A DNA stretch of 64,000 nt from sequence record OZ346212.1. One strand, written 5' to 3'. Both the position numbers and the translations under genes were made by a program. This document shows, one piece after another, positions 1-64,000 of this stretch. This DNA comes from a phage. The notes beneath the pieces are model-generated. The model saw only the letters and a program-made list of their open reading frames with translations, made no database searches and was not told where the DNA came from. The number at the start of each line of letters is the position of its first letter. Position 1 is the first letter of the stretch.

Positions 1-351
1 ACATCTGACGGTCAAACTGAAAGAATTTATTACTCCAAGGCAAACACCTACCGCCTAGATGTAAGAATTACCTACTCCGGTGCTGCGCTTTCTACAACCG
101 AAAAAGATGCCATTATAGAGGCTCTTTTGCAGGTTGTTAACGGACTGGATGTTGCAGATACGTTGTATAATATCCAATTGGTAGGTGCTGCATCTGCTGC
201 TGTGTCAATAGGCAGATTTAATAGGCTGGTAATTCAAGTTAAATCCGTAGGAGCTTCTGATGAAGCTTACACTACAAACGATATTGTTGCGAACATGACC
301 GAGGTGTTTGACCTCGACGAAAGTAATATAACTTTCCAACAAACTATTTAA
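1..351 (+). CDS. structural (baseplate-region) protein, C-terminal fragment; 5' end lies outside window
   Basis: Frame 1 is open from nt 1 with no stop and is in frame with track ORF 127..351; sits directly upstream of baseplate/tail fiber genes. Confidence 0.5.
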   Translation, partial: TSDGQTERIYYSKANTYRLDVRITYSGAALSTTEKDAIIEALLQVVNGLDVADTLYNIQLVGAASAAVSIGRFNRLVIQVKSVGASDEAYTTNDIVANMTEVFDLDESNITFQQTI

Positions 352-362
352 GGCGGCGAGAT

Positions 363-1049
363 ATGGCAGAGATTAAGTCGGATGTTAACCACATCCACAC
401 TCTGCCAGATTTTGTTCAGGGAGGTCTTGACTACCTGCCTGGAGATTTTCTGGCTGAGAAGGTTAATTTAGTCACATTCTTAACCGTATACCTTAAAAGG
501 TTGGAGGATGTTGATAAGATGCTGGTAGGTTTGGCTGAAGGAAGATTGCTTAACAATGCCAGCGGAAGATACCTTGACGAAGTTGGTAATCAACTTGGTA
601 TTCTTAGGAATGGACTTTCAGATGCTGATTTTCGTGCCACACTAATTATTCAGCAGGCCGCAGCATCAAGGGGCGGGACTCGCGAAGATGTCATCTCCAC
701 CTTGCGACAATTGTTCGGAAGAGACAATTTCGATACGTGGAAAGGAGACAACTTCAGGTTTGACATAAATATTAGAAAAACTTGCTTTGACATATTGCAG
801 TCTATCGATCAGATCTTAGATATGCTACCATTGCCTTGTCATTTGCGTCTTACAGAATCGCAAGGGCAAGCTTTTGGTTTTGAAGGGGACTCTACAGCTC
901 TTGGCTTCGGATCAGTATGGGAAGAAAACCAGTTTGGAGTTGGTGGACTGGCTACTTTGCTGTATGTTCCTGACGTAAGACCTGATTGGGACACCACAAC
1001 CATTTATTGTGAAAGTATTACAGTAAACGCAACTAGACAGGAGGGTTAA
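363..1049 (+). CDS. putative baseplate/tail structural protein (228 aa)
   Basis: ORF in structural operon, start 11 nt after previous stop, stop overlaps next start (TAATG). Confidence 0.6.
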   Translation: MAEIKSDVNHIHTLPDFVQGGLDYLPGDFLAEKVNLVTFLTVYLKRLEDVDKMLVGLAEGRLLNNASGRYLDEVGNQLGILRNGLSDADFRATLIIQQAAASRGGTREDVISTLRQLFGRDNFDTWKGDNFRFDINIRKTCFDILQSIDQILDMLPLPCHLRLTESQGQAFGFEGDSTALGFGSVWEENQFGVGGLATLLYVPDVRPDWDTTTIYCESITVNATRQEG

Positions 1050-2767
1050 TGGCAACAGCTGTTTTTAAACCTTACCGTGATTACTCTACAATGGCTGCAC
1101 GGTTTCATTACCGAACAGTTCAGGATACTGCCGTTCCTGGTAGGGATTATGATCATGTTGAGGGCGATGTAACTATCCCAGTTGGGGCAACCAGTATTGA
1201 GATCCCCGTGGAAATTGTTGACAAATTACCCAACAGGTTGCCAAGAAGCTTCTTTATGGAGTTTTCATCAAAATCTCAAGGGGTGATGATTGGAACACAA
1301 AGGGCGAAATGTACAATAGTTTCAGATGAGAATCTTGACAGGATATCTTGGGATACTGTTGAGGAGAGAATGTTTCACCCAAGATATTGGGTTACAACCA
1401 CTCAGCAGACTGAAAGTACCTGTATTGTTGCAGATAACAACTGTTGTATTAACCGTTTAGTGTCAAGAACATATGGAGGTATGGCTGGGTGCATTTGGGA
1501 AACAGTTGACAAGTATGACCATTTCGGTATTGGGTTTGATGATCACTATGAGATGAGAAACACCAAGCTTTGGTTCAGAATGTCAATAACCAACGCCAGC
1601 AACTTCTCCACTCCTGAAAAGATGATTATGACTGTAGACCTTGTTGATGGCACAATCATCTATGTTCCTTTAGCTCAATATGCTGTCAGCATCTCAGAGG
1701 ATAAGAATGTTGCAGAAATTCATATTGATTTTGAGGACTGCGTCGGGATGGACCAGAACAACAACATGATGGGTGTTGATCCTCGGCAGGTGAGAAGGAT
1801 TTTAATACCGCTTATGCCTAAAGACTGGGTAAGTAATAGCACAGACCCGAGAACGGAAAATGTAAAGTGTGAGTTGCGCCTAGATCTGCTTCAGCCAGAC
1901 ACAGGCTGGAAAATGATGCAACTTAACAATATCCAGGTGAGAGAGCACGATGTTGGGATCTGCACCGCATATGACGATATGTGGAACGTGTCTCCTTTAA
2001 GGGTGTTGAACAATATCAAGCGTCTGGGCTATACCGGAACCATAAACCATTATGTTGGTATGAGTCATTATTATGACTACACATGGTCAGGAACCCAATG
2101 GTCTATAAACAGAACAGGAGCGCTAAACGCTGCAGCTTATAAATGGCATGATGATTTTATGTACAATGCCAAACGACATAACTTCGACGTTATGCAATCT
2201 GTAAGTTTTGAGCTTTTCAGCGATGCCTGCCCGTTGGAATGGACCCAAAGAGACTGGAACGATAACTACGCTAAAACAGGGTATACACCTTGTAGCTACC
2301 TCCTGTCTCCAACCATTGAAGAGGGTATGAATTTCCTTACTGCAGTATTTAAGAATTTTGCATCAGCCGCTATGAGAAACAACCTGCCAGTGATTATGCA
2401 GGTTGGTGAACCGTGGTGGTGGTACAATACCGATACTCGTAGACCTTGTATTTATGATTACCCTACAAAACAGGCGTTTTATGATGAGACAGGCGAGTAT
2501 GCATTAGATATTGGGACTATTGACGATCCTAAAACTGGCGGTGTTTACGATAAGTATGTAGCATTTTGTCGTGGTAAGCTTGGCGCTCGTATTGCGGCTA
2601 TTTCAAAGGCAATAAAGGCACACGCTGCATCAGCTCAGATGACAGCTCTGCTGTTTTCCCAACCATTATGGAAACCGAGCTTACGCAAAAGCTTAACCTT
2701 GCTGACCAATATAAAAAGGAAGCAGGTGCTCTTGATTTCTTCTGCACCGAGTGCTACGATTGGGTGA
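1049..2767 (+). CDS. putative tail fiber / baseplate-attached protein (572 aa)
   Basis: Large ORF translationally coupled to upstream gene; N-terminal stretch DYDHVEGDVTIPVGATSIEIPVEIVD resembles a Calx-beta-like beta-sandwich motif; position equivalent to fiber gene after baseplate genes. Confidence 0.65.
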   Translation: MATAVFKPYRDYSTMAARFHYRTVQDTAVPGRDYDHVEGDVTIPVGATSIEIPVEIVDKLPNRLPRSFFMEFSSKSQGVMIGTQRAKCTIVSDENLDRISWDTVEERMFHPRYWVTTTQQTESTCIVADNNCCINRLVSRTYGGMAGCIWETVDKYDHFGIGFDDHYEMRNTKLWFRMSITNASNFSTPEKMIMTVDLVDGTIIYVPLAQYAVSISEDKNVAEIHIDFEDCVGMDQNNNMMGVDPRQVRRILIPLMPKDWVSNSTDPRTENVKCELRLDLLQPDTGWKMMQLNNIQVREHDVGICTAYDDMWNVSPLRVLNNIKRLGYTGTINHYVGMSHYYDYTWSGTQWSINRTGALNAAAYKWHDDFMYNAKRHNFDVMQSVSFELFSDACPLEWTQRDWNDNYAKTGYTPCSYLLSPTIEEGMNFLTAVFKNFASAAMRNNLPVIMQVGEPWWWYNTDTRRPCIYDYPTKQAFYDETGEYALDIGTIDDPKTGGVYDKYVAFCRGKLGARIAAISKAIKAHAASAQMTALLFSQPLWKPSLRKSLTLLTNIKRKQVLLISSAPSATIG

Positions 2768-3120
2768 TGCAGGGAGGTATTGAAAAGGCAAAAGAGTCTG
2801 TAAACATACCTATCGTTAAGTTAGGTTGGCAACCGTCTGAAATACAATACCTTGCAGGGTTCGTTCCTAGTAAAGAGCTTGCTCCGGTATATGGCTACGA
2901 CCCAACCAGGAATTACCAAGAATTTTTATGGAGATGTATCTGCGGAAACATGGCAACCATAGAGTATAGATACCCTGAGGTAAAACAGTATGTGTGGGCA
3001 TACCCGCAAGTAATGTCTGACAGCATCACTGTTACAGCCAGAGATTCTACCGTGCTTCATATGGGGCAGGTTGCTCTGAAAGGGTATGTAGAAGATGTTG
3101 TCCCTCCAGACTTCTCATAA
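2767..3120 (+). CDS. hypothetical structural-module protein (118 aa; alternative start 2668 gives 150 aa)
   Basis: ATG at 2767 overlaps the TGA of upstream gene (TGATG); track ORF 2668..3120 would overlap upstream gene by 100 nt. Confidence 0.5.
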   Translation: MQGGIEKAKESVNIPIVKLGWQPSEIQYLAGFVPSKELAPVYGYDPTRNYQEFLWRCICGNMATIEYRYPEVKQYVWAYPQVMSDSITVTARDSTVLHMGQVALKGYVEDVVPPDFS

Positions 3121-3132
3121 TCAGGAGATAAA

Positions 3133-4173
3133 ATGTCAAAACCTAGTTTTCCATTAGAGATTTGGGCAGAGGAGGATCAGGTTCTGCCTAACACCCACAG
3201 ACAGAACAGGCTACGCCCGATCGATGATTTGTGGAGAAAAGGTTGGGATCTTGGTCAAAAGCCATCCTGTGAAGAACTTAACTATATTTTCAATATGCTC
3301 GGAACTTGGGCAAAATACATTGCTGACGAGCAGATCCCCGCTCAAGAAGGCCGTTATCTGGTACGTGATAATAACTTGAGCGATCTTTTGAACATCCCTG
3401 TTGCCCGTAGAAACCTTGGGATTATCACTAAGGAAGAGGCAGACGCCAGGTATGTAAAAGTTACAGGTGATACAATGACAGGCCCCTTGGGGTTGCAACG
3501 TATCAACTTTAAAGCTGCCGAGACAGATAAGGCTTGGATAGAGACAACTATTGGCCCAGATAAGACAACTCTCGACTTTGGGTTAAGTGATAATACCGGG
3601 TCGTTTGATGATGGTGGTACATCTACAGTGGATGCGTTTCGTTGGAGATTCCAGCCAACTCAGCCGGATATTAATCCAGAGTTCACTTTGATGTACCTTA
3701 ACGCGATCACGGCTAATCGTGCGCTGTTGAAAGTGGTAGGCAATGTTGAAGTTGTCGATAACATGAGGTGCAATAACCTTACTATCAGCAATACAGCAAC
3801 ATTCACCAACTGTAATGTGGCTAGTCAGTTGACGGCTGGGTCAGTATATGTTAATGGTGGTGCAAGTTGTGACAGTATGGTTGTAAGAAGCCAGCACTGT
3901 GTTGTCGGTAACAGAAATGTGGTGCGCTCCGTGAATGGAGTGACGGCTAACGGTAACGGTGATGTAACGATCACTATCCCGCAGACAGGTGTGCAAGACA
4001 TCAGAATCGGTGCAAGACTTGTGGACGGCGTTTCTGAATCTCCAATCCGCAACGGCTACGTTGTCACAGGCTGGCATTTCGGTGACAAAAAAGAGATGCG
4101 TGGTTCAACCTACTGGGCAGGACCCTTACAAAAACTTGTAAATGGTCAATGGATCACTGTTAATTATGCATAG
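3133..4173 (+). CDS. tail fiber / receptor-binding protein, paralog A (346 aa)
   Basis: SD AGGAGA upstream; N-terminus PLEIWAEEDQVL and C-terminus YWAGPLQKLVNGQWITVNYA shared with ORF 5186..6229, central region divergent; GDTMTGPL fiber-like motif. Confidence 0.8.
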   Translation: MSKPSFPLEIWAEEDQVLPNTHRQNRLRPIDDLWRKGWDLGQKPSCEELNYIFNMLGTWAKYIADEQIPAQEGRYLVRDNNLSDLLNIPVARRNLGIITKEEADARYVKVTGDTMTGPLGLQRINFKAAETDKAWIETTIGPDKTTLDFGLSDNTGSFDDGGTSTVDAFRWRFQPTQPDINPEFTLMYLNAITANRALLKVVGNVEVVDNMRCNNLTISNTATFTNCNVASQLTAGSVYVNGGASCDSMVVRSQHCVVGNRNVVRSVNGVTANGNGDVTITIPQTGVQDIRIGARLVDGVSESPIRNGYVVTGWHFGDKKEMRGSTYWAGPLQKLVNGQWITVNYA

Positions 4174-4187
4174 ATCGGAGGGCTAGC

Positions 4188-4772
4188 ATGAAAATACTTC
4201 AAGAGTTTAAACTTTACCAACCAGGATCTGGCGAATACCACTCCAACAAGGAAACCAAGGAGCTGACCCCTCAAGAGGTAGAGGATTACACCGCATACAC
4301 TGGGTATTTTTTACGTAATGATGATGGTGATTGGTATGTGCAGTCACGAACATTACGACAAGAAAATCCAGGGTGTATCTTCCTACTTGTTGACGAGAAG
4401 GGAATTCTTAAGACATCTACAGAAGAACCTGATGCCTTATGGCCTGCTCCAGGTCTTCGTGTGGTTATCGCCAAAAAAGAAGAGGTACCAGAAAACATTA
4501 TGCTTCACCACGACGCTTTGCGTTTAGTTGGTGATGAATTTGTCACAGACAATGAATTCTTTGTTCAACAGGCAGAGGGTGTCATAGAGACAGAACTTGC
4601 TTGGGCTACTGCTAGAATTGGTGCCTATCAAGACATGATTGACCTTGAATATGATCTTACTGATGACCAGAAACGTAACATCAGAGATTTGAAAATGTAC
4701 AGGGTAAAACTTCTTGAAATAGATACATCTAAAGCCCCTGACATTTTCTTCCCAGAGCGACCTACCCTCTAA
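4188..4772 (+). CDS. tail fiber assembly chaperone (Tfa-like, 194 aa)
   Basis: C-terminal segment ...DLTDDQKRNIRDLKMYRVKLLEIDTSKAPDIFFPERP matches the conserved C-terminus of caudoviral tail fiber assembly proteins; lies immediately downstream of a fiber gene. Confidence 0.75.
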   Translation: MKILQEFKLYQPGSGEYHSNKETKELTPQEVEDYTAYTGYFLRNDDGDWYVQSRTLRQENPGCIFLLVDEKGILKTSTEEPDALWPAPGLRVVIAKKEEVPENIMLHHDALRLVGDEFVTDNEFFVQQAEGVIETELAWATARIGAYQDMIDLEYDLTDDQKRNIRDLKMYRVKLLEIDTSKAPDIFFPERPTL

Positions 4773-4783
4773 GAGGAGGTGTT

Positions 4784-5098
4784 GTGGAGTTGGATTTGGC
4801 GGCATTGTACGGTATCTGCATGGGTACCGTTGTCCCGATCTGTGTATGGGCTTTCAACCAGTGGCACACCAAATGGAAAGACATTTCCAAGAGGTTGGAT
4901 GAGCTGGAGAAAGACCTCATCTTAGTGAAAAACAGTATGGTTACAAAAGATAAACTTGATTCCGTTATAGAGACCCGGTTAAGCAAGCTAGAGGCCGATA
5001 TTAACGACCTTAAGCAGGATGTCAGGACAGATGTCTCCGGCATCAGAGCCGATGTACAAAAGATTTTGCACATGCTCGTAGAGCATAGTAAAAGGTAA
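4784..5098 (+). CDS. hypothetical protein with N-terminal hydrophobic segment and coiled-coil (104 aa, GTG start)
   Basis: ORF preceded by GAGGAGG; start codon uncertain (GTG 4784 or TTG 4790). Confidence 0.5.
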   Translation: MELDLAALYGICMGTVVPICVWAFNQWHTKWKDISKRLDELEKDLILVKNSMVTKDKLDSVIETRLSKLEADINDLKQDVRTDVSGIRADVQKILHMLVEHSKR

Positions 5099-5125
5099 AC
5101 AAAGGTCAGAACGGAAAGGACTCCT

Positions 5126-5154
5126 CTTGCATTTTGTTCCCTAAAGTGTTAAAA
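5126..5154 (+). promoter_or_regulatory. sigma70-like promoter (TTGCAT-N17-TAAAAT)
   Basis: -35 TTGCAT at 5126, 17-nt spacer, -10 TAAAAT at 5149, followed by SD and ATG 5186. Confidence 0.5.
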
Positions 5155-5185
5155 TAGTCCTAAGGAATTTTCTCAGGAGAACGTG

Positions 5186-6229
5186 ATGACTAAACCAGTT
5201 ATCCCTCTTGATATTTGGGCCAATCAGGATGTTGTGCTTGAAAATACGGGAGAGTTGAATAAGTCTCAACCAAAAAAAGAAGAGAGATTGAAAGGTTGGG
5301 ATATGACACAAAGAGTGGCATGTGAAGTTGTTAACTTTGAACTTCACATGCTTTCTGCGTGGTTAAAGCATTTAACAGAAGATGTTGTCCCAGGATGGGA
5401 TAATAGATTCTTAAGGGTCACTAATAATCTAGCAGACGTTCCAGACAAAGCTGCTGCACGTCAAGTTCTCAATGTATACTCGCCTGAAGAAATGGACGAT
5501 CTGTATGTTGACAAGTCTGGAGACATAATGACTCAGACTCAAACTTTAGGCCTTCAAAGAATCGAGTTTGCATCTGCGTCAACAGACAATGCGGCAATAT
5601 ATACCACCATAACTCCAGACAAGACGACGATGGACTTCTGGATTATGGACAACATCGGTGGTGCTGACGGCACAGACCTTGATGATCCTTCTCACCAAAT
5701 AGACGGGTTCCGTTGGAGATTTCAACCTTCTGGTGGGCAGCCTGTGTTTTCGGCTATGAAGCTCAATGCTATAACTGCCAACCGTGCAAGACTGGCTATC
5801 CAAGGAAATCTTGAATGCAACGATGCAAAAAGTTCCTCTGCAAATGCCAATGCGGTCACGATACCAAGAGCCACTGTTAACGGACAACAATCCTGCGGAA
5901 GCGCTCAAATAGGTGGAAGAGTTGATTGTAACGATGAAACCGTTAGAGGCCAATATGCAACCGTTGGTGGAAGAAACGTGGTCCGCAGGGTAAACGGTAA
6001 CAGCGCAGACGGTAGTGGTAACCTTACTGTCCCTATGCCCAGTAGAGGGGTTGACGATGTAAGGATAGCGAACCGTTTCAAAACCACCTACAGAGAGTCA
6101 AGGGTCTACCCTGGACATGTGATGTGCTCTGGTAACTACGCTTATAAACACCCTTATCAAGGTGATTACTGGACAGGTGCTATCCAAAAACTTGTAAACG
6201 GTCAATGGATCACTATATCTTATGCTTAA
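5186..6229 (+). CDS. tail fiber / receptor-binding protein, paralog B (347 aa)
   Basis: ATG 5186 preferred over GTG 5183 by alignment with paralog A (MTKPVIPLDIW vs MSKPSFPLEIW); conserved C-terminus YWTGAIQKLVNGQWITISYA. Confidence 0.8.
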   Translation: MTKPVIPLDIWANQDVVLENTGELNKSQPKKEERLKGWDMTQRVACEVVNFELHMLSAWLKHLTEDVVPGWDNRFLRVTNNLADVPDKAAARQVLNVYSPEEMDDLYVDKSGDIMTQTQTLGLQRIEFASASTDNAAIYTTITPDKTTMDFWIMDNIGGADGTDLDDPSHQIDGFRWRFQPSGGQPVFSAMKLNAITANRARLAIQGNLECNDAKSSSANANAVTIPRATVNGQQSCGSAQIGGRVDCNDETVRGQYATVGGRNVVRRVNGNSADGSGNLTVPMPSRGVDDVRIANRFKTTYRESRVYPGHVMCSGNYAYKHPYQGDYWTGAIQKLVNGQWITISYA

Positions 6230-6240
6230 AAAGAGGGTAA

Positions 6241-6507
6241 ATGAAACTAACTCAGTTTTTATGGGGACTGGTTGCGGAATCTGATGACCCTACGAAAGTA
6301 TCCCAATCTAAGCTATGGTCGAACATAGGCATGGTGGTGATGACTGGGGTGTTTATTCATATGGGGTATAATGATACGCTTCCTGAATGGTATGCGTGGA
6401 TATATGCACCTTCAGTAGCCTGCCCCCAGCTTATTAGCAAATTCATCTCGCTCCGGTGGGGTTGCCAGCACCCTGACCACGTTAAAAACGAAGAGCAAAA
6501 AGCTTAA
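6241..6507 (+). CDS. hypothetical small protein with hydrophobic segments (88 aa), accessory gene downstream of fiber paralog B
   Basis: ORF with SD AAGAGGG upstream, 11 nt after fiber gene stop. Confidence 0.55.
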   Translation: MKLTQFLWGLVAESDDPTKVSQSKLWSNIGMVVMTGVFIHMGYNDTLPEWYAWIYAPSVACPQLISKFISLRWGCQHPDHVKNEEQKA

Positions 6508-6516
6508 GGAGAAATC

Positions 6517-8262
6517 ATGGCGCAAGACATGACAAGCTTCGAGCAGGCGGTAGATCAAGTAATTGTTGATTCTGAACGTTTGCACTTGATTGTCAACGGT
6601 AACGCTGTGGATGAAGTTGTCGTAGAGGATGGGACCACTATCCCTACGGTACGAAAAGCCATGCTTGACACCCTTTATTTTAAAACGCCACCAATCCCTT
6701 GGGCGTATGGTGCATCCACAACAGTTTTTAACCAGTTGTATGAGTTTAAAGGGGATACAGGCACTCAGTGGTGGTACGCCCCAGCAGCATCAAAATCTAA
6801 CCCGGTTAGAATGCCAGCAGATCCTTCACAATCTCCAAACTGGAGATTATACACCGACTCTGCAGTAATGGCAAAATACTACGCAAAACTTAACAGCCCA
6901 AGGTTCGAAGGTGACCCGCGAGTACCTACACCTCCAATGGACGATAAGTCAGAGTCCATAGCAAACACAGAGTTTGTTGTTGACTATGTTGATAGCATAT
7001 TTAAAGCCATGGAGGGGATGAAAGTTACTGTAGGATCTTTGGTGGTAAAAGGTCTTACAGAACTCGCTAACACTATAGTTGGTGGCACCCTTACCTTACA
7101 TGGACCTGTTAATGGGGCAGATTCTACTGCACGCTTTAGGAATCTAATCCTCACGGCAAATACTTCTACACTTACTTTTGCGTGGAGCGATCCTAAGCAT
7201 GCAGACTGGAGAAGTACAGAGCTGCAACCTCATGAAGTGTCCACCCACAGGGTTATAGCTGACACTATAACTTCTGGGAAACCAGTGGCTAATAATAACG
7301 ATGTGCATTTTGATGGTCTGGGTAATAACTTTTTTGACTACGTGTACATTCGTGGTAATGCCATGAAGGCAGCAACCGAACCGACATTGCAGGTAGATGG
7401 GACCACCAGGGTTAAGAACCTTGAGGTGACAGGTACCGTTACAGGGATAACATACTCTGTCGATGGCACCATGATCTACCCTAGCTATATTGAAAGCACT
7501 GGTGATGCATTGATAAATGGCGATTTGGAGGTTGGCGGGTCTGTAGTTATTCGAGGTACGGCCTCTATCCAAAACATAGCTCTGAATACCTTAAGAGTCA
7601 ATGAGCGTGCAACTTTTGAAGGAGAAGGGCTTACAGCCAACAAAGGTGTAATTACCGAGCTGACAACAACCACTTTAACTGCAACAGCTGCAAACTCTGA
7701 AAACTGCAACGTTACCCGCAACTTGCAGGTAAATGGAGATGTCAGTTTAAACGCAGCAGGGCCTGGCACCACCTCTGTTCACAACCTTGAAATATCCGGC
7801 ACGGTGACTGGGTGGTTGCCTGACTTCTCTAATGTCACCTTTGTCTGTAATGGCATTAACTCCAGTGGCAAGATAACCACCTCTCAAGAAATTGAGGCGG
7901 GTAAAACCATTACTGCCCCTACTTTCCACGCAGGAAAGGTAGATTTTGATTTAGAGGAGGTTGACGCGTCCAGTGGGACATGGACACCTAACGGGCAGGC
8001 CAGTATGTATGTTGTTCACGCGAAAGGGGATTTTACAATAGGACAGTGGCCTGGGACATCAGCGGAAGATAAACCTTATCCATTCACTGCGGTTATCTAT
8101 GTAATTCAGGATGCTGTAGGTCACAACGTGACTTTGCACGATAAGTATGCTATCCTGTCGGCAACACCTGTTATTAACAACAAGGCTAACAGTGTTACCT
8201 TGCTGCAATTAACGTATTGTGGTGTTGGTGATATCGTAGACGTAGTAATTGCACAACGTTAA
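6517..8262 (+). CDS. putative tail fiber protein (581 aa)
   Basis: SD AAGGAGA upstream; large ORF in structural operon, Thr/Gly/Asn/Val-rich composition typical of fiber shafts. Confidence 0.7.
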   Translation: MAQDMTSFEQAVDQVIVDSERLHLIVNGNAVDEVVVEDGTTIPTVRKAMLDTLYFKTPPIPWAYGASTTVFNQLYEFKGDTGTQWWYAPAASKSNPVRMPADPSQSPNWRLYTDSAVMAKYYAKLNSPRFEGDPRVPTPPMDDKSESIANTEFVVDYVDSIFKAMEGMKVTVGSLVVKGLTELANTIVGGTLTLHGPVNGADSTARFRNLILTANTSTLTFAWSDPKHADWRSTELQPHEVSTHRVIADTITSGKPVANNNDVHFDGLGNNFFDYVYIRGNAMKAATEPTLQVDGTTRVKNLEVTGTVTGITYSVDGTMIYPSYIESTGDALINGDLEVGGSVVIRGTASIQNIALNTLRVNERATFEGEGLTANKGVITELTTTTLTATAANSENCNVTRNLQVNGDVSLNAAGPGTTSVHNLEISGTVTGWLPDFSNVTFVCNGINSSGKITTSQEIEAGKTITAPTFHAGKVDFDLEEVDASSGTWTPNGQASMYVVHAKGDFTIGQWPGTSAEDKPYPFTAVIYVIQDAVGHNVTLHDKYAILSATPVINNKANSVTLLQLTYCGVGDIVDVVIAQR

Positions 8263-8271
8263 TATATCTAA

Positions 8272-8298
8272 CCGCTCCTGACGGGGCGGTTTTCTTAT
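8272..8298 (+). terminator. rho-independent terminator
   Basis: Hairpin CCGCTCC-tgac-GGGGCGG followed by TTTTCTTAT. Confidence 0.6.
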
Positions 8299-8310
8299 CT
8301 GGAGAACACA

Positions 8311-11300
8311 ATGCTTCCAATCCCTTTGCTAAAACTTGGTCGTCATTTCCTCGATAAGAGGGGTGGAATTAAGGAACTTGCTGTTCTGTCATACCCAATA
8401 GACAACAGTGATGGTACAAGCAACACAGTATCCTATGTAAATAGCTTAGCTATACTTTTTGATGATGGTCAGCTTAATATTACTGGCTATAACAAGTTCG
8501 GAGAGTGCCGCACTGGGGATCGTAGCCCTATAAACTATCCGAGCGAAACAGCCTGGAATGTTGATCATGTGTGGAGAGCAGACCGCGCGTTTGTGATCCG
8601 GACTTTTGATAACCAGTTTTTCTACATCGGCTGCACTGCAGGTCTTATCGGATCCACTGCGGCAGGCGGTAATGATGTTTGCGTAAACGAGTGGACACCA
8701 CTCCCAGAGCAGATTGTTAAAGGATTGCACCTTGACACCCACCCAGAACGCCTTATTGAGGTGATGGGCGGTATTAACAACACTGTCTGGGTTATTGCAG
8801 AGGCAGAAGGTACTGGCATACTTAACCTGTATGGATCTGGTAACAACACCTACGGATCTTTGCATGTAGATAAAAATCAGCATGCAACCCCTGTAAAGAT
8901 TGGTGAGACATCGGAAAATCCTGAAACAGGCCCTTGGAAAAACCCAAGCATCAACTGTGAGGTGCATGACAACTCTGTTATTTTCGGTGGTCCTAGGGGT
9001 TTCTGGATTGCTGGATACGACTTTCTGAGAAATAACAGTAGAAACGACCTTGTTTGGCCTCCTGTGCAGATTACTCGTAACGATTTGAGGGGCATTCCTG
9101 CAGATGAGGAGTGGAAAGGGTTTATGTGTGGTCCTAACGGGGCAGTAATTGCTACACAGAGGATGCATAGACCCGATGACCAGCAGCTTGTTAACGTATT
9201 TTATGGTCAAAACATTTGGGGAGATGATACATGGCGGGAACTGAATATCACCTACACCCATGAGGTAATGATGGCTCGTGGGTACGGCACAAGTGGCATT
9301 TTCTTCAATAATGGCACTAAGCAGTATCGTGGGTTCTCTCGCAACTTATGTAATGATATTGGTGCACAATCTGCAAACAATAGTCCTAGGGCCGATTTTA
9401 TCCACTATCAAGCTCTTGCTACAGCTAAATATGTTGAGCAACGCCTGCCAGTCAGCTGGACAGAGAGTGTTTATTTCCAAGGCATCCACAGAGAAGGTTT
9501 CTTAGGGACCTTTACTGTTGTTAATGGTAAACTTTGGTGGTCAGGTATCCCAAGGGGAAGTTTTACAGGCTCTAATAACCTGTTTGGCGGCAGACTTAAT
9601 AGTCAGGGGTTCACAGAGGTTCCTGAGAATTGGTATAAAAATGTCCCAGTAGACAGTTGGGGCGTTGATGATATTTTCGACGTTAATGGTGTTAGCAGTG
9701 TTAGCAATATCTACATTGGTGACACGGTCAAGATGAAATTGAAGCCTCAGCCAGAGGGAGCTACGTTCATCATTGACAAGATTGAACTGGTGAATGCTGC
9801 AGGTACGGTTGTTACAGATGCAAATTACCAATTCTCCACCAACTGGAACCACGGCGGGGCCAACGAAGTTGTTGTTACCCAGTATAACAGAAATGTTAAC
9901 AGACGTGGCCTGTACTCTGTAAAAATAACCTATCATGACAAGCATGGCACAGGCAGAACTCACACGACAAGGACTTTGAACTGGAACACCATAGTTCCTG
10001 CGTATCCGTCCAACGGCAAGTGGCATACCGTTGGTAGAAACAAGCAGTTCCATGTTAACGATACTGTATACTTTGGGCTGAATGGGACCCAGCCTGCAGT
10101 AGAAGGGGATACATCGTATATGGTCAGACTCCACAGAATGGATGCTGGATCAGTCACTTATGATGTGACCCAAGAGATCTACGATCAAAGACGCGCCACG
10201 TATGACAATATTGTGAAAACACAAGCCTTGTGGGAGTTCAATCCTAATGGCAAGGGTGGTAAAATGTTGCAGGTTAATGAGCAGAACGGAACGTCGTTGA
10301 CTGTTCACGAACACCCAGACCCTTGGCCTGATCCTGGAAAACCTCACCCGGGAGCTCGTACACTGAAAATTGTCAGCCATGATGCAGGATATTTCGGAAT
10401 ACGCTGGGAAGCTACAGTAAGATATGTCGACGGGACAACAAACAACATAGGGATTACACTTGGCGGCACTAGTGAAGATAGCTCGCTGAAAATTGCCTAC
10501 ACGCCCAGAGGTATCTCTATTGATAATATGGATGTTGTTCGCAATGGTTACGGCGATGTGAATGTCAAAGTTACTCTTGGCGAACATCTTGGTGGGGAAA
10601 GGATCATCATGTATGCCTTTGATCATGATCCACGCACCAATGGAACTTATGCAAATCAGGCATGGAGTTACCTGATAAATGCACCTGAGCCGAATACTAA
10701 AGAGTTCTACTATGGCATGAAGCGAGATGTGTGCAAGAAAACAGGAACACATGACTGGATTGCTATCTGCGTTAAAGATGAGCGCACAGCTTGGGATGAG
10801 CCTGTTAACAGATGGTTCATAGGTATTCCTACCAGAAGTGATAAGTATGTCGCAGAATATATTGTATGCATGGGCGGTACCAACCTAAACATGTGTTGGA
10901 ACGAAGATGTAAACAAATACTCTGATTATGACTATATGAGGGATTACTCTTGTAATTTGTGGTTTAACCAAACTACAGGTTACCCTCCAAGACAGGCGAG
11001 AGTAAACCCTGCAATCTTCACAGACACGCAGGTTTTCTTGACAAAACAGGCCAACGAGGTTCAGACCTTCAAGAATAAATACGATCCTAACAAGTGGTTC
11101 TACAACTGTTACGGCGCATTTTTCTGGGGACCTGGTGAGTTACCTGGTGGTGGATCTTGCTTGAATGAGGCAACTTACGCAAGTGACTACATCATGGGGC
11201 AGGTCAAGAAGTATAAGATAATCCCCGGTCCTGAGACTTTGGGCAATGCCGTTGACCCTTATATCATCATGACTGCACTGAGATCAAACATGGATGGGAC

Positions 11301-13947
11301 ATCCATGTCCATGCAAATTCCGGTAACAAACGGATACAAACGTGTTGTGATGATCATTAAGTGCGACCTGATAGGTAAACAAGTTCTTGCAGAAAACGGG
11401 ACATCCACACATCCTTTTGAGATCGCTCTGCACTATCAGTTTGCTGACTCACCTTTTGCAGGGGATAAGAGAATATCTGATACAGACGCACAGCGTTGTA
11501 AGAAAGTATTGTTGGGTGCAGGTTGGTGGTGGTATGAGTTTGATTTAACAGACAAATTCACCGACACGTCTAAAGTTGTAACAGGACTTCGTCTAGACCT
11601 TGGCGAGAACATGCACAAAGCTGTTTGTGATGGCACCTATGGTGACCCTACAATATACCTAAAATATGTTTCTTTTGAGCATCCGGAAGATGTTGTCTAC
11701 GGTCCAAAACTGAGATTGTTTGGCAGCTGGATTGCAAAAGATAGGGTAGGCATGGGTAAGAAGGTAAGAGGGTTCTTGGTTGATGCAGGAACAGAAGACA
11801 TGCTGGTTAATGCAGTATGGCCTGAATTACCTGGGACTCAGTGGGACAACTCAGCCAAATCTATAAACTGGTTTAACATTCATAGGGCCATGTGGACCAC
11901 TAACTGCTACTTGTGGAGAGAGCTTAACGATCAGGCCTTTGGATTCAGCGAGGGTAGAAGGATGGCGATCATTTGCTGGACAACACTGCAAAGATGTTAT
12001 GACCATGACTATGAGATTGGAGGCAGGGCATGGAAAAATATCAGGGATAGAATCATAACCAATTTTGCAGACGACAACGGTGGTGGAGCACATAACTTTG
12101 GCACAAGCCGACTCATCCATTTGAACGGATCCTCAGCCTACAAGAAAGAAGGTTACTCTGGGTCTATGATCGAGCGGGGTCTGGTGAAAGATGCTCGCGT
12201 ATTGATGGGCCAGCAACTTGCTGCCGCAGTAGGTCCCAGCGCAGTGCAGTCGGTTAAACCAGCGTGGTTCGATATTCCATTGTGGTCACCCGGAACACCG
12301 GGAACTGCTGCAATCAACCCTACCACTGGGGATCTGGAAATCTCCTGGGAAGACCTGAAGCAGGTCGGTGGTTGGGACAAAACAGGGTATCAGGTTCAAT
12401 GGTGGAGGGCTGACGGATCTTTAGCCGCTGATGAGTTTGTTAAGGACAATTTCTACACTATGTCCTCTGCAAAAGCACAGCAATTATTTGGTCAGGCAAC
12501 TCCGTCAACGATCACCATGTCTATGTGCTGTAAAGACAACAGGACTGGAGCTTTGGGGCCAAGGGTTGCTAAAGTTTTCTCAGGTATTAAATGGAATCTA
12601 CCTGTCCAAAGTATTTCATGGAAGCAAATAGGTGATAACAAGCTGCTGGTTACCCCTGCCTGTCAGTTCAACGCAACTCTTAACGTTGATCCTGCTGTTG
12701 CGGCAAACTCAGCTAAAGCTTCTGACTTCTCTGTGTCTAACACTGCTATGGCAGATGTGAGGAAGATTGACACGCTGAACGCCAGAATTACCTGTAAAAA
12801 CACTTATGGCACATTCCAAATCATCAACAACTTCACAGATGCTGATTCTAAGGTAGTGAGGACAGCAAGCCAGACTCTGAGTTTAGGAACTCTGGCCTAT
12901 GCGGCCCTGATCACCGAACAGTCGGCAACACTCCAAGGAGGTGGTGTAGGCAAGTCCATTACAACACCTGTGTGGAAGCCAAATGAGTGGGTTGTGTTTG
13001 ATTTGACTGTGGACTTCTCCAGCGATAATAACTGGACATGGGTAAGGAATTGTTTGTCACAGTTGATGGGCGGTCCAAGCTCCGTTAGTGATAGTCACGA
13101 CTCTACTGACCCGAGTGTGTTCCAGGTAGGTAAAACTCACCCAGAGACTGGAGAAACGTTGCCTGACAGGAAGTATGCTTTGGTTTGCATCTCTTACGGG
13201 AAGGCAGATGTCGCCTTCTCAGGGACACACACTTATAACGGAACCTACAACTTCTCAAGGAAGTATAGTCTCAAAGCAGGGAACATTATAGACGAGGTTG
13301 GTGCGCTGTATAATCCGGGCAACGGCATAGGGATTGTTGGTGGTAAACTGCAGATGCAGGAACCTTCTATTACCCCTTCCAACGTATCCGGGATTAGAAA
13401 GACTTGGGAAAGTAGTAATACCAACATTGCAACAGTGGATGCCACCACAGGACTGGTAACATTTAAAGCTACTGGGAATGTCACCATAAAGTTTGTAGTT
13501 ACTGATGATGTAGGGCGCAAAACGTCTTCAACATCTTTTACTGTCAAACAGATGGCACCACAGTGGAGAATGTGGATAGGTACAGCAACAAACGGGGCAT
13601 ACCCTAATCCGTCAGGTACTTCTGGTATGAAGACTTTCTCTACAAGCAAACCGATGGAGTACGGCAGCGGTCCTAAGGTAGGGCAGATGGTGTACTTTGG
13701 TGCGTATATTCCTGAAATTATAGGGCTTCCTAGAAGTCAGCTTCAGTTGCTGTTTGGGGCTGGTGTTGACGATCTTGCCACTTTCGGGTATAGCGACAAC
13801 ATCGAGGCTGCAAGGAGTTCAGGATGGGTAGGGTTCAGAATGGAGTCTGGAAAGGAAGGCAGGATTCTAGGGACAGCCTCTATAGGTGTTATGTTCCCTG
13901 GTGACCAGCAGTATCGTCTAGAAGCCTACGCAACCTTTTCTCGTTAA
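8311..13947 (+). CDS. giant multi-domain structural protein (1878 aa), putative tail fiber/adhesin with RCC1-like, FN3-like and Big_2-like segments
   Basis: Single uninterrupted ORF; N-terminal repeats (GYNKFGECRTGD, YGSGNNTYGSLHVD) resemble RCC1 propeller blades; near C-terminus ...IRKTWESSNTNIATVDATTGLVTFKATGNVTIKFVVTD matches the bacterial Ig-like group 2 pattern. Confidence 0.8.
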   Translation: MLPIPLLKLGRHFLDKRGGIKELAVLSYPIDNSDGTSNTVSYVNSLAILFDDGQLNITGYNKFGECRTGDRSPINYPSETAWNVDHVWRADRAFVIRTFDNQFFYIGCTAGLIGSTAAGGNDVCVNEWTPLPEQIVKGLHLDTHPERLIEVMGGINNTVWVIAEAEGTGILNLYGSGNNTYGSLHVDKNQHATPVKIGETSENPETGPWKNPSINCEVHDNSVIFGGPRGFWIAGYDFLRNNSRNDLVWPPVQITRNDLRGIPADEEWKGFMCGPNGAVIATQRMHRPDDQQLVNVFYGQNIWGDDTWRELNITYTHEVMMARGYGTSGIFFNNGTKQYRGFSRNLCNDIGAQSANNSPRADFIHYQALATAKYVEQRLPVSWTESVYFQGIHREGFLGTFTVVNGKLWWSGIPRGSFTGSNNLFGGRLNSQGFTEVPENWYKNVPVDSWGVDDIFDVNGVSSVSNIYIGDTVKMKLKPQPEGATFIIDKIELVNAAGTVVTDANYQFSTNWNHGGANEVVVTQYNRNVNRRGLYSVKITYHDKHGTGRTHTTRTLNWNTIVPAYPSNGKWHTVGRNKQFHVNDTVYFGLNGTQPAVEGDTSYMVRLHRMDAGSVTYDVTQEIYDQRRATYDNIVKTQALWEFNPNGKGGKMLQVNEQNGTSLTVHEHPDPWPDPGKPHPGARTLKIVSHDAGYFGIRWEATVRYVDGTTNNIGITLGGTSEDSSLKIAYTPRGISIDNMDVVRNGYGDVNVKVTLGEHLGGERIIMYAFDHDPRTNGTYANQAWSYLINAPEPNTKEFYYGMKRDVCKKTGTHDWIAICVKDERTAWDEPVNRWFIGIPTRSDKYVAEYIVCMGGTNLNMCWNEDVNKYSDYDYMRDYSCNLWFNQTTGYPPRQARVNPAIFTDTQVFLTKQANEVQTFKNKYDPNKWFYNCYGAFFWGPGELPGGGSCLNEATYASDYIMGQVKKYKIIPGPETLGNAVDPYIIMTALRSNMDGTSMSMQIPVTNGYKRVVMIIKCDLIGKQVLAENGTSTHPFEIALHYQFADSPFAGDKRISDTDAQRCKKVLLGAGWWWYEFDLTDKFTDTSKVVTGLRLDLGENMHKAVCDGTYGDPTIYLKYVSFEHPEDVVYGPKLRLFGSWIAKDRVGMGKKVRGFLVDAGTEDMLVNAVWPELPGTQWDNSAKSINWFNIHRAMWTTNCYLWRELNDQAFGFSEGRRMAIICWTTLQRCYDHDYEIGGRAWKNIRDRIITNFADDNGGGAHNFGTSRLIHLNGSSAYKKEGYSGSMIERGLVKDARVLMGQQLAAAVGPSAVQSVKPAWFDIPLWSPGTPGTAAINPTTGDLEISWEDLKQVGGWDKTGYQVQWWRADGSLAADEFVKDNFYTMSSAKAQQLFGQATPSTITMSMCCKDNRTGALGPRVAKVFSGIKWNLPVQSISWKQIGDNKLLVTPACQFNATLNVDPAVAANSAKASDFSVSNTAMADVRKIDTLNARITCKNTYGTFQIINNFTDADSKVVRTASQTLSLGTLAYAALITEQSATLQGGGVGKSITTPVWKPNEWVVFDLTVDFSSDNNWTWVRNCLSQLMGGPSSVSDSHDSTDPSVFQVGKTHPETGETLPDRKYALVCISYGKADVAFSGTHTYNGTYNFSRKYSLKAGNIIDEVGALYNPGNGIGIVGGKLQMQEPSITPSNVSGIRKTWESSNTNIATVDATTGLVTFKATGNVTIKFVVTDDVGRKTSSTSFTVKQMAPQWRMWIGTATNGAYPNPSGTSGMKTFSTSKPMEYGSGPKVGQMVYFGAYIPEIIGLPRSQLQLLFGAGVDDLATFGYSDNIEAARSSGWVGFRMESGKEGRILGTASIGVMFPGDQQYRLEAYATFSR

Positions 13948-13960
13948 CAAGGGGATAAAT

Positions 13961-13990
13961 AAAAAGGGGCCAAACGGCCCCTTTCTTTTT
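13961..13990. terminator. bidirectional rho-independent terminator between convergent operons
   Basis: AAAAA-GGGGCC-aaac-GGCCCC-TTTCTTTTT; A-tract upstream and T-tract downstream. Confidence 0.75.
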
Positions 13991-13994
13991 ATAG

Positions 13995-14195
13995 TTAGTA
14001 ATACTCCCAACATGCCCCATCTTCAGACGGCTTGACGCGCTTACCTTTATGGTCAACATAGGTATAGCCACAACCTTCACAAATAACAGGTGCTGCATAG
14101 CCTTCCTTCCACTGATCCTCAGTGATCAGACCTTCCAAATCTTTGCAGTCAAAGCCAAACAACTCTTCAGAGCAATCTTTACAAAAATCAGCCAT
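13995..14195 (-). CDS. small Cys-rich zinc-ribbon-like protein (66 aa)
   Basis: ORF with two CxxC pairs (CKDC...CEGC), SD GAGGA upstream. Confidence 0.55.
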   Translation of the reverse strand: MADFCKDCSEELFGFDCKDLEGLITEDQWKEGYAAPVICEGCGYTYVDHKGKRVKPSEDGACWEYY

Positions 14196-14198
14196 TTC

Positions 14199-14606
14199 TC
14201 AGTCCTCGCATTTAACAAATTTTTCTATAGATCCACCAAGCACAGCTTGTTGTTTGATGGCACTTTCTTCATCATAGTGGATAGACTTATGTTCCGTACC
14301 TCCAAACTTACCTGTGTGGAAGGTGTGCACCCAAATCTCTTTAGGAAGGGATTTATTCTCTTCCTCCACCAACTCCCACATACCCCACAAGTGATCTGTG
14401 ATATCTCTGATGAAATATCCCTCGCCGAGGTTTGTATTCACACTGTAAGCTGATTCGTGATCTCCGCAAATATAACGGAAGGCAGTGTACTCTTTACCTG
14501 GTGTGAAGTGAGTATCCATTAGTATGGCTGTTAAAGAATAAGGGTCTCGAAAGCCCAAGAACTTTAGTTTAACAATTTCGACATTTACATCTGCAAGATT
14601 ATCCAT
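14199..14606 (-). CDS. hypothetical protein (135 aa)
   Basis: Start moved to ATG 14606 (MDNLADV...) because SD GAGGAG and a - strand promoter lie inside the longer track ORF 14199..14663. Confidence 0.6.
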   Translation of the reverse strand: MDNLADVNVEIVKLKFLGFRDPYSLTAILMDTHFTPGKEYTAFRYICGDHESAYSVNTNLGEGYFIRDITDHLWGMWELVEEENKSLPKEIWVHTFHTGKFGGTEHKSIHYDEESAIKQQAVLGGSIEKFVKCED

Positions 14607-14634
14607 GACGATCTCCTCTGTTTGGTTGGTGAGA

Positions 14635-14664
14635 ATTATATATAGATCTGGTGGTGGCGTCAAG
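14635..14664 (-). promoter_or_regulatory. sigma70-like promoter on - strand (TTGACG-N18-TATAAT)
   Basis: Reverse complement of 14659..14664 is TTGACG and of 14635..14640 is TATAAT. Confidence 0.55.
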
Positions 14665-14767
14665 CTTAATTTTAAGAGATCTGAGAGGGTATTTTATTCA
14701 GGAAGGCAATCGCACAGGGTGGAGAAATTTATGAAGGCACAGGCCTCGTTTGAGGCCTTAAATTCTA

Positions 14768-15148
14768 TTATGACACTTTGACATAGCGCTCTGACAAAGC
14801 TGGGAAGCCAAAAGTAGTGCCTATACTACCATAGGCTATCCACCATTGGAGTTCATCGTGACACCATTTTCCGATCAGGAAGGTGCTGGGATAGCGGGTC
14901 AGTATTTTGGCATAAGCTTTAGGATCTGCATCTTCTGGGATAATGATGCTTGGAATATCTTTGTTATGACCACAGCAGCAGTTTAGCGTTTTCAAACCTG
15001 CTGCCCACAAACTCATGATAGGCTTAGCCATACACTTATCAAGGCACACACGTTTTTTGCCGTCACGAAGATTTTTAGGCACATCAACGATAACATTTGG
15101 ATGCTTGGCACCTTTTACTTTCCAATTATAGGATTTACACTTGCACAT
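14768..15148 (-). CDS. hypothetical Cys-rich protein (126 aa)
   Basis: ORF with SD GGAGAC upstream; multiple Cys clusters (CKCK, CLDKC, CCCGH) suggest metal binding. Confidence 0.6.
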   Translation of the reverse strand: MCKCKSYNWKVKGAKHPNVIVDVPKNLRDGKKRVCLDKCMAKPIMSLWAAGLKTLNCCCGHNKDIPSIIIPEDADPKAYAKILTRYPSTFLIGKWCHDELQWWIAYGSIGTTFGFPALSERYVKVS

Positions 15149-15198
15149 TTAATCAGTCTCCGTCTAGAAAGCCGCACTATACGTTTTTGAGGTATACT

Positions 15199-15369
15199 TT
15201 ACTTAAAGTCTTTATCACCTGCCACGATTGCATGAATCCACTCATTGTGATGCTCAATAGCGGTGAGATGTAACATGATGTAGTGATCGTCATTGCCAAA
15301 CATGATATGATAGGCTTTGGCAGCATTTTGATATAACTTCCACATCAGGTAATGATATCTTCGCCTCAT
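15199..15369 (-). CDS. hypothetical small protein (56 aa), not in ORF track
   Basis: ATG preceded by GGAGTAAGAG; fills the gap between flanking - strand genes. Confidence 0.4.
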   Translation of the reverse strand: MRRRYHYLMWKLYQNAAKAYHIMFGNDDHYIMLHLTAIEHHNEWIHAIVAGDKDFK

Positions 15370-15374
15370 GGCTC

Positions 15375-15845
15375 TTACTCCGGTTCAGGATCTGGGTAAT
15401 CTTCAATAATAAAGGGCCATCCGTTCCGCTTAGCCTCAGACTTATACTCAATCTCCTTCATTGCAAACTCTAACTGATTCTTAGCCGGAATACATGCCGG
15501 AGAATCATCAATCCAGATATCTGGGTAGATATCAAACTGCGCCAGGTAGGCTGCCTTCTGAACACCACCTGTGTAGAACACACCAACATCGAGCTCCTTG
15601 CGCCAATACTCAATGTCTACATTGTCTTGAGTAATGAATCGGAAAGTCACAAGGTAGACTGTCCACCCCTCCTTCTTCAGATCCCTGATCAGGCGGGAGA
15701 AGATGAAAGGGCTCGCATTAAACGTTCCATCAAAGTCGATGGCAATGATGTGCGTGCCGTGGCGAGTCTCATATGGATTGCTCGTGGTAAGATTGCTGTA
15801 ATTAAAAGGGACTTCTTCCCCGCAGTAGCTGTAGTCCATATTCAC
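15375..15845 (-). CDS. HAD-superfamily hydrolase, putative nucleotidase/phosphatase (156 aa)
   Basis: Motif I IIAIDFDGT (DxDxT) of HAD-like phosphatases; SD AAGGTG upstream. Confidence 0.65.
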   Translation of the reverse strand: MNMDYSYCGEEVPFNYSNLTTSNPYETRHGTHIIAIDFDGTFNASPFIFSRLIRDLKKEGWTVYLVTFRFITQDNVDIEYWRKELDVGVFYTGGVQKAAYLAQFDIYPDIWIDDSPACIPAKNQLEFAMKEIEYKSEAKRNGWPFIIEDYPDPEPE

Positions 15846-16117
15846 ACCTTCTCGTTGATAAATTTACGGGCGGTTTGGTGAGTTGTTTCTGCTGTCTTCA
15901 GAATGATATTAATTTTATCGTCAAGATCATTCATCTCGGCAGTTAATTCAGGAATCTCTCCGGCATGCATGGTGAAATCATACATAGACATGCCCAAGAT
16001 CTCATTGATGCGGCGGTTGCATTCTGCAGCACGCTGGTTCATTTTCCAAGCTAACACCAAAGCCTCCTGCGTAGCCTCTAGTGCAAAATCTAATACGTCG
16101 GCCTCTTCTTTCGTCAT
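15842..16117 (-). CDS. hypothetical protein (91 aa)
   Basis: ORF with SD GGAGAG, start overlaps downstream gene. Confidence 0.6.
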   Translation of the reverse strand: MTKEEADVLDFALEATQEALVLAWKMNQRAAECNRRINEILGMSMYDFTMHAGEIPELTAEMNDLDDKINIILKTAETTHQTARKFINEKV

Positions 16118-16174
16118 CTTAGTCTCTCCTGTTGTATTGTTGGTAGGTGTATGAATACCTTATAACTCACCTTT

Positions 16175-16741
16175 TTATTCAAACTGCAATAGTAAGTCCA
16201 CCACCGCGCTAGGTCTGTCAACAAATTCCCCAGGTCCACATGCCCACAGAGGGTATCCGTCTACATACCGCCAAATCCAACCTGCAGTGTGGAGTTCGAG
16301 CAGGGCAGTACCGTCCTTACTGTCAACCACTCTTTCCCACAGTGTCGGGCAGCGAAGCTTGAGGATCGGATCCCCTCCCTTATACCCATCCATGTAGATA
16401 CCCATTGCAAAGTTCAGCATCATCTTTTTGTGCACTGATCTTTTACTGAGGGTACTCATCACTTCCTCTTTGTGAATGTTTGTAAGCTTCTCCTTGGCTA
16501 CCCGCAGATCGTTGCAACCATTGTTCAGCAGATCTTCCAGACACTTGATCCGAAGGTCGTGAATGTCTTTGTCGTGTACCGTTGGCACAGGGTCGTAGCG
16601 GTATAGCACTGTTGATACAAGGTTGCTCGGGTGTGGGTCTGACAGCAACCCATAACCCCAATACTCTTCTGTATCTGAAAGGACAAGACACCCAATGTCT
16701 CTGTCAAGCTTTCCTGTGTTGTAAGCCACATTGACCGCCAT
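16175..16741 (-). CDS. hypothetical protein (188 aa)
   Basis: ORF in - strand operon with SD-like GGAGC upstream. Confidence 0.6.
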   Translation of the reverse strand: MAVNVAYNTGKLDRDIGCLVLSDTEEYWGYGLLSDPHPSNLVSTVLYRYDPVPTVHDKDIHDLRIKCLEDLLNNGCNDLRVAKEKLTNIHKEEVMSTLSKRSVHKKMMLNFAMGIYMDGYKGGDPILKLRCPTLWERVVDSKDGTALLELHTAGWIWRYVDGYPLWACGPGEFVDRPSAVVDLLLQFE

Positions 16742-16743
16742 GA

Positions 16744-16989
16744 CTATAGCTCCACTAGCAAAGTGCTTTCAAAGTGACGTTCATGCAGACCGTTGTAAGG
16801 GACCACTTCCACAACGCCATCACGGACATATGGGGCCATCATGGTGGTATAATCTCCAAACGGGTTGGTATTGTCACTAACCACAACCACCTTCTGCCCT
16901 TCCTTGGCAGAGTGCCAAATAGATCTGCACTTCATCAGGTGTTCGAGAGCCCCAGGTAAAATTTTGTTACGTTCTTTACGGGTCTTCAT
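16744..16989 (-). CDS. hypothetical protein (81 aa)
   Basis: ORF with SD AAGGAG upstream. Confidence 0.6.
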   Translation of the reverse strand: MKTRKERNKILPGALEHLMKCRSIWHSAKEGQKVVVVSDNTNPFGDYTTMMAPYVRDGVVEVVPYNGLHERHFESTLLVEL

Positions 16990-17435
16990 AACAGGTATAG
17001 CTCCTTATGAAAGTGATCTTTTAATTTCTCACTGAGAAACTTCTTGATACCTTCCTCTAAAGTGTTTTCGATGTAGTCCAGCTTAACTGCTTCGATGGAC
17101 ATATCATAGATCGCCAGCTCTAAGCTGTCAAGTCCCATCATAGCATGAACCATAAGATTTTCATCTTCAGATACATTCAGGGGACTTCCTATAACATCTG
17201 GAGGCAGAATAGTTTCCCAATTATTCTGGGTGGTAGTTCTCCCTCCCTCTACTTTACGGCGCAGTTCGAATGTGTTCTTAGTGTAGAACACTTCATAAGA
17301 AACGATACGACTGTCGCTCTCGTAATAAACGAAGTTCAGGTAGGAGCCTAGCCGCAGTCGGCAAACTTCTACCCCAAACCATTGTTTCTTATAAGAATTC
17401 AGGCTAATGCTGTCGCATTCACGTTTGCTCAACAC
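16986..17435 (-). CDS. hypothetical protein (149 aa; start GTG 17435 or TTG 17432)
   Basis: ORF preceded by AAGGAGAGAG; non-ATG start. Confidence 0.55.
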   Translation of the reverse strand: MLSKRECDSISLNSYKKQWFGVEVCRLRLGSYLNFVYYESDSRIVSYEVFYTKNTFELRRKVEGGRTTTQNNWETILPPDVIGSPLNVSEDENLMVHAMMGLDSLELAIYDMSIEAVKLDYIENTLEEGIKKFLSEKLKDHFHKELYLL

Positions 17436-17451
17436 GGCTCTCTCCTTTTTG

Positions 17452-17688
17452 TTAATCTTCGTAAATCAGGATTTCTGCTTTAGGTTTTCGTGCTTTCATG
17501 TCCAGCTCTATCCAGTGCACCATAGCTGTTTCAAGAAAAACAGCCTGGATGCATCCGTCCTCAGCAGCGTGTCCTAGCAGCATAACAAGATCTTCTCCTT
17601 CGTCATCTGCACCACGAACATACAGAATCTCCCCGGGTTCAAAATCTTTAACAACCTGATTGTTGGATAATTTACGAATTTTCGCCAT
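17452..17688 (-). CDS. small protein, member 4 of tandem paralog array (78 aa)
   Basis: Shares the PGE..V....DDEG...V..L...WIELDMK pattern with the three upstream 87-aa genes. Confidence 0.6.
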   Translation of the reverse strand: MAKIRKLSNNQVVKDFEPGEILYVRGADDEGEDLVMLLGHAAEDGCIQAVFLETAMVHWIELDMKARKPKAEILIYED

Positions 17689-17689
17689 A

Positions 17690-17953
17690 TTAGAAACCCT
17701 CTAAAAAGCTCTTGTAGAAAATAATTTCAGTATCTACACCAGTCACGATCTTATCGTTCCTGATTTCATCTGTAAGGTAGGTGTCAAAACGCAGAACCTG
17801 TGTGGTGTTGTCACACATCCACTCAGCTGTGACCATTGCGAAAATCTTAGCATCTTCATTATCTGGTGTGAATGTTACCACCTCACCGCACTTAAACTTT
17901 TCGATAGGCTGAGTGTTAGCTTTCGGTTCTGCGATAGTGATTTTTGTGGTCAT
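17690..17953 (-). CDS. small protein, member 3 of tandem paralog array (87 aa)
   Basis: SD GGAGGAG; motif F.CGEVV...IVTGVDTEIIFY parallels the neighbours. Confidence 0.65.
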   Translation of the reverse strand: MTTKITIAEPKANTQPIEKFKCGEVVTFTPDNEDAKIFAMVTAEWMCDNTTQVLRFDTYLTDEIRNDKIVTGVDTEIIFYKSFLEGF

Positions 17954-18216
17954 TATTCTCCTCCTTCTTTTGAATAGCTTGTCTCTCCAAGGATGGTAAT
18001 TTTGGTGTCAAGCTCTGTAACTTTCATGTTTGGCGGCAGATCGTACAACTCATTATTTTCTAAATCGAACCCCCACACACAATGTTCTCCTGTTTTGACA
18101 ATCATAACTATGTTTTGAATGCCGTCTCCGTCGCAACTTACCACAGTCCCACACGGAAAGCTGTCTGCACGCTTTTTGTTCTTCACCTTAGAATTGAATA
18201 CAATGCTGGTAGCCAT
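17953..18216 (-). CDS. small protein, member 2 of tandem paralog array (87 aa)
   Basis: SD GGAGGA; CGTVVSCDGDG...VTELDTKITILGE aligns with 18216..18479 product. Confidence 0.65.
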   Translation of the reverse strand: MATSIVFNSKVKNKKRADSFPCGTVVSCDGDGIQNIVMIVKTGEHCVWGFDLENNELYDLPPNMKVTELDTKITILGETSYSKEGGE

Positions 18217-18479
18217 TATTGTTCCTCCACCATAACTTCGCCAATAATTTCTATGCAGGCATCCATTTCTGTAACAACCAAACTGTGAGGTAGTTCTACA
18301 AACACCTTTCTGAACAGGTCAAATACCCCAACATATATGTTTGCAGGATGTGATTTTACAACAAGTGCTGTATTCACATCCCCAAGTTCATCAACAAACA
18401 TCACCACAGTGCCTGGAGCTACTGAGGACAGATACTTCTTAGTTTTACGGTTTGATGCAAATTTTAACTCTGTTGCCAT
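18216..18479 (-). CDS. small protein, member 1 of tandem paralog array (87 aa)
   Basis: SD GAGGAGG; PGTVVMFVDELGD...VTEMDACIEIIGE. Confidence 0.65.
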   Translation of the reverse strand: MATELKFASNRKTKKYLSSVAPGTVVMFVDELGDVNTALVVKSHPANIYVGVFDLFRKVFVELPHSLVVTEMDACIEIIGEVMVEEQ

Positions 18480-18494
18480 AAATAACCTCCTCTC

Positions 18495-19955
18495 TTACTT
18501 AGCGTACTCGATTAATTCCACAGTTTTACCAAAGCTCGGGATATAATTTTTATTATACCCCTCAGTGAGGACCCATAGAGTATCGTACTTTTTCCACTTG
18601 TTGTCAACAACCTTTTGTTCAAAGTTATGCTCAAAGTATAGGTCGGTCAGGACGATGACATCTTTTGCATTAGGTATGTTGGCATCCAGATACTCGAACA
18701 CGCAAGCAGCTGTTGTGCCCCATGTTGAGTGGACCTCATAGTTGATCATCTCGTCTATGTTGCCGCGAGTGTATACTTTAACCTCTCCAACCTCAGTTGA
18801 CCAACAGAACATTGTAACCTTAAACTCTTTATACAGATTGCACAATCCGGTGATTTCATTGAACATTTTCTTTAAAGTTCTTTGAGAGATCGAGCCAGAA
18901 ACGTCTAAAGCCACCACAATATCTATAGTGTTTTCCGGATTACGACCAGGAACAATAACGTGCTGGTTCTTGTTTATAGCCCCAACTTTTCGCATTGTGC
19001 TGGTCAAAGACCCAGATCGGCGACCAGGTTTTCTGTAGGTCAGTTCGGCCTTTCTTTTAGACAACATACGTTGCTTAATGATGTCTATATAGTTGATTAC
19101 AGGCTTACCTCTGTTCTTGACAAACTCACGCACCGCCTCAGGGCAACGGCCTCCGGACGCTTGCATTGCTGCCTCCAGCATATCACCAGAGTCCTGCATG
19201 GCCTGATCTTTATCAGATTGGCTGATTACAGGTTGTGGCTGATCATACCCCATAGCCTTTCCAAGATTATCACTGGTGCCACCGTTCCCACTCATGTGAT
19301 CATCGGTTTGTCGCTTATCACTTTGAGAGTTCTCACCTTTACCGTTCTTACTTTTACCGTTATTCTGATCTCTTTGCTTATCAAGAACTGCATAAACGTT
19401 CTCAGCAATCCATCCATGAAACTTCATGTCGCAGTAGCAGCTGGCTAAGAAGCCAAAAGGCTTACCTTTCATGAACGTAGTGCTTTTCCCCTTCGGGAAG
19501 AAAACACAAGGGGGTTTGCTAAAGTCAACCACAAGGCCTGTGTTGATAACGTGATCACAAGCAATATTGAACAGTTCCGGCTCAAAGCTTTTACCACGGA
19601 CTAGGTGATCACAGATAATATGCCCCACCTCATGTGACAGAAGGAAGGCCACCTCTTTCACAGATTTTGGGGAATAGAAAACTTCAGCCATCTCAAACTG
19701 CTCGTCAGTTAGAGAAGCCTTAAGAATAGCCTTGCGCTCATCAGCCAATCCCATAATGAACTCAGGACTGTAATAGATGCGTTTATGGTCGGTTGCCATG
19801 GTGGAGCACCATGTGTGGTTTTCTACGAACTGCAACCCTGACAGTAGTGTGCCATAAAACGGCAGCTTTTCAAGGAGATACATACGTGCAGCCTGCAACA
19901 TTCTCAGGGCATCATCTTTCTGCGAGGCAATGATTTCTGAACTTCTGCTATCCAT
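18495..19955 (-). CDS. metallopeptidase-like / von Willebrand factor A domain protein (about 486 aa)
   Basis: HExxH zinc-metallopeptidase-like motif (HEVGHIICDH) in N-terminal half; MIDAS-type VWA motif (VVALDVSGS) in C-terminal half; start set to ATG 19955 (SD GGAG) because ATG 19976 lies in the loop of a hairpin. Confidence 0.7.
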   Translation of the reverse strand: MDSRSSEIIASQKDDALRMLQAARMYLLEKLPFYGTLLSGLQFVENHTWCSTMATDHKRIYYSPEFIMGLADERKAILKASLTDEQFEMAEVFYSPKSVKEVAFLLSHEVGHIICDHLVRGKSFEPELFNIACDHVINTGLVVDFSKPPCVFFPKGKSTTFMKGKPFGFLASCYCDMKFHGWIAENVYAVLDKQRDQNNGKSKNGKGENSQSDKRQTDDHMSGNGGTSDNLGKAMGYDQPQPVISQSDKDQAMQDSGDMLEAAMQASGGRCPEAVREFVKNRGKPVINYIDIIKQRMLSKRKAELTYRKPGRRSGSLTSTMRKVGAINKNQHVIVPGRNPENTIDIVVALDVSGSISQRTLKKMFNEITGLCNLYKEFKVTMFCWSTEVGEVKVYTRGNIDEMINYEVHSTWGTTAACVFEYLDANIPNAKDVIVLTDLYFEHNFEQKVVDNKWKKYDTLWVLTEGYNKNYIPSFGKTVELIEYAK

Positions 19956-19968
19956 TAAAACTCCAGAA

Positions 19969-19983
19969 GGGGCCATCGGCCCC
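19969..19983 (-). terminator. hairpin between - strand genes, possible terminator/attenuator
   Basis: GGGGCC-atc-GGCCCC, followed on the - strand by U-rich ttctggagtttta. Confidence 0.35.
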
Positions 19984-19988
19984 TGTCA

Positions 19989-21029
19989 TTATTTAACGTG
20001 TTTGAAAATACCTGCCAACTCGGTCATTGTCATGCGGGTGGTCTTCATAAGATCTGTCATAGCTTTCTCCATAATTGGAGATACTACCATAAAGTTTCCT
20101 TTAGTGAAACCTTTATTCCAGTCGGTCACCAACAGGGGTTTAAGTCCAGCTCCAAGACGTTCACCAGTTAAAGCACAGCATTTGCGAATATACGAACTCT
20201 TAAATTGGCTGAACGACAGATCAACTTTCATACCTACATCGTAGAACGTTTGACAATAGAAAGTGTAAGCTTTGGCAATCTCAACATCATCAGGTAGTGC
20301 AGGAACCTCTTCTGTAAGCTCCTCTTCGACCTCCTGAGTCTCTTTTTCCTCTTCATGCACCTGTTGCGTCATTTCTTCAATCTCTTCTGTGATAGGCTCG
20401 TTTACAATGTCGGAAATGTGCTTCTTGGGTGCACGATAAGTAACTTTAGACATCGGTAGCATATCTTCCTCCTCTTCTTCGTCAAAGAGTGCTAGTTTAT
20501 CCTCTTCCGTTCCATATTGCAAGATGAAATCTTCAAAAGTATAATCACCTTTCAATTTCTCCATACGCTCTTCGCTCAGGTGGAGCATCATCTGCTGGAC
20601 AATTTTTCGATCAGTTTCGTCTTTAATCAAGACTGCAGTCTTTTTATCTACCAGACAGTCCTTTAGAGAGTTGCATCTCAATCCCACCACACAACAGTTA
20701 TCAACCGCATAAGGACCTTCATCATCTATCCGCTCCAGAGATGGGTAGAAAGGATTCCCCAGCCCGTTTTCATCTGTGTGCATGTCAAAAGGTATAAGGG
20801 TATAGTCGCATACTCCATCTCCTAAAAGTTTTTTACCAAATAGGAGGTATTCTTCCCATGACAGGTCGAACTCTATATCTCGTTTCCGTGCGTTATTCTG
20901 TTTGCGTCTATATTTTTTGAGCAAGCGCTCTAACTCTTCTGGTGTATAATATTTTTCAAGATTCATGAGTCGTCTCTCGTGCTCTGTAAGTGAAGAAATC
21001 GTATCAATTGTCTCAACAGATGTCAACAT
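19989..21029 (-). CDS. hypothetical protein with two related Cys-containing domains and an acidic linker (346 aa)
   Basis: ATG 21029 preferred over TTG 21032; internal duplication (...PSLERIDDEGPYAVDNCCVVGLRCN... and ...CCALTGERL...NFMVVSP...); internal ATG sits in a 29-bp repeat shared with 22292..22320. Confidence 0.6.
   Translation of the reverse strand: MLTSVETIDTISSLTEHERRLMNLEKYYTPEELERLLKKYRRKQNNARKRDIEFDLSWEEYLLFGKKLLGDGVCDYTLIPFDMHTDENGLGNPFYPSLERIDDEGPYAVDNCCVVGLRCNSLKDCLVDKKTAVLIKDETDRKIVQQMMLHLSEERMEKLKGDYTFEDFILQYGTEEDKLALFDEEEEEDMLPMSKVTYRAPKKHISDIVNEPITEEIEEMTQQVHEEEKETQEVEEELTEEVPALPDDVEIAKAYTFYCQTFYDVGMKVDLSFSQFKSSYIRKCCALTGERLGAGLKPLLVTDWNKGFTKGNFMVVSPIMEKAMTDLMKTTRMTMTELAGIFKHVK
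20431..20459. repeat. 29-bp sequence identical (inverted) to 22292..22320, includes an ATG
   Basis: Reverse complement of 20431..20459 = TACCGATGTCTAAAGTTACTTATCGTGCA = 22292..22320. Confidence 0.8.
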
Positions 21030-21039
21030 CAAAAACGTG

Positions 21040-21068
21040 TTGACTTTACTCTAACTCCACAATATAGT
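21040..21068 (+). promoter_or_regulatory. sigma70-like promoter (TTGACT-N17-TATAGT)
   Basis: Hexamers at 21040 and 21063 in the divergent intergenic region upstream of 21109. Confidence 0.55.
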
Positions 21069-21108
21069 GCACCCATTCGAAAGAAAACTAACATAGGAGC
21101 ACTTACTT

Positions 21109-22008
21109 ATGGCAAATCTTAACAGTTTTAGTACGCGGTGGAAACAGGACATAACAACCAATCTTTCAGCTGGGGACATCCTTTCTGCAATTTACGAGGC
21201 TTTAGATGATAAAGCTACTTCAAAAGCGGTTTGTACCAACCCATTAATTCCTATAGTGATGAAGGTTATTGAGCGTAGATTGGTATCTGGGTCTGATAAG
21301 TGGACATATTTAGATAATGAAGGACACACCTATTCCAATGGGTATGTCGATATAAAAGTAGAATACGCGGTATCATACCGCCGGAGCGGTTCTGTAACTT
21401 TCAACTTCTCTGGAGGTTTTCGATCTCTGGCTACCTCACCTTTTGTTTCCTCAGAGGAGAAGTATGAGCTGCCATTTCTTTGGATGATGGCTAACGCGAC
21501 AGGAAAAACCCCCGTTAGCATCCGAGTAAAATACAACTACAACGGATCTAGTAAGATCTATGCCGAAAGTGTCTCAGCAAGTTTTTATTTTGTGATGGGG
21601 GATGGAATCCTCAAACATATAAAGATGTGCGATATGCATGATGTTATAAATGAAGTGACTGATAAGAATGTTCTAGTGAAAGACCTCAACAATTTTTATA
21701 CACCTGGAGACTATTACGTCAGCCGTCCACTGTGCATCTTTAATGCCGCACACCCTCTAGGTGAGTATTTGATCGCCAATAGCGATATTGCCAATAACCG
21801 CTTCGAGGTAGCAAGAGTTCAGAATGAGGTATTGACATCTTGCAAGAGCGGTGATAAGTTTACCGAAGAAGAGATGGGTGTTTTAGAAATGATGGGATAT
21901 AAGTGTAGCCTTTGGGTAGATGAGGTGTTTAATGATTGCATCTATGGACAGGATATTTACCCATTAAAGAAGTATACTGATACAAGTTTAATTTATGCGA
22001 GGGTTTGA
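21109..22008 (+). CDS. hypothetical protein (299 aa)
   Basis: ORF with SD AGGAG 9 nt upstream. Confidence 0.65.
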   Translation: MANLNSFSTRWKQDITTNLSAGDILSAIYEALDDKATSKAVCTNPLIPIVMKVIERRLVSGSDKWTYLDNEGHTYSNGYVDIKVEYAVSYRRSGSVTFNFSGGFRSLATSPFVSSEEKYELPFLWMMANATGKTPVSIRVKYNYNGSSKIYAESVSASFYFVMGDGILKHIKMCDMHDVINEVTDKNVLVKDLNNFYTPGDYYVSRPLCIFNAAHPLGEYLIANSDIANNRFEVARVQNEVLTSCKSGDKFTEEEMGVLEMMGYKCSLWVDEVFNDCIYGQDIYPLKKYTDTSLIYARV

Positions 22009-22283
22009 CTATGATGAAGGCATGTGGTAATGTATATTACGTCGGTGAACATGTTCAGGCAGACAGTGTGTGGAAATCTATTAAGTCCACCACTGACGAT
22101 GCCCTTCTGAGTGGACTATGTTTCCCCAATCCGGGAGACATCCTCCCTCATCCTGGAGATTTTGTTGTCAACAAGATGGACGGTTATACCGTGTGCCTGA
22201 TGGTTGAAAAAATCTTTTTAGACACTAGACACAATCACCGTCTTGTGTTAAAATTTCAAGAATGTAAAATGACAATTGCCTAA
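22005..22283 (+). CDS. hypothetical protein (92 aa)
   Basis: ORF overlapping upstream stop (ATGA), SD GAGGG. Confidence 0.6.
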   Translation: MTMMKACGNVYYVGEHVQADSVWKSIKSTTDDALLSGLCFPNPGDILPHPGDFVVNKMDGYTVCLMVEKIFLDTRHNHRLVLKFQECKMTIA

Positions 22284-22291
22284 GGAGACCT

Positions 22292-22320
22292 TACCGATGT
22301 CTAAAGTTACTTATCGTGCA
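22292..22320. repeat. 29-bp repeat copy spanning the start codon of gene 22297..22653
   Basis: Identical to the reverse complement of 20431..20459. Confidence 0.8.
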
Positions 22321-22653
22321 GCTATTTACTGCAATGAACACCCAATCAATAATGATGGTCACTGCCTTTTTAAAGAAAATCAATTGGGCTGTATTGTCCT
22401 CCCTGATGAAGGGGAAGGTTATCTGATTGCATTGACAGGGTTTGAACCTGAGGCTCTGGAAGCCAATCTGGACTACCTGGTAGAAGAGGGTGCTGCAGAC
22501 CTGGTTGCCAATGGCCTCTCCATAAGCCTTGACGAAGTAGAGCGCTTCATGGGCAATTACCGTGTAGTGCGTGAGTTTACTATCGAGGTGGAAACTCCCG
22601 AGTGGAGTAGCCATGAAACTAATGCCGAAGAAAAAGAAGAGGAGGTAGAATAA
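22297..22653 (+). CDS. hypothetical acidic protein (118 aa)
   Basis: ATG 22297 with SD AAGGAG at 22282 preferred over track start 22276; N-terminus MSKVTYRA. Confidence 0.6.
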   Translation: MSKVTYRAAIYCNEHPINNDGHCLFKENQLGCIVLPDEGEGYLIALTGFEPEALEANLDYLVEEGAADLVANGLSISLDEVERFMGNYRVVREFTIEVETPEWSSHETNAEEKEEEVE

Positions 22654-22910
22654 TGAAAGTGCAGATCTTGACTAATGCCGAGAAGATGTTTATTGAAGAT
22701 ACACCTTTTGAAGCTGGTGAGCTACAGTTCGTTTATTTTGTTGACTTAGATAAGGTGTTTCCTGCACTGAATCTAGGTTTGGATGAAGTTCCTCATAAGG
22801 TTTTGTGCCAAGTTGTTCGTGCCTTAGCGGCAGAGGGGGAGTTCCACACCCTTCAAGATGTCCAGACCTACGGGTATCTTGAACTACAACGAGAAGAAGA
22901 GGTGGACTGA
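22653..22910 (+). CDS. hypothetical protein (85 aa)
   Basis: SD GAGGAGG upstream, start overlaps previous stop. Confidence 0.6.
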   Translation: MKVQILTNAEKMFIEDTPFEAGELQFVYFVDLDKVFPALNLGLDEVPHKVLCQVVRALAAEGEFHTLQDVQTYGYLELQREEEVD

Positions 22911-22912
22911 TA

Positions 22913-23293
22913 ATGGCTCAGTGGAAGACGACAGTTGACCTTCATGATCAGTGGTTAGGACGCATCACTGAAGACGGGAAGCTAGTGGAGTGGGACAATA
23001 AGCATGTTAGCGAGTTGGCAAGTATTGTGGCTGGCAAGTTACGCTCCAAGTTCCCTGAACAACTGGATCCTGATAGTTCAAAGTTCGATCCTGAGTTGGA
23101 GGATGTTGTATACTACTTCGATACCGTGGATGACTACGATGCGTGGTTTGCAGCACGGGAGCTTTACCCACAAGGCTCTGCTATGCGCCAGATGGAAGAA
23201 GATTATCCTCCGTGTGAGCAATTCAATAGTGCAATGACTTGCCTCTATGATTGGGCAGATAAGAACCTTGTCTGGATTCGGACTGCATTTTAG
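22913..23293 (+). CDS. hypothetical protein (126 aa)
   Basis: ORF with SD GAGGTGG upstream. Confidence 0.6.
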   Translation: MAQWKTTVDLHDQWLGRITEDGKLVEWDNKHVSELASIVAGKLRSKFPEQLDPDSSKFDPELEDVVYYFDTVDDYDAWFAARELYPQGSAMRQMEEDYPPCEQFNSAMTCLYDWADKNLVWIRTAF

Positions 23294-23337
23294 TGGGCAG
23301 GAATGGCGGCAAGGATGCCGCTTAAGGAGTAGTAGAG

Positions 23338-23607
23338 ATGTTATACCAGCAATATGAACTTCGTGCAGAAAAAGAGTTAAATTTTGACAAAGATATTCAC
23401 AGATATTATTATGGGAAAGTTAGAGGGCAAGCAAGAAAGTGTACTCCAACACTCTTTTATGCCAGCAGACGACTAGCGCCAGAAGAGGCAACAGCAGAAA
23501 GGGTTGCGTACAACTGGAGAGTCACGTATGATATTGACAGATTCGATGTGATATCTGTTTTGGAAAACTTTGAAAACACTTACACACAAGTAGAGGACTT
23601 TTACTAA
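23338..23607 (+). CDS. hypothetical protein (89 aa)
   Basis: ORF with SD AAGGAG upstream. Confidence 0.6.
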   Translation: MLYQQYELRAEKELNFDKDIHRYYYGKVRGQARKCTPTLFYASRRLAPEEATAERVAYNWRVTYDIDRFDVISVLENFENTYTQVEDFY

Positions 23608-24791
23608 TGTCAAGAAACGTATTCGAAAGTGGTCAAATCACTGTCCGTGAGTTGCCAGCTATTATTCAGTTTGCCCAACGTCATAGCCGATCTGTCCTAA
23701 TTTTGGGACCAATGGGTGTGGGTAAAAGCCAGGTGATGAAGCAGATCGCTGATAATATGTTCGGTGAGCGAGATGACAACCTTGTTGACGTGCGACTGTC
23801 AGATAAAGATCCTGCCGACTTATCTGGGCTACCTATCCCTGTAGAAGCGGATGGAACTACACGTACAGTGTTTGCAATTCCAGAATTTTGGCCTGCGGAT
23901 CCTGACTGGAGCGGAATTATCTTTCTGGATGAGCTCACTCATGCAGATAACTACCTGCAAAAGGTTGCAATGCAAATTATGCTTGACCACAAGTGCGGCA
24001 CCTATGCATTCCCTAAGGGTTCTGTTTTTGTGGCTGCGGGTAACCGTTCTACAGATGGTGCGGTTCTTTCGGCGCTCGAAGCCCCTCTGGCTAACCGTTT
24101 TATCATTGTAGAGGTTACAAGCAATGCAGAGGTGTTTATTGAGGACTACGCATTCCTCAACGGGGTTCACTCCTCTGTAATTGGGTATCTGAAAAGAGTT
24201 CCATCAGCTATTGATAATTATGAGGCTATGGCTGAGATTAATTGTCCATCTTTTGCCACACCACGATCTTGGGTTGCTGCATCTGACATCTTGCACGATT
24301 TTGACAGCGGTATTATTTCTGACGCTATGGCCCGTGTTCTTCTGCAAGGTGCTATTGGTCACACTGCAGCGGTAGAGATCTGGACATACCACACCAAGAA
24401 ACGCAATTTACCGGAAATCGGTCGGATTATGGCAGGTGGCTGCAAAGAATACGTAGGCCCTAAGCAGCCAGACATTTTGTGGATTCTTGGATCTGAAGGT
24501 TGTATCGCTATTCGTAATATGATGGAAAATGCAAGTATCTCAGACGAAGATCTTGTCAGCTGTGTGGCAAACTTCCTCGATTTCCTTTGGGAAAACTTCA
24601 AGGACGAGAACCGAGATTTTGTATTCTCAGTCTTTATGGCGATGATGAAACCTAATGCCTTAGGAAATGCCTTGCTTATCGGTAAAGGGCGTGACAAGAT
24701 TGTTGCTCAGCTGATCAAAGCATACCCAAACCTGATGAAGATTGTAAAAGAGTTTGGTGAAGAGTTTAGCGCCATTTTGGCTAAAGCTTAA
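23607..24791 (+). CDS. MoxR-like AAA+ ATPase (394 aa)
   Basis: Walker A GPMGVGKS and Walker B IIFLDELTHA; size and layout typical of MoxR/AAA_5 ATPases. Confidence 0.75.
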   Translation: MSRNVFESGQITVRELPAIIQFAQRHSRSVLILGPMGVGKSQVMKQIADNMFGERDDNLVDVRLSDKDPADLSGLPIPVEADGTTRTVFAIPEFWPADPDWSGIIFLDELTHADNYLQKVAMQIMLDHKCGTYAFPKGSVFVAAGNRSTDGAVLSALEAPLANRFIIVEVTSNAEVFIEDYAFLNGVHSSVIGYLKRVPSAIDNYEAMAEINCPSFATPRSWVAASDILHDFDSGIISDAMARVLLQGAIGHTAAVEIWTYHTKKRNLPEIGRIMAGGCKEYVGPKQPDILWILGSEGCIAIRNMMENASISDEDLVSCVANFLDFLWENFKDENRDFVFSVFMAMMKPNALGNALLIGKGRDKIVAQLIKAYPNLMKIVKEFGEEFSAILAKA

Positions 24792-24801
24792 GGGGGGTTG
24801 T

Positions 24802-25182
24802 ATGGCTAAAGTAGGTAAGCGGGGAAACTACCTGGTGGTATTGACCGAGGAGCCGGAGAAGGAGTACGAATGCAGCTCCACTTGCGTGATCGATATCCGA
24901 GAAAAAGATGTAGATGAAATCTGGTTTAAAATATTGGACGCTTGCGATAGCAGTGATTATTTCTTCATTTATGTCAACGATAAGGCTGGATTCTTCCATG
25001 ACGACGGAGAGTTGCCGTATGAAATCTATGAACTTGTAGAGGCTTGCCATCGTGGAGATGCGGAGTTGTTTGGCCTACGGCTGAAAAGCGGTAAATTCTT
25101 CTATCAAGATGAGTGCATGAATCTTCATAACTTTGTAGAGGGAACTTGCAACGATGGAGAGATTTTGGCACACTACGATTAA
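24802..25182 (+). CDS. hypothetical protein (126 aa)
   Basis: ATG 24802 with SD GGGGGG preferred over track start 24754, which overlaps the upstream gene. Confidence 0.6.
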   Translation: MAKVGKRGNYLVVLTEEPEKEYECSSTCVIDIREKDVDEIWFKILDACDSSDYFFIYVNDKAGFFHDDGELPYEIYELVEACHRGDAELFGLRLKSGKFFYQDECMNLHNFVEGTCNDGEILAHYD

Positions 25183-25194
25183 TTTCTAAGACCT

Positions 25195-25222
25195 CCCCCG
25201 CTTCGGCGGGGATTTTCTATTT
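25195..25222 (+). terminator. rho-independent terminator
   Basis: CCCCGC-ttcg-GCGGGG followed by ATTTTCTATTT. Confidence 0.65.
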
Positions 25223-25231
25223 GGAGTCATT

Positions 25232-25732
25232 GTGAAAATTAAGATCTTTGCTATTATTTTGAGCGCACTTTTATCGCTGCCTGTTGTTGCAGCACCAAAA
25301 CAAAAAGTATATCATACTTGCAAGCCCTCAGATACTAAGGAAAACATTCTGGCATGCAATATCTACAGGGAGGCTAGAGGGGATGGCACGATGGGTATGC
25401 TGGCATCAGGGTTTGCCACACTAAACAGGAAATCTCACCCCAAATACCCAGACACTATAAGAAAGATTGTCTACCAACCTAACCAGTTTTCGTGGACAAA
25501 CCACGGCAAAACTTTTAAGGTGACAGAAAAAGATTCATGGGATCACGCTAAAAGTCTTGCAAAGATGCTTCTAAAGGTCTATAATAACAACCATGTTGCA
25601 TACATGGCTATGGACATAACAGGTGGAGCAACACACTACCATACAACCAAAGTACGACCGAAATGGGCAAAAAAGATGCAGAGGACAGCTCAATTCGGGA
25701 GTCATATCTACTACAAGGAGCGCAATAAATGA
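25232..25732 (+). CDS. secreted SleB-like cell wall hydrolase (166 aa, GTG start)
   Basis: N-terminal signal-peptide-like segment (KIFAIILSALLSLPVVAAP); core NIYREARGDG...LNR...YPDTIRKIVYQPNQFSW matches the SleB-type lytic hydrolase pattern. Confidence 0.7.
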   Translation: MKIKIFAIILSALLSLPVVAAPKQKVYHTCKPSDTKENILACNIYREARGDGTMGMLASGFATLNRKSHPKYPDTIRKIVYQPNQFSWTNHGKTFKVTEKDSWDHAKSLAKMLLKVYNNNHVAYMAMDITGGATHYHTTKVRPKWAKKMQRTAQFGSHIYYKERNK

Positions 25733-26274
25733 TTGTAAACAGTAATGAAACTAAAGCAGTACTAACCGGAAATATGGAGGTCACCAGGGGCTCAATTTCT
25801 CTGAACAAAGAGACTTTTGGGCTAATCATTAAAGGGATTTACGAAGATAAGGTGCTGGCAAGCTGCCGTGAACCAATCTTCAATGCTGTGGACTCCCATG
25901 TTGAGTCTGGACGGGGTGATGTACCGATCATCATTCACTCTCCTACAGACCTTGAACCATACTTCTTTGTGCAGGACGTTGGATTGGGCATGTCGGAAGA
26001 GATGGTCCGCAACACTTTCATGAACCTCGGGGAGTCAACCAAGCGCAACAGCAACGCTCTGGTAGGTAATAAAGGTGTAGGTTCAAAGGCCCCGTTCAGC
26101 ATGGTGGACACTTTCGATGTGATCAGTGTGCCATACCAACACAACAGTGCTAAGTGCCGTGCATGCCGCTACGAAATAGTAGCAGCACCGGAATCACGCA
26201 AAGATGGCGATCCGATTGAATACGTAGTTGACCGTGATGGTAACATCATCGACATTATCTACGAGGAGGCGTAA
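25729..26274 (+). CDS. small GHKL-fold (HATPase_c-like) ATP-binding protein (181 aa)
   Basis: Bergerat-fold motifs in canonical order: N-box EPIFNAVDSH, G1 VQDVGLGM, G2 GNKGVGSKA; SD AAGGAG. Confidence 0.55.
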   Translation: MIVNSNETKAVLTGNMEVTRGSISLNKETFGLIIKGIYEDKVLASCREPIFNAVDSHVESGRGDVPIIIHSPTDLEPYFFVQDVGLGMSEEMVRNTFMNLGESTKRNSNALVGNKGVGSKAPFSMVDTFDVISVPYQHNSAKCRACRYEIVAAPESRKDGDPIEYVVDRDGNIIDIIYEEA

Positions 26275-27644
26275 TGGAAAAAGGGCAGTATGACGTAGGC
26301 ACAGATGCTGCCCTCATTGCAATCATGAGTGGTGAGAATGTCTTCGTTTCAGGACCTGCAGGTTGTGGGAAGACGTATCTCATCAACATGATCCAGTCAA
26401 TGTATGGAGACTCTTGCATAACGGTTGCCCCGACAGGGGTAGCCGCTTTAAACGTTAATGGAGCAACAGCACACCGAACATTCGATCTTGCAGCAGGTGT
26501 GAGCATGGAGTCGGACTGGACCGCAATAAGGGCAAAAACAGCAAAGCCTTTGAAAAGCAAGGCATTTACCATCCTAATTATCGATGAAATCTCTATGATC
26601 CGTGCTGATAAGTTTATAGAGATGGATAGGAAACTCCGCTTCCTTCGAAAAAATGACAAACCTTTCGGAGGCATACAGGTCATATTGTTTGGCGATTTTT
26701 ACCAGGCACCTCCTGTTGTCTCTTCTATGGAGAAGGAAGCCTACTTCAACTTCTACCATACGGACCTGTGTTGCTACACCGAATCTTGGAAAGAGCTTGA
26801 CCTCCACAACATAGCCCTAATAGATCAGTTCCGACAGGAGTCTATTCGATTTGCCACAATGCTTAACTGTGTTCGTGAGGGTCGTCGCATAAAAGAGGTT
26901 GTAGCAGAACTTAATGCTCGCTGTTACAAAGGTGGTGTACCAACAGATGCTCTCACAATTTGCGCCACCAACAAACAAGCAGAGGAAGTAAACAGAAGGT
27001 TCTATGATGCCATCAACGCCCCAGAGAAGGTATACACTGGTGAAATGAAGGGTAAGTTTCCCTCCACCCTGCCAGTTGAGCAGGAGATGAAGTTGAAAAT
27101 TGGCATGAAAGTTATGATAACCGCCAACGATGTTGACCCGACGCACAAAGTACCTTATTATGTTAACGGAACACGTGCCACAATTGTTAAATTTAAGAAC
27201 AAGGCGGTGGTGGTAGAGCTTGAAGATGGAACACAGGTTGACATAGAGCAGAGGTTGTGGGAGAATAACGAGTATAAGCCCTCTCAGAGATACAACATTG
27301 CAGAAAGGAAGATGGAGAAGTTTATAGAGAGGGTAGTGATTGGGTCATACAAGCAACTTCCTCTGAAATCTGGGTACGCCGTAACATCTCATAAAAGTCA
27401 AGGACTTACGCTAGATTGTTACAACCTAGACCTTGGAAAGAACGGAGCTTTCTCTCCTGGGATGACGTATGTCGCTTTGAGTAGAGTTAAGACAATACAA
27501 GGAATAAACTTGTTGCGTCCCCTAAGAGAAGTTGACATTATTGTTGACCCGCGAGTAGTAGAGTTTTACAATACAACATTCCCTGACTTAGACAAAATTG
27601 TCAGGAAAGATTTTGAAACCAGAGCAGAAGAGGGGGACGTATGA
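26274..27644 (+). CDS. Dda/Pif1/RecD-like SF1 DNA helicase (456 aa)
   Basis: Walker A GPAGCGKT, motif II IIDEISM, ...ILFGDFYQAPPV..., C-terminal ...SHKSQGLT... Confidence 0.85.
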   Translation: MEKGQYDVGTDAALIAIMSGENVFVSGPAGCGKTYLINMIQSMYGDSCITVAPTGVAALNVNGATAHRTFDLAAGVSMESDWTAIRAKTAKPLKSKAFTILIIDEISMIRADKFIEMDRKLRFLRKNDKPFGGIQVILFGDFYQAPPVVSSMEKEAYFNFYHTDLCCYTESWKELDLHNIALIDQFRQESIRFATMLNCVREGRRIKEVVAELNARCYKGGVPTDALTICATNKQAEEVNRRFYDAINAPEKVYTGEMKGKFPSTLPVEQEMKLKIGMKVMITANDVDPTHKVPYYVNGTRATIVKFKNKAVVVELEDGTQVDIEQRLWENNEYKPSQRYNIAERKMEKFIERVVIGSYKQLPLKSGYAVTSHKSQGLTLDCYNLDLGKNGAFSPGMTYVALSRVKTIQGINLLRPLREVDIIVDPRVVEFYNTTFPDLDKIVRKDFETRAEEGDV

Positions 27645-27982
27645 GTTTGTGGAGAAATATCGTTAACTACGTGTGTGGCAATCCGACTCCTGAAGAGAAG
27701 GATGTTGTGATTCACGATTTTACTAAAAGATCTCGTGAAAAAGATCTACTGCTAACAAAGGTGACTGATAAAGATCCTGCAGTAGGGGACTGGGCAGGTT
27801 TTGCGTTTACATCGGACAAATACACCTTTAACAAAGGTGACTACCTTGTTGTGGATTTTAACGAAGACATTGAGGGTGCTGAACCTTACTATCAAACCCT
27901 TATTGTTGCAGGGTGTGTTAATCTCTCTGCAGGTATGCACAGTTTGATTCTTTTTGAGCTTGACTCTGAAGACCTTGAGTAG
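27641..27982 (+). CDS. hypothetical protein (113 aa)
   Basis: ORF overlapping upstream stop, SD GAGGGGG. Confidence 0.6.
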   Translation: MSLWRNIVNYVCGNPTPEEKDVVIHDFTKRSREKDLLLTKVTDKDPAVGDWAGFAFTSDKYTFNKGDYLVVDFNEDIEGAEPYYQTLIVAGCVNLSAGMHSLILFELDSEDLE

Positions 27983-28043
27983 TAAGATGTGAGTATAAAG
28001 GGGAGGCACTCCTCCCCACAAAAACTAAGGAGAGCACCAAACG

Positions 28044-29369
28044 ATGAGTAAAACCAAATTAGAACTAACCTGGATAGGTAAAAACGAGCGCAAAAAGTTA
28101 GAGCCGCACATTTTGTTAGAAGATTCTAGCAAGTCTTACCACAGCCAGAAAGTGACCGAAAACGATATTTTTGATAATAAACTGATTTTTGGAGATAACT
28201 TATTAGCATTGAAGGCGCTAGAGCAAGAGTATGCAGGCAAAGTGAAGTGTGTTTACATAGACCCGCCATTCAATACCGGGAGGGCTTTTGAGCACTACGA
28301 TGATAGCCTGGAGCATTCCATTTGGCTGGGCTTAATGAGGGATAGGTTAGAAATAATTCGTAATCTTCTAAGTGATGATGGGGTAATATTCGTTCACTTA
28401 GATGATTGCGAAATGGCGTATTTAAAAGTTTTGATGGACGAGATTTTTGGTCGTGCAAATCAGTTAAATACCATATCGATGACCACAAATTCCCCTTCGG
28501 GATTTAAGGCAACAGGAGCCACAGTTTTCTCCACAGCAAACTTTTTGCTTGTATATGCAAAAGATCGCACCCAGAAACCGCTTAATAAAATCTATATACC
28601 TAAAGGGTACGATACAGGATATAACAAATACCTATTAAACCCGGATGACCATTATAAAAATTGGACGTGGTGCAGTATTGCCGATGCGTTTGCAAAGGCC
28701 AATGGCTATAAGGATGCAAAAGAAGCCAAGAAAAAACTGCCTGACACATTCGATGATGAATTAGCACAATTCGCAATTGATAATGCAGAACGTGTATTTC
28801 AATCTGTTGCAATTGGTGGTGGTGCTAAAATAAAGAGAAAAGAAACTATCGAGAAGTCAAAGAAAGATAGGGATAAGGTTTATGTACATCCAAATGAGGA
28901 TGTTGAAGGATTTTATATCGCAAATGGTAGGCAAATGGTCTTTTACTCCAATAGGCTTTTGGAAATTGACGGTGAGATGCAACCTGCGGAACTAATAACT
29001 GATGTTTGGACAGACATTAGTTGGAATGGAATAGCAAATGAAGGCGGCGTTAGTTTCAAAAATGGGAAAAAACCAGAAGCGCTTTTGAAGCGGATTTTCG
29101 AAATGTGTACGCGAGAAGGCGATTTGGTATTGGATTCATTCGGTGGTTCGGGAACTACTGCTGCTGTAGCTCACAAGATGAAAAGACGTTGGATCTCAAT
29201 CGAGCTAGGTGATCATTGTCATACCCATATTATTCCGCGCTTAGAAAAAGTGATCGATGGCGAAGATCAAGGTGGTATTTCTAAGTCTGTAAGCTGGCAA
29301 GGTGGTGGTGGCTTCCGTTATTACAAACTCACCCCGGCCTTAGTTGCGAAAGATAAGTCTGATCAATAA
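28044..29369 (+). CDS. DNA methyltransferase, N6-adenine/N4-cytosine class, beta-type motif order (441 aa)
   Basis: Catalytic motif IV IDPPFNTG precedes AdoMet motif I LDSFGGSGTT; SD AAGGAGAG. Confidence 0.8.
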   Translation: MSKTKLELTWIGKNERKKLEPHILLEDSSKSYHSQKVTENDIFDNKLIFGDNLLALKALEQEYAGKVKCVYIDPPFNTGRAFEHYDDSLEHSIWLGLMRDRLEIIRNLLSDDGVIFVHLDDCEMAYLKVLMDEIFGRANQLNTISMTTNSPSGFKATGATVFSTANFLLVYAKDRTQKPLNKIYIPKGYDTGYNKYLLNPDDHYKNWTWCSIADAFAKANGYKDAKEAKKKLPDTFDDELAQFAIDNAERVFQSVAIGGGAKIKRKETIEKSKKDRDKVYVHPNEDVEGFYIANGRQMVFYSNRLLEIDGEMQPAELITDVWTDISWNGIANEGGVSFKNGKKPEALLKRIFEMCTREGDLVLDSFGGSGTTAAVAHKMKRRWISIELGDHCHTHIIPRLEKVIDGEDQGGISKSVSWQGGGGFRYYKLTPALVAKDKSDQ

Positions 29370-29382
29370 AGAGTACAATCAA

Positions 29383-29688
29383 ATGATGAAACGTTATAAA
29401 CCATACACTTTTGAAATCGATTTCGAACTTGACGATATGTTCACTGTGGAAGCTCAGGCAGTTGTCCAGTTGCCAGACCCAGAGTGTCGTGATTCTGATG
29501 TTGACTATTATGGATTTAGACAGATCACTGATGTGCATGTTTACCACAACGGTGAAGAGGTGGACTTCCACCAATTGCCAAACGATATGCGCCACTCAAT
29601 TTACAAACGTGCAGCCCGTGAACTAGAGTCCTATCTGGATGCAGCGACGACAGCAGCTGCATTTGCTGAAGAAGTGGGAGGTTTCTGA
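29383..29688 (+). CDS. hypothetical protein (101 aa; track start 29344 is TTG overlapping MTase gene)
   Basis: First in-frame ATG after the MTase stop. Confidence 0.5.
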   Translation: MMKRYKPYTFEIDFELDDMFTVEAQAVVQLPDPECRDSDVDYYGFRQITDVHVYHNGEEVDFHQLPNDMRHSIYKRAARELESYLDAATTAAAFAEEVGGF

Positions 29689-30083
29689 TGATTACAGGTG
29701 TGAAGATTATCCAATACCACTTAACCAAATTGGAAGATGCTGAAAAAGAGCTTGCAGAAGTTCTAAATAGTGGATATACTTTGCTATCATGCGCCTGCTC
29801 AGACACCTACGCTGTGTGGACACTTATCCGGAAGGAGGAGCCTGCAGGGATCTTGGTGCCAAACCCTAAGATTATCAGTGAAGTGGATGACTGCTCTCAG
29901 GACGGCCTGTCAGAAGACTGGGAAGCATGGGAAGGTGGTGAAAACCCTGCACCAGGTAAGTGGGTAAAATACAAACTACGTAGCGGTGCACAGCACGCTG
30001 GATACTCTGATAACCTGGACTGGAGTCATTCTTCACCGGAATCATTGGTAAGTGCATATGATATCGTTGCTTTTCAGGAATAA
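29688..30083 (+). CDS. hypothetical protein (131 aa)
   Basis: SD GGGAGG, start overlaps upstream stop. Confidence 0.6.
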   Translation: MITGVKIIQYHLTKLEDAEKELAEVLNSGYTLLSCACSDTYAVWTLIRKEEPAGILVPNPKIISEVDDCSQDGLSEDWEAWEGGENPAPGKWVKYKLRSGAQHAGYSDNLDWSHSSPESLVSAYDIVAFQE

Positions 30084-30095
30084 GGAGAGAGTGTT

Positions 30096-30578
30096 ATGTC
30101 AGATTTTATGTGGAAAGTAGGTTATGCCTCTCCTGAAATGTGCGAGGCTTGCTTTGTAAAAATAGGCCGCGAGGATATTGACAAAGTGATCTTTAAGTTT
30201 CGTGATGTATCTGTGATCGGCAACCGAGTGCTTAAGCACTTAAAGAATCTGAAGCTCACCAAAAAGAAGTTCTTCGGACTTTTCGAAGAGAAAGTTGATG
30301 CTTGGACCCATTGCATTCAGGAAGCTAAATCTCACTACAGTGCTATCGTTACCCCAGAACGGGTAGCCAAGATGGAAGGATTCATCAACAGCACAGAGTT
30401 TGAGTGCCTAAAGGCTGCCCTTAATAGTTATCCAAAGTGCCTCAAACACCTTGACAAGTATGTAGAAAAGGATGGGGAAATGTATCTCACCCTGGACGCA
30501 TATTATGAGATGCAAGAAATTTTAAATTTAGATTTGACATTGGTATCCACCGAGTATACAATAGGTATCCGGGTTTAA
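30096..30578 (+). CDS. hypothetical protein (160 aa)
   Basis: SD AAGGAGAGAG upstream. Confidence 0.65.
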   Translation: MSDFMWKVGYASPEMCEACFVKIGREDIDKVIFKFRDVSVIGNRVLKHLKNLKLTKKKFFGLFEEKVDAWTHCIQEAKSHYSAIVTPERVAKMEGFINSTEFECLKAALNSYPKCLKHLDKYVEKDGEMYLTLDAYYEMQEILNLDLTLVSTEYTIGIRV

Positions 30579-30584
30579 CACTAG

Positions 30585-30611
30585 GCCCTGCCCGAAAGGG
30601 TGGGGCTTTTT
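30585..30611 (+). terminator. rho-independent terminator with GAAA tetraloop
   Basis: GCCCTGCCC-gaaa-GGGTGGGGC followed by TTTTT; near-identical hairpin recurs at 41573. Confidence 0.7.
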
Positions 30612-30629
30612 GCATTAGGAGACAGCAAA

Positions 30630-31394
30630 TTGAAATTTATCTACAAAGAACACTACCACAAAGGTGTTGTGTGGAGTCTATTTGACGGGTCTGGTGGTGC
30701 AGTCATTGACTGGGCAAAAGCTGGGTACCTGTGCCTGTGCTTTAATGCAGAAGGCGCTGATCACGGCAGTTATGCAGAGGTTATAACCGATCATCCCAAC
30801 ATTCACTATGTGGATTATTGGATTGACCCATGGTTCCCTCAGGAAACTTTTTGCATGTACCCAGCTCCAGACTTTATTCTTGCATTTCCTCCGTGCACGC
30901 ATTTAGCGGTATCAGGTGCTGCACATTTTAAGAAAAAGCTGGCTAAGGACCCTCTGATCCAAATTAATGCCGTAAAGGATGCTCGGGTTGCGGAAGAGCT
31001 GGGAGAGATTTACGATTGCCCGTGGCATGTAGAGAATCCTGTGGGTGTTATGTCCACACTGTGGCGCAAACCTGATTACCGTTTTCATCCTTCTGACTAT
31101 GGTGGGTATTTACCGGAGGATGATGTAAACCCTTGGTTTCCTGAATTTATAGCTCCACGTGATGCCTATCCAAAAATAACTTGCGGCTGGATAGGTAATG
31201 GATTTATAATCCCGCCCACAAAACCTGTCCCGCAAATAGTTGACGCGGTTAGCGGGTATTCTATGCAACACGCCAAGCTGGGTGGAAAGAGTGCAAGAAC
31301 GAAGATGATTCGAAGTCTCACACCACGTGGCTGGGCAAAAGCCGTATTCTTAGCAAACGAGCCTGTAGTAAGGAGCAGAATTAATGGGAAGTAA
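30630..31394 (+). CDS. DNA (cytosine-5)-methyltransferase-like protein (254 aa, TTG start)
   Basis: Motif I LFDGSGG, motif IV FPPCTH (PC dipeptide, Q replaced by T), motif VI VENPVG; TTG start at 30630 with SD AGGAGA because track ATG 30600 lies in the terminator hairpin. Confidence 0.5.
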   Translation: MKFIYKEHYHKGVVWSLFDGSGGAVIDWAKAGYLCLCFNAEGADHGSYAEVITDHPNIHYVDYWIDPWFPQETFCMYPAPDFILAFPPCTHLAVSGAAHFKKKLAKDPLIQINAVKDARVAEELGEIYDCPWHVENPVGVMSTLWRKPDYRFHPSDYGGYLPEDDVNPWFPEFIAPRDAYPKITCGWIGNGFIIPPTKPVPQIVDAVSGYSMQHAKLGGKSARTKMIRSLTPRGWAKAVFLANEPVVRSRINGK

Positions 31395-33462
31395 ATTTAT
31401 GGCATCTGCATACAACCGTTTCGGTGAGCCAAACCCGAAAGCAACTAAGTATAAAAGTGGGGGGAGTGTGAAACGAGACTATCGTGATGAAAAAGAAGTT
31501 GAAACTGTAGAGACTGTTTTAGAAAATACTAAAATTGTCCCTGTCCCACAACAAAATATCGGTCTGATGGCTGCACAATATTTTGGTGTGCGATCAGCAT
31601 TGTCCCAAGAAGACGGTGTGACAGTCACTGCAACATATTTCCCATATTACGACCGCTACGGAAATCTGTCTGGTTTCAAAAAGCGTGACTGGACTATTCC
31701 TAAAGAGCAAAGGGGCCATTTCTCCGTTGTTGGCATCGTAAAGGCCAACTCCCAGATGTTTGGTCAAAAGCTGTGTGCATCTTCCAACAACCGTAAGCAG
31801 ATTAATGTTTGTGAGGGAGAAGGTGATGTTATTGCAGCATGGCAGGCTGCATATCAAATACAAGTAAAAGGGATTCTCACCAACGCTAAAGCCCCGGCAA
31901 AGGTGAAACAGTGGGCTAAAGAGGTCCAGGACGGGATCGATGCAGTTATCAACGGGGGTGATTTGGCAGGAAAACCCTGCCTGCCTTTTGTTGGAATTAA
32001 CTGTGGATGTGCAAACGCAGTAGATACTTTTGCAAACAATGAGAAATTTATCCGTAGCTACGGAACAGTGGTCCTTGCAATGGACAACGATGCGGCTAAC
32101 GAGGTAGAGAAGCAAAAACACGTTATCAAAGGTGTTGAAGCCACACATAATATTGCAGCATTTTTGATGGCTGACAACGTTTACCACGTGGAATATCCTG
32201 GCGAGGTAAACGACCCTGATGGTGTAAAAGATATCCGTGACATGCTGAAGGCTAAAAAGCTGGAAGATATTGTAAACATGTTCCGGCATCCTGTTAAGTA
32301 TGTGCCTGATGCTGTGTCGGATTTAGAAGACTTCTCTATCGAATCTTTGCGGAAAAAGACTTCCAACGGGGTAGATATCAGCGCAGAGTTTCCAAAACTG
32401 CAAAAAATGCTAAAAGGCTTGCACAAAGGGACACTCGTAATGCTTACAGGTCCATCAGGAGGTGGTAAAACAACTGTAGCCAAAAAACTGGAACACTGTA
32501 TTGCAAGATACCTAATGGACCCGACATGTCCAAAGGCCGATGACTACGAAGAGGATGATCGTCTATGCATGATTCATCTTGAGGAGGACCCAGAGGAAGC
32601 AATTAACTCCTTGTATGCAAACCAGTTAGGGTTTGATGTTAAAGAGTTTGTTGAAGATCCTAGCCAGTTTTTAACTGATCAAGAACATGCAGAGATTCAC
32701 CAATCATGGGCAAAAGCTGGAAAAATCAAAGTGTTCAAACATTTCGGGTCTATTCCAGTGGACGAGTTGATTACCAAGCTTAAGCAAATGGTCTGCCTGT
32801 ACCATTGTCGCTATATTGTGCTGGATCACCTGTCTATGGTAATTTCAGGGCTTAATGTTAAAGATGAGCGAAAAGAACTGGACATGGCTATGACTCAGCT
32901 GGCTGCGTTTTGTAAGCAGTTTAACGTGTTTATCTTGGTGATCGCTCACCTCAAACGTACAGAGATTGTGCCTCCTAAGGACAAGGATGGTAACCCATTA
33001 CCTTTCTGGTATCCTGTGCGAAAAGAGAATTTGCGAGGATCGGCTGGGCTTGAACAGTTGAGTTGGGTAGTCATAGGTGTCGAGGCCGAAGAAATGGTGG
33101 ATCGTTCTCGTGGGCGTGTCCGTCTGGTAGGTCTTAAAAACCGTCCAGCAAAAACTTTAGGTATTGCTGACACTTTAGTTATGGACCCACATACAGGTAA
33201 GTTCCATGATGCCAGTAATTGGTACTGGGACAAAGAAATGCAGATGTTTACAGACGGAGAAGGTGGGGAGGTTGTTTGGAGACCTCAGGCCATGTTTGAG
33301 GACCAAGAGCATGCAGTTGTAGAAACACCTATGGGCAAGGTTGTAGCCGATAAGGTTGTAACTCCTACTATTAAGCCTGTTGACACGCAGGAAGACCTTC
33401 AGTACGATGATCCATCCTCTGATCCGGTCCCCGGTTTTGAGGATGATGAAACACCTTTTTAA
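31384..33462 (+). CDS. T7 gp4-type primase-helicase (692 aa)
   Basis: N-terminal TOPRIM-like acidic motifs (CEGEGD, AMDNDAAN); C-terminal DnaB-like helicase Walker A GPSGGGKT and Walker B IVLDHL. Confidence 0.8.
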   Translation: MGSKFMASAYNRFGEPNPKATKYKSGGSVKRDYRDEKEVETVETVLENTKIVPVPQQNIGLMAAQYFGVRSALSQEDGVTVTATYFPYYDRYGNLSGFKKRDWTIPKEQRGHFSVVGIVKANSQMFGQKLCASSNNRKQINVCEGEGDVIAAWQAAYQIQVKGILTNAKAPAKVKQWAKEVQDGIDAVINGGDLAGKPCLPFVGINCGCANAVDTFANNEKFIRSYGTVVLAMDNDAANEVEKQKHVIKGVEATHNIAAFLMADNVYHVEYPGEVNDPDGVKDIRDMLKAKKLEDIVNMFRHPVKYVPDAVSDLEDFSIESLRKKTSNGVDISAEFPKLQKMLKGLHKGTLVMLTGPSGGGKTTVAKKLEHCIARYLMDPTCPKADDYEEDDRLCMIHLEEDPEEAINSLYANQLGFDVKEFVEDPSQFLTDQEHAEIHQSWAKAGKIKVFKHFGSIPVDELITKLKQMVCLYHCRYIVLDHLSMVISGLNVKDERKELDMAMTQLAAFCKQFNVFILVIAHLKRTEIVPPKDKDGNPLPFWYPVRKENLRGSAGLEQLSWVVIGVEAEEMVDRSRGRVRLVGLKNRPAKTLGIADTLVMDPHTGKFHDASNWYWDKEMQMFTDGEGGEVVWRPQAMFEDQEHAVVETPMGKVVADKVVTPTIKPVDTQEDLQYDDPSSDPVPGFEDDETPF

Positions 33463-33520
33463 TGTTTAACAAAGAGTGGGAGGGGTAGTACAACCGCCTC
33501 CCCTTTAAGGAGAACTGTAT

Positions 33521-35944
33521 ATGAGCATGTGGTCGTTCGACTTTGAGTCATCCGGTTTGCTGGAAGACCCAGATCTTTATTATCACTGCGGCCTGTTTAA
33601 AGAGCTGAATAAGAACCGTTTTATGCTGTTCCTTCCTCTAAATGACCGCACACACTACTCCGAGGAGGATATAGAAAAGGCTAAGAACTTCATTCTGGCA
33701 AAGAAAACTCTTTATAAAGATTTTGAAGTTCGCATAGCAGATTTTTCAGAGTTGGAAGGTTGGCTTACAGGAAATTCTGACTGGTCACCAACAGCTTTGA
33801 ACTGCCATAACTGCTACAGTTATGACTTTATGCTGATGGAAAGATTATCTGGTATTCATTTTGATATGTTCCGTGATCCTAAGTGTATGGGGACTATCAA
33901 CGATCACCAGGTTAACCTGTTTGATACGTTGGCGATGAGCCGAATCTTGTGGCCTGATCGCCCTTTACCAAAAGGTTGTCCGGACTCTGTATTCAACCCG
34001 GTTACTAAGAAAATGCAGCCTGTTGGTCCTCACGGCCTTATGGCATGGGGCTACGCCCTTGGTAACCAGAAAGTTCAAATTGATGACTGGCGCGATCTTC
34101 CGTTATGGAAGTATGTGGATCGTGTATTTGAGGACGTTATCATCCAGGAGCTGCTCTGGAAAGAGCTGGTAGCGGAATCAAAAGGTGTATTCTACGGCAA
34201 ATCTGACATGCAGAACTTTATGTACGATCCTGCCAAAGAGAAGCCGAAAGGGTTCAAGAAGATCACCTGGAAGAACGCATTACGTCGAGGCATGTTGCAG
34301 CACTTCCTGATGGAGCTGCAGGCCCGTCAGGGTGTATACTTCGACATAGATGGGGCTATTGCTTTACGTGACCGCTGCGATGCGTGGATGAAAGAGATCG
34401 CTGATCGTGTTGAACCACAACTGCCTTTAAAAGAGCTGTCAATGTCTCAGCGGCCCAAGTTCCCTGAAAAGCCGTTTAACCAAGATGGGACAATCTCTAA
34501 TAATGGTTGGAAATGGTTAAAAGATAAGCTTGGCTATCCTGTGGACATGAGTGCTTTAGAGTTCAAAGCCCCACCTAAGCGAGCATTTACCTCTACAGGA
34601 GATGTCAGTAAGATGGGGATAAAATGGTGTGAAGAGATGGGCTGCAAAGACCACGATAAGATGGCTGATTTCTTGAGAGGTTATATTAAGGGCACCTCCA
34701 CACCACAACCTTTACCTAAAGAGCTGATGGATCAGGCAATAAGCGATCTGCAACAGAAGCGAATGCCTGACTGCAAGATACCTATGAAAATCAGCAATCA
34801 GGACGACATTAAGCGATACCTGATCAGTGCTGGTTGGCTTCCGACAATGTGGAGAACTAAGGATGTAACTAAGGACAGCAAGAAGAAAGCTCTACCTGAT
34901 GCAGATGTTGATGCACGAGTATATGCATACATGGACGAGCTTTTAGAGTCAGAGTATTGTGACCTAATTATCAACTTCTGGAACAAAACTGATGCTAAGT
35001 TTCAGACAACAGTGCACAAGTTCCGAAGCTTTCCTAACTCCGAAAGGATTAAAAAGGAAGTGTTCGGGAAAATACGCAGAAAAGCCAGGGCACTTATTAC
35101 TTCTCCGCAACTGAAAGATACGTTTGGACACCTATGTCCGAATCTTGAAAAATTGAACGGAGAGATGGCTAAAGATATCGTCTTGTGGTTATCATTGCGA
35201 AACCGCAGATCGGTCCTTGATCCAATCAAGGAGGATAAGGTTGATACTGGTCTTCTTAATCACCCACGTTTGAAGATTGACCATAAGCTTCCTGCTAAAA
35301 GCTCTGGATTAACAAACACTTCCCGACAGAAACACAGTATTTGTGCAAACATGCCTAAACCATCTCCTAAAGTGGTTATGGGTAAAGAGATGCGTAGCTT
35401 GTGGGGTGTTCCTCCTGGATACTTTGAGATCGGTATTGACGGGTCCAACTTAGAGCAGCTTATCGGGGCTTGGGGTGCCTTTGAGTTCGACAACGGCTTG
35501 TACTATGATGTTGTAAGTAACGGGGACGCACACCAAAACAATGCTGAGGCATATACAAAAGTAGCAGGCAGAGAGGTGTCTCGTAACGACGGTAAACCTA
35601 TCACGTATGGGGTTATGTACGGGGCACAAAAAGATAAAGTTGCAGATATGCTGGATATCTCCCCAGAGTTGGGGCAAAGGGTGATCGATGCACTTTGGGA
35701 TGCCAACCCAGGTCTTAAGGGGCGCAAAGAGGATCTGGAGAAATTCTGGGAAGCAACAGGTAAGAAGTTTATCTACTCTTTTGATGGTCATGCTATCTGG
35801 ACCCGATCTAAACACTCTTTACTTAATGCATACCAACAAAATGGCGGCGCATCGTTGTGTGACTTAGTTGGGATACTCATGCACCATCAAATGGTGAAGC
35901 GTGGGTGGTACGATGAAGGTGTTCGTCGTATTATCTATTACCAT
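33521..35944 (+). CDS. DNA polymerase, family A, exon 1 (exo domain through motif B)
   Basis: Exo I SFDFES; motif A ...EIGIDGSNLEQL...; motif B ...RNDGKPITYGVMYGA...; the ORF reaches a stop 2 codons after the proposed 5' splice site and lacks motif C. Confidence 0.8.
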
Positions 35945-36786
35945 AAATAACATTGTGGCTTCGTGCAGTGATGCACGTCGAAAACCTCTTTAATTGACGG
36001 GAAGGCTAAGTTGACTTTTACACCTAAACATGGTAAAAGCTCAATATGCTAATCCGCAGCGAAGACTAAAGGGGTGTAGTTAAAATGGCTAGATCAGTTG
36101 AGTATCACGGATATACCGTGTTTGATGATGGAACAATACCTTTATCGAAACGTGATCATACAACAATGTTTTGTTTTGATAATGGTCGAGGTTACCTTTG
36201 CGTAACCATGTTCATCGAGGGGAAGCAGTGCACAAAAGGTGTCCACCACTTGGTTGCTGAATGCTTTGTATCAAACCCTGATCCTGAAAGGCTCACATGG
36301 GTGAACCATAAGGACGGAAACAAATACAACAATGCATACTGGAACCTTGAATGGACCACCCCTGGTGGAAATATCAAACACGCTTATGATAATGACCTCA
36401 GAGTAAGGCCAGTCGGTGAGTATAATGCCAACGCTGTACTGACCGAGGATGAGGTAACGGAGATTTGCGAACTGTTACAAAGTGGTTTACGACAATGCGA
36501 GATTAGGGATCTTGGGTATCCTTATGAGACGGTCAGAGCCATAAAGCAAAGAAGACAGTGGAAACATATCTCTAAAAACTACACCTGGTAGTAACGTTCA
36601 GAGACTATCGAAAGCATAGCGCCAACATAAATTGGTGCGAAGAAGCGAGTAGAGTAGACCAGCAAGTGCGGTCGAAATGGGAGGTGCCTTGGTAACAAGG
36701 TAGTGAGATAGTCCGATCCATACAGGAAACTGTATGGCTGTGCACGTAATGGTGCGGGGTAGCTTAACGACCTACCTGAACTATTG
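35945..36786 (+). ncRNA. group I self-splicing intron (842 nt) interrupting the DNA polymerase gene
   Basis: Core elements P aattgacgggaagg (35992), Q aatccgcagcgaag (36051), R gttcagagactatcg (36596), S gagatagtccgatcc (36705); exon ends in U pairing with intron GUGG; intron ends in G; removal restores RIIYYH-DEYQLQV (motif C). Confidence 0.75.
36085..36591 (+). CDS. HNH homing endonuclease encoded within the intron (168 aa)
   Basis: HNH_3-like motif VHHLVAECF...VNHKDGNKYNNAYWNLEWTT; lies between Q and R elements (P6-loop position). Confidence 0.8.
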   Translation: MARSVEYHGYTVFDDGTIPLSKRDHTTMFCFDNGRGYLCVTMFIEGKQCTKGVHHLVAECFVSNPDPERLTWVNHKDGNKYNNAYWNLEWTTPGGNIKHAYDNDLRVRPVGEYNANAVLTEDEVTEICELLQSGLRQCEIRDLGYPYETVRAIKQRRQWKHISKNYTW

Positions 36787-37140
36787 GATGAGTACCAACT
36801 TCAAGTCCCTGACACACCGAAGTATAAGACTGTGTACACCTTCGACACAATCGAAGAACTGGAAGCATTTAAGGCAGAGCAGGAGGCCAAACTTCATGTG
36901 TTCGACGGTCATAAGTACAAAAAGGCACGCAAGGATGAGGACGGAAACGAAGTGGTTGACAGAGACGGAAACACGGTGTACGATCCTATCCTGAACGATG
37001 ACGGAAAGCTTGAACTTATCTGGAGCCCTGTGGGTGAAATGGTGGTGCATTGCTTCTGGCAAGCTTCTAAAATGATGGGCGTCCCGTTCCAGATCACGGG
37101 TGAATACCTGTGTGGTCGTAATTGGGGTGATTGTCACTAA
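36787..37140 (+). CDS. DNA polymerase, family A, exon 2 (motif C to C-terminus)
   Basis: Begins DEYQLQV in frame with exon 1; no plausible independent start or RBS. Confidence 0.7.
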   Translation, partial: DEYQLQVPDTPKYKTVYTFDTIEELEAFKAEQEAKLHVFDGHKYKKARKDEDGNEVVDRDGNTVYDPILNDDGKLELIWSPVGEMVVHCFWQASKMMGVPFQITGEYLCGRNWGDCH

Positions 37141-37189
37141 TGTAAACTATCAACACATGGAAGTGTTGTTGAGCAAAGAGGAGACTTTT

Positions 37190-37474
37190 ATGGTAGTAGA
37201 ACCAACAAAAACATTTACATCCATGACTATCCCTGTTATTATGCAGGTGGAGTGTGTTCAGGTATCTCAAGTGTGGCCTGGCACCAAAATCCCGACAGGG
37301 CCTGATTTCTTTCAGGTTGGCAAAGTGTACAATGTCTGGAAGGCACCAGATTGTTACCCTTTCATCAAAGATGACCGTGGGATGCTGTGGTATCTTGGAA
37401 ATGATTTGACACTGCACCTTGGGAATGCTATTATTGCAGTATTCAGACTTAACAAGAAGGAGACTGATCAATGA
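37190..37474 (+). CDS. small protein of the KDDxGxxW family (94 aa)
   Basis: ATG 37190 with SD AAAGAGGAGA; motif FIKDDRGMLWYL shared with the next two genes. Confidence 0.55.
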   Translation: MVVEPTKTFTSMTIPVIMQVECVQVSQVWPGTKIPTGPDFFQVGKVYNVWKAPDCYPFIKDDRGMLWYLGNDLTLHLGNAIIAVFRLNKKETDQ

Positions 37475-37698
37475 CGACTTTGGTTAAAGCTACCTTTGTA
37501 GAAGAAAAGATGACAGACCTGTCATTCTTTAAAGAAGGAAAGACCTACGAGGTTTATTACGATAAAGCTCGTGCAAATAAAATGATTAAAGACGAGGAAG
37601 GGGTTGCCTGGTTTATCTCCCATCTGGCAAACGGTGAGTATCATATCTACGGAACCACCCTGCTTGCCAAGTTTGTAGCTGTTGAAGAGGACCTATGA
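37471..37698 (+). CDS. small protein of the KDDxGxxW family (75 aa)
   Basis: SD AAGGAGA; motif MIKDEEGVAWFI. Confidence 0.6.
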   Translation: MTTLVKATFVEEKMTDLSFFKEGKTYEVYYDKARANKMIKDEEGVAWFISHLANGEYHIYGTTLLAKFVAVEEDL

Positions 37699-37889
37699 AA
37701 GTAAAGTATCTGGCTGAGGGTATGAGTAGGTATTTCACCCTTGGTGAAGAATATTGGCCATTTACAAGCAACGGCGATGTCTACGTGAAAGATAATTTCG
37801 GCACGCCATGGTTTTTGCACCCTAACGGGTTAGGGTATTCTATTTATCGCAGTGCAATGAGCGACACAACCCTTGCAGAGTTTGTATAG
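37695..37889 (+). CDS. small protein of the KDDxGxxW family (64 aa)
   Basis: SD-like GAAGAGG; motif YVKDNFGTPWFL. Confidence 0.6.
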   Translation: MKVKYLAEGMSRYFTLGEEYWPFTSNGDVYVKDNFGTPWFLHPNGLGYSIYRSAMSDTTLAEFV

Positions 37890-37899
37890 AGGAGGTAGA

Positions 37900-38271
37900 A
37901 TGTTAGTAAAAGGTACTCACACAGTCAAACAACGTATCGAAGTTGAGATCGATGACTGCGAGCTGAAGCATATTTTACGGTCATGTTCCAACGTTTTGCT
38001 CCTTAGTATTCTCCAGGAGCGAGCGGAGAACGAGTTCTTAAATGCACTGGCAGGCCGCCCTGGTGATTTCTGTGTGCGTAAGCGTGGTGACAACAAGTCA
38101 TGGCTGTGGGAGATAGACGCAGAATGGGATTACCATAAAAATGAGGGTATAGATGAACCTATTCGTGAATTGACGGACAACGAGGTTCAGATGTACAATG
38201 AAGTTTGTCAGTGGGCAAAAAGTCAACAAACTTATCTTGATCCTTGGTGGATGATCGAAAATAGTCGTTGA
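37900..38271 (+). CDS. hypothetical protein (123 aa)
   Basis: ATG 37900 with SD GAGGAGG preferred over upstream track start 37873. Confidence 0.6.
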   Translation: MLVKGTHTVKQRIEVEIDDCELKHILRSCSNVLLLSILQERAENEFLNALAGRPGDFCVRKRGDNKSWLWEIDAEWDYHKNEGIDEPIRELTDNEVQMYNEVCQWAKSQQTYLDPWWMIENSR

Positions 38272-38347
38272 CAGGAAGTAAGATTAGATATAAGATGCTT
38301 CACACAAACAGAGCGTTGATTGTTTAACACTTAAGGAGACCGCTAAG

Positions 38348-38602
38348 ATGAAAATTACTCTGAAGCCAGAATGCGTTGAAAATGACCGAGCTTTTAAAGA
38401 TTGCACAATCGGTGCAATTTATGAAGCAGAGTTTTGTGAGAACCCTTTGGTAAAAGCCCTTCTGGAAGAAGGAGCTCCTCTATCACAGGAAGAGCTTGAT
38501 GAGTTGGAAAACTCAGCACAGTGCCTTACCTTTAAAGATGATGAAGGAGACTCTGTCTGGTGCACTGTTAATGAAGTAGTTTTTGTAAAACCTGAACATT
38601 AA
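38348..38602 (+). CDS. small protein, paralog pair member (84 aa)
   Basis: SD AAGGAGA; KPECVENDRAFKDCT...TFKDDEGDSVWCT aligns with 38666..38938. Confidence 0.6.
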   Translation: MKITLKPECVENDRAFKDCTIGAIYEAEFCENPLVKALLEEGAPLSQEELDELENSAQCLTFKDDEGDSVWCTVNEVVFVKPEH

Positions 38603-38605
38603 TGC

Positions 38606-38634
38606 TTGACAACAGTCATAGGGCCTACTATAAT
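38606..38634 (+). promoter_or_regulatory. consensus sigma70 promoter (TTGACA-N17-TATAAT) with inverted repeat AGGGCC/GGCCCT flanking the -10
   Basis: Perfect hexamers at 38606 and 38629. Confidence 0.7.
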
Positions 38635-38665
38635 GGCCCTATCAAAACGAAAGGGGACCACAGCA

Positions 38666-38938
38666 ATGACCAAACAATATCAACGAATTAAAGCCAAGGT
38701 TAAGCCAGACTATCTGGAGAAGGACTCTGCTTTTCGGGACTGCACAGCTGACAAAGTTTACACAGGGGCCGTCCTGTTGAACGATGAACTTGAAGTAGAT
38801 ATTCTGGGTAAAGAGGCCACTATTAAGGACGACCAAGGCGATTATGTTTGCTGCACCACACGTGAGCTAGAAATCTTAGAATACTTCGGTGAAATCTTCA
38901 CCTCTCTTGATGATTACTTAGATGATGAGGAAGCGTGA
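38666..38938 (+). CDS. small protein, paralog pair member (90 aa)
   Basis: Start moved to ATG 38666 because track start 38606 lies inside the promoter; KPDYLEKDSAFRDCT...TIKDDQGDYVCCT. Confidence 0.6.
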   Translation: MTKQYQRIKAKVKPDYLEKDSAFRDCTADKVYTGAVLLNDELEVDILGKEATIKDDQGDYVCCTTRELEILEYFGEIFTSLDDYLDDEEA

Positions 38939-39327
38939 TGAAAAATATTTGGGATATCGATATCTTTGAAGCCTCTAAGCTTGATGGTGCTGATGGAGTG
39001 ATTATGGTGTCTGATGGCAAAGCAACACTAACTTCCGGAGATATCATCTATGCCTTGGACGAGCTGGCGCTTCTGAAATCTACCGGTAACACTTTAGAGG
39101 AGCGTCTTCAAGGCTTCGCCTTCAAAGAAGGCACAAATACCGCCATGATGTGCACCACACGGACAGTTCAAGTTGGTAACGGTGTCTATATGATCATTGC
39201 TGTGTGTCCTAAATTCAGCAACGTCAACAAAGATGATGCTGACGCTGTCAACGATGTGGTTGTTCTCTTCGTGGGTGACGCTATGGCAGATCTGATGAAT
39301 GCAGGAGAAGCAGCAAATGAAGACTGA
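38935..39327 (+). CDS. hypothetical protein (130 aa)
   Basis: SD GAGGAAG, start overlaps upstream stop. Confidence 0.6.
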   Translation: MMKNIWDIDIFEASKLDGADGVIMVSDGKATLTSGDIIYALDELALLKSTGNTLEERLQGFAFKEGTNTAMMCTTRTVQVGNGVYMIIAVCPKFSNVNKDDADAVNDVVVLFVGDAMADLMNAGEAANED

Positions 39328-39619
39328 AAACATCACCCCCGCAGGGTTCTTAAAAGTATACCGTGAACTGCTATATACTACAGAGGACAGTGTTCTAGAG
39401 TATCCAGAATATCTTTTGCTGTATAAGTATCTGCAGGAGGCTGGTGAAAATCTGCCAGTTAGTGCAGAAGGTGGTCCGAACTGGATATACAGCGCATGGA
39501 GAAAGGTTGACATTCTCCCAGATCCGGGTAAAGATATGGTAGTTTGGCAGCTTATCAACAACATCGGGATTCCAATCTTTGATGAAGCTGTTAAAATCTA
39601 TTTTGAACTTGACGATTAA
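39317..39619 (+). CDS. hypothetical protein (100 aa)
   Basis: ATG 39317 with SD AGGAGAAG; overlaps end of upstream gene. Confidence 0.5.
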   Translation: MKTENITPAGFLKVYRELLYTTEDSVLEYPEYLLLYKYLQEAGENLPVSAEGGPNWIYSAWRKVDILPDPGKDMVVWQLINNIGIPIFDEAVKIYFELDD

Positions 39620-39636
39620 TATCAGGAGACCTTAAG

Positions 39637-39882
39637 ATGGCTGAAGTAGTTGCTCGCGCAGGACAGAAAGTACGTTGTGTGGAAGTAGGTTTTGGTGGCA
39701 AAGGGTGTCAAAACTTGACTCAAGGTAAGGAATACGCTGTTATTTCTGGTGGTGGCGACGAGAGTATTGTGTTCGAGGGCCACATCCTGGATGCTGAAAA
39801 CTTTGAAATCTTTGACGACGATGGAGATCCGATCACCTGCCTGCTGGACGGGAATTGGGGAACTTTCGAAGTGATTGGCTAA
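39637..39882 (+). CDS. hypothetical Gly-rich small protein (81 aa)
   Basis: SD AGGAGAC upstream. Confidence 0.6.
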   Translation: MAEVVARAGQKVRCVEVGFGGKGCQNLTQGKEYAVISGGGDESIVFEGHILDAENFEIFDDDGDPITCLLDGNWGTFEVIG

Positions 39883-39965
39883 CAAATACCTATTGTAATT
39901 TACAGAAGGGGATGCTAAAATAGTGTCTCCTTCTATGTTGTTCAAATAAAATCGGAGATTCCATA

Positions 39966-40331
39966 ATGGAACAAATGAACGATCAAGCGTCGGTTGCGAT
40001 GAACGAGCAAGAACAACCTCAAGAATTTTTCTTAGGGTTAAGTAAAGATCAAGTGTCTCTTCTGCTAGTGCTTTCTTCTTTCATGGGAAGACTTCAGGAG
40101 CTCACACAACAGCCAGAGGCTGAACAATTATTCCAAGCTTTGCGTGAAGAAGAAAAATATCGTCGTTTGGACTATGCCTTAGGTTGGGTAGCTCAACAAC
40201 GAGATATGCTGATGGCCCTCTCTGGGACCACAAGTTTTGCAATGGGGCTGTTGGCTCAAGTTCAGGACAAATTAATTCAAGCAGGGTTTGCACACACGGC
40301 AAACACTAACGAAGAACAAGGAGACAAATAA
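39966..40331 (+). CDS. hypothetical protein (121 aa)
   Basis: SD GGAGA upstream; start of next gene overlaps stop. Confidence 0.6.
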   Translation: MEQMNDQASVAMNEQEQPQEFFLGLSKDQVSLLLVLSSFMGRLQELTQQPEAEQLFQALREEEKYRRLDYALGWVAQQRDMLMALSGTTSFAMGLLAQVQDKLIQAGFAHTANTNEEQGDK

Positions 40332-41557
40332 TGAGCGTTATTCAACAATTCGCTAACCCGATGAATCCGCGTGAAACTGTTTTACTGGCTCACGGCATGA
40401 TTAAACGTGTCAGCATCAAGCCTATCAAAGGTGCTGATCCTACAACAGGTATTAAAACCACTGTGTGGCAAGGTAAGAAAATTGAATCCAGCCACACCAT
40501 CTCTTTACTGATTTCTGAACTGGATTCCTCTGATAACCTGCTTCAAGGTGGTGAAGAAGTTTGGATCAGCATGGGTGATAAGCTGCTTAAACCTGGTCAT
40601 CAAGACTCTGTCTCTGTTAAAATTGATGACAAGTGGGAAACCGTAACGCCGGGATGGATCGTAAATATTCCTTTGAAGGCAAACGAGCATAACGGTAAGA
40701 CCTATTACAAAGGCTCACTGGCTAAGATGGTCAAGCTGGGTGCAGGAGAGGCTCCAGCAGCGACTCAGCAGCAAAAACAGCAACAAGGTGCACAATCACA
40801 AGGCCAGAAGCAGAAACCTCAGCAGAATGCCAATCAGGACGTTTTACGCATCTATGGTGATGTGACTCAGATTGTTGGCAACGTGGTTACTGTTAATGAC
40901 CACAAGATTGGCGAAGGTGCTATGGTTGTAACTGATGAGCAGCTTAAAGACCTGGTGGTAGGTGGTCGTGTTGCAGCCATTGTTGACAAAGACACCGGAA
41001 ACATTATCAGTGGTTTCAAGGCCTATCCTCCTAAGGCAGAGAACGGCACTCAAGGCTCTGGTGGCAAGCGTAAATCCTCTTACGACCCTATCGGTGTGGA
41101 AACGGGGCATAGCATCAATGCGTTGCAGATCATCCTGGATCGCGGGTTTAAGGTAGACGACCCACTGGGCGTGGCTAAAACACTGCACGTAGTCACCATT
41201 GAGCTTAAGAAAGAGTATGCTCAAGCCACCAACCGAGCTGAAGATGAAGTAGGTGCCAGTGTCGGTAATGCGGTGTTGAACGCTTGTCGCCGTATTGACA
41301 AGAAAACGAAAGTTGATGATTTTGCAGTGGCAATTACTGCAGAAGCAAAAGATGTCTTGACTAATCTAGCTGAGCCGTTGTACGATTGGATCAAGAACGG
41401 TGCTGAGTCCACTGACCATCAAGAACCTCAGGCTGCCAAACAGGAAGCAGCTCCACAGCAAAACACTGTAGACGCTCCTCCTGTAAATGATGCGGAAGAT
41501 GACCCAATGGATCAGAATCCAGCACAGTACGTCTTTGATGATGACATCCCATTTTAA
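40331..41557 (+). CDS. ssb: single-stranded DNA-binding protein with host-like acidic C-terminal tip (408 aa)
   Basis: C-terminus ...VFDDDIPF ends in the hexapeptide DDDIPF of E. coli SSB; Gln/Gly-rich linker precedes it; located in replication module. Confidence 0.65.
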   Translation: MSVIQQFANPMNPRETVLLAHGMIKRVSIKPIKGADPTTGIKTTVWQGKKIESSHTISLLISELDSSDNLLQGGEEVWISMGDKLLKPGHQDSVSVKIDDKWETVTPGWIVNIPLKANEHNGKTYYKGSLAKMVKLGAGEAPAATQQQKQQQGAQSQGQKQKPQQNANQDVLRIYGDVTQIVGNVVTVNDHKIGEGAMVVTDEQLKDLVVGGRVAAIVDKDTGNIISGFKAYPPKAENGTQGSGGKRKSSYDPIGVETGHSINALQIILDRGFKVDDPLGVAKTLHVVTIELKKEYAQATNRAEDEVGASVGNAVLNACRRIDKKTKVDDFAVAITAEAKDVLTNLAEPLYDWIKNGAESTDHQEPQAAKQEAAPQQNTVDAPPVNDAEDDPMDQNPAQYVFDDDIPF

Positions 41558-41572
41558 CATTTAGTTAACATA

Positions 41573-41600
41573 GCCCTGCCAGAAAGGGTGGGGTATTTTT
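41573..41600 (+). terminator. rho-independent terminator
   Basis: GCCCTGCC-agaaa-GGGTGGGG followed by TATTTTTGT. Confidence 0.65.
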
Positions 41601-41619
41601 GTATAAGGAGATCTAAAAA

Positions 41620-42036
41620 ATGACATTAGAAGATATCATTGTTAAACCTGAGAACTATGACCAATACAACCTGTCAACTCAATCTGTAGACCTTGGATGC
41701 GCCACGGTCAGTGCGTGGCTGGTTAACGGAAAAGAGCTGGATAAATGCTTAGAAGCTCACATGTCTATTAACAAGTTTCTGGATGAAAATACTCACTGGC
41801 TTGAGGGTGCAGGAGTATATGCTTCATGGTTGGAAAGTATGGGATTCGACTACCAATCTGAAGAAGGGTGGTGGAGCTATTTAGCTATCTGCCCAGAGAC
41901 GCTGCAATGCTTCATGAAATATTCTGAAGATTTGGAGTACCGGGCGGTGGTTGATAGTGCTATTGCCCGTTATAGCCGTAAACCTTTTTCCCACGACATT
42001 AAAACTGTGGAAGAGTTTGTTGAAGTTTTCTGTTGA
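41620..42036 (+). CDS. hypothetical protein (138 aa)
   Basis: SD AAGGAGA upstream. Confidence 0.6.
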   Translation: MTLEDIIVKPENYDQYNLSTQSVDLGCATVSAWLVNGKELDKCLEAHMSINKFLDENTHWLEGAGVYASWLESMGFDYQSEEGWWSYLAICPETLQCFMKYSEDLEYRAVVDSAIARYSRKPFSHDIKTVEEFVEVFC

Positions 42037-42132
42037 CACAGGTGGAAAGGTGTGCAATTATAACTTCATAGAACGGGAGGACGTGATGAACGAAGAAAAC
42101 TGGGATGTATAACTAACAGGAGGCCACTGCCC

Positions 42133-42330
42133 ATGATTTATCGAATCCGTGTAAGAGAAGATGCACCAGGCTGTTACTTTGACTGGCGTGGGTGGTGGTT
42201 TCTCCACCCAATGGATGGACTCACAGATAGAATGCTGGATGCTGCCCTTTATACAGATACCGACATAGAATATAATCTCTATCTGAAGGACGGTATAGAT
42301 AACGGCCTGTTTGAAGCAATTCCTGTGTAA
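42133..42330 (+). CDS. hypothetical small protein (65 aa)
   Basis: SD AGGAGG upstream. Confidence 0.55.
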   Translation: MIYRIRVREDAPGCYFDWRGWWFLHPMDGLTDRMLDAALYTDTDIEYNLYLKDGIDNGLFEAIPV

Positions 42331-42398
42331 GAGACTGTAATAGCTATGTTTTATGATCTTCCTGTAGCACCACCACCTGTTGAACCCGGAGAACTAAG

Positions 42399-42824
42399 AT
42401 GATCTATGAAATGCCAAAACTGATTCGTGACGATGCCCAAAACGCCCACACCTTTATCATGGGCAAGCGCATGGATATTATTTGTCATAAAGATTTCTGG
42501 GAAGGTAGTTACTTCACAGAATATTTTGGTAAACTGGATAATGGTCTGCTGATCCAGTTCTACACCGATGCGGAAAACAATATCTGCTGGGAGTTCGAAA
42601 CTGAAGATATCCATAAACTTTTCACCTTCCTAGGTATTAAGGTTGAGGCCAAGTTTGAAGAAGGCGAGTGCGACGATTGTGGATTCTACGAGGTAACAGA
42701 TTTCTATCTCCCAAGTGGTGAGAACCTTTACTATGAAAGCCACTTCGGCAACTCAAATATGCCACAAGGTTGGGATGAGTTTTTTGAAATTGCGGAAGAG
42801 GAGCTGACATACCGTGATTATTGA
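42399..42824 (+). CDS. hypothetical protein (141 aa)
   Basis: SD GGAGAA upstream. Confidence 0.6.
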   Translation: MIYEMPKLIRDDAQNAHTFIMGKRMDIICHKDFWEGSYFTEYFGKLDNGLLIQFYTDAENNICWEFETEDIHKLFTFLGIKVEAKFEEGECDDCGFYEVTDFYLPSGENLYYESHFGNSNMPQGWDEFFEIAEEELTYRDY

Positions 42825-43272
42825 TACTGTAGCGGGAGATTTAATCTCCCTTTTTAAGAGCGGTGCTGGTCACCTGATCCACGGTTGTAACTGCTTTCAT
42901 ACAATGGGTGCAGGCATAGCGAAAGATATTGCCCGTGAGTTCCCTCAAGCACTGGCAGCCGACAAAGAGACTGCCTATGGTAATCTGGACAAGCTGGGTA
43001 TGTTTTCTTGTTGGGAGCATTTTGCCAAGAACAGGGTCGTATATGGAATCAACCTGTATACCCAGTTCTACCCAGGGCCCAATGCTGAATACTTCTCAAT
43101 AATGAAAGGTTTTGAGCGAGTCAACGAGGTATTCAAAGGTGTGTCATTGCCGTTCTACATTCCTAAAATTGGATGCGGTATTGGCGGTCTAAAGTGGGAA
43201 CATGTAGAAGATGTAATTAATCTTGCAACCACAGATATTGATGTGGTTGTAGTAGAGTACAAAAAGTGTTGA
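42814..43272 (+). CDS. macro-domain (ADP-ribose-binding/processing) protein (152 aa, GTG start)
   Basis: Macro-domain pattern: ...GDLISLF...AGHLIHGCNCFHTMGAGIAKDI (matches VNAAN...GGGV..AI region) and ...LPFYIPKIGCGIGGL (matches the FP.I.TG..G region). Confidence 0.65.
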   Translation: MIIDTVAGDLISLFKSGAGHLIHGCNCFHTMGAGIAKDIAREFPQALAADKETAYGNLDKLGMFSCWEHFAKNRVVYGINLYTQFYPGPNAEYFSIMKGFERVNEVFKGVSLPFYIPKIGCGIGGLKWEHVEDVINLATTDIDVVVVEYKKC

Positions 43273-43297
43273 CGACCATCTTCTGAGGTGATATAGT
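43269..43297 (+). promoter_or_regulatory. sigma70-like promoter (TTGACG-N17-TATAGT)
   Basis: Hexamers at 43269 and 43292. Confidence 0.6.
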
Positions 43298-43523
43298 TTC
43301 CACAACAACTAAGAGAGGAGAGCACTGTGGAGACTAAAATCTTAATTCTTGCTGTGGTAGATACAACCGAAGGAGCTATATTCGAATCTGCAGGGGGGTA
43401 TTTCTACCTACCATACGGAAAAAGAACTTCCGAGCCAAGTAAAGATTCAATCCTCAAGGTGTTCCCGTGTGCTTTCTGGCTGGAGATTTTGGTATAAGAT
43501 TGCAGAGGATTTGGGAGAGAATT

Positions 43524-43718
43524 ATGAGAAACAAGAAAGAGCTTTACTCTGGTGAGTGGATCAACGATCAACAGGTGGGAGAGGTAACCTGCTTCCGATG
43601 TTTTACCAGGTACAATCTTAAAACTGCACCAAAAAGTGTTCCAAAGACTGACGGTTATTACATAAAAGAACCTCATTGCCCAAAATGTAAATGCCGATTA
43701 TACTGGAGTAACCTGTAA
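43524..43718 (+). CDS. small zinc-ribbon protein (64 aa)
   Basis: ATG 43524 with SD GGGAGAGA; CFRCF...CPKCKC cysteine pairs. Confidence 0.55.
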   Translation: MRNKKELYSGEWINDQQVGEVTCFRCFTRYNLKTAPKSVPKTDGYYIKEPHCPKCKCRLYWSNL

Positions 43719-43722
43719 AAGA

Positions 43723-43750
43723 TTGACATCTGAAAACTGCAGTGTATAAT
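43723..43750 (+). promoter_or_regulatory. consensus sigma70 promoter (TTGACA-N16-TATAAT)
   Basis: Hexamers at 43723 and 43745. Confidence 0.7.
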
Positions 43751-43781
43751 ATATGCATAAACTAACAGAGAGTGATGTATT

Positions 43782-43973
43782 ATGGTAATTTTTAACCGGG
43801 ATGGTATCATAGTTAGACAGCACCCGTTCCTTGAATACTATCAAATTGAGCAATGGTGCTACGGGGATTGCAGTCACTCCTATGGGCAAAGTTGGGGATA
43901 TCGTACAGTTTTTGAATCCACAGACCTTGACAAAGTAAAACAGAAAGTTTTAGAACTTCTTAACAACAAGTGA
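43782..43973 (+). CDS. hypothetical small protein (63 aa)
   Basis: ORF downstream of promoter 43723. Confidence 0.55.
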   Translation: MVIFNRDGIIVRQHPFLEYYQIEQWCYGDCSHSYGQSWGYRTVFESTDLDKVKQKVLELLNNK

Positions 43974-43983
43974 GTATCGTGCC

Positions 43984-44316
43984 ATGGTAACATTGGAAAG
44001 ACGTAAAGCTATTGCCGCCACACTGGCAGACATCTTTTGGGATTGTAATTTAAAATCTACCCGAAATTGTGGTGCATCTGTAGATGTATTATTCCCACGG
44101 CCTACTATTGTTGCAATGGGCAACCTGCTCGATGTGGTATATGGAGCATGGGACAAGGAAGGTGGATTCTATATCTGGCAACCTGACTACGGGACTTGGA
44201 AAGAGGTTAGTGGTTCTTCGGACTTCACTCCTGCAGTGGCTAAAATGGATGGCTGGAAAATCTATGTCGGTAACGACATGGAACTGAAAGGCGAAATTGT
44301 TTACTGGTTACCTTAA
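43984..44316 (+). CDS. hypothetical protein (110 aa)
   Basis: ORF in + strand early operon. Confidence 0.55.
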   Translation: MVTLERRKAIAATLADIFWDCNLKSTRNCGASVDVLFPRPTIVAMGNLLDVVYGAWDKEGGFYIWQPDYGTWKEVSGSSDFTPAVAKMDGWKIYVGNDMELKGEIVYWLP

Positions 44317-44337
44317 GAAAGTCCAGGAGATAAAGTT

Positions 44338-44583
44338 ATGAACAAAGGGTGGACATTTGTAGACGGCGTTAAAAACATGCCTCTAGGAAAGTATATTGTA
44401 GCCATGGCAGATGAGAATGGCAAGGTTGATTTCGGAGTTTGCGAGGTTGTTCTTGCAGGATCTGGTGACTATGCTCACAAAACTGGGATAATTAACGGTC
44501 ATTTCTACTTTGATTACAACCCTGTTGTGGCGTATATGGCTATGCCAGAGTTCGAGCTCCCAAAGGAAGGTGCAGATGTTTAA
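44338..44583 (+). CDS. hypothetical protein (81 aa)
   Basis: SD AGGAGA upstream. Confidence 0.6.
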   Translation: MNKGWTFVDGVKNMPLGKYIVAMADENGKVDFGVCEVVLAGSGDYAHKTGIINGHFYFDYNPVVAYMAMPEFELPKEGADV

Positions 44584-44773
44584 GCTTAAATCTGCATGGA
44601 ACATCGCTGTGGGGGACGAGATCCGTATCCCAGGTGGAAAGACCATTATGAAAATATCTCGTATCGAGTACGAAGGTGATCGTGTATTTCATATCTTTGC
44701 AGAAGATGGTCGAGAGATTTATATACAGGTAGGATCTCACATCTATATTCGTAAGAAAGGGGAGGACAAATGA
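44576..44773 (+). CDS. hypothetical small protein (65 aa)
   Basis: ATG 44576 with SD AAGGAAGG; track start 44510 lies deep inside upstream gene. Confidence 0.5.
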   Translation: MFKLKSAWNIAVGDEIRIPGGKTIMKISRIEYEGDRVFHIFAEDGREIYIQVGSHIYIRKKGEDK

Positions 44774-45099
44774 CAGAGATCATCATTTCAACTGCAGGGT
44801 ATGTATTCCTGACAATCATTGCACTGGCTATTTTGGTGACAGTGTATGGGTTTGTTATCCTTCCTATCCTTGAGACATTTAGTTTGTGTCGGTGTTGGAG
44901 AAAAGCTTACGGTCCACAACCATGGAAGGACTGGCCCCACCTGGTGCGCTTAGCGTTCTCTTATGCTTACGATCACTCCAGTAGTGCATGCATAACCGGA
45001 TACCACGCCCACAACTGGAGCTGGGAAGGGTTGAGGAAATGGAATGTTACAAAGACCATACCTCTGCGCATGTACAAACCTAAAAACAAAGACAACTGA
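44770..45099 (+). CDS. hypothetical membrane protein (109 aa)
   Basis: SD GGGGAGG; N-terminal hydrophobic helix IISTAGYVFLTIIALAILVTVYGFVILPIL. Confidence 0.6.
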   Translation: MTEIIISTAGYVFLTIIALAILVTVYGFVILPILETFSLCRCWRKAYGPQPWKDWPHLVRLAFSYAYDHSSSACITGYHAHNWSWEGLRKWNVTKTIPLRMYKPKNKDN

Positions 45100-45129
45100 T
45101 ACTTGAAAATTCCTGGCATATCAAGTATA

Positions 45130-45600
45130 AGGGGGATTTCTAAAATGGATTTCCTCCTTTTGATATTTCACCGGGCTGGATATTTTAAAATTCTTAGAAA
45201 ATCAGAAAATGGATCGAAAACTAAAATGGATTTTTCAGAGTAGGCGCGACAAGCTGAATAACTCATCCTATCGTTTGCACCATATTCCAGGCCACCATTA
45301 TAGATTTCCCACACATGCTAACCTCTCCCTACTAGAACTTCCTCCACTTACCCTTGACCTTCTATGGTAACAATCTAACCGCTATCTTGAAGTTGCGGTG
45401 CAGCTTTCCAGGTACTCGATCTACTTTTCATTTCAGGGCTTGGATTTTCTGAAAATTTTTCTCGATAAATTTCTCAGTACTCGATCTGTTTTTCGTTTTC
45501 TGAATCGGATTTTCTGGAAATCGTTCCGGCTCTCAACCTGAAATTTTTGGGGACGAAATCGATTTTTCGTTTTCAGAAATGGATTTTTAAAATTTCTATA
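45130..45600. repeat. AT-rich noncoding region with iteron-like short direct repeats
   Basis: AAATGGAT(T/C) x4, GTACTCGATCT x2, GGATTTTCTG x2, TTTCGTTTTC x2; no credible ORF. Confidence 0.6.
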
Positions 45601-45648
45601 TGGGAATATTTTAGTGGATACTGTTTTATAGGAAATTGTTACGGAGGG

Positions 45649-45666
45649 TAATTAGCATGCTAATTA
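45649..45666. promoter_or_regulatory. 18-bp perfect palindrome TAATTAGCATGCTAATTA (candidate protein-binding site)
   Basis: Perfectly self-complementary 18-mer in noncoding DNA. Confidence 0.5.
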
Positions 45667-45689
45667 AATTTATTAAATGCGAGGAGTTC

Positions 45690-45960
45690 TCATTTAGAAT
45701 TTTGAATGATAATCATTCTCGTTTGCAGAATAACGGGCAGGCCCGGTGATTGTCTCCCGGCCCCTGTTGCCCCGGCTTGTTATTATAGTATCACACAGGA
45801 CAAAGAAAGCAAGGACTTTTTGCATAAATTTTTAAATGATAATGATAACCGTTCTCATTTTATGCAGCGCCCATCCCCGGTGGTTGTCTCCCCCGTCACC
45901 GGTGCCTGCCGTCCTTTCGATATGTATATTGTGCCACCTGGCGGGGCCGCTGTCAACACT
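45690..45960. repeat. two tandem structured noncoding repeats with Fur-box-like head (ATGATAAT...) and conserved core CCCGGTG(A/G)TTGTCTCCC
   Basis: Copy 1 about 45692..45790, copy 2 about 45838..45960; track ORF 45706..46062 spans them but looks noncoding. Confidence 0.5.
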
Positions 45961-46120
45961 TTTCAAAAAATTTTTCTAACCTGGTGCGCTAACCGTTGCA
46001 ACCTGGCGGGGCCAGCCTGGCAGGACCTAACTGACCAGGTAGGGGAGAATGAAGGCTTGTAAACCTGGTGGGCCTATGCTACAGGATAGGTAACAATTGA
46101 AGAGGAGGTACAAAAATGAT

Positions 46121-46231
46121 ATGATCCCCCTGGAAAATGTAGCTATTAATGACTCTGAGGCTATCGCCCTGGTTGAAAAGGCTATGGCGGGAGCGTTGGA
46201 ACATAAAGAAGAGTACGAAAATGGTGGTTAA
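46121..46231 (+). CDS. hypothetical small protein (36 aa), not in ORF track
   Basis: ATG preceded by strong SD GAGGAGG at 46102; ends in TAA inside motif GGTTAACCTGGCGGGG. Confidence 0.4.
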   Translation: MIPLENVAINDSEAIALVEKAMAGALEHKEEYENGG

Positions 46232-46283
46232 CCTGGCGGGGGCGGCAGGTGGATTCTATCATAAAAATAATTTAAAATAGTAG

Positions 46284-46311
46284 TTGACAACAAGGTTAAT
46301 CATGGTATTAT
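46284..46311 (+). promoter_or_regulatory. sigma70-like promoter (TTGACA-N16-TATTAT)
   Basis: Hexamers at 46284 and 46306. Confidence 0.6.
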
Positions 46312-46361
46312 TACCCTACAAGGTGAACAACACCGCACTAACCAGTAAAGAGGATAAATTT

Positions 46362-46559
46362 ATGAACGCATACGGGATCAAAGTACGTCGCAACACTCGC
46401 CAGGTGGTCACCAATCAAGTGATTTGCCGGGTGGATGTAACCATCAACAACGGGCAAGGCCTTTATAAATTTCGTCGCGGTCATAGCTATACCCTGCAAC
46501 AGCTTAATCGTTGCGCCCTGACAAAAGGTCAGATCAACCACTGGTTTAATAAAAAATAA
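46362..46559 (+). CDS. hypothetical small basic protein (65 aa)
   Basis: ATG 46362 with SD AAAGAGGA; track start 46284 lies in the promoter. Confidence 0.55.
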   Translation: MNAYGIKVRRNTRQVVTNQVICRVDVTINNGQGLYKFRRGHSYTLQQLNRCALTKGQINHWFNKK

Positions 46560-46562
46560 GTA

Positions 46563-46591
46563 TTGACATACAGTCAGACACCAAATACACT
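46563..46591 (+). promoter_or_regulatory. sigma70-like promoter (TTGACA-N17-TACACT)
   Basis: Consensus -35 with weaker -10. Confidence 0.5.
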
Positions 46592-46623
46592 AAAAGCACA
46601 AAAGACACTAAGAGGATAAAATC

Positions 46624-46809
46624 ATGAAAACCACTACCTTTAATTTTGATAATGCAGACTTTTCTTTTTCTGATGTCAAGAACTGCCGCCGTGATCGTGG
46701 ATTTTACAAGGCTTATAATCTGGTGGGCCTGGACGATGACAATAATTTGCACGAAGTAGCTGAGATCCAGCTTGACAGATTGGACGGGAAAGTACTAAAA
46801 ACTTATTGA
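46624..46809 (+). CDS. hypothetical small protein (61 aa)
   Basis: SD AAGAGGA upstream. Confidence 0.6.
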   Translation: MKTTTFNFDNADFSFSDVKNCRRDRGFYKAYNLVGLDDDNNLHEVAEIQLDRLDGKVLKTY

Positions 46810-46810
46810 G

Positions 46811-46857
46811 TTTATTTTTAGATGGCCTTGACACCAGGGCCATCAATAAAGTAAACT
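46811..46857 (+). promoter_or_regulatory. promoter-stem-loop cassette, copy 1
   Basis: TTTATTTTTAG-ATGGCC-ttgacaccag-GGCCAT-CAATAAAGTAAAC; -35 TTGACA sits in the hairpin loop, -10-like TAAACT 18 nt downstream. Confidence 0.6.
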
Positions 46858-46889
46858 AACCACAGTTGAGCGGAAAAGGAGGCTTAAAG

Positions 46890-47009
46890 ATGAGCACTAC
46901 ACGCCAGCACACAAAGGTAACCATCATCGTTTGCATCATTGGGTACATCCTGGCGCAAATGTTGATGGGTAGCGCCAACGGTGTCGCAAAATTTTTCTTA
47001 AACTTTTAA
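46890..47009 (+). CDS. hypothetical small hydrophobic peptide (39 aa), not in ORF track
   Basis: ATG with SD AAAGGAGG directly downstream of cassette copy 1. Confidence 0.4.
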   Translation: MSTTRQHTKVTIIVCIIGYILAQMLMGSANGVAKFFLNF

Positions 47010-47037
47010 TTGACAAGCTAACTTAAATCGATATAAT
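47010..47037 (+). promoter_or_regulatory. consensus sigma70 promoter (TTGACA-N16-TATAAT)
   Basis: Hexamers at 47010 and 47032. Confidence 0.7.
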
Positions 47038-47088
47038 AAGCACATAAACGGGAAAACTTCCCAGAACACACAAAAGGAGAAAAACACC

Positions 47089-47430
47089 ATGACTACTATG
47101 ACCGCCTCAGAAAAAGCTATGCAGATCGCTGAACTGAAAAAACAGATCGCAGACCTTGAGAATAAGATCGATAACTTTGAAATCGACGAGGACAAGTACG
47201 ACGAAAACTATGATGAATGGTTAGACGAGATCTACGGCGAAATTATGATCGGAAACATTTCTTTTCTTCCGTCGCGTATCCTCAAGGAGCTAGATCCTAT
47301 CGCTTACCGCTGCGGATTTAGCGACTACATCGACAGCCTGGATATTGAGGACGATGAAGAATACCAGGAATTACAGACAGAGTTAGAAGAAGCAAAAGAA
47401 GAGCTTGCGGAGCTGGAAGAAAACGAGTAA
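47089..47430 (+). CDS. hypothetical acidic coiled-coil protein (113 aa)
   Basis: SD AAAGGAGA; leader hairpin GGGAA-aac-TTCCC at 47050. Confidence 0.65.
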   Translation: MTTMTASEKAMQIAELKKQIADLENKIDNFEIDEDKYDENYDEWLDEIYGEIMIGNISFLPSRILKELDPIAYRCGFSDYIDSLDIEDDEEYQELQTELEEAKEELAELEENE

Positions 47431-47433
47431 GCT

Positions 47434-47478
47434 TATTTTTAGATGGCCTTGACACCAGGGCCATCAATAAAGTAAACT
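47434..47478 (+). promoter_or_regulatory. promoter-stem-loop cassette, copy 2 (identical to copy 1 over 45 nt)
   Basis: TTATTTTTAGATGGCCTTGACACCAGGGCCATCAATAAAGTAAAC. Confidence 0.6.
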
Positions 47479-47519
47479 TTATACTGTTAACACTGAACTA
47501 ATGCATAGGAGTTAAAACC

Positions 47520-47765
47520 ATGGCAGCACTAATCACCAAATATTATGCCCCTACCAACACCAAAAGCGCCCGTATCATGGTAAAAGGCTTCGGACGTAAA
47601 AAGGTGTACACCTGGGATTATGCCTTAGACACGGAAGACAACTACACCAACGCAATGACCGATTTTATTAATGAACTAAATAAGCAGATCTTGACAAGTT
47701 ATAAAGTGACCGATATTGCTTATATAGGTGAAGGCGGGATCTGTTTTGTAGGCATTGTGAAATAG
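47520..47765 (+). CDS. hypothetical small protein (81 aa)
   Basis: RBS context ATAGGAGTTAAAACCATGGC shared with gene 51771. Confidence 0.6.
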   Translation: MAALITKYYAPTNTKSARIMVKGFGRKKVYTWDYALDTEDNYTNAMTDFINELNKQILTSYKVTDIAYIGEGGICFVGIVK

Positions 47766-47815
47766 TTATTTTTTCGGTGGTCCTGGTTGCAGGGCCATCT
47801 ATAAAGATAATTTAT
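47766..47815 (+). promoter_or_regulatory. degenerate copy of the promoter-stem-loop cassette
   Basis: TTATTTTTTCGGTGGTCCTGGTTGCAGGGCCATCTATAAAGATAA aligns with the cassette but -35 and stem are degraded. Confidence 0.35.
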
Positions 47816-47839
47816 TAACACCATGAAAGGAGAAAGTAC

Positions 47840-48193
47840 ATGATCAGCGGGGCAAGTTTTATTATTGGCGCTATTGCTACGGCTTTAATTGTAAATAAGA
47901 TCCAGGATAAAAAGGAAAGAGGAAGTACCGCCCTTGCAGAATATCCATTTTGGGCATTCAACGATAACGAAGATTATATTATAAAGTATAAAAATAAAGA
48001 AGGTGACCAAGTAACACCGCGACCGATCCCGGCTTACAAAATGCAGGAAACACTATACCGCCTGGAGGCGGGTGGCGCAAAAATTGTAGACTTTTGGGGA
48101 TACGACCACACAGATCAGGAAGTTATAAAGCGCCGTATCCGGGCTATTCAGGCCAATATTGAAGTTAGCAAGGGGGGAATATATGAAAATTAA
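47840..48193 (+). CDS. hypothetical protein with N-terminal transmembrane helix (117 aa)
   Basis: SD AAAGGAGA; N-terminus ISGASFIIGAIATALIV. Confidence 0.6.
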   Translation: MISGASFIIGAIATALIVNKIQDKKERGSTALAEYPFWAFNDNEDYIIKYKNKEGDQVTPRPIPAYKMQETLYRLEAGGAKIVDFWGYDHTDQEVIKRRIRAIQANIEVSKGGIYEN

Positions 48194-48380
48194 TTTCGAG
48201 AAAATTGTAAAGCGCCCTCATGATTCCGAAGAGCTGCCAGAACGCCGCCAGCGTAACAATAAACTGAATAAGCCAAAAAGGTTTGGGAAGATCTGGCGTA
48301 ATCATTATGATCGTAAATTGCCCGGCCTACTTTTGGAACGTGAACGACAGGCAGAACGATACCGCCATAAAGACAAATAA
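48183..48380 (+). CDS. hypothetical small basic protein (65 aa)
   Basis: ATG 48183 with SD AAGGGGGG; overlaps end of upstream gene. Confidence 0.5.
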   Translation: MKINFEKIVKRPHDSEELPERRQRNNKLNKPKRFGKIWRNHYDRKLPGLLLERERQAERYRHKDK

Positions 48381-48388
48381 CAACCAAC

Positions 48389-48417
48389 GCCCCGCCATTG
48401 TGCGGGGCTTTTTATTT
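48389..48417 (+). terminator. rho-independent terminator
   Basis: GCCCCGC-cattgt-GCGGGGC followed by TTTTTATTT. Confidence 0.75.
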
Positions 48418-48537
48418 CTATCCTACGAATAGCGCCCCTGGTTGGCCCTGTAAGCGCCAAAAAGGCCCCCACCTATGCAATCGCCCCTTTAACCTGAAAA
48501 CATCGCCCAGGGCCGTTTCATGGCGTTAAAAATATCA

Positions 48538-48565
48538 TTGACATCGTCAACAGGTTAGCTATACT
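48538..48565 (+). promoter_or_regulatory. sigma70-like promoter (TTGACA-N16-TATACT)
   Basis: Hexamers at 48538 and 48560. Confidence 0.6.
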
Positions 48566-48597
48566 AACCACATCAAAGAGAGAAAGGAGTAAACGCC

Positions 48598-48858
48598 ATG
48601 CGTAAATTAAAAAATTTTGATAAAGTTGATGTTATCCTGAATAATTTTTACTACTGCAACAACAAGGCTATTTGGTGGCGTGATAGTTCCACCGATAAAG
48701 TCAGGGCGCGCTTTCTTCAGGGGCACTGGCAAGGCCGCCCAGTGATTAAAATCATGGGGCAATCGGTAGCGTTTAAAAATTGCCGCCGTGTTGATGACGT
48801 TGAGGAGATTTTAAACATTTTGCGCCACAATAATTTAAAAAATAGTGTTGACAAGTAA
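48598..48858 (+). CDS. hypothetical basic protein (86 aa)
   Basis: SD AAAGGAG upstream. Confidence 0.6.
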   Translation: MRKLKNFDKVDVILNNFYYCNNKAIWWRDSSTDKVRARFLQGHWQGRPVIKIMGQSVAFKNCRRVDDVEEILNILRHNNLKNSVDK

Positions 48859-48875
48859 GCCTCAATAAGTATACT
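48848..48875 (+). promoter_or_regulatory. sigma70-like promoter (TTGACA-N16-TATACT) overlapping the 3' end of the upstream gene
   Basis: Hexamers at 48848 and 48870. Confidence 0.55.
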
Positions 48876-48932
48876 TAAACACACAGGCGGGAAAACTTCC
48901 CGCCACTAACAAAGAAAATAGGAGAAAATATC

Positions 48933-49556
48933 ATGACCACCGTTAACATTACCGCAGGTTACAATTTATCTTTCGACGTGCTGACCGACGAACAAAAAGA
49001 AAAAGCCGTTGAAATGGTCCGCGAAAGAGAAGAACACAGCGGGGATAACTTTTTTGCAGAAAGTGTAATTGAATACTATAAAGAATATGTTTTTCCAGAG
49101 TATGGCCTTGAAGATACCGAAGTACATTGGTCAGGCTTTTGGTGCCAGGGTGACGGCGCGTCAATCAGTGCTGAAAACGTGGATTTAGAAAAATTTTTAC
49201 GTAAAGTAAAGGCCCTGACCAAGTTCCGATCAATTCGTCACTTGTTCGGCACAATGCACGATGGCGAGTTATCAGCCAGTGTTGAACGCGACAAGTACAG
49301 CCATTACAGCCATGAAAACACTGTAAGCGGGTACATTGATACCACTTGGCTAGATCTGACCGCCAAACAAGAAAACAAAGTGGAAGACCTGGAAGAACTG
49401 ATCACCGAGACGGTACGGGAGCTATCCCGCAAGGTTTACGTAGACCTGGAGGAGGCCTATCTAGAACAGTTCACCGCAGAAAACCTGATCGGCCTTATCG
49501 AGGCCAATGATTGGCGGTTTGATGTCGATGAATATGGTGAGATGACTTTTTCATAA
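48933..49556 (+). CDS. hypothetical acidic protein (207 aa)
   Basis: SD AGGAGAA; leader hairpin GGCGGGAA-aac-TTCCCGCC at 48886. Confidence 0.65.
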   Translation: MTTVNITAGYNLSFDVLTDEQKEKAVEMVREREEHSGDNFFAESVIEYYKEYVFPEYGLEDTEVHWSGFWCQGDGASISAENVDLEKFLRKVKALTKFRSIRHLFGTMHDGELSASVERDKYSHYSHENTVSGYIDTTWLDLTAKQENKVEDLEELITETVRELSRKVYVDLEEAYLEQFTAENLIGLIEANDWRFDVDEYGEMTFS

Positions 49557-49564
49557 ATAAAGTG

Positions 49565-49592
49565 TTGCAATAACCTAAAAACCTGCTATATT
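49565..49592 (+). promoter_or_regulatory. sigma70-like promoter (TTGCAA-N16-TATATT)
   Basis: Hexamers at 49565 and 49587. Confidence 0.5.
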
Positions 49593-49646
49593 AAAACTCA
49601 AGGGGGCAAGACGTTTGCCCCAACACAAAACAAAGAGGATAACATC

Positions 49647-50027
49647 ATGAAAAACACTACCAAGGCTATTGACACCGTTATGTTTAACCTGGTTACATTC
49701 CGTGAAGATATGAAAGATCTTCCTCGTGAAACAGTGTGCGACCATATCGAAAACTATCGCAAACTAATCAAAGAGTTGCCTTTAAAACGTGATCAATATG
49801 CGGCTAACGCCATGCTTAATGCCATGATCAAAAAGATGATCCAGTGTGATTTAACCCTGGCCTATGATTATGCAGGCGGTCGTTTTGCAGTATACAATCA
49901 GCCCGTGCCCGGTATGAGCACCACCGAAGAATTGCACGCGCTCAATCTAAAACAAGACGTGTGGGATAGTATGCCTCGCGTGGTGGTATGGGTAGAAAGC
50001 GGAAAGATTTACGGCGATAATTTTTAA
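49647..50027 (+). CDS. hypothetical protein (126 aa)
   Basis: SD AAAGAGGA; leader hairpin GGGGCAA-gacgt-TTGCCCC at 49603. Confidence 0.6.
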   Translation: MKNTTKAIDTVMFNLVTFREDMKDLPRETVCDHIENYRKLIKELPLKRDQYAANAMLNAMIKKMIQCDLTLAYDYAGGRFAVYNQPVPGMSTTEELHALNLKQDVWDSMPRVVVWVESGKIYGDNF

Positions 50028-50036
50028 TCAGGTAGC

Positions 50037-50063
50037 AGGCGGCATATTTGCCGCCTTATTGTT
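50037..50063 (+). terminator. terminator-like hairpin with weak U-tract
   Basis: AGGCGGCA-tatt-TGCCGCCT followed by TATTGTT. Confidence 0.5.
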
Positions 50064-50091
50064 AATCAGAACTGTAAAAGAGGTACATAGA

Positions 50092-50463
50092 ATGGAATTT
50101 ATTATTTTGGCTGTATTGGTTGCCTTGTTTAACGCCTGGATCGCTGGCAAGATGGGAAGATCCGCCTTTTTATGGTTTATTATATCTATTTTCCTGGGGG
50201 TGGTTGCAACTATTGTATTGGTTATCCTTGCAATTGTTGACAAGGGGAATAATAGAAAGGGTAAAGTATTTTCAGACCTGTACGACGCTCAAACGTTTGT
50301 CAACGCCTATTATAGTGATCTTCCAGTCTCCCTACGTTGCAGCCTTGCACAACAGGTTTTCGATGAAGCTAAAACCAGAGATCACGCCCATGAGATTTGT
50401 TTAACTGAGGCGGATCGCCTATTTGAGAGGAATAGAAAATATGTGGACCAGCCGTTTAAATAA
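50092..50463 (+). CDS. hypothetical membrane protein (123 aa)
   Basis: ATG 50092 with SD AAAGAGG; two hydrophobic helices near N-terminus. Confidence 0.55.
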   Translation: MEFIILAVLVALFNAWIAGKMGRSAFLWFIISIFLGVVATIVLVILAIVDKGNNRKGKVFSDLYDAQTFVNAYYSDLPVSLRCSLAQQVFDEAKTRDHAHEICLTEADRLFERNRKYVDQPFK

Positions 50464-50573
50464 TGCCACGTTAATTAACCCCTTTAGTAAAGATTTGAAG
50501 CCAGCCGCCTGGCGGGATGGATTCAATAACGAACGCTTTATTTTCAGGCCTGATCTTGAGGAATTTTATAACA

Positions 50574-50699
50574 ATGGATCGAACAACAGCGGAGATAATT
50601 TTTCTTGTGGTGTGTGTCGTGATAGGACTCCTGGGGGCCATTGTAGATCGCGTCACTACTACCAGAAGGAAAGGGGGAGACGATGACAACCAAGGATAA
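50574..50699 (+). CDS. hypothetical small membrane peptide (41 aa)
   Basis: Internal ATG of track ORF 50517..50699; hydrophobic helix IIFLVVCVVIGLLGAIV; start uncertain. Confidence 0.35.
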   Translation: MDRTTAEIIFLVVCVVIGLLGAIVDRVTTTRRKGGDDDNQG

Positions 50700-50802
50700 G
50701 CCCCGCACCGATAAGGTGCGCCGTGTTATGGTATGGCTTGAGATCATCGCCCTTGAAATATTGTTAGGCGTAGGGATGTATTTTATCTCTGTAAGTAACT
50801 GA
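50683..50802 (+). CDS. hypothetical small membrane peptide (39 aa), not in ORF track
   Basis: ATG preceded by AAGGGGGAGA; hydrophobic helix; followed by terminator. Confidence 0.4.
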   Translation: MTTKDKPRTDKVRRVMVWLEIIALEILLGVGMYFISVSN

Positions 50803-50806
50803 TAAC

Positions 50807-50838
50807 GGCCCCCGATCCCTGGGGGGCCTAACTTTTTT
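50807..50838 (+). terminator. rho-independent terminator
   Basis: GGCCCCC-gatccct-GGGGGCC followed by TAACTTTTTT. Confidence 0.7.
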
Positions 50839-50861
50839 CAAAAAATTTTTCTTCCGGGGTG

Positions 50862-50890
50862 TTGCAATCCGGTCCTGAATATGGATAATA
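50862..50890 (+). promoter_or_regulatory. sigma70-like promoter (TTGCAA-N17-ATAATA)
   Basis: Shares AATATGGATAATA with promoter 51679. Confidence 0.5.
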
Positions 50891-50945
50891 ACAATCAACG
50901 GGGAAACATCCCCACCAACACAAAAACCAGAAAGGAGAAACAAAA

Positions 50946-51146
50946 ATGAGCAACAATATCCGCGTTATTAACTTCAAAAAAGAAGAAAAAATTGCCGTGC
51001 TGATTGACGGTCAAGAAATCTTCAAGGGCGACTATGAAGATCATCAAACGGCGATTAGTATCACTCGCGTGATTGGTTACCATAATTTTTACCCCCAAGG
51101 CGCTGAGGCGGCGGTTAAACGAATCAAAGAGATTGTAGGCCTGTAA
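50946..51146 (+). CDS. hypothetical small protein (66 aa)
   Basis: SD AAAGGAGA; leader hairpin GGGGA-aaca-TCCCC at 50900. Confidence 0.6.
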   Translation: MSNNIRVINFKKEEKIAVLIDGQEIFKGDYEDHQTAISITRVIGYHNFYPQGAEAAVKRIKEIVGL

Positions 51147-51148
51147 AA

Positions 51149-51194
51149 TTTATTTTTAGATGGCCTTGACTCTAGGGCCATCAATAAAGTAAAT
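51149..51194 (+). promoter_or_regulatory. promoter-stem-loop cassette, copy 3
   Basis: TTTATTTTTAGATGGCCTTGACTCTAGGGCCATCAATAAAGTAAAT; differs from copies 1-2 at 3 positions. Confidence 0.6.
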
Positions 51195-51239
51195 TTAAAC
51201 CCTGTTAAAATACCACGCAGTTAACAAGGAGTAATGATC

Positions 51240-51539
51240 ATGTTTATCCAGGCTAATAATCTTTATTTCTTTGATGGTCAGATCGTAGATGGTGTGGAAG
51301 TGGAGATCACTGGGTGCCCTGGTGGTCAGGCTATGACTTTTCGGAATAATGCCTTTGATGATTCTCATATCGTTATGAGAATGGAAGTTACAAAGCTGGA
51401 CGACAAGAAAACGCTCATTGACTATTCCGTGAAAGATCATCCAGACTACCACATGATCTATGGTGATTTGTGCATTGTTGACCGTGACAAGGTGGGCGGC
51501 ATTGTGATCGCTATTGTGAACGATGTTTTCTCTGTATAG
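51240..51539 (+). CDS. hypothetical protein (99 aa)
   Basis: ATG 51240 with SD AAGGAG. Confidence 0.55.
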   Translation: MFIQANNLYFFDGQIVDGVEVEITGCPGGQAMTFRNNAFDDSHIVMRMEVTKLDDKKTLIDYSVKDHPDYHMIYGDLCIVDRDKVGGIVIAIVNDVFSV

Positions 51540-51597
51540 TTCCGGCAAATGATGCAAAATAAGGCCCCTAGCAGGGCCTACAGCGATATAATCACAT

Positions 51598-51632
51598 AAA
51601 GGCCATGCAACCGCATGGCCTTTATTATTTTG
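51598..51632 (+). terminator. rho-independent terminator
   Basis: AAAGGCCATGC-aacc-GCATGGCCTTT followed by ATTATTTTGG. Confidence 0.8.
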
Positions 51633-51678
51633 GCGTTACAGCGGCCCCAAGGCGCTTAAAAATTTTTTAAAGAAGTAC

Positions 51679-51707
51679 TTGCATCAAGCCCTACAATATG
51701 GATAATA
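51679..51707 (+). promoter_or_regulatory. sigma70-like promoter (TTGCAT-N17-ATAATA)
   Basis: Hexamers at 51679 and 51702. Confidence 0.5.
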
Positions 51708-51717
51708 GGACGTGTCA

Positions 51718-51731
51718 GGGGGGGGGGGGGG
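51718..51731 (+). repeat. homopolymeric G14 tract between promoter and RBS of gene 51771
   Basis: 14 consecutive G, then a, gg, cccc. Confidence 0.9.
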
Positions 51732-51770
51732 AGGCCCCAATCATTAACCGGATAGATAGGAGTTAAAACC

Positions 51771-52055
51771 ATGGCTATTGTTACCGCTGGCGATGTAGTA
51801 GAAATGGAAGCAAAATACTTAAAAGCGGGTATGCATATCCTACGCAACGATCTTGAACTGGTCCTGACAATGGTTGACTATAACCCAGGGCAAGATTATC
51901 CAAGTGTTGACTACTTTTTTGAGTATGTTGATGAAGAGTTGAAAGAGGATGAGGCCTATTGCGGTGAGTTCTGCAACTTCTTTTGTCCTGATGAGGTTGT
52001 AAAGGTTATCTATCAACCTGGCGTAGCTTTCCCGCTGCACGCTATCAATAAATAA
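51771..52055 (+). CDS. hypothetical acidic protein (94 aa)
   Basis: RBS context ATAGGAGTTAAAACCATGGC. Confidence 0.6.
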   Translation: MAIVTAGDVVEMEAKYLKAGMHILRNDLELVLTMVDYNPGQDYPSVDYFFEYVDEELKEDEAYCGEFCNFFCPDEVVKVIYQPGVAFPLHAINK

Positions 52056-52060
52056 ACCTG

Positions 52061-52084
52061 GCGGGGCCGAAAAGGCCCCCGCCT
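52061..52084 (+). terminator. GC-rich hairpin (terminator-like, weak U-tract)
   Basis: GGCGGGGCC-gaaaa-GGCCCCCGCC directly after the stop codon. Confidence 0.45.
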
Positions 52085-52117
52085 GAAATTATGAAAAATA
52101 AAAAGAGGCAAACTATC

Positions 52118-52351
52118 ATGATGGAACAAATTAAACGCGCTGAGGCTATTAATGGCAATGTAATCTATTTTGTCAGCAAAAACGAAAAAGGCGTACCCTA
52201 TGCGGCGGTAATAGTACAGCCTGACGGCGATTATTGGTGCACTGTGTACGGCGCTTATTCTTTTGGGCGTCCAGTGCATGATAAAATTTTGAAAGTAGCG
52301 AACCCTACCGGGAAAAATATTACAGCAGAAAAATTTTTTGAAAAAAGTTGA
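52118..52351 (+). CDS. hypothetical small protein (77 aa)
   Basis: ATG 52118 with SD AAAGAGG. Confidence 0.55.
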   Translation: MMEQIKRAEAINGNVIYFVSKNEKGVPYAAVIVQPDGDYWCTVYGAYSFGRPVHDKILKVANPTGKNITAEKFFEKS

Positions 52352-52378
52352 CATGACCATATAAAACTGTAGTATATA
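52348..52378 (+). promoter_or_regulatory. sigma70-like promoter (TTGACA then AGTATA/TATATA)
   Basis: Consensus -35 at 52348; -10 register ambiguous (17 or 19 nt spacer). Confidence 0.45.
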
Positions 52379-52427
52379 AATCAAAGGGGGCAACAAGCCC
52401 CACCAACCACAAAGAGGATAAAAAATC

Positions 52428-52607
52428 ATGGCTATTATTGCAAAGACCGAGATCGTAGGCTTAGATTCTATTCTCCTCGCATATGAGGAAGCTATAGAAA
52501 TGTATGTGGTTTCCTATGGTGAGTATATCCGTGAATATGAATCTATTGATCTAGCTTTTGAATGTTATATTCGCCAGGTTAATAAAGCGTACGATGATTA
52601 TCGTTAA
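52428..52607 (+). CDS. hypothetical small protein (59 aa), not in ORF track
   Basis: ATG with SD AAAGAGGA downstream of leader hairpin GGGGC-aacaa-GCCCC at 52386. Confidence 0.5.
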   Translation: MAIIAKTEIVGLDSILLAYEEAIEMYVVSYGEYIREYESIDLAFECYIRQVNKAYDDYR

Positions 52608-52698
52608 AATAGTTTGACAACAAACAACCATCTAACAAAGCATAATACATAAGGTGGTAGAATGATCCGCCACCCGGAACAAAGAAGAGGTAAACACC

Positions 52699-52944
52699 AT
52701 GAAAAGCAATAAAGGTTATAACGGTTACAAAAACAAAACTCATTGGAATGTAAGCCTTTGGATTAATAACGATGAGTCATTGTACCGGTTGGCCCAAGGA
52801 TTTATTAACGCTAATGCTAATCGTAATGATGCGGCGCGGGATATGATGCTTTTTCTGGAGCTAACCGGACAAGATAAGACCCCGGACGGCTTCAAGTACA
52901 GCACTACGGCGATCCGTGCCGCGATGGTTGGAATGAAACACTAA
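52699..52944 (+). CDS. hypothetical small protein (81 aa)
   Basis: SD AAGAAGAGG upstream; last + strand gene before convergent intergenic region. Confidence 0.6.
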   Translation: MKSNKGYNGYKNKTHWNVSLWINNDESLYRLAQGFINANANRNDAARDMMLFLELTGQDKTPDGFKYSTTAIRAAMVGMKH

Positions 52945-53259
52945 AAGCACATAGCCGCCAGATCTCAGAATTTACGTACGCTCACCAGTCTATAGCCTGC
53001 TAAGTATTTATTCCAACCATAGAATAACGGAATAGTCAATACCTGCATAAAATAATTATTCGTGTAAACTGCATAACATAAATCGGCTAGGATGTCAACA
53101 TTTTTCGTAAACAGCTCGAAATTATAACGGTGAGTTATAATAAACAGAGAAATCTTTAGTCGTCTAATGTTTACTGTACATTACTATACTGACTGGAATC
53201 ATTAGATGACTAAGAGAAAGATAAGAAATCATTAACAATGCAATTGTTTTATTCGTAAC

Positions 53260-53560
53260 AATAAGGCAACTATGCAAACGGATGGCATGGCGCGACGGAG
53301 TCGCGACATAATATAAAAGCAGTAACCATCACCCCCGTGATAGTTTGTCTGCAAACTATTAATCAGATCATAGTTGCCTTGTATTTAGTTAATCATGACA
53401 TAACAAGCAAGGCAACTATAGATCTGCTAATAGTTGCCCTGCTTTTATATTATGTCATAGATTATTAGCCTGTTAATTGTTAGTCAGTCAAATCAACAAC
53501 GTTATCATTTCAGTCTTTATTGTTGTTGATCGTTATTGTTATCATGCAAACGAATGGCAT
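53260..53560. repeat. repeat cluster in convergent intergenic region
   Basis: AAGGCAACTAT in forward (53262, 53411) and inverted (53372, 53432) orientation; hairpin TAGTTTG-tctg-CAAACTA; direct repeat TGCAAACG(G/A)ATGGCATGGC at 53273 and 53541. Confidence 0.6.
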
Positions 53561-53936
53561 GGCTTATCATTTTTGAGTAAACAATCTATACGTGAACAGT
53601 GAGGCAAGTTAGCAGCCGATAGATTAGATATTAACCTGCAGACTTCTGACCGTCTAGACGTCTAAACGCCCACACAACAAGGATTATACATACAATACTG
53701 AATGTAAACAGGGCCGCAAAAATGCTACCATACCACAGATTGTAAATTTTTCATGCAGCACTTGACAAAGAGGAGAACTTAATTTTATCAGGATAGGCAA
53801 GAATGTCAAGGCATGACTGCTCACTAAACAAGCAAACAGTCATGTGTGGGAGGTAAGTGATTGTGGTGGTAGGAAATTTAGTTGAAAGATGTGTTATAGG
53901 TGCTTCCAGCACTTTAGCCGGGCAGCTAATTGTGTG

Positions 53937-54152
53937 TCAGTCCAGCGGTTCATCCTCTACTTCACTGAAATCAATGTTCATGGTCTCTTCCCAACCATCG
54001 ATCTCAGCACAAGAGTGGAGTTCTTTAGGGTTTACTCCTAAAGCCTCAGCAACAGAGTCTATATTTAACACCTCTGGCAGGTATGATTCATCAAATTCAA
54101 GGTAAATCAGGCCACGAGTGTTGTCAGCTCCACCAAATATTTCTATCTTCAT
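53937..54152 (-). CDS. hypothetical acidic small protein (71 aa)
   Basis: SD GAGGAG upstream on - strand. Confidence 0.6.
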   Translation of the reverse strand: MKIEIFGGADNTRGLIYLEFDESYLPEVLNIDSVAEALGVNPKELHSCAEIDGWEETMNIDFSEVEDEPLD

Positions 54153-54273
54153 AAAATCTCCTCTGGAAATGAGAGTGTGAACAGGGTTTTATACGTCCCA
54201 ATGCACAGGAATTATGCACGTTTTCCTCTTCAGGCCATGCTTTAGCATGAGGAACCTGTGTGGGCTCGGTGCT

Positions 54274-54486
54274 TCATAGTCTACCACCTCTGAACTCTTC
54301 GTGCTCAGGCATAATAGAGAACCAGATATCTACGATGTCCTCCCACGTCAGGTCATCAGCCTCAGGATCTGTCTGGGACGAAGATGAAGAGTCCTCAGAA
54401 TCTAAGTTTTCCTCTTTAACTGGCTCATCCAAGGGACATATGGTCACTCCTTCGGATGTCTCTTCAGATGCATGTGTGTTGATCAT
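54274..54486 (-). CDS. hypothetical highly acidic small protein (70 aa)
   Basis: ORF in - strand block; weak SD. Confidence 0.5.
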   Translation of the reverse strand: MINTHASEETSEGVTICPLDEPVKEENLDSEDSSSSSQTDPEADDLTWEDIVDIWFSIMPEHEEFRGGRL

Positions 54487-54791
54487 GTTCCACCCGTGAG
54501 TATTCCGGCAACAGCTGCTATGGACGTAATGATCATCAGGATCACCACTAAAACTTCGGACAATGTTCTCATTGTGTACTCCATATTCTACAAACTATGT
54601 GTGGATACTATCACTGGATCGGTAATGTGTCAACAGAAACGCCGCGAGGGTTTGGTTAAAATCCGAGCGTATGGTGATTTGGGTCAAAACGGACGTGCGT
54701 TCTCGCTACGCTCGAAAGAGAGATTTGTTTGTAGGAAGCTCTTAAACGCTCTGTAATGAGATTATCTGTCCAAGGTATGCAATCGTGCACC

Positions 54792-54821
54792 AGATAAAGA
54801 AAAGGACGCCACAGAGCGTCC
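54792..54821 (-). terminator. rho-independent terminator on - strand
   Basis: GGACGC-cacaga-GCGTCC with U-tract on the - strand side. Confidence 0.6.
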
Positions 54822-54846
54822 TAGGTGTCTTAAATTTGATATTTTG

Positions 54847-55146
54847 CTATACCCATGAGGGCTTATCAAGGTTGGAGTAGCTGAAAGGTGTCAAAAGGTG
54901 ACTGTCAAAATCTCTCAAACTATCTAAATCTTTTTCCTCGTCCTGACACCATCTGTGCCTACATTTATTGTTGTAGTGCATAGAATGCATAGCGTTCTGC
55001 AACTTAACAGGTACAAGTGATTCAGGAGTAGATAGTATTGTTGGGTATGCCAGAATCACCTCAAACAGTGGAAACACATCGAAACTAAAGTCTACCTCTG
55101 CAGAGGTTGATGGCATATAGGAGTATTTAGCCGCCTTTGTAGACAT
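54847..55146 (-). CDS. hypothetical protein (99 aa)
   Basis: ATG 55146 with SD GAGGTGG preferred over the first Met of the track ORF. Confidence 0.55.
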   Translation of the reverse strand: MSTKAAKYSYMPSTSAEVDFSFDVFPLFEVILAYPTILSTPESLVPVKLQNAMHSMHYNNKCRHRWCQDEEKDLDSLRDFDSHLLTPFSYSNLDKPSWV

Positions 55147-55154
55147 AATCCACC

Positions 55155-55481
55155 TCACACAGGTTTGATAATACCTTTACCGAATAATTCTTCGTATCTA
55201 ATCTTATCCGGATCCCACTCTTGGATAATTTCGAAGACAATATCCAACCCAGGGATAATCACTTCTCCAGTGTCAAGTTTGGCAAGAACAAAACCAGAAG
55301 GCTGAATGGTTTCCCAGTTGCGCCGATTGGAATAGAAGACCTCGAAAATATCGCCGACCTTTATCTGTTGATCAAGATGTTCAAGATTCTCTTTCATATA
55401 GACGCAGCGGATTTTTCGTGCAGGCCATAGACCACCTGCATCACGTTCATTTAGCTCTTTTACAGTAATCGGTATACCCAT
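55155..55481 (-). CDS. hypothetical protein (108 aa)
   Basis: SD AAGGAG upstream. Confidence 0.65.
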   Translation of the reverse strand: MGIPITVKELNERDAGGLWPARKIRCVYMKENLEHLDQQIKVGDIFEVFYSNRRNWETIQPSGFVLAKLDTGEVIIPGLDIVFEIIQEWDPDKIRYEELFGKGIIKPV

Positions 55482-55504
55482 CTCAAATCTCCTTCATAGA
55501 TAGT

Positions 55505-55530
55505 AAAGAGGGGCCCAAGCCCCCCTCTTT
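55505..55530 (-). terminator. GC-rich terminator hairpin after gene 55535..55840
   Basis: AGAGGGGC-ccaa-GCCCCCCTCT, U-rich on the - strand side. Confidence 0.55.
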
Positions 55531-55534
55531 GTCA

Positions 55535-55840
55535 TCATTCTACAGAGCGTTTGAACAGAATGTCTGCCTCAGACATGTGCTCAACCTCTTCTTCGATTTT
55601 AGCGCGACGTTTTTCAGCCTCATAGCGAATATCGAACTCGGTAGCCACCAGAGATTTGATGAATTTAGGAGAATACAGGTGATCCTGCTTCTCAACGAGA
55701 ATGATATCCTTAATGGCATCTTTCAGATCTTTAATCTGAAGTTGGAGTTCTACCAGTTCTTCGATTGTTTTGCGAAGGCGATCACGCTCTGCAGTGTCAG
55801 AAGGAAGAGAGGTGAACAGTTCAACTTTAGATTTAGCCAT
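55535..55840 (-). CDS. hypothetical coiled-coil protein (101 aa)
   Basis: SD AAGGAGAC upstream. Confidence 0.65.
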   Translation of the reverse strand: MAKSKVELFTSLPSDTAERDRLRKTIEELVELQLQIKDLKDAIKDIILVEKQDHLYSPKFIKSLVATEFDIRYEAEKRRAKIEEEVEHMSEADILFKRSVE

Positions 55841-55868
55841 AGTAAGAGTCTCCTTATGTTGTTTTAAA

Positions 55869-56120
55869 TTAACGTTCTACAAAAATACCGTTCAGTTCAA
55901 TAACCAGGAATTTCTGGTCTTCACTATCGTCTCGTGCCAGCACCTCACAGACGTATCGGTCATCCCCATCATCATCGCAGTCAAATACAAGACTGAGGAC
56001 TTTATCATGGTAAACCTTCGCCACTACCGCCTCGTAAGTATTGCCGATTGTGAATCCAAGATAATCTCCGATGCATTTGACAACAACATGGTCTCCAGCA
56101 TTTAAGTCAATCTTCGTCAT
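55869..56120 (-). CDS. hypothetical acidic small protein (83 aa)
   Basis: ATG 56120 with SD AAGGAG preferred over track start 56186. Confidence 0.55.
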   Translation of the reverse strand: MTKIDLNAGDHVVVKCIGDYLGFTIGNTYEAVVAKVYHDKVLSLVFDCDDDGDDRYVCEVLARDDSEDQKFLVIELNGIFVER

Positions 56121-56275
56121 TACTGCGCTCCTTGGGTAATAATACTGTATGTAAAACTTTAACCAGAGATGTGAATAACGCCCCAAAACACACCGATAGC
56201 GCTAAAACAGACAAGGCCATCATTAAAGCTTCAGTAAAATCAGTCATTCCTCACCTCTTGTTAGCCACTATACTA

Positions 56276-56539
56276 TCATTTATCCTTTTCGTCAAGAACT
56301 TTTTTAAATCTTTCAGGGATATCTCCCGTTCTTAGATAGTTCATGACCTCGCAAGGTTCCCACTTGAATTTCTTACAGAGCAGGGCGGCTGAGATTGTTT
56401 CATTGCGAAAAGAAAGGATATTAATATCCCACTCTGAGAACCCCAACTTCCGAAGGGTAGCTACAGAAATCCTCACCGCAACCCAGCAGCAAAAACATGC
56501 AACAAACGCCACTGCTACAACCCACATCAGGATGTTCAT
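56276..56539 (-). CDS. hypothetical membrane-anchored small protein (87 aa)
   Basis: SD AAGGTG; N-terminal hydrophobic helix ILMWVVAVAFVACFCCWVAV. Confidence 0.6.
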   Translation of the reverse strand: MNILMWVVAVAFVACFCCWVAVRISVATLRKLGFSEWDINILSFRNETISAALLCKKFKWEPCEVMNYLRTGDIPERFKKVLDEKDK

Positions 56540-56628
56540 ATAAGCACCTTACTGAAATACAAGACACAGTGTTAAGGTTACTGACCAGCAAATAATTAGC
56601 AGGACCATTGCAACCTTGGCAAGATTTA

Positions 56629-56916
56629 TCATAGTGCCTCTAAGATTTCATATCCTTCAGGTCGAAATACAAGCCACTCCGTGGCTCCGTTTGGTCGATA
56701 CGCTTTATACAGAACAACCTGATCTCGGCACATGCACATGGCTACATAGTTTTCATCCACACCTGCAGCCTGCATTGCATCTTCTTCTCCGGCAACTGCT
56801 TTGCTTACAACTTCCTTGGTAGGTAGGTGTGCGATCAGCTCGTCACCATCATTAATTCCAAAATGACTGAGTTCTCCATTGGTATCTTTAATCTTAATCT
56901 TAACCAGATCTTTCAT
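56629..56916 (-). CDS. hypothetical small protein (95 aa)
   Basis: SD GGAGAAAG; start overlaps the stop of gene 56916..57245. Confidence 0.6.
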   Translation of the reverse strand: MKDLVKIKIKDTNGELSHFGINDGDELIAHLPTKEVVSKAVAGEEDAMQAAGVDENYVAMCMCRDQVVLYKAYRPNGATEWLVFRPEGYEILEAL

Positions 56917-57245
56917 TAGTCTTTCTCCAGGTTCAAAGGTCCTAAGATTTCATATGCCAGATTAGAAGTTACCAGAGGGTCTTCTGCATCTTTAGTATTG
57001 TACCACCCGTGAATAACCAGAGTCCCACTTTGTTTCATATCCAACTGGAACTGTTCTGCAGTTTCCTCATCCAGCTCCAAGATTTCCATAAGGTATTTGA
57101 TGTTAGGAAGGTATGCAGCTGTTACAGTTCCCTCCACCAAACCTTCGGGCCAACCTACATCCGGATGACAAGTAGGAACCAGGTTGGTCAACTTAATGGT
57201 GTACGCTTTTTCTGCACGAGCCTTCAGTAACGGGTCAATCTTCAT
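56916..57245 (-). CDS. hypothetical protein (109 aa)
   Basis: SD GAGGAGG; translationally coupled. Confidence 0.6.
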   Translation of the reverse strand: MKIDPLLKARAEKAYTIKLTNLVPTCHPDVGWPEGLVEGTVTAAYLPNIKYLMEILELDEETAEQFQLDMKQSGTLVIHGWYNTKDAEDPLVTSNLAYEILGPLNLEKD

Positions 57246-57595
57246 TATTCGTCCTCCTCTTCGGTGCCTGCTTCCAGTAATAAGTTAAGAATATCTTCTG
57301 CACAAGGCTCATAGAACTCTTGGCCTTCATTATCGATGATTTTGTAGTCATCTCCACGAATAATCAGGGGATCACTCTCAAAATTATCGAGACCTTTAAC
57401 AACGACAACACGATCGATTGCCATCATTGTAAGAACTTTATCGACATCTTCCTCTGCTACACCATACTGCAGCAGAATGTCTTTGGTAGGAGGAACAGCA
57501 TCCACCACAACGCCGTTACCAAAACCTTCTGGAAGTTTAGCTAAAATATCTTCCGGAACCACATTCACATCAAAACCGGTAATTTCTACTTTCAT
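57245..57595 (-). CDS. small acidic protein, MK(I/V)K family A (116 aa)
   Basis: MKVEITGFDV...LPEGFGNGVV resembles products of 57596..57856 and 59020..59289. Confidence 0.6.
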   Translation of the reverse strand: MKVEITGFDVNVVPEDILAKLPEGFGNGVVVDAVPPTKDILLQYGVAEEDVDKVLTMMAIDRVVVVKGLDNFESDPLIIRGDDYKIIDNEGQEFYEPCAEDILNLLLEAGTEEEDE

Positions 57596-57856
57596 TTACA
57601 GCACCTCTTCGTCAACTACTTCATAAAAATGGCCTGGGATTGCAATAGCGTTCTCACCTTCACCTGCAAACACAGTTCCGTCAAGAATCAACATCATAAG
57701 AATTTCTGTAATATCCTCTTCCGGAACGTTGCCAAAACCTTTAATCAGCTCGTAGGTTGGAATATTTACATCTAAGATGTCACCATCTTTAGAACGGAAA
57801 TCAACACCGTCCTGAATCTCTGCCGTTTCAAGGTTTTTCAATTTAATCTTCATCAA
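57596..57856 (-). CDS. small acidic protein, family A paralog (86 aa)
   Basis: SD AGGAGAC; MMKIKLKNLE...IKGFGNVPEED. Confidence 0.6.
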   Translation of the reverse strand: MMKIKLKNLETAEIQDGVDFRSKDGDILDVNIPTYELIKGFGNVPEEDITEILMMLILDGTVFAGEGENAIAIPGHFYEVVDEEVL

Positions 57857-57932
57857 TCGGTCTCCTGTCTTGTTAAGATGAAGGTATTATTTCACACAGG
57901 GTTGGCGTTGTCAACACCTGTGTGCAAGAAAA

Positions 57933-58328
57933 TTACTGAAACAGTGCGGATAAATTACCTTCTGGTGGGAACTTATCTGCCAAAAACGGTGTTAGCACAG
58001 TAGCCTTCTGAAGATCTGGGGTCCACTCGTTGTTCAGAACATCCCAGTAGTACGCAATGTTGCTGTGTGGGTGCCGCATTACGAACTTTTTCCCTTCGTA
58101 GTCGTCTGAAACCTCTACAGAAGAAATAACAACAGAATCTTCAAGGGTTTCTTCATAGAAAGATCCCCCTTCAAATTTCCAACGAGATGCAAGAGCCCCT
58201 GCCTTGAACGCTGCAGATAACGGACTGTCGGCAAGAACATACATTTCTTGCACTCTGTCGCTGCGATCTTTGCTTCTTACGTTGTATACAGTATCTGAGC
58301 TATACTCAACACGGTATAGGCTTACCAT
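57933..58328 (-). CDS. small protein, family B paralog (131 aa)
   Basis: SD GAGGAGG; ...RHPHSNIAYYWDVLNNEWTP... aligns with ...HPDSRVKHYWNSRTKTWTP... of 60140..60538. Confidence 0.65.
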   Translation of the reverse strand: MVSLYRVEYSSDTVYNVRSKDRSDRVQEMYVLADSPLSAAFKAGALASRWKFEGGSFYEETLEDSVVISSVEVSDDYEGKKFVMRHPHSNIAYYWDVLNNEWTPDLQKATVLTPFLADKFPPEGNLSALFQ

Positions 58329-58660
58329 TACCGCACCTCCTCAATAACTTCCACATCTGAACCTACCACAAATGCAAAAGGACAGGTTTCATGAAAGACA
58401 TCTGGATCGCCGCCAAGCTTGCTAACAATCTCTCCACCACTAATAAACACAAGCTCACCGATATTCATCAGATTGCTGAAATAGTAACCATAATGATTAA
58501 AGAATGCAGCAGGGTCAGGTAGACTGGTAGCCTCAAGCACTACATCGGTTGAGGTTACTTTCTTATCATAACCTCTCGCCTTTTGAGATGCAAGATCTGC
58601 AGAATCCTCAGGAGACCGGAGATGCACAGGAATTGTTTCACCAATAAAGCGTACTTTCAT
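58328..58660 (-). CDS. small protein, family C-like (110 aa)
   Basis: ATG 58660 preferred; C-terminus ...VGSDVEVIEEVR resembles family C endings. Confidence 0.55.
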   Translation of the reverse strand: MKVRFIGETIPVHLRSPEDSADLASQKARGYDKKVTSTDVVLEATSLPDPAAFFNHYGYYFSNLMNIGELVFISGGEIVSKLGGDPDVFHETCPFAFVVGSDVEVIEEVR

Positions 58661-58664
58661 ATTA

Positions 58665-58928
58665 TCACCCAACAACCATAGCTTCAAAAGGAGTCATGAA
58701 CGAATAAACGGCATCATCATCTGCTTCAGGGAATGCTCCCAAAGACTTCATATCTGAACCCTTGACAAATACAAGGTTTTGATCAAAGGCTTCTTGGGGG
58801 TCAATCCGATACATATTTCGTAGAATATCGCTTACCTCCTCATCAAGAGGTGAGTATGCTGTGCACGTTTTTCCGATCAAGCTTTGAGAATCAGGGTATC
58901 CACCTGAAGTTTTAAAATAAACAATCAT
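58665..58928 (-). CDS. hypothetical small protein (87 aa)
   Basis: SD GAGGTGA upstream. Confidence 0.6.
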   Translation of the reverse strand: MIVYFKTSGGYPDSQSLIGKTCTAYSPLDEEVSDILRNMYRIDPQEAFDQNLVFVKGSDMKSLGAFPEADDDAVYSFMTPFEAMVVG

Positions 58929-59019
58929 ATAGTATCACCTCTGGTAAGAGATTGGGATTCCTTTCCCACAAATAATTACAAATCTTCCTTATCGAGGAAG
59001 TATGCTAATCCAAGCAGGA

Positions 59020-59289
59020 TTATTCCTCTACAATCTCATACACATCAGGAGTTACAATCAACTCTTCTCCGTTACCCGGTGCAACAAACACCACCAAACC
59101 TTCAGGTGTGTGCTTTTTAGCCATCTCGATAACATCTTCTCGCAGAGCTGGCTCCATCAGATCAAAACCTTCACCCAGGGCATCACGAACCACCTTCATA
59201 TAGTCAACTGGTTGTGCTTCAACAATCATGCCTTCAACCAGTCCACAGTTTTTGTCTGCCAGCTCAGTTTTGAATAATTTAATTTTCAT
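59020..59289 (-). CDS. small acidic protein, family A paralog (89 aa)
   Basis: SD GAGGAGAC; MKIKLFKTELA...ALGEGFDL. Confidence 0.6.
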   Translation of the reverse strand: MKIKLFKTELADKNCGLVEGMIVEAQPVDYMKVVRDALGEGFDLMEPALREDVIEMAKKHTPEGLVVFVAPGNGEELIVTPDVYEIVEE

Positions 59290-59426
59290 TTAGAGGTCTC
59301 CTCAATTATTTGATATTAATAGCCGTAACCTAACACATTAACTACAACTGCGATTGCAAACATAATTTCAAAGCATGCAATCTCTACATTTGGGACTAAT
59401 TTCTTAATCACACCCATTGTAGCACC

Positions 59427-59747
59427 TCATTCTCCAAAGTCAATCTTTACTTTGCCTTTCCCCTTACCTTTCTTTCCACCGCATTTAGCCAGCTGACGTG
59501 CTGCAACATCTACCATACGGTCAGTTGCCTCGTAAGCATCACTGCCTTTAGCCTTGGCAATAACTTCTTTTCCAGAATTGTCAAAAATGAACGCCATAAC
59601 TTCCTGGTGATCATTTTCAACTTTTACACTTACACGTGCATAGTTAACAGAGGGATGTAAACGCTCCAGCTTGGACATTTTGCGGGAAATAAAAGATACC
59701 ATACCTTCTGTGATTTCTACATTGTTGCCAGTGATTTCAATTTGCAT
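59427..59747 (-). CDS. ribosome hibernation promoting factor / RaiA (S30AE family) homolog (106 aa)
   Basis: MQIEITGNNVEITEGMVSFISRKMSKLERL...VKVEND...GSDAYEATDRMVDVAARQLAK parallels bacterial HPF/YfiA along the whole length; Lys/Gly-rich C-terminal tail. Confidence 0.75.
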   Translation of the reverse strand: MQIEITGNNVEITEGMVSFISRKMSKLERLHPSVNYARVSVKVENDHQEVMAFIFDNSGKEVIAKAKGSDAYEATDRMVDVAARQLAKCGGKKGKGKGKVKIDFGE

Positions 59748-59830
59748 AACGTGTTCCTTTTAAGGAAGAGGGAATAACTATCTCTCTTTGAAAACAATGA
59801 TACTAAATCTGAAGCGTTGTGTCAACAGTT

Positions 59831-60122
59831 TTTACAGCTTGTTGTCGATAGTTTTTAAAATATCCACAGCAAGATCTGCCATTTTTCGAACATACTCTGC
59901 AAACTCAACAGGATCCTTGATCAAAGAATTCACAGGGTCGTACCCTAGAGCGTTTAAAATGGCTGCAGCATCTACAACCTTCTCATCATTTGCGAAGATC
60001 TCTCCGTCAAACTTGTAGGTCTATTTTGAGTCAACCTTAGCAGAGCAGGGTTTGTCCATGCTTGTTACACCATCGTCTTTAAACTCTCCTGCGTTATCAA
60101 TATTTAGAATTAAATCCATCAT
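59831..60122 (-). pseudogene. disrupted small gene: in-frame TAG then a second stop and a frame change
   Basis: ATGATG at 60122 with SD GTGAGGTG; 33 codons to TAG (60021..60023); 26 more codons to TAA; protein-like sequence continues in the +1 frame to the stop at 59831. Confidence 0.4.
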
Positions 60123-60139
60123 GGTGACACCTCACTGTT

Positions 60140-60538
60140 TCAGTTTAGCTTTTCTTCAACAACCCCATAACTTGGGGCAGAGTCAAGAGCTTTCTGGTTT
60201 AAAAGTGGCGTAGCAGAATCTGCAAACGGTGTCCAAGTTTTTGTTCTGGAATTCCAGTAATGCTTCACTCTGGAATCTGGATGCACTATAACAAAAACTT
60301 TTTCACTTGTCAACACATTAATTTCTTCTACACCCTTGCTGATAATTTCTCCGTCATAGCCCCCAGTCTGGTATCCTTCGTACCAGGTTCTTGCATAGGC
60401 ATAGCCAGCCTGCCAGCATGCAGCCTCCTCCGAGGTGGAGACTACGTAGAAGTCTTTCTCAAATTCCGGAATACGCCCTTGCTTTACGCTCCAAGCTCCG
60501 CGAATTTTCATTGTTACTTTGAAAAGCTTGTTCTTCAT
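60140..60538 (-). CDS. small protein, family B paralog (132 aa)
   Basis: Coupled to upstream gene; aligns with 57933..58328 product. Confidence 0.65.
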   Translation of the reverse strand: MKNKLFKVTMKIRGAWSVKQGRIPEFEKDFYVVSTSEEAACWQAGYAYARTWYEGYQTGGYDGEIISKGVEEINVLTSEKVFVIVHPDSRVKHYWNSRTKTWTPFADSATPLLNQKALDSAPSYGVVEEKLN

Positions 60539-60539
60539 A

Positions 60540-60794
60540 CTACCGCTCTACAATCTCTACGTCTGTTCCTACACCGAAGGCATAGTAATGTTCTTCCCCA
60601 AAGTAATACTTGGGGACACCCGCTTTGATCAGATCTAACCCGCGAATAAATACCACACCGTGTGATACAGTGGAATGCTTCTGACGCACAGGATCGTTGT
60701 CAGGCAACCATTCAAAGTACACCGCAGGTACAACCTTTCCCTTCAGGAAGGATTGTCCCAAGTAGACGTTAGAATCAAGAATTTTAACCTTCAT
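60540..60794 (-). CDS. small protein, family C paralog (84 aa)
   Basis: SD GGAGGAC; MKVKILDSNVYLGQSFLKGKVV aligns with MMKVKVLDSSFYIGQEPLVGKVF of 60784..61011. Confidence 0.65.
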   Translation of the reverse strand: MKVKILDSNVYLGQSFLKGKVVPAVYFEWLPDNDPVRQKHSTVSHGVVFIRGLDLIKAGVPKYYFGEEHYYAFGVGTDVEIVER

Positions 60795-61011
60795 TCTCGT
60801 CCTCCACTATCTCTGCATCCTCACCAAGGGCAAAGTTGTAGGTCCACTGGCTGTCAAAGCAGTCCTGAGATGCACCAGCGGCAATAAGATCTGCACCTTT
60901 TATTTTTAAAAGGTCAGGATAATCTTCGTTAGGGATAGCGGTAAACACTTTCCCCACTAAGGGCTCCTGACCAATATAGAAGCTTGAATCTAAAACTTTA
61001 ACTTTCATCAA
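60784..61011 (-). CDS. small protein, family C paralog (75 aa)
   Basis: SD GAGGGAG; overlaps downstream gene start by 11 nt. Confidence 0.65.
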   Translation of the reverse strand: MMKVKVLDSSFYIGQEPLVGKVFTAIPNEDYPDLLKIKGADLIAAGASQDCFDSQWTYNFALGEDAEIVEDENEG

Positions 61012-61295
61012 CGGTCTCCCTCAGGCGGTTGTGGGACGTAAACACTGTTACGAATATCGTCAGCAGTGTAGTAATAAGTGGTTCCAACCCTATCTCGGGC
61101 TGCAATGTACTCTGCTATACCAACAAGTGCCATTGATTTGGTGGCGTATCTTCCCCACTCGTTAGCTCCCCAGTAGAATTTAGACCAGTAGGGAATAAGA
61201 CCGAACAAATATACCTTTTGACGAACTTCCCAGTAAGTGCCTTTTCCGACAAGTTTAAACTCTACTTCACTACTGTTAATCTTTTTCATTATCAA
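61008..61295 (-). CDS. hypothetical Trp/Tyr-rich small protein (95 aa)
   Basis: SD GAGGGAG; start overlaps stop of upstream gene. Confidence 0.6.
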   Translation of the reverse strand: MIMKKINSSEVEFKLVGKGTYWEVRQKVYLFGLIPYWSKFYWGANEWGRYATKSMALVGIAEYIAARDRVGTTYYYTADDIRNSVYVPQPPEGDR

Positions 61296-61588
61296 TCTCC
61301 CTCTACCGTGGTCGGATTGTCAGTAAGAAATTGAGCATTGGCTGGAGGCACGCCTGACATTTTCCACACAACCATAAGTTTATAACCAGGCACTCTATTA
61401 AGTGCAGATCGAGTAGAGTTTGTGCACGTATACTTTCGCTTTCCAAACCCGTTCTCCATCATAATCCAGTACCCAGTATCTTTGTCACCAGGTATCGGTA
61501 GACCACCTTCATCAACCCACTGAATTGACCACGGCACGATGGCTACAGCTTTATATTTAAACTTTTTAAACCACTCAAAAAGTTTCAT
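61292..61588 (-). CDS. hypothetical small protein (98 aa)
   Basis: ORF coupled to downstream gene. Confidence 0.6.
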   Translation of the reverse strand: MKLFEWFKKFKYKAVAIVPWSIQWVDEGGLPIPGDKDTGYWIMMENGFGKRKYTCTNSTRSALNRVPGYKLMVVWKMSGVPPANAQFLTDNPTTVEGD

Positions 61589-61888
61589 AATTCAGCCCCG
61601 CATAGACATAATCACTATAAATAGGCAAACAATGAATCCGAATGCCACGCCACCCATAAACGTTAATATTGATGCAATCATAGTCAATCAGCCTCGCCTG
61701 GCAACTCTTCTACCTTAACATGCCGAAAAGTGTTACCGTAATGGTTGATCCATGACATCAGCTCACTTTCTTGCTCTTCCTCTGGGATGAACTCTCGAAT
61801 ACTGACAAGTTTTAAGAAAACCTAATCACAATCTGCACCCATTCTACCAGACAGACAATAGTGCTTCATAAAAACCCTCCCGCCCGGT

Positions 61889-62083
61889 TTAGAATATTGC
61901 TTCTTCCATTGCGCCTGAGAGCAACAAAGAGGTGATCTGGCTAACATTCATCTCAGACTCTACTTCCTCCCCTTTGAAAGGTTCGCGGCAGAATAGGACT
62001 GTTTCAGGACTTTTACTTCGAACAATATAATACAAATCATTCAATGTGTTGTAGTAATAAGTGTTAAAACGTAAGTTTTTCAT
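61889..62083 (-). CDS. hypothetical small protein (64 aa)
   Basis: SD AAGAGGA; followed by a weak hairpin and about 200 nt with no credible ORF. Confidence 0.55.
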   Translation of the reverse strand: MKNLRFNTYYYNTLNDLYYIVRSKSPETVLFCREPFKGEEVESEMNVSQITSLLLSGAMEEAIF

Positions 62084-62367
62084 TTTCTAGTCCTCTTCTT
62101 AGATTTTTGGGGAGAAACGCTTTCTGCAATACGAGACAGACGTTCTTCTGAAGCCTTACCTACTCCAGGTTTTTTGAGTGGATTATCTTTATGACCACAA
62201 TCCAACTGGATATTGGATACCTCTCCAACTTTGTAAGTCAATTCTAGCAAAAGGTTGTCGTCCTTGTCAAATGTTTTTACGATAAATTTTTTATCGTTCT
62301 CCTGAACTTCATATCTGGTACCTGCAGTATACAGCATGGTGCCATCAGCATAGGATATCCAGATCAT
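62080..62367 (-). CDS. hypothetical basic small protein (95 aa)
   Basis: SD AAGGAGG; coupled. Confidence 0.6.
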   Translation of the reverse strand: MIWISYADGTMLYTAGTRYEVQENDKKFIVKTFDKDDNLLLELTYKVGEVSNIQLDCGHKDNPLKKPGVGKASEERLSRIAESVSPQKSKKRTRK

Positions 62368-62711
62368 TGAGCCTCCTTTTGCTGCAACAGCATTAACTCT
62401 TTGTTAGAGATCTTTACTGCTGTTTTTATTGTTCCATCTTCACGAAACCACGACCAGAACTCTACAGTGTCACCACTATCAAGTAAAGCATGCCCATGGT
62501 AAAAATCTTTGTCCTTAGACAGTTTCTCATCTATATCTGCATCAACACATTCGTGATCCAGAGCATTTTGCCTGAACGCATCGGTTATGCCAATGCACGC
62601 CTTGCTCTCAAGACTGGTATATCCGATATCTTTTAATTCAGTTTCCCAAGTCCAGTACCCTATAAAAGCTAAAACAGCTACCCACAGTAATAACGTTTTA
62701 ATCTTTGGCAT
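62364..62711 (-). CDS. hypothetical exported/membrane-anchored protein (115 aa)
   Basis: SD AAGAGG; N-terminal hydrophobic segment TLLLWVAVLAFIGYWTW. Confidence 0.6.
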   Translation of the reverse strand: MPKIKTLLLWVAVLAFIGYWTWETELKDIGYTSLESKACIGITDAFRQNALDHECVDADIDEKLSKDKDFYHGHALLDSGDTVEFWSWFREDGTIKTAVKISNKELMLLQQKEAQ

Positions 62712-62773
62712 TCTCTCTACCTCTTTCTTAGTTTATTTCACTATGGCACATCCTTTGTGCCATATCTCAACTA

Positions 62774-63238
62774 CTACTTAAATAGTAGTTCAAAATAGTG
62801 CAAAATTAACAGAAGTTGAACTACACCTAGTGCAACGGCGAGTATGTTAATCTTAGAATCGAAAAACTTCTTAACTTTTACTCTAAAAGGTTCCTTAATG
62901 TCCTTTACGATCCTATCTATAGATGACCTCATATCTCTGATTACCATCCTGAACATTAAAGACGGATGCTCCCCCATCTCCGTAACGGAATCGAAAACAT
63001 ACTCTCTTCGGTCATAAGGGCCGCCAGCTCTGCGTATTAACCTCTCCACAGAGACCTCGAACGTCACACCTGTAACGTAATCATCTATAACAAGTCGTGA
63101 CGGGTCTTTACCTTTACTATCAAGAGGTATCAAAGTTATCTTTCCAGATTTTGTTAAAATTTCCCCTTTTTCAAGCAAGGTGTACCAATGCTCTCTGCCA
63201 AGACTGTTGAGGCACGTTTTTACATATTTAACAAACAT
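62774..63238 (-). CDS. hypothetical protein with C-terminal transmembrane helix (154 aa)
   Basis: ATG 63238 with SD GAGGGGTGA preferred over GTG 63244; C-terminus ILAVALGVVQLLLILHYF. Confidence 0.55.
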   Translation of the reverse strand: MFVKYVKTCLNSLGREHWYTLLEKGEILTKSGKITLIPLDSKGKDPSRLVIDDYVTGVTFEVSVERLIRRAGGPYDRREYVFDSVTEMGEHPSLMFRMVIRDMRSSIDRIVKDIKEPFRVKVKKFFDSKINILAVALGVVQLLLILHYFELLFK

Positions 63239-63240
63239 CG

Positions 63241-63426
63241 TCACCCCTCATCGCACGTCTGATATAACCACTCTATAAAATCTTGATACCATTCGCCCTC
63301 TGAGCGCTCCGTAGGCCAATAATCTTCACCCTCTCGTGCATTAAAATCTGAGTATTCAACTTTCCACTCCTTTACCAGCTCGTGGAGAAGGTTTTCAGCC
63401 TGCTCTAAAGATTTATTTTTTACCAT
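63241..63426 (-). CDS. hypothetical acidic small protein (61 aa)
   Basis: ATG 63426 with SD AAGGAG preferred over TTG 63444. Confidence 0.55.
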   Translation of the reverse strand: MVKNKSLEQAENLLHELVKEWKVEYSDFNAREGEDYWPTERSEGEWYQDFIEWLYQTCDEG

Positions 63427-63509
63427 TGCTGTCTCCTTTTTCAAGATAGTTATACATCAGAACTGCACCACCTAAGATGGCTACCAGTAACAATATCCCA
63501 GATAGCATC

Positions 63510-63662
63510 TCAATAAACATGGCTTGAAACACTGGAAGGTCTCCCTAAATTAACGCACCATTTTAAATACATGCTCTTTTCCCATAAAGGTGCCTGGCTA
63601 AGATCTGCGTAGAACGCAATCTCTTTAAGAACAGTATAGATAGTTTTAGGTGCGGTCTCCAT
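63510..63662 (-). CDS. hypothetical small protein (50 aa; start uncertain)
   Basis: Internal ATG of track ORF 63510..63698 with SD AAGGAG; a competing 35-aa hydrophobic ORF overlaps in another frame. Confidence 0.35.
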   Translation of the reverse strand: METAPKTIYTVLKEIAFYADLSQAPLWEKSMYLKWCVNLGRPSSVSSHVY

Positions 63663-63873
63663 CCCTACTCTCCTTCCTGATATTCTTGTAGTAATCAACT
63701 AGGCACATTATTACGATGAAGATAACAACAGGCCAAAAAGGTGCAGCAGTGATGATGGTGATAAAATCATCAAACTTCACCCTTCGTCTGGACACGATGC
63801 ATACACCTGTCAAGAATACCGCTGTTATAACGGACATTACCAGGTAACCTATTAGCACAACATTTATACTCAT
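63646..63873 (-). CDS. hypothetical small membrane protein with two transmembrane helices (75 aa)
   Basis: SD GGGAGG; hydrophobic helices VVLIGYLVMSVITAVFLTGVCIV and PVVIFIVIMCLV. Confidence 0.6.
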   Translation of the reverse strand: MSINVVLIGYLVMSVITAVFLTGVCIVSRRRVKFDDFITIITAAPFWPVVIFIVIMCLVDYYKNIRKESRDGDRT

Positions 63874-63903
63874 TGGTCCTCCCTTTGTAGGTTAAATTGT
63901 ATA

Positions 63904-64000
63904 CTACAAATGGTCGCTGAGGGTGTCAAGAAAATTATCCCGTTCTTTCTCAGAGTTTTCATGTGTGTAGCTGAAAAACATATCGAGAATAACCTTATTG
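63904..64000 (-). CDS. 3' end of a - strand gene whose start lies beyond the window end
   Basis: Frame open from the window edge to TAG at 63904..63906; no RBS before the internal ATG at 63981. Confidence 0.3.
   Translation of the reverse strand, partial: NKVILDMFFSYTHENSEKERDNFLDTLSDHL

Follow-up and report, generated by a model that had tools for sequence, protein, structure and literature searches.

Small phosphatases of the HAD superfamily are known from bacteria and from phages. The BT0820 family (PDB 2obb; NF046079) comprises bacterial proteins of about 137-142 aa that are capless and stand alone. The 3'-phosphatase domain of T4 Pnkp (PF25109 HAD_PNKP; 1ltq) is phage-encoded and also capless; it carries DxDxT, a motif II of the form S/T-x-R and DD in motif IV. 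The KdsC/KDN9P phosphatases (3e81, 4hgo; TIGR01670), at about 160-190 aa, are capless with a full five-stranded core; an adjacent subunit covers the active site, and the substrates are cell-envelope sugar phosphates. The cN-I-like 5'-nucleotidases (PF06189) and the Swiss-army-knife HADs (PF10307, PF18143) are HAD phosphatases that act on nucleotides or RNA ends. Capless HADs often act on macromolecular ends; the HAD protein phosphatases (CTD phosphatases, MDP-1) are capless too, with an open site. Phage T5 encodes a larger enzyme, the deoxynucleoside 5'-monophosphatase Dmp (244 aa), with its DLDGT motif at residues 22-26, near the N-terminus; this dNMP phosphatase counters the Kongming defence system (bioRxiv 10.1101/2024.12.20.629578).

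The gene considered here lies in a 64,000-nucleotide stretch of phage DNA (the window), of which positions 13900-17500 are 100% identical to Escherichia phage naswa, an rV5-like Vequintavirus. It is naswa_75, the counterpart of rV5 ORF21 (rv5_gp021), and its product matches PHROG 4919 at 1.5e-53. Judged from sequence, it is genuine and conserved, belongs to the HAD phosphatase superfamily as an unusually small representative, and occurs in many phages.

The gene and its family

The initial annotation rested on a minus-strand ORF, 15375..15845, containing the DxDxT peptide IIAIDFDGT. Both are present as claimed: the ORF is real, and the peptide can be read directly at residues 33-41. Called mechanically, it starts at GTG 15845, a codon shared in part with the stop codon of the preceding gene. 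The likely start is instead ATG 15839, because a Shine-Dalgarno-like GAGAAGG lies 7 nt upstream and because the homologues and the GenBank annotations (naswa_75, rv5_gp021) begin MDYSYC. The Shine-Dalgarno sequence falls among the final codons of the gene upstream, an arrangement suggestive of coupled translation. Residue numbers below follow the 156-aa GTG-start ORF; numbering from the ATG is lower by 2 (Table 1).

Table 1. Features of the HAD gene and its surroundings, in window coordinates
Feature	Position	Strand	Remarks
GC-rich hairpin AAAGGGGCC-AAAC-GGCCCCTTT	13963..13984	.	between the convergent tail-fibre gene and the leftward unit
Leftward transcription unit (predicted)	13995..21032	-	15 closely spaced genes (rV5 genes 11-26); contains the HAD gene
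Cys-rich 126-aa protein	14768..15148	-	8 Cys; conserved C2, C4, H16, C39, C57-C59, H61
HAD-type phosphatase CDS	15375..15839	-	154 aa from ATG 15839; stop codon 15375-15377
C-terminal extension	15378..15491	-	long helix (residues 122-141) and acidic tail EDYPDPEPE
HAD motif IV, W111-I-D113-D114-S-P116	15498..15515	-	W111 140/141, D113 138/141, D114 138/141, P116 137/141
HAD motif III, Q96-K97	15555..15560	-	K97 (phosphate-binding Lys) 141/141
HAD motif II, T67-F-R69	15639..15647	-	T67 136 T + 5 S; R69 140/141
HAD motif I, D37-F-D39-G-T41	15723..15737	-	D37 141/141, D39 140/141, T41 138/141
N-terminal extension, about residues 3-30	15756..15839	-	rV5-like clade only; block pLDDT 62-73
91-aa helical protein	15842..16117	-	immediately upstream of the HAD gene; occupies the position of a MazG-like gene in other Vequintavirinae
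Shine-Dalgarno-like GAGAAGG	15847..15853	-	read directly
188-aa protein	16175..16741	-	PHROG 12232 (no assigned function); neighbour cluster only in rV5-like loci
149-aa protein	16986..17435	-	PHROG 6790, labelled 'tail protein'; 'putative holin' in one record; across Vequintavirinae

The HAD gene and its neighbours had been called unannotated. This holds for the raw window alone; in GenBank all are annotated, mostly as 'hypothetical proteins', and a few records name the HAD gene 'polynucleotide kinase' or 'HAD-like domain protein'. The family is tagged 'hypothetical', or wrongly 'polynucleotide kinase', because no Pfam or NCBIfam model covers it, and annotation in several hundred phage genomes stands to be corrected.

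A profile search of 1.84 billion proteins (E<=1e-3) found 933 representatives at 50% identity, with about 900-1,100 clusters overall. The members of this family, here called miniHAD, come almost entirely from phages and viral metagenomes. One conserved peptide pattern, run against 185,579 bacterial and archaeal genomes, yielded 8 loci, a lower bound because the pattern is narrow; on these sequence searches the family appears essentially viral. A core of no more than about 85-100 residues is conserved, and profile matches cover query positions ~30-118. The N-terminal extension is missing in most members, and the C-terminal one in those of 85-100 aa. The proteins are acidic, with a median pI of 4.75.

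Motifs, predicted fold and proposed catalysis

The alignment used for conservation (A2) holds 141 diverse homologues, 24-68% identical to the query. All four HAD superfamily motifs, I, II (Ser/Thr), III (Lys/Arg) and IV (DD), are found, in canonical order, and their residues are either unchanged or kept in more than 96% of the 141. The DxDxT is not a chance occurrence, to judge from sequence comparison, because 933 relatives were recovered by profile and the motif residues are near-invariant in the alignment. D37 is the predicted nucleophile and D39 the predicted Asp+2 general acid/base typical of phosphatases. The Arg at Thr+2 in motif II (R69) is a signature of the family; motif II aligns locally with SGR of T4 Pnkp and with SVR of 2obb.

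The AlphaFold2 model (pLDDT 91.2, pTM 0.81) sets these motifs in a Rossmann-like alpha/beta fold. Motif I sits at the end of predicted strand 33-37 and motif II at the end of strand 62-67, while motif IV, with the acidic pair predicted to bind Mg2+, follows strand 110-112. Only four strands are present, where a canonical HAD core has at least five parallel ones and a squiggle and flap after strand 1; the fifth strand, the beta-hairpin flap and the cap are all missing. Foldseek against the PDB ranks HAD folds on top (CopA P-domain, KDN9P phosphatase, BT_0820 (2obb), AphA, 2pr7), with Pnkp1 and T4 PNK lower; the scores are weak (best E 1.3e-3, TM about 0.4-0.5). Matches in BFVD reach E 2e-9 and include phage entries named 'HAD-like domain protein' and 'PNKP phosphatase domain'. 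Structure prediction is thus compatible with a reduced HAD-like fold, with best PDB matches that are HAD proteins at weak E values.

HMM searching, proposed in the initial annotation as a check, gave a divided answer: sub-threshold matches concentrate on HAD families, and no curated model reaches its cut-off. The family consensus matches, mostly to HAD models, include TIGR01484 (1.7e-5), KdsC (2.2e-5), PF06189 (0.0019) and PF00702 (0.011). Pfam and NCBIfam each return 0 matches for the query, none of the 141 members passes the cut-off of any curated Pfam or NCBIfam model, PDB sequence searches with the single protein and with a five-sequence profile returned noise only, and PADLOC gave 0 matches, whether with the HAD protein, its family consensus or eight neighbours. 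Still, motif conservation, the HAD-dominated Foldseek matches of the model and the sub-threshold HAD-family matches agree on what had been proposed from the motif, a HAD-superfamily protein of phosphatase type.

Of the described families, BT0820 is found both by Foldseek and by the family profile, which aligns with 2obb across motifs I (IAvDFDGT), II (SvR, with the same Arg) and IV (FIDD). The alignment has an E of 0.028, however, and the consensus scores 12.8 bits (E 0.12) against NF046079, whose cut-off is 165; moreover, BT0820 proteins are bacterial and longer than the viral miniHAD core. KdsC/KDN9P proteins are among the best Foldseek and NCBIfam near-matches, but the TIGR01670 score of 24.5 bits falls below its cut-off of 106.95. 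Among weak Pfam matches PF06189 recurs most often, with 5 of the 141 members and with the consensus; its scores are about 17.5-17.9 bits (cut-off 28.2), and the alignments take in motifs III-IV alone. The Swiss-army-knife models PF10307 and PF18143 are absent from the matches of the 141 members (E<=0.01) and from the 23 matches of the consensus (E<=10), and PF06941 (NT5C) is not among the matches of query, members or consensus.

One could suppose that so reduced a domain has lost its chemistry, and that it only binds a phosphorylated ligand, as a decoy or sponge; a fold down to four strands and the lack of any curated HMM above threshold would suit such a role. The conservation argues otherwise. 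Catalytic residues are near-strictly conserved in ~140 divergent homologues, a pattern typical of active enzymes. Five tandem two-domain members were read, and in three (P0041, P0048, P0138) catalytic residues are lost from the N-terminal copy and retained in the C-terminal one; the fusions read that lose catalytic residues do so in the N-terminal copy only. A catalytically dead domain therefore deserves very little credence, and the motifs and model make a catalytically active HAD-fold phosphatase very probable.

The enzyme would be a Mg2+-dependent phosphomonoesterase, a stripped-down form of HAD, expressed from the predicted leftward transcription unit of the rV5-like phage. Going by the motifs, D37 would attack the substrate phosphate to give an aspartyl-phosphate intermediate, while D39 serves as general acid/base; the phosphate would be held by T67, K97 and probably R69, which is specific to the family, and the Mg2+ by D113/D114. 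The protein probably works as a dimer, because the core is about 85-100 residues and the model is four-stranded, without flap or cap; a partner subunit would then close the active site. The tandem members that pair a degenerate N-terminal copy with an intact C-terminal one may be counted in favor of a dimer, as a reading of their sequences.

The neighborhood in rV5-like phages

The HAD gene lies within a long leftward unit headed by an Srd-like anti-sigma factor and a DUF2201 metallopeptidase/VWA protein. Its predicted extent accords with a proposal for rV5, in which genes 11-26 form one transcription unit (PMC3606486). Beyond its distal end a GC-rich hairpin is likely to act as a bidirectional terminator, and bidirectional terminators have been annotated in rV5 (PMC3606486). 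Rfam has no match in 13800-21400.

One way to understand such an arrangement is to take the HAD gene and its 126-, 188- and 149-aa neighbors as an operon for nucleotide metabolism or DNA modification, complementary to the methyltransferases of the phage. This was the proposal of the initial annotation. The neighbors exist as it described them, motif-free by Pfam and NCBIfam, and the genes, on the same strand and closely spaced, are probably on one transcript; in addition, the conserved Cys/His pattern of the 126-aa protein suggests that it binds metal. The wider distribution of the genes is hard to reconcile with a shared pathway. The 126-aa protein belongs to a narrow family (present in 120 phage records, almost all from the rV5 genus; AlphaFold2 pLDDT only 57.6); its family and that of the 188-aa protein are absent near HAD homologs outside the rV5-like genus, and the 149-aa family is absent outside the Vequintavirinae. 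None of the three ever accompanies the HAD gene in Kuravirus, Grimontviridae, Otagovirus-like, phiM6 or metagenomic loci, and in sister genera the flanking genes are different, a MazG-like gene and a membrane protein.

Nor do the neighbors themselves suggest metabolism: the three have no significant match in Pfam, NCBIfam or PADLOC, none of their PHROG families has a metabolic function, and no functional link of the Cys-rich protein to the HAD gene was found. The methyltransferases are ~15 kb off on the opposite strand, in the replication module and in a separate transcription unit. The operon is largely refuted by this gene distribution and is very improbable; a part for the neighbors of the naswa-like window in the pathway of the HAD protein is not supported. 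The 91-aa protein upstream was considered as a diverged MazG, and this was ruled out by an hhalign probability of 0.2%.

A different perspective takes its cue from the head of the unit and supposes that the HAD protein, co-expressed with the Srd-like anti-sigma factor, strips regulatory phosphates from host proteins during take-over, as a phosphoprotein or phospho-Asp/His phosphatase. The position of the gene, the capless open site like that of HAD protein phosphatases and the acidity of the protein all count in its favor. Against it, no search linked the protein by sequence or profile to HAD protein phosphatases, and a conserved host-regulator target fits poorly with the varied genomic contexts in which homologs are found, among them replication modules and the terminase-portal interval. 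Such a role is improbable.

Associations elsewhere and the candidate substrates

Homologs in other viruses offer a broader view of the company the gene keeps. A survey of 62 dereplicated groups of viral loci, located by searching with sub-alignments of the 141-sequence set, shows very varied contexts. The commonest neighbors are nucleotide-metabolism genes (ThyX, RNR, MazG, dNMP kinase) and a metallophosphoesterase (MPP); RNA-repair or cyclic-phosphate genes are fewer. One or another of the four nucleotide-metabolism genes lies within 6 kb of the miniHAD in 18 groups, a raw count from which no enrichment over background can be read. ThyX directly adjoins the miniHAD in 2 groups; in 3 a MazG-like gene immediately precedes the miniHAD and overlaps it or almost does; in 7 an MPP gene lies within 2 kb. 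In phiM6 the miniHAD sits inside a ThyX-glutaredoxin-MazG-NrdJ cluster. In the naswa-like window, no nucleotide-metabolism gene was found adjoining the HAD gene.

These associations are compatible with a nucleotide-derived phosphomonoester as substrate, the most probable candidates being (deoxy)nucleoside monophosphates. The weak PF06189 matches and the acidity of the family are counted on the same side. The enzyme would then finish what other phosphoesterases begin, for example a MazG-type NTP pyrophosphatase or a metallophosphoesterase, and allow the phage to deplete or remodel a nucleotide pool in the way that T5 does with Dmp. The two proteins are alike in being phage-encoded, with motif I near the N-terminus in Dmp; similarity beyond motif I is lacking by hhalign (a weak test, with a single-sequence template), and a shared function would be one of analogy only. 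The 5'-nucleotidase role suggested in the initial annotation is thus plausible, and associations of RNA-repair type also exist. Taken by itself, the assignment of a mononucleotide substrate is possible but somewhat doubtful. The account as a whole, a minimal HAD phosphatase with a mononucleotide-type substrate and with neighbors outside its pathway, is the best explanation available, held tentatively at a little under even confidence. Counted against it are the lack of a curated model at cut-off, the weak Foldseek E values, the missing fifth strand and flap, the tendency of capless HADs to act on macromolecular ends and the lack of an adjoining nucleotide-metabolism gene in the window, as well as associations that point to RNA-end or cyclic-phosphate chemistry.

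Those associations underlie another perspective, in which the miniHAD is a polynucleotide 3'-phosphatase, or a phosphatase for the products of cyclic-phosphate or ADP-ribose-phosphate processing. Acting in trans with a kinase-only Pnk, RNA ligase, cREC, sirtuin and MPP, it would heal tRNAs, or other RNAs, that host anticodon nucleases have cleaved, and would thereby stand in for the absent half of a T4-Pnkp-like end-healing enzyme. Individual loci speak for this. One homolog (P0028) is a miniHAD-cREC fusion (PF20274, 2.7e-20) whose gene is overlapped by an MPP gene, with NMNAT/Nudix and NAMPT genes nearby. At a second locus (L088), a bona fide PNKP-type HAD (PF25109, 4e-26) is directly upstream and overlaps the miniHAD start; at a third (L078), ThyX, miniHAD and MPP follow one another, and a Pnk-like kinase lies 0.9 kb further downstream. 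The rV5-like phages themselves carry an RNA ligase, cREC, sirtuin, MPP and a 136-aa kinase without a phosphatase domain (PMC9503650), and the MPP of this repair cluster is homologous to the MPP family that adjoins miniHADs (8e-15). Pakpunaviruses have a kinase-only Pnk (PMC12846349) alongside a miniHAD. The resemblance of T-x-R in motif II to the S-G-R of T4 Pnkp, the capless architecture and the 'polynucleotide kinase' label in some records have also been counted on this side.

The survey as a whole is less favorable to repair: RNA-repair-type neighbors occur in only 5 of the 62 groups, a Pnk-like kinase within 6 kb in 2 and an RNA ligase within 6 kb in none, so that the miniHAD is neither fused nor tightly linked to 5'-kinase and ligase. 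It has no kinase domain of its own. Query, members and consensus all fail to match the PNKP HMM (PF25109), and hhalign of the family with residues 157-301 of T4 Pnkp gives 1% probability with motif II only aligned, a weak test with a single-sequence template. The presence of a PNKP-type HAD beside the miniHAD at the second locus means that there are two distinct families, and a second enzyme of the same activity would be redundant there. In the related phage CarlMeissner, the rV5 repair cluster is ~80 kb from the HAD gene and has its own phosphoesterase. The acidity of the family also counts against action on RNA ends. Repair of RNA ends by the miniHAD is, on balance, rather unlikely. Two further proteins were rejected as relatives: the 'phage phosphatases' that counter aRES, which are Macro-domain proteins, and the gp48 phosphoesterase of mycobacteriophage, which is a metallophosphoesterase and not a HAD.

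As a HAD phosphatase in a sequenced phage, the gene is ordinary in kind. What it would add depends on the substrate: in one case a phage enzyme of nucleotide pools or anti-defence, in the other a phosphatase that heals RNA ends in trans. A bolder version of the mononucleotide account sees in the family the smallest known self-sufficient HAD phosphatase, a four-strand core of ~85 residues, flapless and capless, working as homodimer or pseudo-dimer. Placed as terminal phosphomonoesterase after MazG, metallophosphoesterase or cREC, it would destroy a nucleotide-derived substrate or immune signal, as a general anti-defence or pool-editing module comparable to T5 Dmp in its action against Kongming; this is distinctly unlikely. 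If active, the miniHAD would mark a lower size limit for the HAD catalytic core.

A reduced HAD-type catalytic core

The gene under study is naswa_75 of Escherichia phage naswa (MN850595), to which positions 13900-17500 are 100% identical, and corresponds to ORF21 of rV5; more than 100 rV5-like Vequintavirus genomes share 97-99.9% identity with the same stretch. The ORF is a genuine gene, and a conserved one. Its mechanical ORF starts at GTG 15845; ATG 15839 appears the better choice, because GAGAAGG lies upstream of it at 7-nt spacing and homologues and GenBank annotations share this start.

The initial annotation had read the motif IIAIDFDGT in this ORF and called a HAD-type phosphatase; the motif is there, and the call was right. 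Membership in the HAD superfamily with an intact phosphatase-type catalytic set is well supported by motif conservation, structural modelling, Foldseek and profile evidence together. Across 141 family proteins (24-68% identical to the query; numbering of the 156-aa GTG ORF, which runs 2 above numbering from the ATG), D37 and K97 are invariant, and conservation is 96% or higher at each of D39, T41, T67, R69, W111, D113, D114 and P116; HAD motifs I (DxDxT), II (T, here T-x-R), III (K) and IV (DD) occur in canonical order. An Asp at +2 in motif I is the phosphatase-type signature. The alignment gave a confident AlphaFold2 model (pLDDT 91.2, pTM 0.81), in which strands 33-37, 62-67 and 110-112 each end at a motif. 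Foldseek scores against the PDB are weak (best E 1.3e-3), with top matches mostly of HAD fold (CopA P-domain, KDN9P phosphatase, BT_0820 (2obb), AphA, 2pr7) and Pnkp1 (rank 26) and T4 PNK (rank 39) lower in the list; against viral models E falls as low as 2e-9, with match names including HAD-like, PNKP-phosphatase-domain, nucleotidase and capsule-biosynthesis phosphatase.

The HMM search proposed earlier as a check came out divided. Direct Pfam and NCBIfam scans of the protein gave no match, PHROGs assigned it to families 4919 (1.5e-53) and 4256, both of unknown function, and neither it nor its family belongs to any curated family tested. The family consensus gave sub-threshold matches only, but these were concentrated in HAD families; the family profile aligns with 2obb at motifs I, II and IV (E 0.028).

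We refer to the protein and its homologues as miniHAD. An exhaustive profile search returned 933 representatives, most of only 90-130 aa and aligned to query positions ~30-118, and a word-indexed profile search returned 1,129 clusters; in the 120 clusters listed, no Pfam domain was found, and source names were almost all ‘hypothetical protein’. Complete ORFs of 86-92 aa occur within long contigs; the conserved unit is very small, a reduced core modelled (AlphaFold2) as four strands with neither flap hairpin nor cap. Proteins of the rV5 clade are longer at both ends: the 30 residues added at the N-terminus are poorly modelled, and at the C-terminus a helix leads into an acidic tail. The family as a whole is acidic (median pI 4.75). 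Carriers make up 520 of 50,697 phage records, among them Vequintavirinae, phiEco32-like Kuravirus, Pakpunavirus, phiPsa374-like phages, Privateervirus, phiRSL1 and PA5oct; a narrow pattern found only eight loci in 185,579 prokaryotic genomes. The family is large, essentially viral and covered by no curated profile. This is an annotation gap of modest interest and no surprise.

Five tandemly duplicated members were read. Because three of them have lost catalytic residues from the N-terminal copy and kept the C-terminal copy intact, their sequences suggest that single-domain miniHADs work as dimers. Two-domain fusions are P0041, P0048, P0136, P0138 and P0139, some with one catalytically degenerate copy; elsewhere the genes form adjacent paralogue pairs (locus L035, 6001-6592). 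In Escherichia phage JLBYU08 (5476-5948) the annotation divides the gene into two CDSs, both called ‘putative polynucleotide kinase’, and its tblastn match is split in two there and in V18 (NC_041937), which suggests a frameshift, sequencing error or disruption in some isolates.

Place in the leftward unit

The gene is one of 15 minus-strand genes that follow each other closely and are equivalent to rV5 genes 11-26, which the rV5 authors proposed as one transcription unit (PMC3606486); co-transcription and timing are predictions. The unit begins with an Srd-like anti-sigma factor and the DUF2201 metallopeptidase/VWA protein.

Features of the window discussed in the text
Feature	Coordinates	Strand	Remark
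Tail-fibre ORF, 1,878 aa	8311-13947	+	continuous; Ig-like or intimin domains
Leftward unit	13995-21032	-
Largest gap in unit	14607-14767	-	intergenic, ~160 nt
Promoter-like site	14663-14635	-	TTGACG-17-TATAAT
Cys-rich 126-aa gene	14768-15148	-
miniHAD gene	15375-15839	-	154 aa from ATG
91-aa gene	15842-16117	-
188-aa gene	16175-16741	-
149-aa gene	16986-17435	-
78-aa gene	17452-17688	-
87-aa gene	17690-17953	-
87-aa gene	17953-18216	-
87-aa gene	18216-18479	-
493-aa gene	18495-19976	-	DUF2201_N putative metallopeptidase (4e-28) and VWA-like DUF2201 domain
MoxR-type AAA+ ATPase	about 23338-24791	+	from annotation; few kb from 493-aa gene

The Cys-rich, 188-aa and 149-aa neighbours had been proposed to form an operon with the HAD gene, complementing the methyltransferases. 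There is no sign of a shared pathway, and the evidence does not support such an operon. The three have no significant match in Pfam, NCBIfam or PADLOC and belong to narrow PHROG families; the Cys-rich protein, with a conserved Cys/His pattern and a structure model too poor for interpretation, occurs in 120 phage records, with few outside the rV5 genus. Sister Vequintavirinae genera keep the HAD gene’s place in the corresponding unit and have different immediate neighbours. The methyltransferases belong to the replication module on the plus strand, ~15 kb away (approximate, since mapped from phage CarlMeissner). In the sister genera a MazG-like gene lies directly upstream of the HAD gene, overlapping or nearly so; the 91-aa gene at that position in rV5 was considered as a MazG and rejected as unrelated.

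Possible substrates: nucleotides or RNA ends

We infer that the product is an active Mg2+-dependent phosphomonoesterase, probably a dimer; the best guess for its substrate is (deoxy)nucleoside monophosphates or a related nucleotide-derived phosphomonoester. For context, 158 viral loci were collected, ORFs were called, dereplication at 60% HAD identity of the loci with a called HAD ORF left 62 groups, and flanks were searched with seed proteins.

Groups (of 62) with a given gene near miniHAD; counts are raw, without a background rate, and lower bounds because seed proteins were few
Neighbour	Within 2 kb	Within 6 kb	Adjacent
Metallophosphoesterase (MPP)	7	9	2
ThyX	6	7	2
RNR	4	8	0
MazG-like	4	4	3
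dNMP kinase	1	3	0
PNKP-type HAD	1	2	1
Pnk-like kinase	1	2	0
cREC	1	1	0
Sir2	1	1	0
RNA ligase	0	0	0

At least one nucleotide-metabolism gene lies within 6 kb in 18 of 62 groups (a raw lower bound). Among annotated genomes, phiM6 has ThyX, glutaredoxin, MazG and NrdJ upstream, and a Kuravirus has DNA polymerase, a phosphoesterase and dNMP kinase nearby. If the substrate guess holds, the enzyme could edit nucleotide pools or counter defence, like T5 Dmp, a dNMP phosphatase that counters Kongming (bioRxiv 10.1101/2024.12.20.629578) and that carries a DLDGT motif.

The main rival supposes a trans-acting 3'-end healing phosphatase in RNA repair. A polynucleotide or cyclic-phosphate role is suggested by homologue P0028, a fusion to a cREC domain (PF20274, 2.7e-20), which is predicted to act by opening 2',3'-cyclic or ADP-ribose cyclic phosphates (PMC7824862, PMC9503650); an MPP gene overlaps the P0028 gene, and NMNAT/Nudix and NAMPT genes come after it. 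Further hints are locus L088, where a genuine PNKP-type HAD overlaps the miniHAD start, and the rV5/Mydo cluster, in which sirtuin, T4-like RNA ligase, cREC, kinase and MazG are at times joined by a calcineurin-like phosphoesterase (PMC9503650). That cluster was confirmed in the close relative CarlMeissner (RNA_lig_T4_1, cREC, an AAA_33 kinase of 136 aa that lacks a phosphatase domain, and an MPP of 184 aa; a gene annotated as sirtuin lies alongside), and its MPP is homologous to those adjoining miniHADs elsewhere (E 8e-15). By the approximate mapping from CarlMeissner, it falls outside the window. Yet the cluster already has its own phosphoesterase, and repair links are the fewer: an RNA-repair-type gene lies within 6 kb in 5 of 62 groups (raw lower bound).

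Gene contexts were mixed, both in a Pfam scan covering 149 flanking proteins and in annotated phage genomes; in a Grimontviridae phage, for instance, miniHAD follows Sir2 and precedes MPP. IMG/VR contig L078 (around 3101-5500) combines nucleotide-metabolism and end-healing genes: ThyX, miniHAD (no gap), MPP (32-nt gap) and, 0.9 kb beyond, a Pnk-like kinase; it would be a good experimental system. In some contigs the Pfam scan placed P22-type portal (four proteins) and large terminase (three) beside miniHAD, the gene falling between or adjoining the two in P22-like IMG/VR contigs L065, L079, L090 and L050; Foldseek also matched HAD-like stretches of longer proteins (300-530 aa) that go by the name of XkdF or head-maturation protease (BFVD A0A6J7WLI9, A0A6J5NSI2, others). 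Given these neighbours and matches, some relatives may be virion-associated or packaged.

Other observations

The near-consensus sigma-70 promoter-like site in the unit’s largest gap suggests that the last two genes have a promoter of their own within the unit. The three consecutive 87-aa genes look like tandem paralogues from their common length, N-terminal pattern and ‘(C)G(T/E)VV’ motif; in naswa, two of them share a VOG label. PHROGs and RefSeq label the 493-aa protein ‘HNH endonuclease’. MoxR and VWA proteins are usually a working pair, so it and the MoxR ATPase may be partners split across divergent units. The tail-fibre span is two CDSs in naswa (naswa_69, naswa_70) and one in other rV5-like records; either the naswa record differs in annotation or the window departs from naswa there, the identity with naswa covering 13900-17500 only. 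‘Campylobacter phage’ records MG065635, MG065654, MG065666 and about 13 more (labelled Campylobacter jejuni) match E. coli rV5-like phages at 98-99.7% identity in the HAD-gene region; probably the host label is wrong, or the phages derive from contaminating E. coli.

Follow-up and report, generated by a model that had tools for sequence, protein, structure and literature searches.

Four small genes stand in a row on the minus strand of a 64,000-nucleotide stretch of phage DNA (sequence record OZ346212.1; "the window" below means this whole stretch), and they raise the question of whether they are one family, how they came to lie side by side, and what their products could do for the phage. An earlier note, made from the letters of the sequence, had read them as a tandem array of small paralogs that underwent local amplification and diversification of the kind seen under host-interaction selection. 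We refer to the four, in the order of transcription, as A, B, C, and D.

Escherichia phage naswa (MN850595.1), an rV5-like myovirus classified as Vequintavirus murica, matches the 5 kb around the array at 100% identity, and more than 110 further records match these 5 kb at 95 to 99.7% identity. The four minus-strand genes were indeed present with the lengths that had been given for them (Table 1), each with its own Shine-Dalgarno site (GGAGG, GGAGG, AGGAGG, and GAGGG for A to D, respectively). All are hypothetical proteins in the naswa record and correspond to gp13 to gp16 in phage Murica. The stop-start overlap claimed for every gene exists at the A/B and B/C junctions, which overlap by 1 nucleotide (TAATG), but not at C/D, where a 1-nucleotide gap was found. 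Such close spacing suggests translational coupling. The minus-strand operon runs from a promoter through the genes for the Srd-like and DUF2201 proteins, A, B, C, D, and the gp017 to gp026 homologs, and it ends at a bidirectional terminator near 13963-13984. The sigma-70-type site upstream corresponds in position to the "Sigma70-type promoter; P11" of the rV5 record and is likely the early promoter of the array operon, a putative assignment made from its consensus elements. The DUF2201 gene, the conserved 5' anchor of the array, is syntenic in all relatives. The rV5 Srd-like protein has been described as a putative sigma-70/sigma-S decoy (PMC3606486). An "anti-termination" label in phage 10C2 was considered and dropped, as it sits on the Srd-like gene and not on the array.

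Table 1. Features of the array and its surroundings, in positions of the window.
Feature	Coordinates	Strand	Description	Source
Gene A	18216-18479	-	87 aa; naswa_83; A/B-type, subtype A; first in array	phrog_10698, E 2e-42
Gene B	17953-18216	-	87 aa; naswa_82; A/B-type, subtype B	
Gene C	17690-17953	-	87 aa; naswa_81; divergent paralog	phrog_12861
Gene D	17452-17688	-	78 aa; naswa_80; most divergent paralog, very acidic	phrog_12046
A+B exchangeable cassette interval	17934-18474	-		Sliding identity, naswa vs rV5
DUF2201 gene	18495-19976	-	DUF2201_N putative metallopeptidase plus VWA-like DUF2201 domain (rV5 gp012)	Pfam PF13203, 4e-28; PF09967, 6e-11
rV5 gp017 homolog	16986-17435	-	149 aa; GTG start; conserved 3' anchor of array	
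Srd-like gene	19989-20966	-	Srd-like protein, putative sigma-70/sigma-S decoy; first gene of the operon	phrog_4592, phrog_1400, annotation, PMC3606486
Promoter-like site	20998-21026	-	Sigma-70-type, TTGACA-17-TACGAT with TG	Consensus scan
MoxR-type ATPase gene	23607-24791		In the divergent early operon	Annotation

Relatedness of the four was first a matter of score. Smith-Waterman z values against 500 shuffles were 20 for A-B (37% identity), 6.6 for C-D, 4.5 for B-C, 2.6 for B-D, 1.4 for A-C, and 0.2 for A-D; since these are so mixed, pairwise comparison alone does not join all four, and it is profiles that do. PHROGs files the proteins under three families, phrog_10698 (A, B, and rV5 gp014), phrog_12861 (C), and phrog_12046 (D), each of the four matching its own phrog end to end (E 1e-41 to 1e-62), and the naswa record tags only A and B with pVOG VOG5597. 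With hhalign, the A/B profile aligned to the C profile over its full length (89% probability, E 2e-6); hhalign links to D were weak (P 0.006 for the A/B profile against D alone and 0.025 for C against D). Leave-one-type-out HMMs, built after divergent members had been added, were searched against 549 real six-frame open reading frames and 6,000 shuffles. An HMM of A/B-type and outgroup sequences, containing no C or D, placed C first of 6,553 targets (E 2e-5) and two D variants third and fifth. The HMM of A/B plus C placed D ahead of every decoy and shuffle (E 1e-4 to 8e-6), and that of A/B plus D retrieved C at 3e-8. The single-copy gene of a sister clade, described below, matches all four proteins by BLASTP (E 2e-4 to 1e-3). 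As judged from these profile and outgroup links, the four are homologous and form one paralogous family, D being the least certain member, and the relatedness beyond composition that had been proposed is upheld. Not all of the motifs quoted in its favor carry through: MAT/MTT/MAK and (P/C)G(T/E)(V/I)(V/L) are present, but VTE(L/M)D..I.I.GE is clear only in A and B. A neighbor-joining tree resolves six clades, namely, A, B, the gp014 type (with a relative, P0043), the outgroup, C, and D, in which C and D cluster at 75% bootstrap. Other small genes nearby do not belong; gp018 and gp020 of the window scored at noise level against the family profiles.

The same data dispose of the reading in which some or all of the four open reading frames are spurious or their likeness merely compositional. 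They are short, A-C and A-D are indistinguishable from shuffles in pairwise scores, and PHROGs divides them three ways; yet every one has a strong Shine-Dalgarno site, conservation extends over 118 genomes, at dN/dS values well under 1 despite synonymous change, the links through profiles and intermediate sequences outscore every one of the 6,549 decoys, and the structure models of B and D, though not independent, are confident and concordant. Selection and profile data have already refuted this reading, and we give it practically no weight.

The family is confined to a narrow group of phages. A word-seeded search of 5.8 billion proteins yielded 42 family clusters, all on contigs as large as rV5-like phage genomes, and HMMER, run exhaustively over 1.84 billion representatives, yielded 12 hits, which were family members plus three giant repeat proteins. 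The latter (P0044, P0046, and P0047) were matched in 6 to 11 short stretches and were rejected as convergent or low-information; the P0047 repeat is a G-(E/D)-(I/V)-V-A-V...D-E-V-L-I-V-Q-E-L hairpin inside a longer repeat, with no Pfam domain. A broadened profile gave 87 clusters, every one from Vequintavirus or a single sister clade. The family occurs in 118 of 50,697 phage records, all of them Vequintavirus. C and D occur in one copy each in all 118. The first slot, in contrast to these fixed members, is filled by A+B in 44 records and by a single gp014-type gene in the other 74, including rV5, whose 85-residue gp014 represents a third subtype about 39% identical to A and to B. A more divergent lineage (L008 to L010) likewise has four genes, of 88, 85, 87, and 77 aa. 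The sister clade is represented by metagenome-only contigs of 117 to 140 kb, and in 5 of 5 contigs examined exactly one member lies between the same flanking genes; its DUF2201 and Srd-like proteins show 62% and 65% identity, respectively. In Seunavirus (PVP-SE1 and GAP31) and Mydovirus, a gp017 homolog directly follows the DUF2201 gene. Small open reading frames near DUF2201 in Seunavirus, Mydovirus, and phage A7_1 do not match the family profiles, and neither the genes of the Srd-DUF2201 interval (PVP-SE1 gp217, GAP31_032, and Mydo_041) nor several open reading frames of A7_1 rose above noise.

Copy number varies by lineage, with no members at this site in more distant Vequintavirinae (Seunavirus and Mydovirus), one in the sister clade, three in rV5, and four in the murica type, and the local amplification read by the earlier note is borne out. 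The most economical history starts from one ancestral gene, which the last common ancestor of Vequintavirus and the sister clade would have carried between the DUF2201 gene and the gp017 homolog. Serial duplication along the Vequintavirus stem would have produced the tandem array, and genes in the first slot would later have been replaced one for one. The paralogs are only 16 to 39% identical to each other and their synonymous sites are saturated, indicating that the duplications are ancient rather than a recent burst.

One possible explanation is that A to D are accessory subunits, adaptors, or substrates of a machine made of the DUF2201/VWA protein and the MoxR-type AAA+ ATPase, with the paralogs diversifying what that machine recognizes. 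MoxR-type ATPases are the usual partners of VWA proteins, and one is encoded nearby in the window. In Vequintavirus and in the 5 of 5 sister-clade contigs, the DUF2201 gene is followed directly, after a gap of 12 to 15 nucleotides, by a family member. A further parallel comes from phage N4, in which the barrel-like gp21 is encoded a few genes upstream of a MoxR/VWA pair, gp24-gp25, in the same gene block, but this likeness to the family exists only at the level of fold, at 16% identity. More than 340 other phages encode DUF2201 homologs, and no family member is detectable beside the gene in Seunavirus, Mydovirus, A7_1, or the N4-like phages examined. Conversely, the gp014-type relative P0043 sits in a different context, with no DUF2201 gene within its 2.7-kb contig. 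We therefore consider a dedicated role in this machine unlikely.

How selection has acted on the four was addressed by comparing identity and dN/dS between naswa and the divergent four-gene lineage. A (56% identical, dN/dS of 0.22) and B (64%) change at the background rate of the operon, whose neighboring genes range from 37 to 82% (Srd-like, 58%; DUF2201, 82%; gp017, 61%; gp019, 55%; gp020, 37%), with synonymous sites saturated in those neighbors. C and D are 97% and 94% identical, respectively, with dN/dS of 0.03 to 0.04, and are better conserved than the adjacent DUF2201 enzyme gene. C encodes a protein 100% identical to rV5 gp015 although 30% of synonymous sites differ (pS 0.30), D is about 92% identical to rV5 gp016, and C is at least 94% identical across 118 of 118 records. 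Identity of the C protein despite synonymous change means that conservation operates at the protein level and that the genes are real. For C and D, the proposed diversification is consequently reversed into extreme purifying selection.

Diversification under host-interaction selection holds at most for the first slot, which does vary between lineages, but by cassette exchange. Up to the start codon of A, naswa and rV5 DNAs share 93 to 100% identity; across A and B, identity is no higher than 50% or the sequences are gapped and cannot be aligned, and from just inside C it is back at 97 to 100%. This is a clean replacement of A+B by gp014, with sharp boundaries in otherwise near-identical genomes. 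Positive selection on A and B was not detected and is unsupported; synonymous sites are saturated, and the measurable dN/dS is 0.22.

Exchange of this kind has a precedent. The internal-protein (IP) locus of T-even phages consists of hyperplastic small-gene cassettes exchanged between close relatives; its products are packaged into the virion and include a known case of anti-restriction. Like that locus, the array is a small-gene cluster between conserved anchors whose cassettes are swapped with sharp boundaries. Unlike it, the array holds two invariant members, C and D, and its proteins are not named among the virion proteins of rV5: gp14 to gp16 do not appear among those given in the main text of PMC3606486, nor were their identifiers found in the supplements searched.

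That function is not evident from sequence was confirmed by family and PDB searches. None of the four proteins had a meaningful match in Pfam, NCBIfam, or PADLOC; PADLOC defense proteins returned no families at E up to 1, and NCBIfam returned noise only (11.7 to 13 bits against cutoffs of 207 and 775). Two profiles and a single sequence, used as queries against PDB sequences, had no significant matches. No mention of A to D was found in the literature searched on rV5 early genes, phage DUF2201, accessory-gene screens, and transcriptomics.

The AlphaFold2 model of B, made from an 11-row family alignment, is all-beta with a pLDDT of 77.8 and has strands at residues 2-16, 25-30, 33-42, 47-51, 56-60, and 65-76. 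The D model (pLDDT of 81) has strands at 21-25, 32-42, 46-51, 56-61, and 65-67, and is without the long N-terminal strand seen in B. The order of core strands is common to both models, which were built on mixed-type alignments and are not independent. The core is a five-stranded, strongly bent antiparallel barrel of about 50 to 60 residues, the hallmark of the SH3-like superfold. On these models, A to D are predicted to be small SH3/KOW/Tudor-like beta-barrels, with an N-terminal strand added in the A, B, and C types. A search of BFVD with the B model returned A and gp014 orthologs (TM of 0.77 for the A ortholog) and then unrelated, uncharacterized phage proteins of 70 to 90 residues, such as N4 gp21; the D model returned its own ortholog and many of the same proteins as B, with the A ortholog at rank 5 (E 5e-3). 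The best matches outside the family were N4 gp21 (74 residues), an 87-residue protein of vB_EcoP_SU7, and proteins of phages 172-1, LAMP, Cronus, and Hera. They are of similar size and reach TM values of 0.6 to 0.8 against the B and D models, at 10 to 24% identity and with no likeness at the profile level; carrying no known function themselves, they lend no mechanism to the comparison.

All members are acidic, with pI of 4.2 to 5.7, and the A, B, and gp014 types combine a basic N terminus (+2 to +4 over 20 residues in the A/B type) with an acidic C-terminal tail. By direct reading, any hydrophobic stretches in A to D are too short to span a membrane or form a signal peptide. Invariant positions across the family are limited to Met1, one Gly, and one Ile, which leaves no conserved catalytic site. 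With no catalytic or metal-binding residues conserved across the family, non-enzymatic binding modules are the most likely kind of protein.

Among characterized barrels, the nearest are the KOW and related SH3-like domains (Spt5/NusG KOW, the uL2 C-domain, eS4 KOW, and domain I of eIF5A/EF-P), but the match is not significant: PDB KOW chains came up only at E 0.39 and 0.61, and Pfam KOW (PF00467) gave no match in 15 members at E up to 10. In contrast to those domains, A to D stand alone, are acidic, add a strand at the N terminus (in the A, B, and C types), and lie outside any ribosomal or NusG setting. Bacterial Tudor-like domains that interact with RNA polymerase (the UvrD/PcrA C-terminal domain and the CarD/TRCF RID) resemble the family at the level of fold, as do Tudor-type domains generally; the members have one Trp and a few aromatic residues, none invariant across the family.

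Small SH3- and Sm-like barrels often oligomerize, and duplicated subunits typically become hetero-oligomers. The paralogs might, in the same manner, form a homo- or hetero-oligomer resembling Sm/LSm assemblies that binds nucleic acid or mimics a KOW domain on the transcription-translation machinery of the host. The known tendency of such barrels to oligomerize after duplication, tight stop-start coupling that favors matched coexpression, the basic N termini of the A/B types, the rank of KOW domains as the top, though weak, matches in sequence and fold, and the strong constraint on C and D, which would suit obligate subunit interfaces, are all consistent with this. The proteins are acidic overall, however, which is unusual for nucleic acid binders; a copy number of 1 to 4, with A+B replaceable by one gene, requires no fixed stoichiometry; and the models are without the N-terminal helix of Sm/Hfq proteins, no helix of four or more residues being present there and no Pfam LSM/Hfq match being found. 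An oligomer of this type is accordingly a doubtful candidate.

A different ancestry was suggested by one name. A sister-clade record in nr, DAM57277.1 (P0067 in our set), is called "protein of unknown function (DUF1883)," and DUF1883 is a small, beta-rich domain predicted to bind ligands or proteins; it occurs by itself or joined to TIR domains, and TIR-DUF1883 is a common bacterial architecture (PMC9153377; bioRxiv 10.1101/2025.08.20.671228). The family could then be a remote DUF1883 branch serving as a decoy or antagonist of host immune proteins that contain this domain. The label, however, comes from that one record, and hmmscan did not reproduce it; DUF1883 (PF08980) gave no match in any of 15 members at E up to 10. 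We regard this origin as very improbable.

The reading that we prefer is that A to D are non-enzymatic, early-expressed binding modules, derived from one duplicated ancestral gene, that act in host takeover or counter-defense. We put its probability at about 45%, somewhat short of even. On this reading, the four genes would be cotranscribed with the Srd-like sigma decoy from the early sigma-70 promoter, and their products, as small, acidic, soluble barrels, would attach to macromolecules of the host, and possibly of the phage, in the first minutes of infection. After duplication, the copies would have specialized. C and D would have taken on fixed functions, presumably on conserved partners, and the first slot, holding either A+B or a gp014-type gene, would have stayed exchangeable and been swapped between lineages as a specificity cassette. 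The paralogy, fold class, copy-number history, selection pattern, and operon context are the well-supported parts of this account; early expression, the binding role, and host targets are inferred.

A bolder version, which we rate as a long shot, has C, D, and the swappable first slot acting as modular KOW/Tudor-like mimics on host transcription-translation hubs or on an immune sensor. Candidate hubs would be the partners of the NusG KOW domain (Rho or S10) or the RNA polymerase beta lobe to which UvrD and CarD bind, with the swappable member adjusting the set to host factors that vary. If true, this would make the array a new family of phage takeover or counter-defense effectors born by in situ duplication.

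Compared with the databases, in which PHROGs and VOG5597 hold the same proteins as three families of "unknown function" with neither a common origin nor a single-copy ancestor, what is new is the union of three ORFan families, a history leading from one gene to three or four, and the opposition of a swappable slot to frozen paralogs. The array itself is of a familiar kind rather than a novel type of system: large lytic phages commonly carry tandem sets of small paralogous early genes whose products are generic barrels, and the discovery is incremental in that sense. The rV5-like phages see wide use in phage therapy, in biocontrol of E. coli O157, and in the BASEL reference collection, yet their early operons are almost entirely unannotated. 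C and D, better conserved than the enzyme gene beside them, stand out as the most promising small early candidates of the genus in a search for host targets. The A+B/gp014 cassette, in turn, offers a natural experiment on differences in host range and defense evasion between murica-type and V5-type phages.

Between naswa and rV5, synonymous divergence is raised in C and D, the two near-constant members of the array. Their dS values are 0.33 to 0.38, with 83 to 87% DNA identity in parts (window 17574-17813, minus strand), whereas those of the downstream genes gp017 to gp021 are several-fold lower, at 0.07 to 0.18. Despite this divergence, the C and D proteins are almost unchanged between the two phages. 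On the nucleotide comparison, the recombination tract behind the replacement of A and B, the exchangeable first slot of the array, may extend into C and D. A family member was also found outside the array. P0043, of the type of gp014 (the single gene that replaces A and B in rV5-type genomes), is flanked by a HAD-like 211-aa protein upstream and a Cys-rich 143-aa protein downstream, and this different gene context suggests that the cassette is able to change its genomic site or to pass from one phage lineage to another.

Coordinates of the array's neighbors and of related or comparable genes in other loci
Feature	Location	Strand	Remarks
P0043, gp014-type family member	L014 1355-1606 (also L015)		small metagenomic contigs
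gp017 homolog	window 16986-17435	-	directly downstream of array, early operon
gp019 homolog	window 16175-16741	-	single copy
gp019 homologs, sister clade	L011 5938-6531 and 6577-7128		two tandem diverged paralogs
TnpB/Cas12f-like gene, sister clade	L011, L012, 1119-2258		379 aa
DUF2201_N metallopeptidase and VWA-like protein gene	window 18495-19976	-	upstream of array; Pfam 4e-28 and 6e-11
MoxR-type ATPase gene	window 23607-24791	+	divergent early operon
DUF2201 gene, rV5 reference	L003 1757-3218		two overlapping CDSs, gp012 and gp013
85-86-aa gene, Seunavirus/Mydovirus	L004 3668-3928; L005 3678-3935; L006 3697-3957		between Srd-like and DUF2201 genes
Phage N4 gp21 (74 aa)	L017 2156-2380		fold-level match to both B and D models
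Small ORFs, phage PhAPEC7	L016 2143-2840		position equivalent to N4 gp21

The family profile also matched three giant, highly repetitive proteins, P0044 (6238 aa), P0046 (4459 aa), and P0047 (2353 aa), each in 6 to 11 short stretches. A shared hairpin, G-E-V-V-A-V...D-E-V-L-I-V-Q-E-L, lies behind these matches, and P0047 has no Pfam domains above threshold. Their resemblance to the array family is probably convergence.

Downstream of the array, the gp019 homolog is present as a tandem pair in every sister-clade contig (L011 and L019 to L022), compared with the one copy in the window; the pair is a second local duplication within the operon that holds the array. In the same clade, the space between the two divergent early operons holds an inserted gene with OrfB_IS605 and Cas12f1-like_TNB matches, directly upstream of the Srd-like gene. 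The gp017 homolog is called a tail protein in several records, via phrog_6790. Since the gene lies in the early operon and its product is not among the named rV5 virion proteins, this label probably arose as an artefact of annotation. Sixteen GenBank entries titled "Campylobacter phage" (MG065635.1, MG065672.1, and others), with C. jejuni as the stated host, are 95 to 99.7% identical to E. coli rV5-like phages across the array region; in this submission series, that looks like host mislabelling or contamination.

The DUF2201_N/VWA-like protein encoded upstream of the array likely has the MoxR-type ATPase as its partner. More than 460 phage records contain a homolog of it, among them those of N4-like phages, jumbo phages, and Bacillus phage G. 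Public records name the gene variously "HNH endonuclease," "anti-sigma factor," or "hydrolase." The intact naswa protein aligns to the rV5 reference (NC_011041.1) by tblastn in two pieces, which, with the split annotation there, implies a frameshift or sequencing error in that reference.

Seunavirus and Mydovirus are without the array, yet they have a conserved small gene between the Srd-like and DUF2201 genes, whose product contains a hydrophobic V-G-x-x-V stretch; no similarity between it and the array family was found at the sequence level. In PVP-SE1 this gene, gp217, is mislabelled "tail protein." In phage N4, gp21 lies three genes upstream of the MoxR ATPase/VWA pair gp24-gp25. Since PhAPEC7 holds different small ORFs at that position, a variable small-gene cluster adjoins the same MoxR/VWA pair of enzymes in this unrelated family of phages.

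Follow-up and report, generated by a model that had tools for sequence, protein, structure and literature searches.

An rV5-like phage encodes a MoxR-class ATPase and an HExxH-VWA protein that are probably the separated halves of the N4 gp24/gp25 module

We have found that two genes on opposite strands of an rV5-like phage, one encoding a protein classed as a MoxR AAA+ ATPase and the other a protein with an HExxH metallopeptidase-like domain and a VWA domain, probably correspond to phage N4 gp24/gp25, a single conserved phage module whose halves have here come apart, and that this module would act as an ATP-driven, MIDAS-guided protease or remodeller. The window analysed here is a stretch of 64,000 nucleotides (record OZ346212.1), and across the region that we examined it is 100% identical to Escherichia phage naswa (Vequintavirus, rV5-like). 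Both reading frames (23607-24791 on the plus strand and 18495-19955 on the minus strand) are present as the initial annotation had placed them; it had put them about 3.6 kb apart on opposite strands, and the distance between their start codons is 3651 nt (Table 1). The module occurs in hundreds of phages, and N4-like phages, which have 14 core genes, owe two of these to it; no member of it has a known function.

Table 1. Features of the two genes and of the DNA that lies between and around them.
Feature	Coordinates	Strand	Details
DUF2201-family protein, 486 aa	18495..19955	-	PHROG 1314; homologue of N4 gp25
MIDAS D438	18642-18644	-	completes motif
MIDAS T414	18714-18716	-	completes motif
MIDAS DxSxS (DVSGS), C-terminal VWA domain	18891-18905	-	D351, S353, S355
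HExxHxxxxH (HEVGHIICDH), zincin-like N-terminal domain	19605-19634	-	H108, E109, H112, H117
GC-rich hairpin, 7 bp	19968..19984		AGGGGCC-GAT-GGCCCCT; follows the stop of the upstream gene and precedes the RBS/start of the VWA gene
Context gene, PHROG 3118 protein	19989..20966	-	first gene of minus arm; annotated 'anti-sigma factor'
Divergent intergenic region	20967..21108		separates minus arm (Srd/EndoVII-like gene, then VWA gene) from plus arm (six genes, then ATPase)
Promoter-like site, minus arm	21026-20998	-	TTGACA-17-TACGAT, TG-extended; sigma-70 consensus match only
Promoter-like site, plus arm	21040-21068	+	TTGACT-17-TATAGT; sigma-70 consensus match only
Promoter-like match, strongest of region	23384..23412	+	TTGACA-17-TATTAT, 11/12; consensus match only
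MoxR-class AAA+ ATPase (predicted), 394 aa	23607..24791	+	PHROG 1297; homologue of phage N4 gp24
ATPase Walker A, GVGKS	23715-23729	+	conserved motif
ATPase Walker B, DE	23928-23933	+	conserved motif
ATPase sensor-1 N146	24042-24044	+	conserved residue
ATPase Arg finger R164 (before strand 5)	24096-24098	+	conserved residue
ATPase sensor-2 R220	24264-24266	+	conserved residue

Results

Two proteins with intact functional motifs

As judged from its family profile and a structure model, the ATPase is a MoxR-class AAA+ protein. The initial annotation had described its motifs as MoxR/AAA_5-like, and the MoxR part of that description is borne out by the Walker motifs, sensors, Arg finger, profile and fold, whereas the AAA_5 part is not borne out on the window protein itself, which scores 16.7 bits against Pfam AAA_5, below the cutoff of 22, has no match to AAA_3 and scores under every Pfam AAA cutoff. 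Profiles and a structure model were required to assign the protein to MoxR; class assignment from single-sequence searches (Pfam, NCBIfam, PDB) gave P-loop-level matches only, to ClpB and p97, and was set aside. Homologues at 31-36% identity carry precomputed AAA_3, AAA_5 and bpMoxR matches, and an Arcobacter homologue (L167) is above the Pfam cutoffs for both AAA_3 (36.7 against 27) and AAA_5 (28.7 against 22). When the family profile was compared with solved structures the best match was Midasin (E = 2e-9), and the top Foldseek matches of the AF2 model (pLDDT 87) were NorQ (9qh7) and CbbQ2 (6l1q), with E = 2e-8 to 3e-8 and a target TM-score of 0.65. The query TM-score against NorQ/CbbQ is only 0.43-0.46, because the phage protein continues at its C-terminus into a further helical region, some 110 residues long (approximately residues 280-394) and specific to the family. 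The model also places a beta-hairpin (75-81/84-90) at the position of the helix-2 insert and a short pair of strands ahead of 138-145, that is, pre-sensor-1. GVGKS, DE, N146, R164 and R220 are invariant in the family alignment and kept in 167-169 of 169 homologues; with all its catalytic motifs intact, the ATPase is predicted to be catalytically competent.

The partner protein consists of a zincin-like HExxH…H domain followed by a VWA domain with a complete MIDAS, as had been read from its motifs at the outset, and both parts score above their Pfam cutoffs (DUF2201_N, PF13203, 99.1 bits against 23.2; DUF2201 VWA-like, 43.0 bits against 26.4). In the structure model the four residues of the HExxHxxxxH motif lie on one helix (99-118), and the C-terminal domain shows the Rossmann-like fold of VWA domains. 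The MIDAS is kept in 114/114 sequences, and its D, S and S in all 174 family representatives. Inspected by eye and at the level of secondary structure, the model of the small VWA domain (approximately residues 340-486) has the usual strands only and shows no clear NorD-type finger that could insert into the pore. Comparison of the N-terminal domain with solved peptidases gave no significant match, the matches found being Pfam DUF2201_N and a weak one to Peptidase_M48 (E = 0.0085). The linker at approximately residues 200-228 is acidic and Gly-rich and is modelled with low confidence, and the protein carries a conserved basic segment, YRKPGRRS. We prefer 19955 as the start of the gene, with GGAG 7 nt upstream and the same start annotated in Murica and LL12; a longer alternative from 19976 would start within the hairpin listed in Table 1. 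Domain classification thus leaves the MoxR and VWA/MIDAS assignments standing.

The two genes are neighbours in related genomes

MoxR ATPases and their VWA partners had been described at the start as usually adjacent, and this is correct for the present family. Loci were collected with the ATPase alignment from IMG/VR, and also from bacterial genomes, and the counts given here are of informative loci. The DUF2201 gene directly follows the ATPase gene on the same strand at 68 of 71 IMG/VR loci (median gap 73 nt) and at 45 of 72 bacterial-genome loci, mostly from Campylobacterota, and the same adjacent order is found in loci L003-L007. The synteny survey thereby confirms the pairing through gene order in other phages and in bacteria. 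The identity of the two proteins to those of the window also declines in parallel, being 53/47% (ATPase/VWA) in Klebsiella-type relatives, 35/33% in Certrevirus and approximately 27/21-24% in N4-like phages. Synteny elsewhere and parallel divergence, both read from sequence, strongly support the view that the ATPase and the DUF2201 protein would be partners despite their separation in the window. By tblastn, 813 public phage genomes carry the ATPase and 621 carry the VWA partner. Clustered at 50% identity, the VWA family comprises more than 20,000 clusters (E ≤ 1e-10).

The opposite strands and the 3.65 kb of separation could also mean that in rV5-like phages the genes have been functionally uncoupled, the split being a decoupling that leaves each protein to act alone or with other partners. 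A lone ATPase does have a parallel among cells: 26 bacterial-genome loci, many of them from Sulfurovum, contain the ATPase and no DUF2201 match in the DNA fetched, and at 16 of these there are several kb of room on both sides and still no DUF2201, so that the ATPase can apparently exist unlinked to DUF2201. We nevertheless regard uncoupling in rV5-like phages as very unlikely. Both genes, with all their functional motifs, are retained in more than 115 rV5-like genomes and in other split lineages, the two proteins diverge in step, both genes lie a few genes away from the same divergent promoter region, and among phage loci with enough DNA none is clearly without a partner (one of the 71 could not be resolved).

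The pair and its separation in the light of phage N4

By homology of both proteins, the pair of the window is identified as the N4 gp24/gp25 module. A tblastn search with the VWA protein found N4 gp25 (E = 2e-10), hhalign of the VWA protein against a protein of the N4-like phage Philippe gave a probability of 99.95%, and the Philippe ATPase is annotated as a homologue of N4 gp24. In N4-like phages (Schitoviridae) gp24, an AAA ATPase, and gp25, a vWFA protein, are the two core genes referred to above and are listed as of unknown function; in N4 they belong to the middle-phase transcripts. The likeness extends over the full length of both proteins, with an ATPase and an HExxH-VWA protein in each case, and to the location of the genes in an early/middle gene region. 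The systems differ in that the N4-like genes are adjacent and co-directional, that identity to the rV5-like proteins is just 21-27% or so, and that in the rV5-like VWA protein the linker is longer and some 30 additional residues are inserted ahead of the active-site helix.

We show that the separation of the two genes on either side of a divergent promoter region is a derived state, a rearrangement that belongs to the Vequintavirus/Seunavirus branch: the ATPase and VWA genes are adjacent in Certrevirus PBES02, and they are split onto opposite strands in Seunavirus 4MG, in a 53%-identical relative (L009) and in the rV5-like phages.

Organization of the locus

The intergenic region between the two arms contains back-to-back sigma-70-like sites, and the -35 boxes of the two are inverted copies of each other (GTCAAC…GTTGAC). 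The initial annotation had proposed a divergent promoter region here; the matches stand between the arms as expected of one, but promoter-like sites are not enriched over shuffled sequence, so those of the divergent region are bare consensus matches. The sign of the GC skew flips in the same region. The strongest promoter-like match lies within the 89-aa ORF that immediately precedes the ATPase gene, for which it may serve as an additional promoter. The hairpin ahead of the VWA gene, which is annotated as a terminator in Murica, could be a terminator, an attenuator or an RNA-stability element. No tandem repeats of relevance were found in the region.

The gene upstream of the VWA gene had been read as extending to 21029 and as encoding a duplicated-domain protein, a reading that we abandon. 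Comparison of the two halves gave a BLASTP E of 3.5 and a Smith-Waterman score under the shuffle mean (z = -0.87), the C-terminal half matches none of the endonuclease VII/Srd-like PHROGs of the N-terminal half, and a motif picked out by eye in both halves (DLSxxx[YF]…C..TG…P.L) has no statistical support. The gene probably starts at 20966 rather than at 21029, and the N-terminal half of its product resembles endonuclease VII and T4 Srd-like proteins. In the lineages with the split (rV5-like phages, 4MG) it accompanies the VWA gene, and we treat it as a context gene of the pair.

The ATPase and VWA genes sit in an early/replication region, with rIIA, a helicase and a methyltransferase as neighbours, and not within a structural module. 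This context bears on the idea that the pair is a virion-assembly chaperone, for which the archaeal virus ATV supplies a precedent as a virus with its own MoxR-VWA pair, p618 (MoxR) and p892 (VWA), implicated in tail development (cited in PMC9964418 and PMC7159879). Given these neighbours, the middle-phase transcription of N4 gp24/gp25 and the wide differences in virion type among the carriers, which include podo-, myo- and jumbo phages, we consider a role in virion assembly highly improbable.

The peptidase motif is kept in phages and mostly lost in bacterial genomes

All 71 phage-type copies that were scored have an intact HExxH, as against just 4 of 43 bacterial-genome copies; in the other 39, mostly from Campylobacterota, the motif has degenerated to N-[ASGC]-x-x-H. 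Of 174 representatives of the DUF2201 family, 163 have the catalytic Glu. This pattern of conservation suggests that the zincin domain may be active in phages, where it would either cut the captured target or process the adaptor itself. We put forward, tentatively and as a conjecture that may well prove wrong, that the pair represents a new kind of ATP-dependent protease that would operate without threading of the substrate, the MIDAS selecting the target and the AAA+ ring driving its remodelling. N4-like podoviruses, rV5-like myoviruses, jumbo phages and cyanophages might on this account cleave either a conserved host protein, in takeover or counter-defence, or a phage protein that they share, and the Campylobacterota operons would have kept the machine and inactivated the peptidase.

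Another possibility, which we think unlikely, is that the pair is a non-proteolytic maturation chaperone of the NorQD, CbbQO, CoxDE or CobST type, which remodels a phage or host metalloenzyme or inserts its metal, with the His-rich HExxH…H site binding or delivering the metal instead of cutting peptide bonds. Every characterised MoxR-VWA pair is a remodelling or metal-insertion chaperone, and NorQ and CbbQ are the nearest structural matches of the phage ATPase. H112 and H117 are retained even in the bacterial-genome homologues that lack H108 and E109, so what is conserved may be the ability to bind metal, and in N4-like phages and freshwater phage contigs the neighbours of the pair are genes of nucleotide metabolism, such as those for dCMP deaminase and thymidylate synthase. 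The strict retention of the catalytic Glu and of the first His in every phage copy would, however, be unexpected if the site had only to bind metal. CobS/CobT-type Pfam matches are absent, and we know of no single metalloenzyme that is common to the rV5-like, N4-like, jumbo and cyanophage carriers.

Discussion

We propose that the two proteins of the window act together as an ATP-driven, MIDAS-guided machine, in a manner modelled on NorQ/NorD, CbbQ/CbbO and RavA/ViaA, for which mechanistic precedent has been described (PMC9976466, PMC13036017). By analogy with these pairs, the ATPase would form a hexameric ring onto which one VWA protein docks, the metal of the MIDAS would capture a specific target protein by one of its acidic side chains, and ATP hydrolysis would remodel that target through the VWA adaptor. 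The protein acted on may be one of the host or of the phage, and the pair may do its work before replication, in the early/middle phase; early/middle expression in rV5-like phages is suggested by the gene neighbourhood together with the N4 precedent. The target was described as unknown from the outset, which agrees with the literature, where we found no characterised member of the DUF2201 family (COG3864, PF13203) and no function for the family or for MoxR in rV5.

Public records already label the pair as a MoxR ATPase and a metallopeptidase/VWA protein, and the novelty of the identification is therefore modest. We note that an annotation error is spreading in PHROGs-derived and RefSeq records, in which the VWA/peptidase protein is called "HNH endonuclease" or "anti-sigma factor".

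Two identities were considered for the pair and rejected. A known anti-phage defence system was not recognised by PADLOC, which gave P-loop-level matches only for the ATPase (E > 0.002) and none for the VWA protein. A CobS/CobT cobaltochelatase-like identity found no Pfam or NCBIfam matches, CobT-like phage VWA proteins being distant fold matches only.

The closest cellular relatives that we found belong to a Campylobacterota operon in which a gene for a protein of about 450 aa is followed by MoxR and then DUF2201. The ATPase is 32-42% identical and its gene is directly followed by the DUF2201 gene, as in phages; the operon differs in its cellular context (Ddl, MurF) and in its mostly degenerate peptidase motif. 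The upstream gene is conserved there, but neither the window nor the phage loci contain a homologue of it, and so it gives no clue to the phage target. The p618/p892 pair of Acidianus two-tailed virus, likened here by description, is similarly a virus-encoded MoxR-VWA pair; it differs in coming from an archaeal virus, in its role in extracellular tail development and in that a peptidase domain is not reported.

A MoxR-vWA core is also shared with the ternary conflict systems (VMAP, iSTAND, FtsH) described by Kaur et al. 2020 (PMC7159879), in which a peptidase, rarely a metallopeptidase, is sometimes fused to the vWA component (PMC7159879), and one homologue of the phage ATPase has a precomputed bpMoxR match. 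Unlike those systems, the window has no VMAP, iSTAND or FtsH third component, the phage peptidase domain is N-terminal to the VWA domain, and the module is carried by virulent phages.

NorQ/NorD and CbbQ/CbbO (CGN subfamily), in which a MoxR AAA+ protein likewise works with a VWA adaptor, differ from the phage pair in that NorD and CbbO have no peptidase domain, in that their clients are nitric oxide reductase and Rubisco, and in that NorQ and CbbQ lack the additional C-terminal helical region of the phage ATPase. With these as the closest mechanistic models, with the split rV5 genes placed in the N4 gp24/gp25 family, and with HExxH intact in phages and lost from bacterial-genome copies, the question of what the module does becomes directly testable in tractable E. 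coli phages, both rV5-like and N4.

A MoxR-class ATPase and a peptidase-like VWA partner

We accept the ATPase, which the initial annotation had described as MoxR/AAA_5-like, as belonging to the MoxR class. The protein carries Walker A (GVGKS) and Walker B (DE) motifs, sensor 1 (N146), R164 just before strand 5 and sensor 2 (R220), and its catalytic residues are kept in 167-169 of 169 homologues. Taken alone it scores below every Pfam AAA cutoff (AAA_5, 16.7 against a cutoff of 22), and a single-sequence PDB search gave matches at the P-loop only. The description is nevertheless borne out by the motifs, by AAA_3, AAA_5 and bpMoxR matches on homologues with 31-36% identity over ~85% of the length, by a 34-sequence profile whose best match among solved structures is Midasin, and by an AF2 model (pLDDT 87, pTM 0.75) that most resembles NorQ, including NorQ-NorD complexes, and the MoxR Rubisco activase CbbQ2 (E ~2e-8, target TM 0.65). 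At the expected helix-2 insert position the model has a beta-hairpin, and a second, short one precedes sensor 1. The protein matches PHROG 1297 (E = 2e-110), and its C-terminal helical region of ~110 residues is family-specific. The structural comparison favours the NorQ/CbbQ (CGN) group but the Pfam matches of the homologues favour AAA_3, and we leave the subfamily open. We note that the ORF overlapping the ATPase start (ATGA) is labelled 'ATPase' by PHROG 13164 but contains no detectable ATPase domain; within it lies the best sigma-70-like promoter match of the region.

Coordinates of the features in the window
Feature	Position	Strand	Detail
ATPase	23607-24791	+	394 aa
Partner ORF	18495-19955	-	486 aa
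Partner start ATG	19955	-	GGAG 7 nt upstream; same start in Murica and LL12
Srd/endonuclease VII-like gene, probable extent	19989-20966	-	
Putative divergent control region	20967-21108		
Four consecutive small ORFs	17452-18479	-	78, 87, 87, 87 aa
ORF overlapping ATPase start	23338-23607		89 aa
Best sigma-70-like match	23384-23412	+	TTGACA-17-TATTAT, 11/12
Region of the deletion relative to phage naswa	25729-26274		junction ~26124-26132

The partner likewise combines, as first proposed, an HExxH domain with a MIDAS-containing VWA domain: DUF2201_N ("putative metallopeptidase") and DUF2201 ("VWA-like") both score above the Pfam cutoff, and both the HEVGHIICDH motif and a full MIDAS (DVSGS, T414, D438) are intact. 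The best reading of its start is the ATG listed in the table; an alternative, longer ORF from 19976 would start inside a GC-rich hairpin. The MIDAS residues are invariant in 114/114 sequences, and D, S and S in all 174 sequences of a second sample. In the AF2 model (pLDDT 81, with a disordered acidic/Gly-rich linker at ~residues 200-228), HExxH and H117 share one long helix that follows a small three-stranded sheet, a predicted arrangement compatible with a zincin fold. Comparison of this domain with solved peptidases gave no significant similarity, and the case for a peptidase therefore relies on membership of the Pfam family and on the conserved motif. DUF2201 is a very large family, with 27,532 clusters (50% identity) at E <= 1e-3, or 20,332 if the limit is E <= 1e-10, and our literature search found no paper addressing its function.

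The split arrangement is derived

The start codons of the two genes lie 3651 nt apart on opposite strands, in agreement with the ~3.6 kb first noted. The divergent promoter region proposed between them is only plausible: back-to-back sigma-70-like matches and a change of sign in GC skew are found there, but promoter-like sites are no more frequent than in shuffles. The reading of 19989-21029 as a duplicated-domain protein lacks support, since BLASTP of its halves gives E = 3.5, their local alignment scores below the shuffle mean (z = -0.87) and endonuclease VII/Srd-like PHROGs match the N-terminal half only. The probable start of this gene, 20966, lies downstream of the minus-strand promoter match.

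That MoxR and VWA genes are usually adjacent holds for this family. Among 80 IMG/VR loci fetched through the ATPase, 68 have a DUF2201 gene directly after it on the same strand, at a median distance of 73 nt measured from stop-to-stop ORF to stop-to-stop ORF. In nine others the contig breaks off immediately behind the ATPase, and a further one is unresolved. The genes are split in only two loci, namely an rV5-like contig and a relative, 147 kb long, with 53% identity. Independent look-ups of two distant homologues, one on a 578-kb phage-like contig, gave the same adjacent arrangement. Within the Vequintavirinae the genes are adjacent in Certrevirus PBES02, whereas in Seunavirus 4MG and Vequintavirus the VWA gene follows the Srd-like gene on the opposite arm of the divergent region. 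Adjacency in most loci and in Certrevirus thus indicates that the split is derived. Functional decoupling of the two proteins in the split lineages is one of the weaker rival explanations; after the split both genes are still only a few genes from the same control region, and across lineages their identities drop in parallel. The genetic linkage is tight and ancient.

Two further features of the locus deserve mention. Of the four small ORFs immediately downstream of the VWA gene, three are of equal length with similar N-termini (e.g. MATSIVFNSKVKNKK…, MATELKFASNRKTKK…), which suggests a tandem paralogue array. Beyond the ATPase, ~2.65 kb of phage naswa is absent, and the junction is spanned in none of the 120 related public records. 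Here residue 134 of rIIA, normally a 660-aa ORF, is followed in frame by the final 47 rIIB codons, and the resulting 181-aa fusion ORF abuts the helicase gene. The breakpoints fall in a 16-nt near-repeat (GATGTGATCAGTGTGC / GATGTGGTTAGTGTGC) encoding DV[IV]SV in both paralogues, and the loss looks like a homology-mediated deletion.

Phage carriers and cellular relatives

A tblastn search yields 813 phage records for the ATPase and 621 for the partner, with the same carrier groups: rV5-like phages and relatives, N4-like podoviruses of many hosts, jumbo phages (PA5oct, phAPEC6-like, Atu_ph07, CBB, GAP32) and cyanophage S-TIM5, to which a BFVD search adds Bacillus phage PBS1. N4 gp25 is a direct tblastn match of the partner. 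Full-length hhalign of the partner against its homologue in the N4-like phage Philippe gives a probability of 99.95% (E = 5e-38), and the gene upstream of that homologue is annotated as an N4 gp24 homologue. In N4-like phages gp24 ("unknown") and gp25 ("vWFA domain") are among 14 core genes and are middle-phase transcripts (PMC4193335; PMC2784036).

The closest bacterial ATPase homologues (32-42% identity) are from Campylobacterota (Sulfurovum, Sulfuricurvum, Sulfurimonas, Sulfurospirillum, Arcobacter); one lies on a complete Sulfurovum chromosome, and the Arcobacter locus has a cellular context (Ddl, MurF). DUF2201 directly follows the ATPase in 45/72 informative bacterial-genome loci. The fetched DNA of 26 bacterial loci, many from Sulfurovum, contains no DUF2201 match, and in 16 of these it extends several kb on both sides. 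Immediately upstream of the pair in Campylobacterota chromosomes is a conserved gene of ~450 aa without a Pfam hit (6593-7942 in the Arcobacter locus L167, and in ~48 other genome loci among L090-L168), which is kept even where the fetched DNA shows no DUF2201 gene and has no counterpart in the window or the phage loci. Its product may serve the cellular system as a third component or be its client.

In 39/43 bacterial-genome copies, most of them from Campylobacterota, other residues stand in place of the first His and the catalytic Glu of HExxH (N-[ASGC]-x-x-H), whereas 71/71 phage-type copies keep HExxH. The four bacterial-genome exceptions come from MAG contigs; their DUF2201 proteins have phage-type scores, and we suspect that these contigs belong to phages.

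A possible mechanism

Judged by their motifs, the ATPase is a competent MoxR-class motor and the partner a VWA adaptor with a MIDAS, joined in one protein to a conserved HExxH…H domain. By analogy with NorQD and related pairs, the ATPase would form a hexamer on which one adaptor docks, an acidic residue of the target would complete the MIDAS metal, and ATP hydrolysis, acting through the adaptor, would remodel the target rather than thread it through the pore. Because the catalytic Glu and His are strictly retained in phages, the zincin domain may there have peptidase activity, directed at the captured protein or at the adaptor itself. The main rival is a non-proteolytic chaperone or metal-insertion role. 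We also note that on the 578-kb contig (L006, 1592-8591) the pair lies among proteostasis genes (HSP20, ClpS, ClpP), which may hint at a role in protein quality control or degradation. N4 timing and the neighbouring rIIA, helicase, methyltransferase and SleB-like hydrolase genes suggest that the pair would act early or in the middle phase. Given such diverse carriers, the target seems more likely to be a conserved host protein or generic phage process than a lineage-specific structural client; a role in virion assembly, like that of the pair of Acidianus two-tailed virus (ATV), is a weaker rival.

Relation to public annotation and known systems

Escherichia phage naswa matches window 18495-24791 at 100% identity, and 122 phage records, nearly all of them from rV5-like Vequintavirus, reach 90% or more. 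Several of these (LL12, Murica, FFH2, A51.2, rV5) already carry the labels "MoxR ATPase" and "putative metallopeptidase" or "VWA-like domain containing protein", so the observation is not new at the level of annotation. Sixteen records (MG0656xx) that match this E. coli rV5-like region bear the name 'Campylobacter phage', with Campylobacter jejuni as host; two of them, C12 (99.7% identity) and C2 (98.4%), are unannotated. The stated host looks doubtful. The partner is called 'putative anti-sigma factor' in naswa and its homologue in Philippe 'metallo-phosphohydrolase', and its family, PHROG 1314, is labelled 'HNH endonuclease', a label found on rV5-like and N4-like RefSeq records. Neither an HNH nor an anti-sigma domain was found in the protein, and the PHROG 1314 label is thus a propagating mis-annotation.

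The gp24/gp25 module of N4 is recognised as core, and the MoxR-VWA pair is an established type, in some cases with a fused peptidase. What we add is the explicit tie of the split rV5 genes to the N4 module, the synteny counts for the split being derived, the contrast in the peptidase site between phage and related bacterial-genome copies, and the predicted structural placement beside NorQ and CbbQ. The pair is an uncharacterised member of that type, a tractable subject for experiment rather than a surprise.
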